A DNA stretch of 18,162 nucleotides from Candidatus Hermodarchaeum yapensis (lineage in GTDB: Archaea; Asgardarchaeota; Hermodarchaeia; Hermodarchaeales; Hermodarchaeaceae), in the NCBI GenBank assembly GCA_016840405.1, contig JAEOSK010000045.1, positions 1 through 18,162 on the forward strand, given 5' to 3'. Position numbers and translations under genes: made by a program. The notes beneath the pieces are model-generated. The model saw only the letters and a list, made by a program, of their open reading frames with translations. It made no database searches and had not been told where the DNA came from. Positions 1 to 18,162 of this stretch are shown here, in pieces. Each line of letters opens with the position of its first letter. The stretch's first letter is position 1.

Positions 1-98
1 GATACATTATAAGAATTAATTATTGGAATGAAAGAAAAAAATATTTATTAAATAGGTTAAATGAACTTGAAAATATATTTTTAGATAAGTAGCATAAA

Positions 99-263
99 TT
101 AACTTTTTAATAATCTTTCAAGTAATTCGAGATCGTTTTTGAGATTTGAAAAATATCTTTTAGCTCGTACTAAGTAAACGGATATCGATTTTTTCTTAAC
201 TCCCGTTTTGAGGAATTTCTTTATCACATCTCGCTCATGGTCCGTCAGTATGTAGCTTTTCAT
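99..263 (-). CDS. Small basic hypothetical protein, 54 aa (MKSYILTDHERDVIKKFLKTGVKKKSISVYLVRAKRYFSNLKNDLELLERLLKS); possible DNA-binding protein; absent from the ORF track
   Basis: Translated by hand: ATG at 263-261, TAA at 101-99, frame open throughout. Lys/Arg-rich with an amphipathic helical pattern. TTTAAA lies about 25 nt upstream (leaderless archaeal arrangement) and a T-rich tract lies downstream on the minus strand. It resembles small 'MxxYILTxxERxxIxxFLxTG' proteins I recall from archaeal (Bathyarchaeia-like) genomes, unverified. Confidence 0.75.
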   Translation of the reverse strand: MKSYILTDHERDVIKKFLKTGVKKKSISVYLVRAKRYFSNLKNDLELLERLLKS

Positions 264-266
264 GAT

Positions 267-316
267 CACTACTACTGCAGTAATCCGTTTAAACCCTTAC
301 TACAACTGTAGTAGTG
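267..316. promoter_or_regulatory. Palindromic bidirectional archaeal-type promoter: TATA box GTTTAAAC (287-294) flanked by a 9-bp inverted repeat
   Basis: CACTACTAC (267-275) is the exact reverse complement of GTAGTAGTG (308-316). The self-complementary GTTTAAAC sits at the centre. Its TTTAAA core is about 25 nt from the minus-strand ATG at 263 and about 21-26 nt from the tRNA-like start at 314. Confidence 0.6.
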
Positions 317-388
317 GAGGTGTTGAAGTGGCACTTAAAGGACCCAAGGGAAACGAGCCCTCCGTGGGTTCTAACCCCACCCTCCACA
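314..388 (+). pseudogene. Degenerate tRNA-like element (class II, Leu-like) lacking a proper anticodon arm
   Basis: Perfect 7-bp acceptor stem GTGGAGG (314-320)/CCTCCAC (381-387) with discriminator A388. Perfect T-arm GTGGG-TTCTAAC-CCCAC (364-380). Variable-arm-like hairpin AGGG-AAACGAG-CCCT (347-361). The D/anticodon region does not fold canonically and is about 10 nt short for a class II tRNA. A T-tract follows. Confidence 0.65.
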
Positions 389-398
389 CTTCTTTTTT
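389..398 (+). terminator. Oligo-T archaeal-type terminator after the tRNA-like element
   Basis: CTTCTTTTTT lies immediately after the discriminator base. Confidence 0.45.
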
Positions 399-417
399 AC
401 TAGTAAATTGGCGTCCC

Positions 418-436
418 AGTCCCGCCCGGGGCTCCA
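418..436 (+). mobile_element. tRNA-Thr 3' fragment; putative att site (island boundary)
   Basis: AGT-CCCGC-CCGGGGC-T-CCA parses as T-loop end, T-stem 3' strand, acceptor 3' strand, U discriminator and CCA. This matches the archaeal tRNA-Thr pattern GCCCCGG...CCGGGGCU. No 5' tRNA half lies upstream. The sequence to the left is much more AT-rich than the operon to the right. Confidence 0.6.
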
Positions 437-556
437 TGAAAAGCTGATGGATGAGTTTAAAAATTCTATAGGAATTACATGATTACCCCGAGCGACTGCT
501 GTATACGAAGCCTTCATCTGGTGCAATCTTCTATATTTCCTTGTCAGCGGCGGTCA

Positions 557-2890
557 TTATCTTCCAGTCCTATTATCGTCTATAAAGTCGAAGCGCAGAC
601 CGCTGTATCCTTCGCCTTTGCCTGGACTCACGCTACGGCCTATCCAGAGATGCGTCGAGCCATCGATCCATCTTGCTCTCTGAAAGTTCAGGTTGATCTT
701 GACGCCAGCTCGGCTAACTACTTCCTCATTAACATTTGGCGTTGAATTTAGAAGCAATGTCTTGGGTGTTATTCGTACAATTGGTGCTATCGGATCATTC
801 CGTATCATACTTGCTTGCATCAAGCGGACCGAACGGTCTTCTCCCTCCTGACGAACTGCGATATAAGGTATCCAGTTCTCTGGCACAATAGATGCAAGGC
901 GGTAGTACAGAGATGGACCAACATCATCAATGAACTCCTTAATGCGTAGCTTCTGCGCAAGTTTTTTTGCTTCGGCTATTGCATTCATGATTTTTTCCAG
1001 CAAATCGGGTTCTACGCTATCTGGGACTGGTAAATTAGTCATTGATTCTATGACCTCCACTGCTGTTGACATTACGGCCTCTCGTGTAATTATCCAATAC
1101 AGATCTTCTGCAGCTTTACTTGCCATATAGGAACTTACCCACACCTTCCCGAGAGCAGATTTTTCTATAATTTGAATAATATCTGTAACCGCTGTGTTTC
1201 CCTGTTCAGCCAATTCTTTGGCTTTCTCAATAATCTGGTCAAGCCCCAAGTTATTATCAATCATATTGGTGATTTCAACTATGTTGTTCTCAACCGCAAT
1301 GTCACTCACTTCCTGGATGAGTAGTCGTTCAGTCCGGTTGAGCAATTCAGTAGCCATTGGCTTAAGTTCAGCGACTGCTGTTCGGAATCCGTGCTCTCTA
1401 GCTCTAGCAAGATTTTCTAAATACTCCTCATATCCTGAGGTGGGTTCGCCCAATTTATTTCGTATTGTAAACTCAACACCCCACACCATGTTAGCTACCT
1501 CATCTCTGAGGAACCGCACCTCTTCAATTGGGAATGACTCATCTTTGCCTCCAAGAGAAGGCGGAATGAAAATGAAGTCGTCTGTGTGTAGACTGCTGCA
1601 CGGATTGATTTCACGGGCACTCTTGTCGGATTCGACTGAAATGCTGAAGATGTCCCATACATTCCAGCCTATCCCCATCCCGACTGCCTTCGCCGGCAAG
1701 ATGTTTTTGGTTTCTCCGAAGACGTTAGTCACTGATAGCGAATCTACTCTGCTGAGAGCACCGATATCCATCTCATAGGGAATTACAAACCAATCATTGC
1801 TGTGTACCATTGCGAATTCCATTACGAGGAGTTTTCCTAGATCAACCTTATCCAAAGTCAATGCTCCGAAATCAGTCTTTGCATCTTCAAAGCGCCACCA
1901 ACGATGGTTTGGACATCCGTAGAAAGTCAGGGCTGTTGGTATCGACTCAACTGGATCTTGAGTTGATTCGGGAAGCGAATCTTCATAATCATTTACAGGC
2001 GCTGGATCTCCCAGTGTGTGTTCTCGACTCGGATGCAGAGAGAAATCAAACCAGTCAAGATCAGAGCCGTCGTATTCCCTAGAAACCAAGACTTTCTGGC
2101 CTCTCTCGCCATCAGCAACTTCAGGAGCTGATACGCTGAATTCATACTCAATTCTTTCAGGCTGCCATGTTACGCCGTTTACATCTGACGGTTGAGAATA
2201 TAATCTCTCGGCCCAACTCTTCACGCTCTTTATTGCCTGAAGGACTTCTAAATGGGTCGTAAAGTCTGATCCGGCAAGAATTTCTGATACTCTTTGATCT
2301 TCCATTGATAATAGTTCAGACCCGTCTAATGCCCTGCACTCATCATCAACAGGTGTCAATCCGACAACAGGAAGAAGGAACTCTCTGGAGCGGCTGTCTA
2401 GACACGTGTCGTCCAACACAGAAGGTTTTATGCCTGCGGCATCAGGGTTCCTGAAAAGACGCAGAATACCCTCTGCAGAATCGGGAGTAAATCTATTACG
2501 GAGTTCTCTAGCAAACTGTTGGCCGGCTTGTATTCGGAATCTCCATCTAACAGTGTCATCGTTAAAAACCACAGGCTCCTGTTCGACAACCGTTTCTAAA
2601 GGACTTTCTTCAGGGATTTCAACAAATGGTGATTGCATCCCTGGACAATGGTAACGTGTAATTCTCGTGTTGGTTGTCATCAAGGAGGTCTTTATCGGTG
2701 ATCCGGCATCTTCAGCCTTAAACTCGCTCATCTGCCATTGACGCGCCAAAAACCAAAGAGGGCCTCTTACTGGCGCCTGAAGGCTTCTCGTTATGTCATC
2801 AGAACGACACTGAGGCTCTACTCGCTGCCAGAATTCGACGAACCGCTGATAGCCTTCGAGATCTGGAAGTTCAGGAGTCAGGAACGGCAT
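557..2890 (-). CDS. Conserved hypothetical protein (777 aa), last gene of the DUF6603-associated cluster
   Basis: Long ORF with AGGAG about 10 nt upstream. Family-like motif blocks: PLWFLARQWQMSEFxAEDAGSP, WQPERIEYEF, LDWFDF, PNHRWWRFED, EFAMVHSNDWFVIP, EEVRFLRDEVANMVWGVE, VPENWIPY, FQRARWIDG, GEGYSGLRFD. Confidence 0.9.
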   Translation of the reverse strand: MPFLTPELPDLEGYQRFVEFWQRVEPQCRSDDITRSLQAPVRGPLWFLARQWQMSEFKAEDAGSPIKTSLMTTNTRITRYHCPGMQSPFVEIPEESPLETVVEQEPVVFNDDTVRWRFRIQAGQQFARELRNRFTPDSAEGILRLFRNPDAAGIKPSVLDDTCLDSRSREFLLPVVGLTPVDDECRALDGSELLSMEDQRVSEILAGSDFTTHLEVLQAIKSVKSWAERLYSQPSDVNGVTWQPERIEYEFSVSAPEVADGERGQKVLVSREYDGSDLDWFDFSLHPSREHTLGDPAPVNDYEDSLPESTQDPVESIPTALTFYGCPNHRWWRFEDAKTDFGALTLDKVDLGKLLVMEFAMVHSNDWFVIPYEMDIGALSRVDSLSVTNVFGETKNILPAKAVGMGIGWNVWDIFSISVESDKSAREINPCSSLHTDDFIFIPPSLGGKDESFPIEEVRFLRDEVANMVWGVEFTIRNKLGEPTSGYEEYLENLARAREHGFRTAVAELKPMATELLNRTERLLIQEVSDIAVENNIVEITNMIDNNLGLDQIIEKAKELAEQGNTAVTDIIQIIEKSALGKVWVSSYMASKAAEDLYWIITREAVMSTAVEVIESMTNLPVPDSVEPDLLEKIMNAIAEAKKLAQKLRIKEFIDDVGPSLYYRLASIVPENWIPYIAVRQEGEDRSVRLMQASMIRNDPIAPIVRITPKTLLLNSTPNVNEEVVSRAGVKINLNFQRARWIDGSTHLWIGRSVSPGKGEGYSGLRFDFIDDNRTGR

Positions 2891-2947
2891 GCTAGACCTG
2901 CTCCTTCAGACTGATACGAACGTGCCAGATGGTAATCTCTTGTGCAT

Positions 2948-5900
2948 TCATCGAGATCCCCCCGGACTCGTTGGCATAAAAAGCGCAGGCAAGAAGTGAC
3001 CAAACCCTTGCATGGCATCGATATCTACGGCGCGTATCTTCGCCAAATCTAGGGTTTCCTCGACCGACTCAGCAAGATGTTCAAAGTACCACAAGCCGAG
3101 TGTCGGTGATGCGTTTTTAATTGAATCATTTGTAAGAAACGAACTCCGCGATGACGAGTCAACCGCATCTGTGAGGTCGTTTCGCGAAGCAGGGGCTGTC
3201 CCGCTGTCTGTAGCCCTTAATAATGTGGGATAGAGAAAGACCGGTGGTACTGCGAGAAGAAGAACTTGAGGTGCTTCGGTGTTTGGACGATTATAGTGAT
3301 AGGTGATTGCGGCGTTGACGGTTTTTTTAGGAATTGTTTCATCCCATTCATCAACTATGAAACCTGTTAGTCTGAGGTCTGATGGGTCACCTCCTGGGTC
3401 TTCGGAGATAAGCGTGCCTGTGGGAGAATATACTACGAGAGAAAGAGAACCATGTTGCAGCTCATCAAGATTCGCTCCCTGCAGTTTTAGTGCCAACCAT
3501 TGGTTGTTCGATGGCTTTGGAAGCTGGCCCACTTCGAGTTTTAACTTGGCTTCGCCTGAAAATGCTTCGCTGAGCATCATGACGTCCTCGAATTGCTTCA
3601 GTTTCGGATGCGTGTGAGCGGCCTTCTGAAGCCACTCGATGGACATACCATCGTCGTCTAGCTCGCTGAATGCGTTTTCTAGATCTGCTCTGTTGCGAGC
3701 ATTGAAGAAGGGAAGTGCTACGAATGACTTGCCAAAGATTTCCTTTATGCTTTTAGCCAGTGTGTGCACTGCCTGCCTGAGTTTCGCTGTATCCCTAGTT
3801 TCATCCGTATCCCCTGAATCAACATACTCTTGGAACCGTTCGGCAGCTTGATCTCTTTGTGATGCGGCGGCATCAAGCCTTTTAGACAACTCCTTGGCGA
3901 CATCATCAGCTTGCTTAGTCAGTACCTTTTTTGTTTCTTGATCGTTTTTTATAGATTCTGGGATTGACCCTTTTACACCATAGAGGCTTGCAGATAGCAA
4001 TGCTGATCGCAGGTTTGGAGGTGAAGGATCATCAGGGCTTAGACTTTCGATTACTGCATCTAGCTTTTTAATCGAGGTTTCTATACGATTTAAATAATCC
4101 TGATATTCACAGCAGTTGAATCCCGCAAGGCTGTTTCCTTCGGCCTCTTCAGGGAGATAAAGGTCAGAAGGCTCAAGGAATCTTGAACCAGATATCATCT
4201 GCTGCAGTCGACGAGCCAACGGAATGACTTCAAGGAATGACTTGGATGACTCAGGCCAATCCGGCGATGGTTTGAAATCAAGTCTCACTTCCGTATCCAA
4301 CGAGAGGTTTTCCTTTGAACGGATCCTGTACAAGATCCTTTGTTCCAGTTCTGTTGCCCCTCCACCAATCTCAGACACAGACATCGCCAAGAAGTCCATC
4401 GGCCCAAGGTTCTGTTGGCTGGCTAAATCCTTCAGAGTAATGAACGGATTTTGGTAATCGTCGGACATGCCGTCAAACCAAAATTTGCACATGACTTTTG
4501 CCGGATCACCTAGCATTGTAGCTATCCATCCAGTCAAATGCAATGCGGCTTCCGACCTAGGAGATATCTCATCATTCCATTGATTGCCGGGTTCTACTTC
4601 ATCCATTGTACTGAGGACCAGAACCCGATGTTTAAAGGTGAATCCTCCTCGAGGTGTACGGATGCTTTCAGGTTCTGGTATAATTCCTCCCCCAGCGGCC
4701 AGTGCATCCAGAAGAGCGGGGGCCCTGTCAAAATTTCCTTGGACATTGTGATAGATGCTCTCATATAAAGCTAGATCATTAACTGCATCATATGCATCTT
4801 CTATGCAGTCTAGCTCTGTTGAGATTGCGTTGTACTCGGAAGTGTTCAGGTTACTTAAAACATCATCGTCGTTAAATGGTATTGCATCGTCTTCATTGTT
4901 TTTCCACCTTCTCCATGCCTTGATTAGCTCATAACCATCAACAACATTTCGCGGCACCACAACTTCTTCGGTCTCGCCGGCCTCTTCCTGGTCGTCAGTC
5001 TCCTGCAGAACTTTAAGAGGATAGAGTCGCCTAAATGCATAAACATAAGTCCCCAGCTCCAGCCGAGCTTCAAGATAGTTCTCGAACAGCCCCTTTTCAA
5101 ATCGATAGCCAAGGAGTGTAGACAAAGACTGCCCCTGACGGATTCCATCAACCAGCCACACCGCCCGACGAACTCTGTCGGAGGTAAGTCTGACTGCAAA
5201 GGTGTCCTTTCCTTCCTGTTCTGTGTGAGTAAGATAGGCGTTTCGAAGTACGGCGCCGGCTGCTGCTTGTGCAGGTTTTAGTGTGAAAATAGATCCGCCT
5301 TCTCTAACTAATCCCTGTTGTCCCTTCTGTAAATCCTCCACCCATCCATATGCCCCCAGGTAGATTCCATTTGGCAAAACCTCTCTCATACAATGCAGGC
5401 GTTTTGATGCAATAGAAGTTATGTAGGCATCCAATCTATTGGTGAATAGATCTAATGTTTCTCCAAGGAGTCTTTCCAATTCTGCGGAGGAAAGCCCACT
5501 GAGACGTTCTAATCCAACTCCATCGGGGTTATCCTGTAAAAGAATGGACATTCTAAGTAGATTGTACAATAGGCTGTCCTGCTGTTGTACTGGAGGCTGA
5601 TCGCTGTTTCGTATTGCATCAATGTCAGCAACATTATCCTTAAGCCACTTAATGTACTCTTCTGTCTCTGCACTCGGGGCTTCTTCAGATACTGGTTCCT
5701 TTTGAATAAATGGATATAGTTTAGGTTCTTCCTCTTCTGATCCTTCAACTTCTCCTTTCGGCCTTCTTAGGTTCTCTAGCTCATATCCCTTTCCCCAGCT
5801 TACAAGGGTAAGTAAAAATGGATTTAGATCTGGAAAATCATTATCAACATCATGCAGCTGCATGAATTTTTCCCTATAGTAACGCCACCTGTCCATATAT

Positions 5901-7996
5901 GCTCCGCTCCACATATTGAGCCAGTCTGTGCTACTAGGCATGCCTACTTGCTCAAGGAAGCCTTCAAACCAAGATGGGATTGAACCCATAAAGATAGGCC
6001 ACCAGAACAATAGTATGTTCCAAAGATAGATAATATTAGTAAATGGCCTGATTAAGGCATCACGGGAACTAGGGCCCATACCAAGGATTTCAATCAGTTC
6101 AGCCTCTGGATCGCCACGACCACCTGCTCTGGGAACTTTAGCCCCATTTTTAGCCATATTCACCCAATATGGGACTAACTTTTGGAGAATTTTTTTCAAG
6201 AATACATTCAGAATGATCTCTTGTCTGCGTTTATCTTTATCATCACCTAGCCAACAGGCGTCCAGTTCAGATGGGACCCAGCTTCTTAGGGATGTCACTG
6301 GTAAGACTCCGTATGGATTGTCACCGACGCGGACGGCTGACAGCGGACCTCTTCCTCTGACAAATTTATAGAAGTGTTCTCGAATTTGATTTAGGATAAA
6401 ACCATACCTGTCGGTAAAGCCTTCGCCTTCACCTATATTGACCCCCCATAATCCCCGGAATCCTTTACTTAGCATGGTTTCAAGATAGTAGCCAAAAGTC
6501 GCAGGCCATATTGCCTGCAGCATGCACTTTGCATTCTCATCTTCGCATAGATCAGCATTTTCAATGTGTTCGAGAACATCTTGACAGATTCCTGACATGT
6601 GTGAGAACCTAAAACCATTCGTAACGGTCGGTTCGGGATTTCCACTAATTAGTGGAGGCCCAAATTCAGTAATATAATGTTTCATCGGATCAGTTGCTCT
6701 TGAATAGCCGGATTTAGCACCTACAACATTGTTGGTCGGCGTGCCTTGCCTAACGAAACTGAAACCCTCAGTATAACGATGGCAATCAATCAACGATTCA
6801 AAGATTCTCTGACTCTCTTCATGATCTGCAGACGCCTTTACTCCAATCGCAATTATGCAGCTGAAGCCTTCTTCAAGGTTCTCTACGTCGTCTTTTGTGA
6901 CTTTGATTGCCATCCCTTTCTCGACGGCCTCATCGAAATCAATTATCCATTTGGACTCGGCATCAAAGAAAAACTGGTCTTCCGGCAATTCTTCATCTGT
7001 GGTAGGATCGGGGCCAACATGAATAGTGATGGGAGCAGGGCCAACATGAAGGGGTGTAGGTATTCGGTTGCCCTTTTTTTGGCAGACAAGTCCCCCTTCT
7101 CTGTAGAGGCGAACAACAAAGAAATCGGGCATAACATACGAACACGGTGGCTCGCTCCACGACTCAGGCCTCAGCAGAGGTAGAGGAGTTTCTAGTTCAT
7201 TCTTCTCTACAAATTTTGGTATAGCATGACCTTCTTCCTTAGGGTTTCCATACTCATCAAGTTCAACCATAAAATCCGGCATTTCATTATAGTTTTCTGT
7301 TATCACGGTTTCATCTTTAAACTGCCTGAACATTCGTACAATCCATGCAGCCCGTTCAGGACCGTATTCTCCAGCGATTTCCAGCCATGCAGAATCCCAG
7401 CGTTCCTGCCATTTTTCATGCTTCTCATCATATTCATCATCATCATCTCTGCAAGGCTTCTTACCGGCCCACCAGATACGGCGTATATAATGACATCCAG
7501 CTTCATACTCATCCTCAGTTAAAGACGGTTCGTGGGTCTGTATCGCAATATCATCTGGGAAAATTCGAATCCAGAGTTCATAGTTCTCTTCCACCGGAAT
7601 GAAACGGGTTTCCAATCTTACTGGAAGCAACAGGACGGGTCTGCTTCCATCTAATATGGGCAGTGGGTCTTCTGAAAGGACTCCTGTTTCAGGTGGAGAA
7701 ATTAGTTCAAGAACCGTCTTCTGTAGATTGTCGATGTCAGTTCTCGATCCTGAAATTTCTTCAGAAACTGTCTCTATTTCCTCGAGAATTCTTTCAAGTT
7801 TCTGGGTTGCATCTGCAAGTTCTCCCCCATCTTCAGGTCTTTGTCCTGACTTTTCAAGTGATAATATGCTTCTTTCGAGAATTCTACATCTAGCTTTCAA
7901 GTTAAGGATATGACGCTGTTTTCTCAGCTTGCTTTCTAACGTCTGTGAAAGTTTTTTCTGTTTTTCGAGCAGCGGATCAACCGCATACTTTCCCAT
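2948..7996 (-). CDS. Large conserved hypothetical protein (1682 aa) with N-terminal coiled coil; DUF6603-associated cluster
   Basis: Long ORF with RBS GGGGTG (8008-8003) 6 nt before the ATG. Motifs: LLLPVRLETRF, LWIRIFPDD, QGTPTNN, VRGRGPLSAVRVGDNPYGVLPVT, RLDAYITS, GAYGWVEDL, GQSLSTLLGYRFE, VDEWDETIP, HYNRPNTEAPQVLLLAVPP, LAKIRAVD. Heptad pattern in about the first 95 aa. Confidence 0.92.
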   Translation of the reverse strand: MGKYAVDPLLEKQKKLSQTLESKLRKQRHILNLKARCRILERSILSLEKSGQRPEDGGELADATQKLERILEEIETVSEEISGSRTDIDNLQKTVLELISPPETGVLSEDPLPILDGSRPVLLLPVRLETRFIPVEENYELWIRIFPDDIAIQTHEPSLTEDEYEAGCHYIRRIWWAGKKPCRDDDDEYDEKHEKWQERWDSAWLEIAGEYGPERAAWIVRMFRQFKDETVITENYNEMPDFMVELDEYGNPKEEGHAIPKFVEKNELETPLPLLRPESWSEPPCSYVMPDFFVVRLYREGGLVCQKKGNRIPTPLHVGPAPITIHVGPDPTTDEELPEDQFFFDAESKWIIDFDEAVEKGMAIKVTKDDVENLEEGFSCIIAIGVKASADHEESQRIFESLIDCHRYTEGFSFVRQGTPTNNVVGAKSGYSRATDPMKHYITEFGPPLISGNPEPTVTNGFRFSHMSGICQDVLEHIENADLCEDENAKCMLQAIWPATFGYYLETMLSKGFRGLWGVNIGEGEGFTDRYGFILNQIREHFYKFVRGRGPLSAVRVGDNPYGVLPVTSLRSWVPSELDACWLGDDKDKRRQEIILNVFLKKILQKLVPYWVNMAKNGAKVPRAGGRGDPEAELIEILGMGPSSRDALIRPFTNIIYLWNILLFWWPIFMGSIPSWFEGFLEQVGMPSSTDWLNMWSGAYMDRWRYYREKFMQLHDVDNDFPDLNPFLLTLVSWGKGYELENLRRPKGEVEGSEEEEPKLYPFIQKEPVSEEAPSAETEEYIKWLKDNVADIDAIRNSDQPPVQQQDSLLYNLLRMSILLQDNPDGVGLERLSGLSSAELERLLGETLDLFTNRLDAYITSIASKRLHCMREVLPNGIYLGAYGWVEDLQKGQQGLVREGGSIFTLKPAQAAAGAVLRNAYLTHTEQEGKDTFAVRLTSDRVRRAVWLVDGIRQGQSLSTLLGYRFEKGLFENYLEARLELGTYVYAFRRLYPLKVLQETDDQEEAGETEEVVVPRNVVDGYELIKAWRRWKNNEDDAIPFNDDDVLSNLNTSEYNAISTELDCIEDAYDAVNDLALYESIYHNVQGNFDRAPALLDALAAGGGIIPEPESIRTPRGGFTFKHRVLVLSTMDEVEPGNQWNDEISPRSEAALHLTGWIATMLGDPAKVMCKFWFDGMSDDYQNPFITLKDLASQQNLGPMDFLAMSVSEIGGGATELEQRILYRIRSKENLSLDTEVRLDFKPSPDWPESSKSFLEVIPLARRLQQMISGSRFLEPSDLYLPEEAEGNSLAGFNCCEYQDYLNRIETSIKKLDAVIESLSPDDPSPPNLRSALLSASLYGVKGSIPESIKNDQETKKVLTKQADDVAKELSKRLDAAASQRDQAAERFQEYVDSGDTDETRDTAKLRQAVHTLAKSIKEIFGKSFVALPFFNARNRADLENAFSELDDDGMSIEWLQKAAHTHPKLKQFEDVMMLSEAFSGEAKLKLEVGQLPKPSNNQWLALKLQGANLDELQHGSLSLVVYSPTGTLISEDPGGDPSDLRLTGFIVDEWDETIPKKTVNAAITYHYNRPNTEAPQVLLLAVPPVFLYPTLLRATDSGTAPASRNDLTDAVDSSSRSSFLTNDSIKNASPTLGLWYFEHLAESVEETLDLAKIRAVDIDAMQGFGHFLPALFMPTSPGGSR
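7011..7050. repeat. 13-bp exact direct repeat at 27-bp period (in-frame 9-codon duplication)
   Basis: GGGCCAACATGAA occurs at 7011-7023 and 7038-7050, encoding LHVGPAPIT-IHVGPDP. Confidence 0.7.
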
Positions 7997-8028
7997 TATT
8001 TACACCCCGTACTATCTTGATTCAAGCA

Positions 8029-11000
8029 TCACTCCTCCTTAGGCATCATATCATCTGCATGTATTGCCACACGGATGGGTTTCTGGAGGAGGATATTGGC
8101 TCGTTCTGCTGAGTTTGAGTCCCAAGGGGGATCAAGATTGTCACAATCGGCAGAAGTCTCAATTATATACCCCAAATCAGAGCAAACGATATGATTCCAG
8201 TTCAGATCATCCCAAGTGTCTATCTCACCAGCTTGATCCTCAAGAGGAACATCAATTCCAAACCGGGGCTCACCAACCCGTTCTTCAATTACAAAGTACC
8301 ATCCGGGGTGATTTTCAGAATCTTCAGGATTAGGAGTCACCATCTCTGTATGACCGCGCGCATCTTCCTCTACCAAATCAAATCCAAGGAACGTGATTTC
8401 AGGTGGTAGAGTTCCCCTGAAAATCGGAGTTTTAGTCTTGTCCTCTTCAAAACTAAAGTTCGGTTCTCTGCGCCAAGGTGTTCCGTCATCTGTTCTGCAG
8501 ATATAAGTTTCTCCCTCTTGCGCCTTGACCCACTTTCCTTCCACTGCATAGATTAACGTTGTTGGATATTTTTTGAGGAGATCTCCGCGGATCAGAAGCA
8601 CTAACTTGCGCACTTCGTCGTCACCAGCAGTTGGAGTACGATCATCGGAAGGAAGCGGATTTTGGCCAAGCTTAGCCGGAACCCATTTGTGCTGTCCGGA
8701 ATCCCATTTACGCCATCGGTGGATTTCATTTATGTCTCTCAACTTGGATTTTAGAAGTTTATCAAACTCAACTTCAATCTCTTGAGGCGTCAATTCTTCG
8801 TAATCGTCTAATTCTTCCAGCTCCTGCCTGATCTCGTCTTCCATCTCTTGAGTTGGAATATACTCGCTAACATCCCAGAACTGCATGAAGTATGTGGCAT
8901 CTAGAGGTGAAGGATATTCCCGCCAGAGCAACTCACGGGCCATCTCTGCATTAGTCCCGACCATGTATGACTCGATGAATTTCCGGTTTGTCTCTAGAAG
9001 GCCTATTGTGTTCTGCGGGACAAATTCCAGTCCCGGCAGCAGGAGCTCCTGTGACAAATCACGAAGAGGTTCGTACATAGGTTGTGAAAATACTGGACCT
9101 ATCCTGATTGGAGTCAAATCCTCGTCAACCATATCGCTGAAGCGAAACTGAAGTTTTGTTCTGGCAAGGACTGTGGCTCGTGGATTTAGGGCATTGACCA
9201 AAGCCGATTGTATTTTTGACAGATCAAGAGGTTCTGGAGGTATGATTGTTTCAAGACCCCTGTCTAGAAACTTTTCATGAGCCTGGACAGCATACTGTAG
9301 GAACTTCTCAGGATCAAGTCCTGCTAATGGATCTGGCTCTCCCTCTGGCAAGACGAATGATGGAGTCTCTAGCGATGAATCCGCCTCAATCGAGATGCCT
9401 CGGAGTTTTTCAGCGTTGATATGTTCAGCATTAACTTGATGGGACATTACAGTATGAACGTAGAGGGGGAGAAGATACCGCAAGATAACAGTGAGAAGCA
9501 CAATTGCGATAACAATGTAAGGCAGTATAACCTGCAACGGACTGAAACCAATTAGAAACCTATATGCCCACATAAGGCAGAATAATCCCAATGCAAGGAC
9601 CGATATAATGAACAGAAGAATCCATCTGAATTTTAAACCAAATATTTCGATGATTCGGGCTCGAGGTGGCCGCAGAGATTCTGATATGCCACCAAGCGAT
9701 ACCGTCCCGTCGGGCTCTGGAGGTTCACCTGCAGGCGCAATCTCATCTTCGTTCAACCTCTCCAACAGGCTTTTTCTGTTTGGATCCTCGTCTTGTTTCT
9801 GGCTGCTGGCGAGTGGGCCTCTTGGCCTCTGAATACGGCGAAATGCAGGCGTGAGAACTGAGATAGGAATGCGGCTTTTATTGTTGATAAGGTGCTGGAT
9901 TGTTACACTAGCAGGCTTCCCACCTTCCTCTGTGTCGATCAGCACTCTTGAATGCAGCTTTGATGTCAGAGCTATGAGATTATCTGTTGAAAGTTGCTGA
10001 AAAGAACCGGCATGCAGTTTTTCTCCGACTTCCATAGCAAACTGACCTTGTCTGAGTCTCTGATTGGCTTCAAGGACTGTCCCAACCTGCTCCCATGCCG
10101 AAGCCATCAGATGCTCCTGCTGGTCCTGAATCACAAGAGTTCCAAATGCTGAAGTCATTCTGTGACGGGGATCAAGATTCAGCTCGTTAAACCAATCACG
10201 ATCTTCTGGGTCGTTCGAATTCGGAACGTCAGTTGTCACTTCTTTGCGAGATGCCTGCCATGCGCCATACAAAGGCGGTACAATCAGTGGGTTGTCATGG
10301 TGTCCCGGTACCCCTTCATTCGGATAGCTGTTTGGTAGGTTTAACAAATCCTTAAGTTCCGACTGAAATTCGTCTTCTGTATTAGTTGGCCATTTGGTGG
10401 ATTCTGTCCGTAGCGACCTGAGTGCTCCTTCAAGACCAAGCGAGTGTTTTAGTTCATCTTCTTCTGTTAGTTCATCCACGCTGACAATGTTCTCGAAATC
10501 ATACCGAGGATAACGACAGTTGATGTGACGGATGCCTACCCTCTTGTCTATGATACGTGGTTCAAGTAGGCGTACTAAATACTCAAAATCGCCCCTCAGG
10601 CCAGTTCGGAATTCCCACTTGAAAAAGTAGGGAAGCCTAACGGGATCAGAAGAATTTGCATCCCAAGCTGGATCAAGTAGGCATGTCTCCTCTGGAATTT
10701 CTTCACCAAGTCCTGTTAGACGACAGGATTCTAATGTAGAAACTATGAAGATATGGTACAGGACATTTTCTTCCAGTTTGCGAGGACACATAAGATTTGA
10801 AGTCACTAGATGGGGACTGTTTTCCAGAATGTCGGCAAATTCGTCTGGTGTTAACTCTTGCTTTTCAGTTGTCACTTGTACGTGAGCCCATGCCCAACTC
10901 TGATCAAGATCAGGAAGAGGTAGTTTACCGTTTTGTGGTTTCACTTCTATCGCTGGCAAAGGCCGATCTGAAGCTGGATCTAGTTCTTCATACTCACCTA

Positions 11001-11415
11001 CATTGTCTTCACCATCGGGAGCTTTTAGCGCAATCAGACAGATAAAAGGTCTGAGACGATCACGGTGTCCTGTAGGGGCAATGGCTGGTACCACGCACCA
11101 GGGAAGATCTCCATGTGAAAGCACAGCTATTGGCAATTTATTTGGTTCATAATCACCAACTACTGTTCTGTGTGTTGGATCAGTTCTTACAATCATTCGG
11201 TGGTCAAGTCCAATAACATCTCCTGGACCATAAAACTGAACGAATTGAGTAATCTCTTCATTTGGCTGATCTACGTGTATCGAGACTGTTATTCCAGTTC
11301 TTTGTCCCGGTTTGTTGTGGTTGGGGTCATTTGGTTTATCTTCAGTCTCGATATATTGGGCCATACCACGCCTGAGAAAAGGTAGAAAGATGTAGTGAGC
11401 TAGGCTCTCAGACAA
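8029..11415 (-). CDS. Large conserved hypothetical protein (1128 aa) with an internal two-helix transmembrane hairpin; DUF6603-associated cluster
   Basis: TTG start with RBS GAGGTGA 6 nt upstream, overlapping the previous gene by 8 nt. Motifs: FLPFLRRG, YGPGDVIG, LPDLDQSWAWAHVQ, WEFRTGLRGDFEYLVRLL, ELNLDPRHR, QEHLMASAWEQVG, ELLWREYP, LLIRGDLLKKYP, GWYFVIEE. Two hydrophobic helices near aa 598-650. Confidence 0.92.
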   Translation of the reverse strand: MSESLAHYIFLPFLRRGMAQYIETEDKPNDPNHNKPGQRTGITVSIHVDQPNEEITQFVQFYGPGDVIGLDHRMIVRTDPTHRTVVGDYEPNKLPIAVLSHGDLPWCVVPAIAPTGHRDRLRPFICLIALKAPDGEDNVGEYEELDPASDRPLPAIEVKPQNGKLPLPDLDQSWAWAHVQVTTEKQELTPDEFADILENSPHLVTSNLMCPRKLEENVLYHIFIVSTLESCRLTGLGEEIPEETCLLDPAWDANSSDPVRLPYFFKWEFRTGLRGDFEYLVRLLEPRIIDKRVGIRHINCRYPRYDFENIVSVDELTEEDELKHSLGLEGALRSLRTESTKWPTNTEDEFQSELKDLLNLPNSYPNEGVPGHHDNPLIVPPLYGAWQASRKEVTTDVPNSNDPEDRDWFNELNLDPRHRMTSAFGTLVIQDQQEHLMASAWEQVGTVLEANQRLRQGQFAMEVGEKLHAGSFQQLSTDNLIALTSKLHSRVLIDTEEGGKPASVTIQHLINNKSRIPISVLTPAFRRIQRPRGPLASSQKQDEDPNRKSLLERLNEDEIAPAGEPPEPDGTVSLGGISESLRPPRARIIEIFGLKFRWILLFIISVLALGLFCLMWAYRFLIGFSPLQVILPYIVIAIVLLTVILRYLLPLYVHTVMSHQVNAEHINAEKLRGISIEADSSLETPSFVLPEGEPDPLAGLDPEKFLQYAVQAHEKFLDRGLETIIPPEPLDLSKIQSALVNALNPRATVLARTKLQFRFSDMVDEDLTPIRIGPVFSQPMYEPLRDLSQELLLPGLEFVPQNTIGLLETNRKFIESYMVGTNAEMARELLWREYPSPLDATYFMQFWDVSEYIPTQEMEDEIRQELEELDDYEELTPQEIEVEFDKLLKSKLRDINEIHRWRKWDSGQHKWVPAKLGQNPLPSDDRTPTAGDDEVRKLVLLIRGDLLKKYPTTLIYAVEGKWVKAQEGETYICRTDDGTPWRREPNFSFEEDKTKTPIFRGTLPPEITFLGFDLVEEDARGHTEMVTPNPEDSENHPGWYFVIEERVGEPRFGIDVPLEDQAGEIDTWDDLNWNHIVCSDLGYIIETSADCDNLDPPWDSNSAERANILLQKPIRVAIHADDMMPKEE

Positions 11416-14400
11416 TTGCGTTCACCTCACACTGCGGTACTATCTGAATCTTCCCCACTTCCTGTGGGTTATCAGCTAGGTACTCCTCCATCGCTTGGAG
11501 TGCAAGTACGGAGTTTAGAGTTCCATTGTTTGGTATTTCGGTAGAGTCTAACTCAGTCATATCAGCATTGTAGACAATTGAGTATCTTTCTTCAATTAGG
11601 TCAGCTGCTGGTTTGACCCGGGGAATCCTATACTTTGCATCACCTGAATTTAGTATAGGTGCCTTGGAGGCCGCACCTCCTCTGAGCAGAAACTTACTCA
11701 TTCTCCAATTACATTTTGTGGACTCAGGTAGTTTCCGAGCCATTTTGTTCTCGTCGATGATCTCAGTCTCATACTTTAGTTCGTAATCTACCTGAGTACT
11801 GACATTAATCTCAGTTGATTTACCTCTCACGCCTGATTGAATGAGTACATAAGCAGCTGAACACCATATCTCATCGTCAGACATCATTTTAAACATTGGC
11901 ATAGCGAAATAATCTAATGTAGGGTCAGTATCCAAGAGGATAGGTGCGGCTTCTTGGTCGGATGGTTTGATGTATACCTGGCTTATATCGAATTGATTAA
12001 TATCCCCCATCGGAACATTGTTTCTGAATCGAGTTATCTTGATTCCTAGTGGAAGGACATTCTGGCGGATCTCAAGATAGCCGGTTGCGAATATTAAGAT
12101 GTCAGATCCTGTACTCTCTATCTGGCGGATTTGTACTCCTATTGGCTCACCTGAGGGTAACGCACCACCCCAGTTCTTCTTGTGTTCAAGTGCCTCCTTT
12201 AGCGGGGGCCAAGGATTCACCGTCGGCAAAGTTGCCTTTTGGCGACTACCCCAAGTTGCACTGACCTTGACCTTTATAGTAAAGAAGAGTATCGTGAACT
12301 TTGCTTTTCCAGAGACATGCCAAGGAGTAGGCCCGGAAAGAAGAAGGTCCAGACTGATCGAAAGGAGCGTTGCTCCATCTACCTTGATAGCCACGCCTGC
12401 ACCTATCTCGACTTCGAAGGAGAAGGGTGTGAATATTATTAGCGCGTCGAATCCCATGTAGCCCTCAACTCTGAAGGGCCCAGCCTTTGCTAGGAGGTCA
12501 AGCTTGGCGCCAAATCCGAGTGATGTAGAGGTTAAAGCGAGGTAGGTCTTCAGCGTGATTCGCGGGTTGTTGCCTGAACCAATGCTCAGAGTCAGGCGTC
12601 TTAATGATGGTACGTCTGCGGGGATTGTTTTGTCTCTTGGGTGGAAGCCCCCGAGGGACAAAACGAAGTAGGGTCTGTTGCCCCAGCTCAGACCGATGTA
12701 GGCGTCACCGTAGAGGTCGATGACAAGTATCCTCGAGTTGTAGATGCTCGCCATGAAGTACAGCTTTTTCTGCTCCAGGTCAAGGACTCCAAGCACATCC
12801 AGATGGAGCTCTATGATCGCTGCGTCTTCGCTCGGGAGGTATGTGTATACCTGTCCGAGTACGGCCATCTTGATGGGCATTGGAACTTCGATGAACAGCC
12901 CGATGTCAGCATAGACAAGTTCGCTCCAACTCAGCTTCGCCATGAGACCGATTGTATATCGGTCTTCGGTCGGCGGGAAAATTGAGCGGAGGTCGCTGAT
13001 TATCTGAGGGGCTCTTATGATGATGTCGCCCTCAGGAAACATTACAGAGTCGAGAGTTCCTTCCTTGAGTCCATCACGAATGACATCAGTCTTCATAGTC
13101 CGTTGGATTCCTAGAAGTCCGCCGACTCCGTGAAGATAGAAATTGTATGGGAGAGAAATGGCTGGGTCAAATGTAACGTTTATGAGGCTGAGCATGGAGA
13201 AGCCTTTAGAACCGTCTGGCATGCGAGTCGTTATCAGGGTAATTGCCACAAGACCAATCTCAGAGAATGCAAGCTGTAAAACACCTTCATATCGTTCATT
13301 ATCATGATCGAATCTAAGGAATCCACCGCCAGTCAGCCCCGCTGCATTTATTGCCAATCCAACGCCGTTGGGCCATTTGAAACCAAGATCGATGTTTGCA
13401 GGACCCAGATTTCCCCCATCATCAGGAAAGATGATTGGTATCTCAAGTCCGATTTGATTAACACTGGCTGAAATCGGACCTATCTTTGCATTGAGTGTGG
13501 CCGCAATTGTGATGGAAATCTTCTCTGCCAGAAAAGCCAACGCTAAGTATGTGCTCTCAATTTTAATGGGGCCCAAGGAGATATGCAGTGGAATTGTGAC
13601 ATCAAGTGCAGCACTGCCACGGAAATAGACACCAGTCAGTGACGACCATCCAACACCTAGATCAAAAGTAGCTCTTATGCCATCCTTTGGCAGTATTGTT
13701 TCCAAAAAACCATCGGATTCATCTGATTTGACGACTAATTCAGCATTGTTTACATTTAATTGCGTACCTAGCTCTTTGGAGTCTTCAGAGATTTCACCCC
13801 ATAATGTGACATCGCATCCCTCCACAGAAAAATGACTTGTATTTGCGGTGCCAAAGAGGTATGTACCTTTCCGATTCTTTTCTGATGATTCTCTGACTAG
13901 TTTTATCTGAAACCGAATTATTGTTGGCATTGATGGAGCGGAAAGCAAGTTAGTTAGTAGATTTATCCTCATGGGCGGGCGGAGTGTGACGCCAAATCCA
14001 CTGTTGAGGTCTGCAGAACCAGAGAATTTAATTTTCCACATAGGGGATACATTATATTCAAGTGTAGCATCCCCTAGCAAATAAGGTATTAAAGCCAGTC
14101 CATCAACCTGAGATGATGAATCAGTTACCGGTCCGATGTGAACTCCGCCTTCTATATATTCTGTGGGCCAAGAACCTCCCAAGAAGAAGGGAATTCTCAA
14201 TTCCTTCAGACTTTCTGCAGTCCCTGTTAACGCACCTGAAACCCTTGAATCTTGATCGTAGAGCCCTCCAGGAAGTGAGAACGTTCTCATGACGAGGTCG
14301 AGATGTGCGAGGAACCGATCACTACTAAAAGAGGACAACCATGAATAAACATCCTCTGCAACAGATTGTGGTTCTGTGACTAGTTTAAATGGTCGGTCCC

Positions 14401-14932
14401 AATGAATTCTACGCAGAACGAACTTGGGTTGGAAAATCTCAGGCCTTGCAGTTTCCTCCTTATTCTCGATTATTCCCAAGAATACTAGAATGCTGTAGAT
14501 CTCAGGCCATGAGGTTTGAAGGTAGGTTACCATCAAGTAATCAATGAGACGAGTTGTAAACTCATCCTTGATAGTGCTATTTGTCAGGAAGTCTTGGTAA
14601 TCAATAAGAATTGATTCAATATTTGTGATTGATCCATATATCATGTTAGAGAGCGATGCCAGAGATGTACCCAATTCTAAAAGATAAGATATGAACTCCT
14701 CCTCTTTGGTTGTGTCTTTCTTCCGTGCGAGGGCATCTATAACGCTAGTTATTCCATCTGTGAAATCTGTTAATGTGACTGGGAAAAGCTGAGAACCGGG
14801 TAACTCCCATCCTAGCTCATTCATCAGCGCTGTTACTCTTTCAGGTGTGTTCAGGCTTGATAAAGGTAGGAACACCTTTGCCTGTTCCTCAAAAGCAACA
14901 CTTAAGATCGAATCCGAGTCTATTCTTGTCAT
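11408..14932 (-). CDS. DUF6603-like beta-rich large protein (about 1174 aa; start more likely 14932 than 14938)
   Basis: Helical N-terminal region of about 220 aa, then long Gly-rich amphipathic beta-strand runs (PNGVGLAINAAGLTGGGFL, YEGVLQL, LHGVGGLLGIQR, FVLSLGGFHP, YMGFDALIIFTPFSF, LSGPTPWHVSGKA) that I recognise as DUF6603-type. RBS GGGGGTGA (14946-14939) is 6 nt from the ATG at 14932, the same spacing as at the next two genes. Confidence 0.85.
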   Translation of the reverse strand: MTRIDSDSILSVAFEEQAKVFLPLSSLNTPERVTALMNELGWELPGSQLFPVTLTDFTDGITSVIDALARKKDTTKEEEFISYLLELGTSLASLSNMIYGSITNIESILIDYQDFLTNSTIKDEFTTRLIDYLMVTYLQTSWPEIYSILVFLGIIENKEETARPEIFQPKFVLRRIHWDRPFKLVTEPQSVAEDVYSWLSSFSSDRFLAHLDLVMRTFSLPGGLYDQDSRVSGALTGTAESLKELRIPFFLGGSWPTEYIEGGVHIGPVTDSSSQVDGLALIPYLLGDATLEYNVSPMWKIKFSGSADLNSGFGVTLRPPMRINLLTNLLSAPSMPTIIRFQIKLVRESSEKNRKGTYLFGTANTSHFSVEGCDVTLWGEISEDSKELGTQLNVNNAELVVKSDESDGFLETILPKDGIRATFDLGVGWSSLTGVYFRGSAALDVTIPLHISLGPIKIESTYLALAFLAEKISITIAATLNAKIGPISASVNQIGLEIPIIFPDDGGNLGPANIDLGFKWPNGVGLAINAAGLTGGGFLRFDHDNERYEGVLQLAFSEIGLVAITLITTRMPDGSKGFSMLSLINVTFDPAISLPYNFYLHGVGGLLGIQRTMKTDVIRDGLKEGTLDSVMFPEGDIIIRAPQIISDLRSIFPPTEDRYTIGLMAKLSWSELVYADIGLFIEVPMPIKMAVLGQVYTYLPSEDAAIIELHLDVLGVLDLEQKKLYFMASIYNSRILVIDLYGDAYIGLSWGNRPYFVLSLGGFHPRDKTIPADVPSLRRLTLSIGSGNNPRITLKTYLALTSTSLGFGAKLDLLAKAGPFRVEGYMGFDALIIFTPFSFEVEIGAGVAIKVDGATLLSISLDLLLSGPTPWHVSGKAKFTILFFTIKVKVSATWGSRQKATLPTVNPWPPLKEALEHKKNWGGALPSGEPIGVQIRQIESTGSDILIFATGYLEIRQNVLPLGIKITRFRNNVPMGDINQFDISQVYIKPSDQEAAPILLDTDPTLDYFAMPMFKMMSDDEIWCSAAYVLIQSGVRGKSTEINVSTQVDYELKYETEIIDENKMARKLPESTKCNWRMSKFLLRGGAASKAPILNSGDAKYRIPRVKPAADLIEERYSIVYNADMTELDSTEIPNNGTLNSVLALQAMEEYLADNPQEVGKIQIVPQCEVNAIV

Positions 14933-14938
14933 ATACAT

Positions 14939-17392
14939 TCACCCCCATCCGCCCGGTGGATTGCCTGCGTTGACATTATTACGGACTGCAAGCAGTTCAT
15001 CTGCGTACACCAGGCCTGCAACAGCGCCAGGAAGACGCCTAACCCAACTATTCGAAGCAGGGTTGTAGTTGTGGTATCTATATCCACTATTATAACGGGA
15101 CCACATTTCCAAGTCTAATTGATCTGCTGTGAAGTTTGGTGCATTTGGGTAGGATGTCCCTTCATTTGGTGGGTTGCCTCCAGTGGCTCCTACACCTCTA
15201 GCTGGATCCCATATCCATGGATCGCCATTCCGTACTTGGCTCAGGTATGTGAGTGCATCGTTTCTAAACGAATTCAGTCTTGCCAAGCTGTTTTGAACAT
15301 TTTCCTTCCAATTCCACAGTTGACTGAGTGTGGGTGGTGGACGTTTTGTTAATTGACCTATACCATAGCCATTGTCGAATGATCGGAGCACAGTTAAGGG
15401 ACCAGCTCTGTATTGGTTAAGTGTGGCAGGATTGTCACTGAACTGCGTGAAACGCGATTCACGGTGCCCCACAACTTGCATACTAACATTTGCACCAAAC
15501 TCATTTCGAACTGTAGCTTTTGGTGCATTTTTCCCCCAAATCACAAGCGTGTTTGGAGAAGTTCGAACCTGTAAAACAACATCATCAATTTTTACTCTAC
15601 AGTATACTTCAAGATCACCGCCACAGAAAGTATTCCCCCAATTCAATGGCCACTGACCAATAACATCTATCGTGTACCAGTCATCGTTCGTAGGACCAGG
15701 TAAATATATTGTTTCAAAAGTCCTGTTCACGTCCATGTTTGTTGCCGGATCCCATTCTGTATATTGGCCATCGTAAGTAATAGCGAGTCTTACTTCTCGC
15801 GTTAATGTTGCAATGATTGCACTAGACAAGCCCGGTAAACCAACCTCGATAGTTAGAGCGGGCATTCGAGGATCTTCGAATTCAATCGGATGGACTATAC
15901 AATTAGGATTGTTTGGGTTTGGTACCGAATTCGGACTTCTAACAGTCAGTTCAATTTGTAGTATCTTAATCTCATGCATGTTACTGACTGATAAAATCCC
16001 ACCATCTTTCAATGCTACAAGACATACAGAATATACTCCTGGGTCTTCGACTCTTTCTCCTGAATCAAAGCTACCATCCCACAAGAAAGGTGAAATTAAT
16101 GGTGCAGATATATTACCAATAATCTGATTATCGAAATCACGAACCTCAAGAACCATGTCATCAGGCATATCTAACCCACTTGGTGAAGAAACCTCGAAAC
16201 AGATCTCGATGAAAATTGTGCCTTGGAGAAGCTCATCCAATTTTACTACCTTGGTGGAAGAAGGTTCAATCAATACCTGAGCAAGCGTGAATTCACCAAA
16301 GAAGGCTGAAAAAAAAGGTGAACTAAGGAGCTTGAGAACTCTGTTACCATACTTAGTAGGTTTGGCATCTTCCCTGGGGGTCATTGTTGCACCTAGGTTG
16401 TATTCAGTTGCAATTATCGATAGAGCGTGTTGATTTTGCATCAACTGCTCATTGTCTACGCCCTCCCAACGATTAGGGCGATTCTTAAGTTTTGACAACA
16501 ACTCTGCACAAAGGAGTATATTGGTTCGGGGGAAGCGAAGGATGTTGAACAAGTCTATTTTCTGATACGAATCAAGATCAGTATAGTTATCTCGGATTTC
16601 TTTTCTGCGAAGCTCCCTTTGGTCGCTTTCTACTGGTAATTCTCTCCAGAGGTCAGGAAAAACTACCATCGAGGCAGTAGGCATACTAATCTGACAAACA
16701 CCAATTGATTGCTTTGTGAGTTTAGGATTGTCATATTCTTCGTTACTGAGGATCTCTCTAATGGCCTCAATCTCGACACTTCTGACAGACTCTCCTACGA
16801 GATAGACTCGTTGCCATTCATATTCTTTGGGTCTGAAGGACACCTCTTTATATACTATAGCTGCAAGGAAATCTAAAGGGAATTCATGCTGGGCGGCGGC
16901 CTTTTCAATATATGATTTGAGATCATTTACTAGCTCCCTAGTCGTCTGTGAGTCACCAACCCTTGCTGCTGCCCAAACCCAATTGGCAAGTGCTGAATCA
17001 ATAATACCAACTCCATTGATATACTGCTCTAACTCTGCGTTCCTTTCCACTATTATTTGACTCAATGTTAAAGTGACAACAGTGTTTCCTCCTACAATTA
17101 CATCAACAACAACTCGCAATTCACCTAGGTTTTCAGGCGTGTATTCATTAATACCGACATTCGTTGTTTCTTCCTCTAGCTCACTTGGTACGGATAAAGG
17201 AAGGAATGTCCATTCATATCTGTCAGCCATGGTATTGTTCTGTGCGAAGACAGCATAGTCAATACGAGTGCCCTTGGCAATTGGCGATGTAAGGTAACTG
17301 ACAAGGGAGTAATTCCCACTAGAAAATGCTTGACCAAGGTCAGAGGCTTGCATACCTTCTGGTATTCTTGCTTCTGTCTTCCGTACAGTCAT
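14939..17392 (-). CDS. Multidomain protein (817 aa) with two lysozyme-like/SLT-type transglycosylase domains separated by FlgD-type Ig-like modules; putative peptidoglycan-degrading effector
   Basis: Domain 1: IEKAAAQHEFPLDFLAAIVYKE(183)...SIGVCQI...NILLCAELL...EYNLG...YGNRV. Middle: FLWDGSFDSGERVEDPGVYSV (FlgD-Ig-like motif). Domain 2: QVVGHRE(645)S...GYGIGQLT...WNWKENV...RYNSG...YADEL. No obvious signal peptide. Confidence 0.75.
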   Translation of the reverse strand: MTVRKTEARIPEGMQASDLGQAFSSGNYSLVSYLTSPIAKGTRIDYAVFAQNNTMADRYEWTFLPLSVPSELEEETTNVGINEYTPENLGELRVVVDVIVGGNTVVTLTLSQIIVERNAELEQYINGVGIIDSALANWVWAAARVGDSQTTRELVNDLKSYIEKAAAQHEFPLDFLAAIVYKEVSFRPKEYEWQRVYLVGESVRSVEIEAIREILSNEEYDNPKLTKQSIGVCQISMPTASMVVFPDLWRELPVESDQRELRRKEIRDNYTDLDSYQKIDLFNILRFPRTNILLCAELLSKLKNRPNRWEGVDNEQLMQNQHALSIIATEYNLGATMTPREDAKPTKYGNRVLKLLSSPFFSAFFGEFTLAQVLIEPSSTKVVKLDELLQGTIFIEICFEVSSPSGLDMPDDMVLEVRDFDNQIIGNISAPLISPFLWDGSFDSGERVEDPGVYSVCLVALKDGGILSVSNMHEIKILQIELTVRSPNSVPNPNNPNCIVHPIEFEDPRMPALTIEVGLPGLSSAIIATLTREVRLAITYDGQYTEWDPATNMDVNRTFETIYLPGPTNDDWYTIDVIGQWPLNWGNTFCGGDLEVYCRVKIDDVVLQVRTSPNTLVIWGKNAPKATVRNEFGANVSMQVVGHRESRFTQFSDNPATLNQYRAGPLTVLRSFDNGYGIGQLTKRPPPTLSQLWNWKENVQNSLARLNSFRNDALTYLSQVRNGDPWIWDPARGVGATGGNPPNEGTSYPNAPNFTADQLDLEMWSRYNSGYRYHNYNPASNSWVRRLPGAVAGLVYADELLAVRNNVNAGNPPGGWG

Positions 17393-17414
17393 TGAAGCAC
17401 ACTAATCCTAGGCA

Positions 17415-17432
17415 TTAATACCCTTCTTAATT
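17415..17432 (-). promoter_or_regulatory. Putative TATA box (TATTAA) with a purine-rich BRE-like segment for a leaderless operon transcript
   Basis: The minus strand reads AAGAAGGG-TATTAA (TATTAA at 17420-17415), 23-28 nt upstream of the ATG at 17392. That ATG has no Shine-Dalgarno, unlike the internal genes. Confidence 0.4.
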
Positions 17433-17641
17433 CCAGGTGACTTCTTAAGCCATCTATCACGGGCGATTGCTGGGTATCGATAAGTGACTGACTAGACCCC
17501 GTAATCCATGAAAGGATGTGGAAAGGAATATACTCTACCTTAGTACTTGCGCGCGTCTTTTTGTACTTTCTAGTTCTGTGAATTGACATCATATGAGCTT
17601 TTAAACTACATATCAAGTTGTAATCCTCACTTCATTCTGAT

Positions 17642-18162
17642 CTAGACACCTAGCGTTATAGGTACCCTCGCAATCTTGGCAAAACTGATCGTGAGATCAG
17701 ATAAATCACCGCTGAACTTTTCCAGTTGCTGAGCAATTTCTTTGGTCTCACTCTTGAATTCCAATCTAAGTTCTTCCGCTCTATCTAGGTTACCTACATC
17801 AAACTCATTTTCCACTTCATCAACGAACTCATCAAGCCGACCAATAACAATGTCAAAAACAAAAGCCACCATGTCCTCATCAGCATCAGTAAGCCTGTTA
17901 AAAATACCTTCAGCCTCCTCTATTTTCTGCTGGTTAGAGAACCACATGCCAATTTTTAATGAGATATTCCTGTAATATATGCTAGAGATATCAAAACAGC
18001 TGAATTTCATTTGTTGAAATTCTGGACCAGTTTTCATAGATCTATATTCTTGAAATGCTAAAGAAGTTGCATTACGATCGCTAAGATCAAGATATCGAAA
18101 TCGATGCAACCACCGCGACAGATTCTCATTCGCTTTCAGAAGCTTCTGGCAGATTTCATAGA
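17642..18162 (-). CDS. Alpha-helical hypothetical protein, 5'-truncated by the window edge
   Basis: The frame stays open upstream of the listed TTG at 18109 (YEICQKLLKANENLSRWLHRFR...) to the window end, so the real start is outside the window. Acidic amphipathic helices; TAG stop at 17644-17642. Confidence 0.75.
   Translation of the reverse strand, partial: YEICQKLLKANENLSRWLHRFRYLDLSDRNATSLAFQEYRSMKTGPEFQQMKFSCFDISSIYYRNISLKIGMWFSNQQKIEEAEGIFNRLTDADEDMVAFVFDIVIGRLDEFVDEVENEFDVGNLDRAEELRLEFKSETKEIAQQLEKFSGDLSDLTISFAKIARVPITLGV

Follow-up and report, generated by a model that had tools for sequence, protein, structure and literature searches.

The protein P0001 heads a DUF6603 cassette, on a contig assigned to the bin of an Asgard archaeon, and combines a conserved N-terminal module with C-terminal enzymatic domains that are swapped among its relatives, i.e. 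a polymorphic-effector layout. Both of its lytic domains are modelled as lysozyme-like GH23 folds carrying the SLT motif set. Based on folds, motifs, conservation, synteny and domain swapping, which were observed, combined with a docking that was predicted, we infer the enzymatic activity, export, target and host of P0001 and propose that it represents a cassette-docked effector with an exchangeable SLT warhead, likely of an Asgard host and directed at bacteria, an explanation that we regard, taken as a whole, as evenly balanced between right and wrong. The window referred to below is the entire contig, 18,162 nucleotides in length, and its features are collected in Table 1.

Results

Architecture of P0001

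In the AlphaFold2 model of residues 1-400 (pLDDT 84.2), an Ig/FN3-like region (aa 1-117), of which aa 26-117 match FN3, PKD and CBM structures (Z 8-9.7), precedes a helical domain (aa 141-366) that includes the family motif DLFNILRFPR (aa 280-289). T6, E7 and P11 of the N-terminal peptide are invariant or almost so in relatives. The remainder (aa 366-817, pLDDT 91.8) holds two beta-sandwiches (aa 376-479 and 480-621), in agreement with the Ig-like spacers between the lytic domains in the preliminary description of this DNA, and the second lytic domain. The two domains, placed in that description at about 16330-16915 and about 14980-15530, both lie within the modelled limits, and the lack of a signal peptide is borne out by sequence prediction, which was run for such a signal and returned none.

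Table 1 Features of the window and of P0001 (aa, residues of P0001 unless stated otherwise).
Feature	Position	Strand	Description
P0001	14939..17392	-	817 aa; first core gene of cassette
P0001 aa 1-117	17042..17392	-	N-terminal peptide MxVRKTExR[IL]P and Ig/FN3/PKD-like beta-sandwich; AlphaFold2 model, structural matches
P0001 aa 141-366	16295..16972	-	First GH23/SLT-like (Tse3-like) domain; E183, GVCQ, EYNLG, DLFNILRFPR
P0001 aa 376-621	15530..16267	-	Two tandem beta-sandwich (Ig/FlgD_ig-like) domains; model, FlgD_ig matches in relatives
P0001 aa 623-817	14942..15526	-	Second GH23/SLT-like domain; E645-S646, GIGQ, YNSG
P0002	11408..14938	-	1176 aa; DUF6603 protein; PF20248, E 5.5e-116
P0003	8029..11415	-	1128 aa; hydrophobic membrane-span-like segments clustered at about aa 588-655 of P0003
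P0004	2948..7996	-	1682 aa; cassette core protein, no family match
P0005	557..2890	-	777 aa; last cassette gene; closest named relatives in Hermodarchaeota and Odinarchaeota MAGs
P0006	17642..18162	-	Small gene upstream of P0001, truncated at the end of the contig; 211 aa long in L041, a longer contig
44-nt element	393..436	+	Beside tRNA-3'-end-like sequence

Fold and motifs of the two lytic domains

The lysozyme fold anticipated for both lytic domains was recovered, in highly confident models that have lytic transglycosylases among their structural matches. The first domain superposes best on Tse3 (4luq; Z 12.8, 182 residues aligned, rmsd 3.8), followed by MltE (Z 11.2), MltC (10.9), MltF (10.7), Slt (10.2), g-type lysozyme (9.7) and the GH23 chitinase 3w6b (8.8). 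For the second domain, the best match is MltF (Z 8.0, 136 residues aligned, rmsd 3.2), with GH124 (7.4), MltC (7.3), Slt (7.0), MltE (6.9) and g-type lysozyme (6.8) below it; all matches belong to the GH23 lytic-transglycosylase/g-type lysozyme group or to the lysozyme-like GH124. The Z scores of this domain are moderate, at most 8.0. The ESM Atlas independently agrees for both domains (TM 0.55-0.70), with TM 0.63-0.64 between the first domain and PF22115 clusters. The Foldseek searches with both multi-domain models, dominated by Ig-domain matches, were informative for the Tse3 rows only.

All motifs of the preliminary description were located. In the first domain, E183 (in YKEVSF, nt 16835-16852) sits near the end of the model helix 173-186 and is followed by Val, with GVCQI at aa 231-235 and YNLG at aa 331-334 (EYNLG, 330-334). 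In the second domain, E645-S646 (in HRESRF, nt 15449-15466) closes the model helix aa 636-646, with GIGQL at aa 677-681 and YNSG at aa 767-770 (RYNSG, 766-770). A Glu-Ser, GxxQ and YNxG set is typical of family-1 lytic transglycosylases.

This relationship is visible in structure, at a sequence identity of 13-19% in the structural alignments to lytic transglycosylases. Pfam models gave no match to P0001 even at E 1, and none was obtained with NCBIfam, PHROG or PADLOC models; PF01464 (SLT) matches nowhere in the metagenome-assembled genome (MAG). PF22115, the Tse3 catalytic domain, also carried by Rhs proteins, has no sequence match in P0001, the likeness being structural only. Against PDB sequences, phmmer with P0001 and hmmsearch with a profile of the C-terminal module returned nothing, and a profile search with the N-terminal module weakly aligned YKE183 to the catalytic YQES of MltF (E 0.03). 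Alignment of the two lytic-module profiles to each other (hhalign) was not significant, pairing only the two GxxQ motifs at a probability of 1%.

The two lytic domains are not equivalent. Among 54 homologues of the C-terminal module, the motif residues are largely retained (E645 in 49, S646 in 51, G677 in 54, Q680 in 46, Y767 in 48, N768 in 41 and G770 in 48); the Ig-Ig-SLT part beyond residue 365 forms the exchangeable and clearly enzyme-like portion of P0001. In the N-module family, 23 of the 50 members have the first domain's catalytic Glu and 27 lack it; the role of this module across the family is therefore probably docking or structural. In P0001 itself all three SLT motifs are kept, so the first domain may form a second active glycosidase. 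Of the double lytic-transglycosylase-like protein originally described, the two GH23 folds stand, with the qualification that the N-terminal one belongs to a module of probably docking or structural role in which the Glu is often missing.

A conserved N-terminal module with exchangeable domains

Only residues 1-365 of P0001 are common to all 14 of the 14 relatives found by sequence. Beyond residue 365, these proteins continue with Amidase_2, VanY, Peptidase_M23, Peptidase_M74 or PG_binding_1, or end without any further domain, and every recognisable domain fused to the N-module is peptidoglycan-specific. FlgD_ig matches occur at the Ig-like domains of some relatives. The Ig-Ig-SLT2 module is also found in other bacterial proteins outside DUF6603 cassettes, and the named relatives of both lytic modules are all bacterial. 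An assignment of this module to bacterial phage tail clusters was rejected, as PHROG support was lacking.

Polymorphic toxin and effector proteins combine a conserved N-terminal trafficking domain with a variable C-terminal toxin domain. P0001 resembles such systems (LXG, MIX, Rhs, CDI) in its conserved N-terminal part, in its interchangeable C-terminal enzymatic domains, and in a gene fixed beside those of the machine. It differs in that the N-module is itself a lysozyme-fold domain, the variable domains are, as far as seen, all wall-directed, no immunity gene was identified adjoining P0001, and the delivery machine is putative.

The DUF6603 cassette and predicted docking of P0001

The window harbors a complete DUF6603 cassette in the usual gene order, in which the stop codon of P0001 abuts the ATG of P0002 on the same strand. 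The same neighborhood recurs widely: among 67 loci of genomes and metagenomes, covering at least 10 bacterial phyla, most have the N-module gene immediately upstream of the DUF6603 gene or abutting it. No paper in the literature searched mentions DUF6603. A second copy of the 44-nt element, 88.6% identical and in the same orientation, is located at 2290-2333 of L041, beyond the right end of the window and upstream of P0006, and the two copies are candidate boundary repeats of an island of about 18 kb.

A complex model of P0001 aa 1-366 with the N-terminal 460 residues of P0002 scored 0.75, compared to 0.45 for the best control, a mark that 58 of 80 solved complexes attained, as did 2 of 110 mismatched pairs; the runs agreed in at least 41% of contacts, with a partner pLDDT of at least 84. 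Conserved residues are over-represented on the P0002 side of the predicted interface (0.53 vs 0.45, permutation p 0.006), among them P223, G224, G225, Y227, R248 and P250. The P0001 side shows lower conservation than the remainder of the module (0.26 vs 0.43) and includes residues flanking E183. As judged from the model, the N-module probably docks P0001 to the N-terminal part of the DUF6603 protein; because the P0001 contacts are poorly conserved and include neighbours of E183, the interface may have been predicted wrongly, or the first active site may be masked upon docking.

The placement of E183 neighbours in a protein interface and the loss of this Glu in many family members also fit a first domain serving as a protein-binding scaffold only, and the matches of a GH23 chitinase to the first domain and of the GH124 cellulase to the second fit another polymer as substrate, such as chitin or an archaeal or eukaryotic envelope glycan. 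We consider both variants very unlikely, since all recognisable domains fused to the N-module in relatives are peptidoglycan-specific, and the second domain displays the Glu-Ser, GxxQ and YNxG set of family-1 lytic transglycosylases.

Host of the contig

The contig is binned to a MAG that contains an archaeal 16S gene and is 86% complete, and no SEDS, PBP transpeptidase or Mur ligase was found in it. A tree of P0003 unites the window with a marine-sediment contig (LCGC14), an Odinarchaeota MAG contig and two metagenome contigs (SH-aLRT 99), in a clade that stands apart from all named bacteria. Similarly, the best named relatives of P0005 are from Hermodarchaeota (57%) and Odinarchaeota (42%) MAGs, as compared to about 33% identity over about 61% of the length for bacterial relatives. 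Of the other contigs in the P0003 clade, that of Odinarchaeota encodes an aminotransferase 65-67% identical to those of two Asgard genomes, LCGC14 bears an orphan gene with relatives in four Asgard genomes, and L002 has a cassette headed by an intact N-module with an Amidase_2 domain.

No attempt to anchor the contig to an Asgard chromosome via flank genes, repeats or tRNA-like pieces succeeded. In 40 relatives, close counterparts are lacking for P0006, for the left 556 bases and for two ORFs of L041 (302 and 203 aa), as they are for the contig flanks in 14 congeners; the 302-aa ORF has only unnamed relatives in a large protein collection, and an S9 peptidase encoded by contig L100 shares just 31-38% identity with Asgard genes. 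The window lacks TWTCGAAGAC, the core of the cassette arrays of the genus, the palindrome and tRNA-like pieces have no further copy in the MAG and no convincing match to its tRNAs, and ARAGORN and Rfam detected no tRNA on the window flank.

These flanks without close counterparts would be accounted for if the contig were bacterial DNA mis-binned into the Asgard MAG, P0001 then being part of an ordinary bacterial DUF6603 cassette that either opens the producer's own wall for assembly or exit of the complex, or attacks rival bacteria. In secretion systems and flagella, opening of the own wall is the task of specialised lytic transglycosylases. The same reading is favored by the lack of an archaeal marker gene on the contig, the estimated MAG contamination of 4.4%, a tetranucleotide distance in the top 3.6% among 18-kb chunks of the MAG, and the many bacterial phyla in which the same N-module heads cassettes. 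In addition, neither 14 congeners nor 4 further members of the family yielded DUF6603, and of 400 Asgard species genomes only 2 encode it, with none among the 90 of high quality, the second positive genome (G206) having a different cassette type without a P0001-like gene. We nevertheless judge mis-binning rather unlikely. The GC content of the contig is that of the MAG (0.449 vs 0.447), the other members of the well-supported clade, distinct from every named bacterial copy, were independently binned to Odinarchaeota and Hermodarchaeota MAGs and the LCGC14 assembly, and one of its contigs carries the Asgard-like aminotransferase, a housekeeping gene; repeating the same error for one clade in different Asgard classes would need a systematic cause.

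Most likely, the host is an Asgard archaeon of the Hermodarchaeota group or a mobile element of one. The archaeal genome assumed in the preliminary description is supported by GC content and by a clade residing on Asgard-binned contigs, and its archaeal origin is probable rather than established, because the contig has no marker gene and DUF6603 is so rare among Asgard species. A near-identical copy is found in several independent metagenomes, and nearly the whole stretch is contained in two sequencing runs, of a marine sediment and a seawater metagenome, which may be the source; none of the runs listed as containing the sequence is from RNA.

Within an archaeal host, the cassette might also be a passenger relic, transferred from bacteria, with wall-cutting domains that lack substrate and role and are drifting. 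The rare and patchy occurrence in Asgard genomes and the bacterial named relatives of both lytic modules are in line with this scenario. It is, however, very unlikely in our view, as the frame of 817 codons is intact with all six catalytic-type motifs kept, the clade associated with Asgard archaea has considerable age and diversity (identities of P0005 between 77% and 42%), at least one other member, L002, likewise maintains an intact N-module and Amidase_2 at the head of its cassette, and a near-identical copy recurs in several independent metagenomes.

Discussion

Based on these analyses, we propose that P0001 is a polymorphic, cassette-bound peptidoglycan-degrading effector operating as follows. 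Residues 1-365, comprising the N-terminal peptide, the Ig-like domain and the Tse3/SLT-like domain, would represent the family-defining module that docks on the translationally coupled DUF6603 protein, with P0003 supplying the membrane spans of the assembly. Residues 366-817, i.e. two Ig-like domains and the second SLT-like domain, would form an exchangeable warhead that cuts the glycan strands of bacterial peptidoglycan. Because P0001 has no signal peptide, export would occur only as part of the five-protein DUF6603 assembly or by lysis, the two routes already suggested in the preliminary description. The host being without peptidoglycan, the protein would be aimed at bacteria nearby, either to antagonise them or to feed on them, which is the simplest reading if the host is archaeal. 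The earlier proposal of an enzyme aimed at bacteria is partly supported, by folds, motifs and a MAG without peptidoglycan synthesis genes, and is tied to an archaeal host that is itself only probable.

P0001 shares the fold of both domains, the helix-end Glu (followed by Ser in the second domain), GxxQ and YNxG with family-1 lytic transglycosylases of GH23 (Slt70, MltC, MltE, MltF). Unlike these, it lacks a Pfam SLT match, joins two such domains with Ig-like domains in-between in a single leaderless protein, and is encoded in a DUF6603 cassette rather than serving cell-wall housekeeping. Tse3, the muramidase effector of the Pseudomonas aeruginosa T6SS and best match of the first domain, is likewise leaderless, and P0001 would resemble it in being wall-degrading and reliant on a multiprotein machine for delivery. 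Unlike the setting of Tse3, the window has neither T6SS, PAAR, VgrG or Rhs genes nor one for Tsi3-like immunity, and the machine is the uncharacterised DUF6603 cassette.

That archaea direct peptidoglycan hydrolases against bacteria is an idea already published, with Woldo and Danwoldo of Halogranum salarium killing bacteria (PLoS Biol 2025, PMC12352652); the antibacterial wall-cutting by archaea put forward in the preliminary description, plausible if the host is archaeal, is in this respect not new. The S2 table of that survey includes Asgard proteins, e.g. with LysM and SLT (PMC12352652). P0001 would share with the Woldo/Danwoldo-type hydrolases a wall-degrading enzyme in a host without peptidoglycan, patchy occurrence, bacterial ancestry and a location on a small contig or mobile DNA. 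However, the surveyed proteins were found by Pfam, being defined by a Pfam catalytic and a Pfam wall-binding domain, and mostly have Sec/Tat signals and classic wall-binding domains (PMC12352652). P0001, with no Pfam domains, falls outside this definition, has neither signal peptide nor known wall-binding domain, and differs further by its two GH23-like domains and its giant-protein cassette. Because P0001 is invisible to Pfam, Pfam-based surveys such as the archaeal one (PMC12352652) undercount such enzymes.

In conclusion, new in this work are the recognition of aa 1-365 as a conserved module heading DUF6603 cassettes in many bacterial phyla, the variability of the part after residue 365 among relatives, and the predicted docking of the module on the DUF6603 subunit. 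One lineage of these cassettes has a head protein whose peptidoglycan-directed domains are interchangeable and for which docking on the DUF6603 subunit is predicted. As the head gene appears here to add a recognisable biochemical activity, P0001 offers the first such handle on a widespread, unstudied giant-protein cassette. More tentatively, and somewhat on the doubtful side, the cassette may be a new delivery or display machine for wall-degrading effectors, in which effectors are plugged into the DUF6603 subunit through a lysozyme-fold module repurposed for this role, and of which an Asgard-resident lineage is used against bacteria. If so, the archaeal copy would show that the wall-cutting enzymes are aimed at other cells and not at the wall of the producer. 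If the host is an Asgard archaeon, the ambiguity between own and foreign wall is gone, because the producer has no peptidoglycan wall, and P0001 would suggest that the closest prokaryotic relatives of eukaryotes directly antagonise bacteria or prey on them.

Two divergent lysozyme-like domains

Based on sequence comparisons and structural models, we propose that P0001 is most likely a cassette-bound polymorphic wall-degrading effector. The residues and motifs assigned to its two lytic domains in the preliminary description, including E183 and E645, are indeed present where it placed them, and both domains, modelled in two parts of the protein with natural relatives aligned for each part, come out as lysozyme-like folds matching GH23 enzymes, as had been claimed. 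The model of residues 1-400 (pLDDT 84.2) comprises an Ig/FN3-like sandwich (1-117) and a helical domain (141-366), for which exhaustive structural comparison returned the type VI muramidase effector Tse3 as the top match (Z 12.8, 182 residues, rmsd 3.8), followed by MltE, MltC, MltF and Slt (Z 11.2-10.2), and further by g-type lysozyme (Z 9.7), Slt70 and the phi6 and phiKZ lysins. Residues 366-817 (pLDDT 91.8) form two beta-sandwiches (376-479 and 480-621) and a C-terminal domain (623-817) that is best matched by MltF (Z 8.0, 136 residues, rmsd 3.2) and then by GH124 (Z 7.4). The remaining matches are confined to MltC, Slt, MltE, g-type lysozyme, Cj0843c and MltD; the Z values are moderate, and every match has a lysozyme-like fold, all being GH23 except GH124.

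The ESM Atlas, a check with a separate model of its own and language-model features, agrees for the C-terminal domain (SLT clusters, TM 0.55-0.63) and relates the first domain to 'Transglycosylase SLT' clusters (feature score 0.95) and to Tse3-catalytic/Rhs clusters (TM 0.63-0.64). In a profile of the N-terminal module, LAAIVYKE is aligned to the catalytic Glu-Ser motif of MltF, LLAAIGYQES, at a marginal E of 0.03. The C-terminal motifs are near-fixed among 54 relatives (E645 in 49, S646 in 51, G677 in 54, Q680 in 46, Y767 and G770 in 48 each). As neither domain is matched by the Pfam SLT family's own model, we regard both as divergent GH23-like. P0001 as a whole had no match in Pfam (E <= 1), NCBIfam, PHROGs or PADLOC, nor in the PDB by sequence.

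A conserved head and an exchangeable tail

Among 5.8 billion proteins, 14 relatives of P0001 were found, all aligning over residues 1-365 only and continuing into Amidase_2, VanY, PG_binding_1 or sequence of no recognisable kind. A further 67 loci with this head module came from scanning species genomes and metagenomes. The 50 complete head-module proteins occur as stand-alone (~325 aa), 800-960 aa and ~1050 aa forms, with PG_binding_1 (6), Amidase_2, Peptidase_M23 and Peptidase_M74 as recognisable partner domains; the catalytic or wall-binding partners are all peptidoglycan-directed. Their top invariant feature is DLFNLLRFPK (residues 280-289) rather than the catalytic set, Glu at position 183 being retained in just 23 of the 50, and Glu, GVCQ and TEYNxG are kept jointly in the subgroup nearest P0001. 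The C-terminal Ig-Ig-SLT module has 168 relatives as cluster representatives (E <= 0.001), including fusions with PhoD-like, PKD, TIG or DUF6402 regions; those with names are bacterial (Solirubrobacteraceae), and DUF6603 is absent from their gene neighbourhoods. Judged from these sequence relationships, the two lytic domains are not equivalent, and since the head is conserved, the later part exchanged and the Ig-Ig-SLT module found separately, P0001 is laid out like a polymorphic effector, with a conserved head and an exchangeable, putatively enzymatic tail.

Two further loci were observed. A bacterial six-gene cluster (729+, 77, 240, 652, 534 and 118 aa; L097) also carries the Ig-Ig-SLT module, its proteins having no Pfam or PHROG match. 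A head-module homologue on a closed Thermoplasmatales chromosome (L016) has no DUF6603 cassette nearby and lacks both the catalytic Glu and the GxxQ glutamine.

Association with the DUF6603 cassette

The window, an entire contig of 18,162 bases, is nearly filled by five genes of the same direction, among which P0002 gives the only family match; its ATG directly adjoins the P0001 stop codon. Where the flanking DNA is long enough, nearly every locus has a DUF6603 gene downstream of the head-module gene, along with homologues of P0003 and P0004; this order spans Bacillota, Chloroflexota, Bacteroidota, Pseudomonadota, Cyanobacteriota, Actinomycetota, Chlorobiota and further groups. In two loci (L052 and L055) the order is rotated, with P0004/P0005 homologues before the head and DUF6603 genes and not after P0003. 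Loci with short (~325 aa) head proteins (L010, L014, L018, L022 and similar) hold 2-3.5 kb of other coding sequence before the DUF6603 gene, which may represent a separately encoded variable part.

Coordinates of genes and other features
Feature	Sequence	Position	Strand	Remarks
P0001	window	14939-17392	-	817 aa
P0002	window	11408-14938	-	1176 aa; DUF6603, PF20248, E 5.5e-116
P0003	window	8029-11415	-	1128 aa
P0004	window	2948-7996	-	1682 aa
P0005	window	557-2890	-	777 aa
P0006	window		-	small gene upstream of P0001, truncated by contig end
Membrane-span-like segments	window	9450-9655		P0003 aa ~588-655
44-nt element	window	393-436		
Island end	window	314-436		
Acceptor/T-arm-like element	window	314-390		no anticodon arm
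Island end	L041, longer assembly of window DNA	2290-2390		
16S match	L001, MAG contig C71	619-4212		3.6 kb
Six-gene cluster	L097	1-7086		bacterial
Head-module homologue	L016, CP070798.1	10001-11674		557 aa

Docking was assessed by one complex prediction of P0001 residues 1-366 with P0002 residues 1-460, using alignments for both. The model scored 0.75 (0.77, 0.75 and 0.62 in the three runs) against 0.45 for the best control; among solved complexes 58 of 80 attained that mark, and among mismatched pairs 2 of 110. At least 41% of contacts recur between runs, with partner pLDDT of at least 84, and the prediction supports a putative binding of the P0001 head to the N-terminal region of P0002. On the P0002 side the predicted contacts coincide with the residues it conserves best, among them P223, G224, G225, Y227, R248 and P250 (mean conservation at the interface 0.53 against 0.45, permutation p 0.006). 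As those on the P0001 side lie in segments of low conservation (0.26 against 0.43), including the low-confidence loop 196-200 together with residues flanking E183, the interface is uncertain in detail; were it correct, the first active site might become hidden on docking.

P0001 has no hydrophobic N-terminus, in line with the lack of a signal peptide reported before, and neither have P0002, P0004 and P0005. The sole strongly hydrophobic cluster in the cassette lies mid-protein in P0003, as membrane-span-like segments. P0001 would be exported via the complex or by lysis.

Host assignment

The 44-nt element recurs just upstream of P0006 in the longer assembly (88.6% identity, same orientation), adjoined by the 12-base perfect palindrome TTTACTAGTAAA and tRNA-3'-end-like pieces, a combination that fits a mobile island of ~18 kb. 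Both island ends carry tRNA-like pieces, each beside TTTACTAGTAAA; one is acceptor/T-arm-like and 3'-end-like fragments lie elsewhere, and ARAGORN and Rfam called no tRNA among them.

The archaeal host assumed in the preliminary description draws support from several lines. The MAG (2.7 Mb, 77 contigs, an estimated 86% complete and 4.4% contaminated) contains an archaeal 16S gene, no SEDS, PBP transpeptidase or Mur-ligase genes were found in it, and GC is equal (contig 0.449, genome 0.447). The closest P0005 relatives align over the full length at 77% down to 42% identity and include NCBI-named Hermodarchaeota (57%), Odinarchaeota (42%) and the LCGC14 marine-sediment metagenome (46%), compared to ~33% over ~61% of the length for bacterial relatives. 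The P0003 tree clusters the window with an ENA scaffold and the LCGC14 contig (SH-aLRT 99); next to join are the Odinarchaeota contig and one from JGI, on which the head gene pairs the N-terminal module with Amidase_2 (SH-aLRT 99), and the resulting clade stands apart from every named bacterial copy. The Odinarchaeota contig encodes an aminotransferase with 65-67% identity to homologues in two Asgard genomes, and the LCGC14 contig an orphan gene with Asgard-genome relatives at 41-56%. However, the window contig has no marker gene, and DUF6603 is rare in Asgard archaea: it occurs in 2 of 400 species genomes, the second with a cassette of different type, and in 0 of the 90 of high quality. In 14 congeners neither DUF6603 nor a close counterpart of the window's flanking sequences was found, and the tetranucleotide profile of the contig is among the 3.6% most deviant when set against 18-kb chunks of the MAG. 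Taken together, the carrier is probably an Asgard archaeon or a mobile element belonging to such an archaeon.

The 16S match exceeds its 1478-position model such that the gene includes ~2 kb of inserted, intron-like sequence. Relative to bacterial homologues, P0005 of the Asgard clade has extra, coiled-coil-looking sequence at about residues 500-650.

Discussion

The earlier interpretation as an antibacterial effector is supported in part: it holds for the lysozyme-like domains, but the domains are not equivalent and the archaeal host is probable rather than established. A published proposal holds that archaea, having no peptidoglycan of their own, use peptidoglycan hydrolases as weapons against bacteria, and it has been tested for haloarchaeal enzymes (PMC12352652). 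That survey required a Pfam catalytic domain plus a wall-binding domain and identified qualifying proteins in 175 of 3,706 archaeal genomes; hydrolases without signal peptides were somewhat enriched where the genome has contractile injection systems, and the Asgard entries (S2 table) include Helarchaeota LysM+SLT proteins with Sec signals (PMC12352652). P0001 differs in its two GH23-like domains and its tie to a DUF6603 cassette, and in lacking a signal peptide and a known binding domain, and the Pfam-based approach would have missed it. No mention of DUF6603 was found in the literature searched.

In the proposed mechanism, the second SLT domain would be the clear enzymatic part, with the first SLT-like domain serving as a docking module that is possibly still active, and in a wall-less host P0001 would be aimed at bacteria. 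P0001 thereby gives the DUF6603 cassette a biochemical handle, and offers a test of its direction, self versus other.
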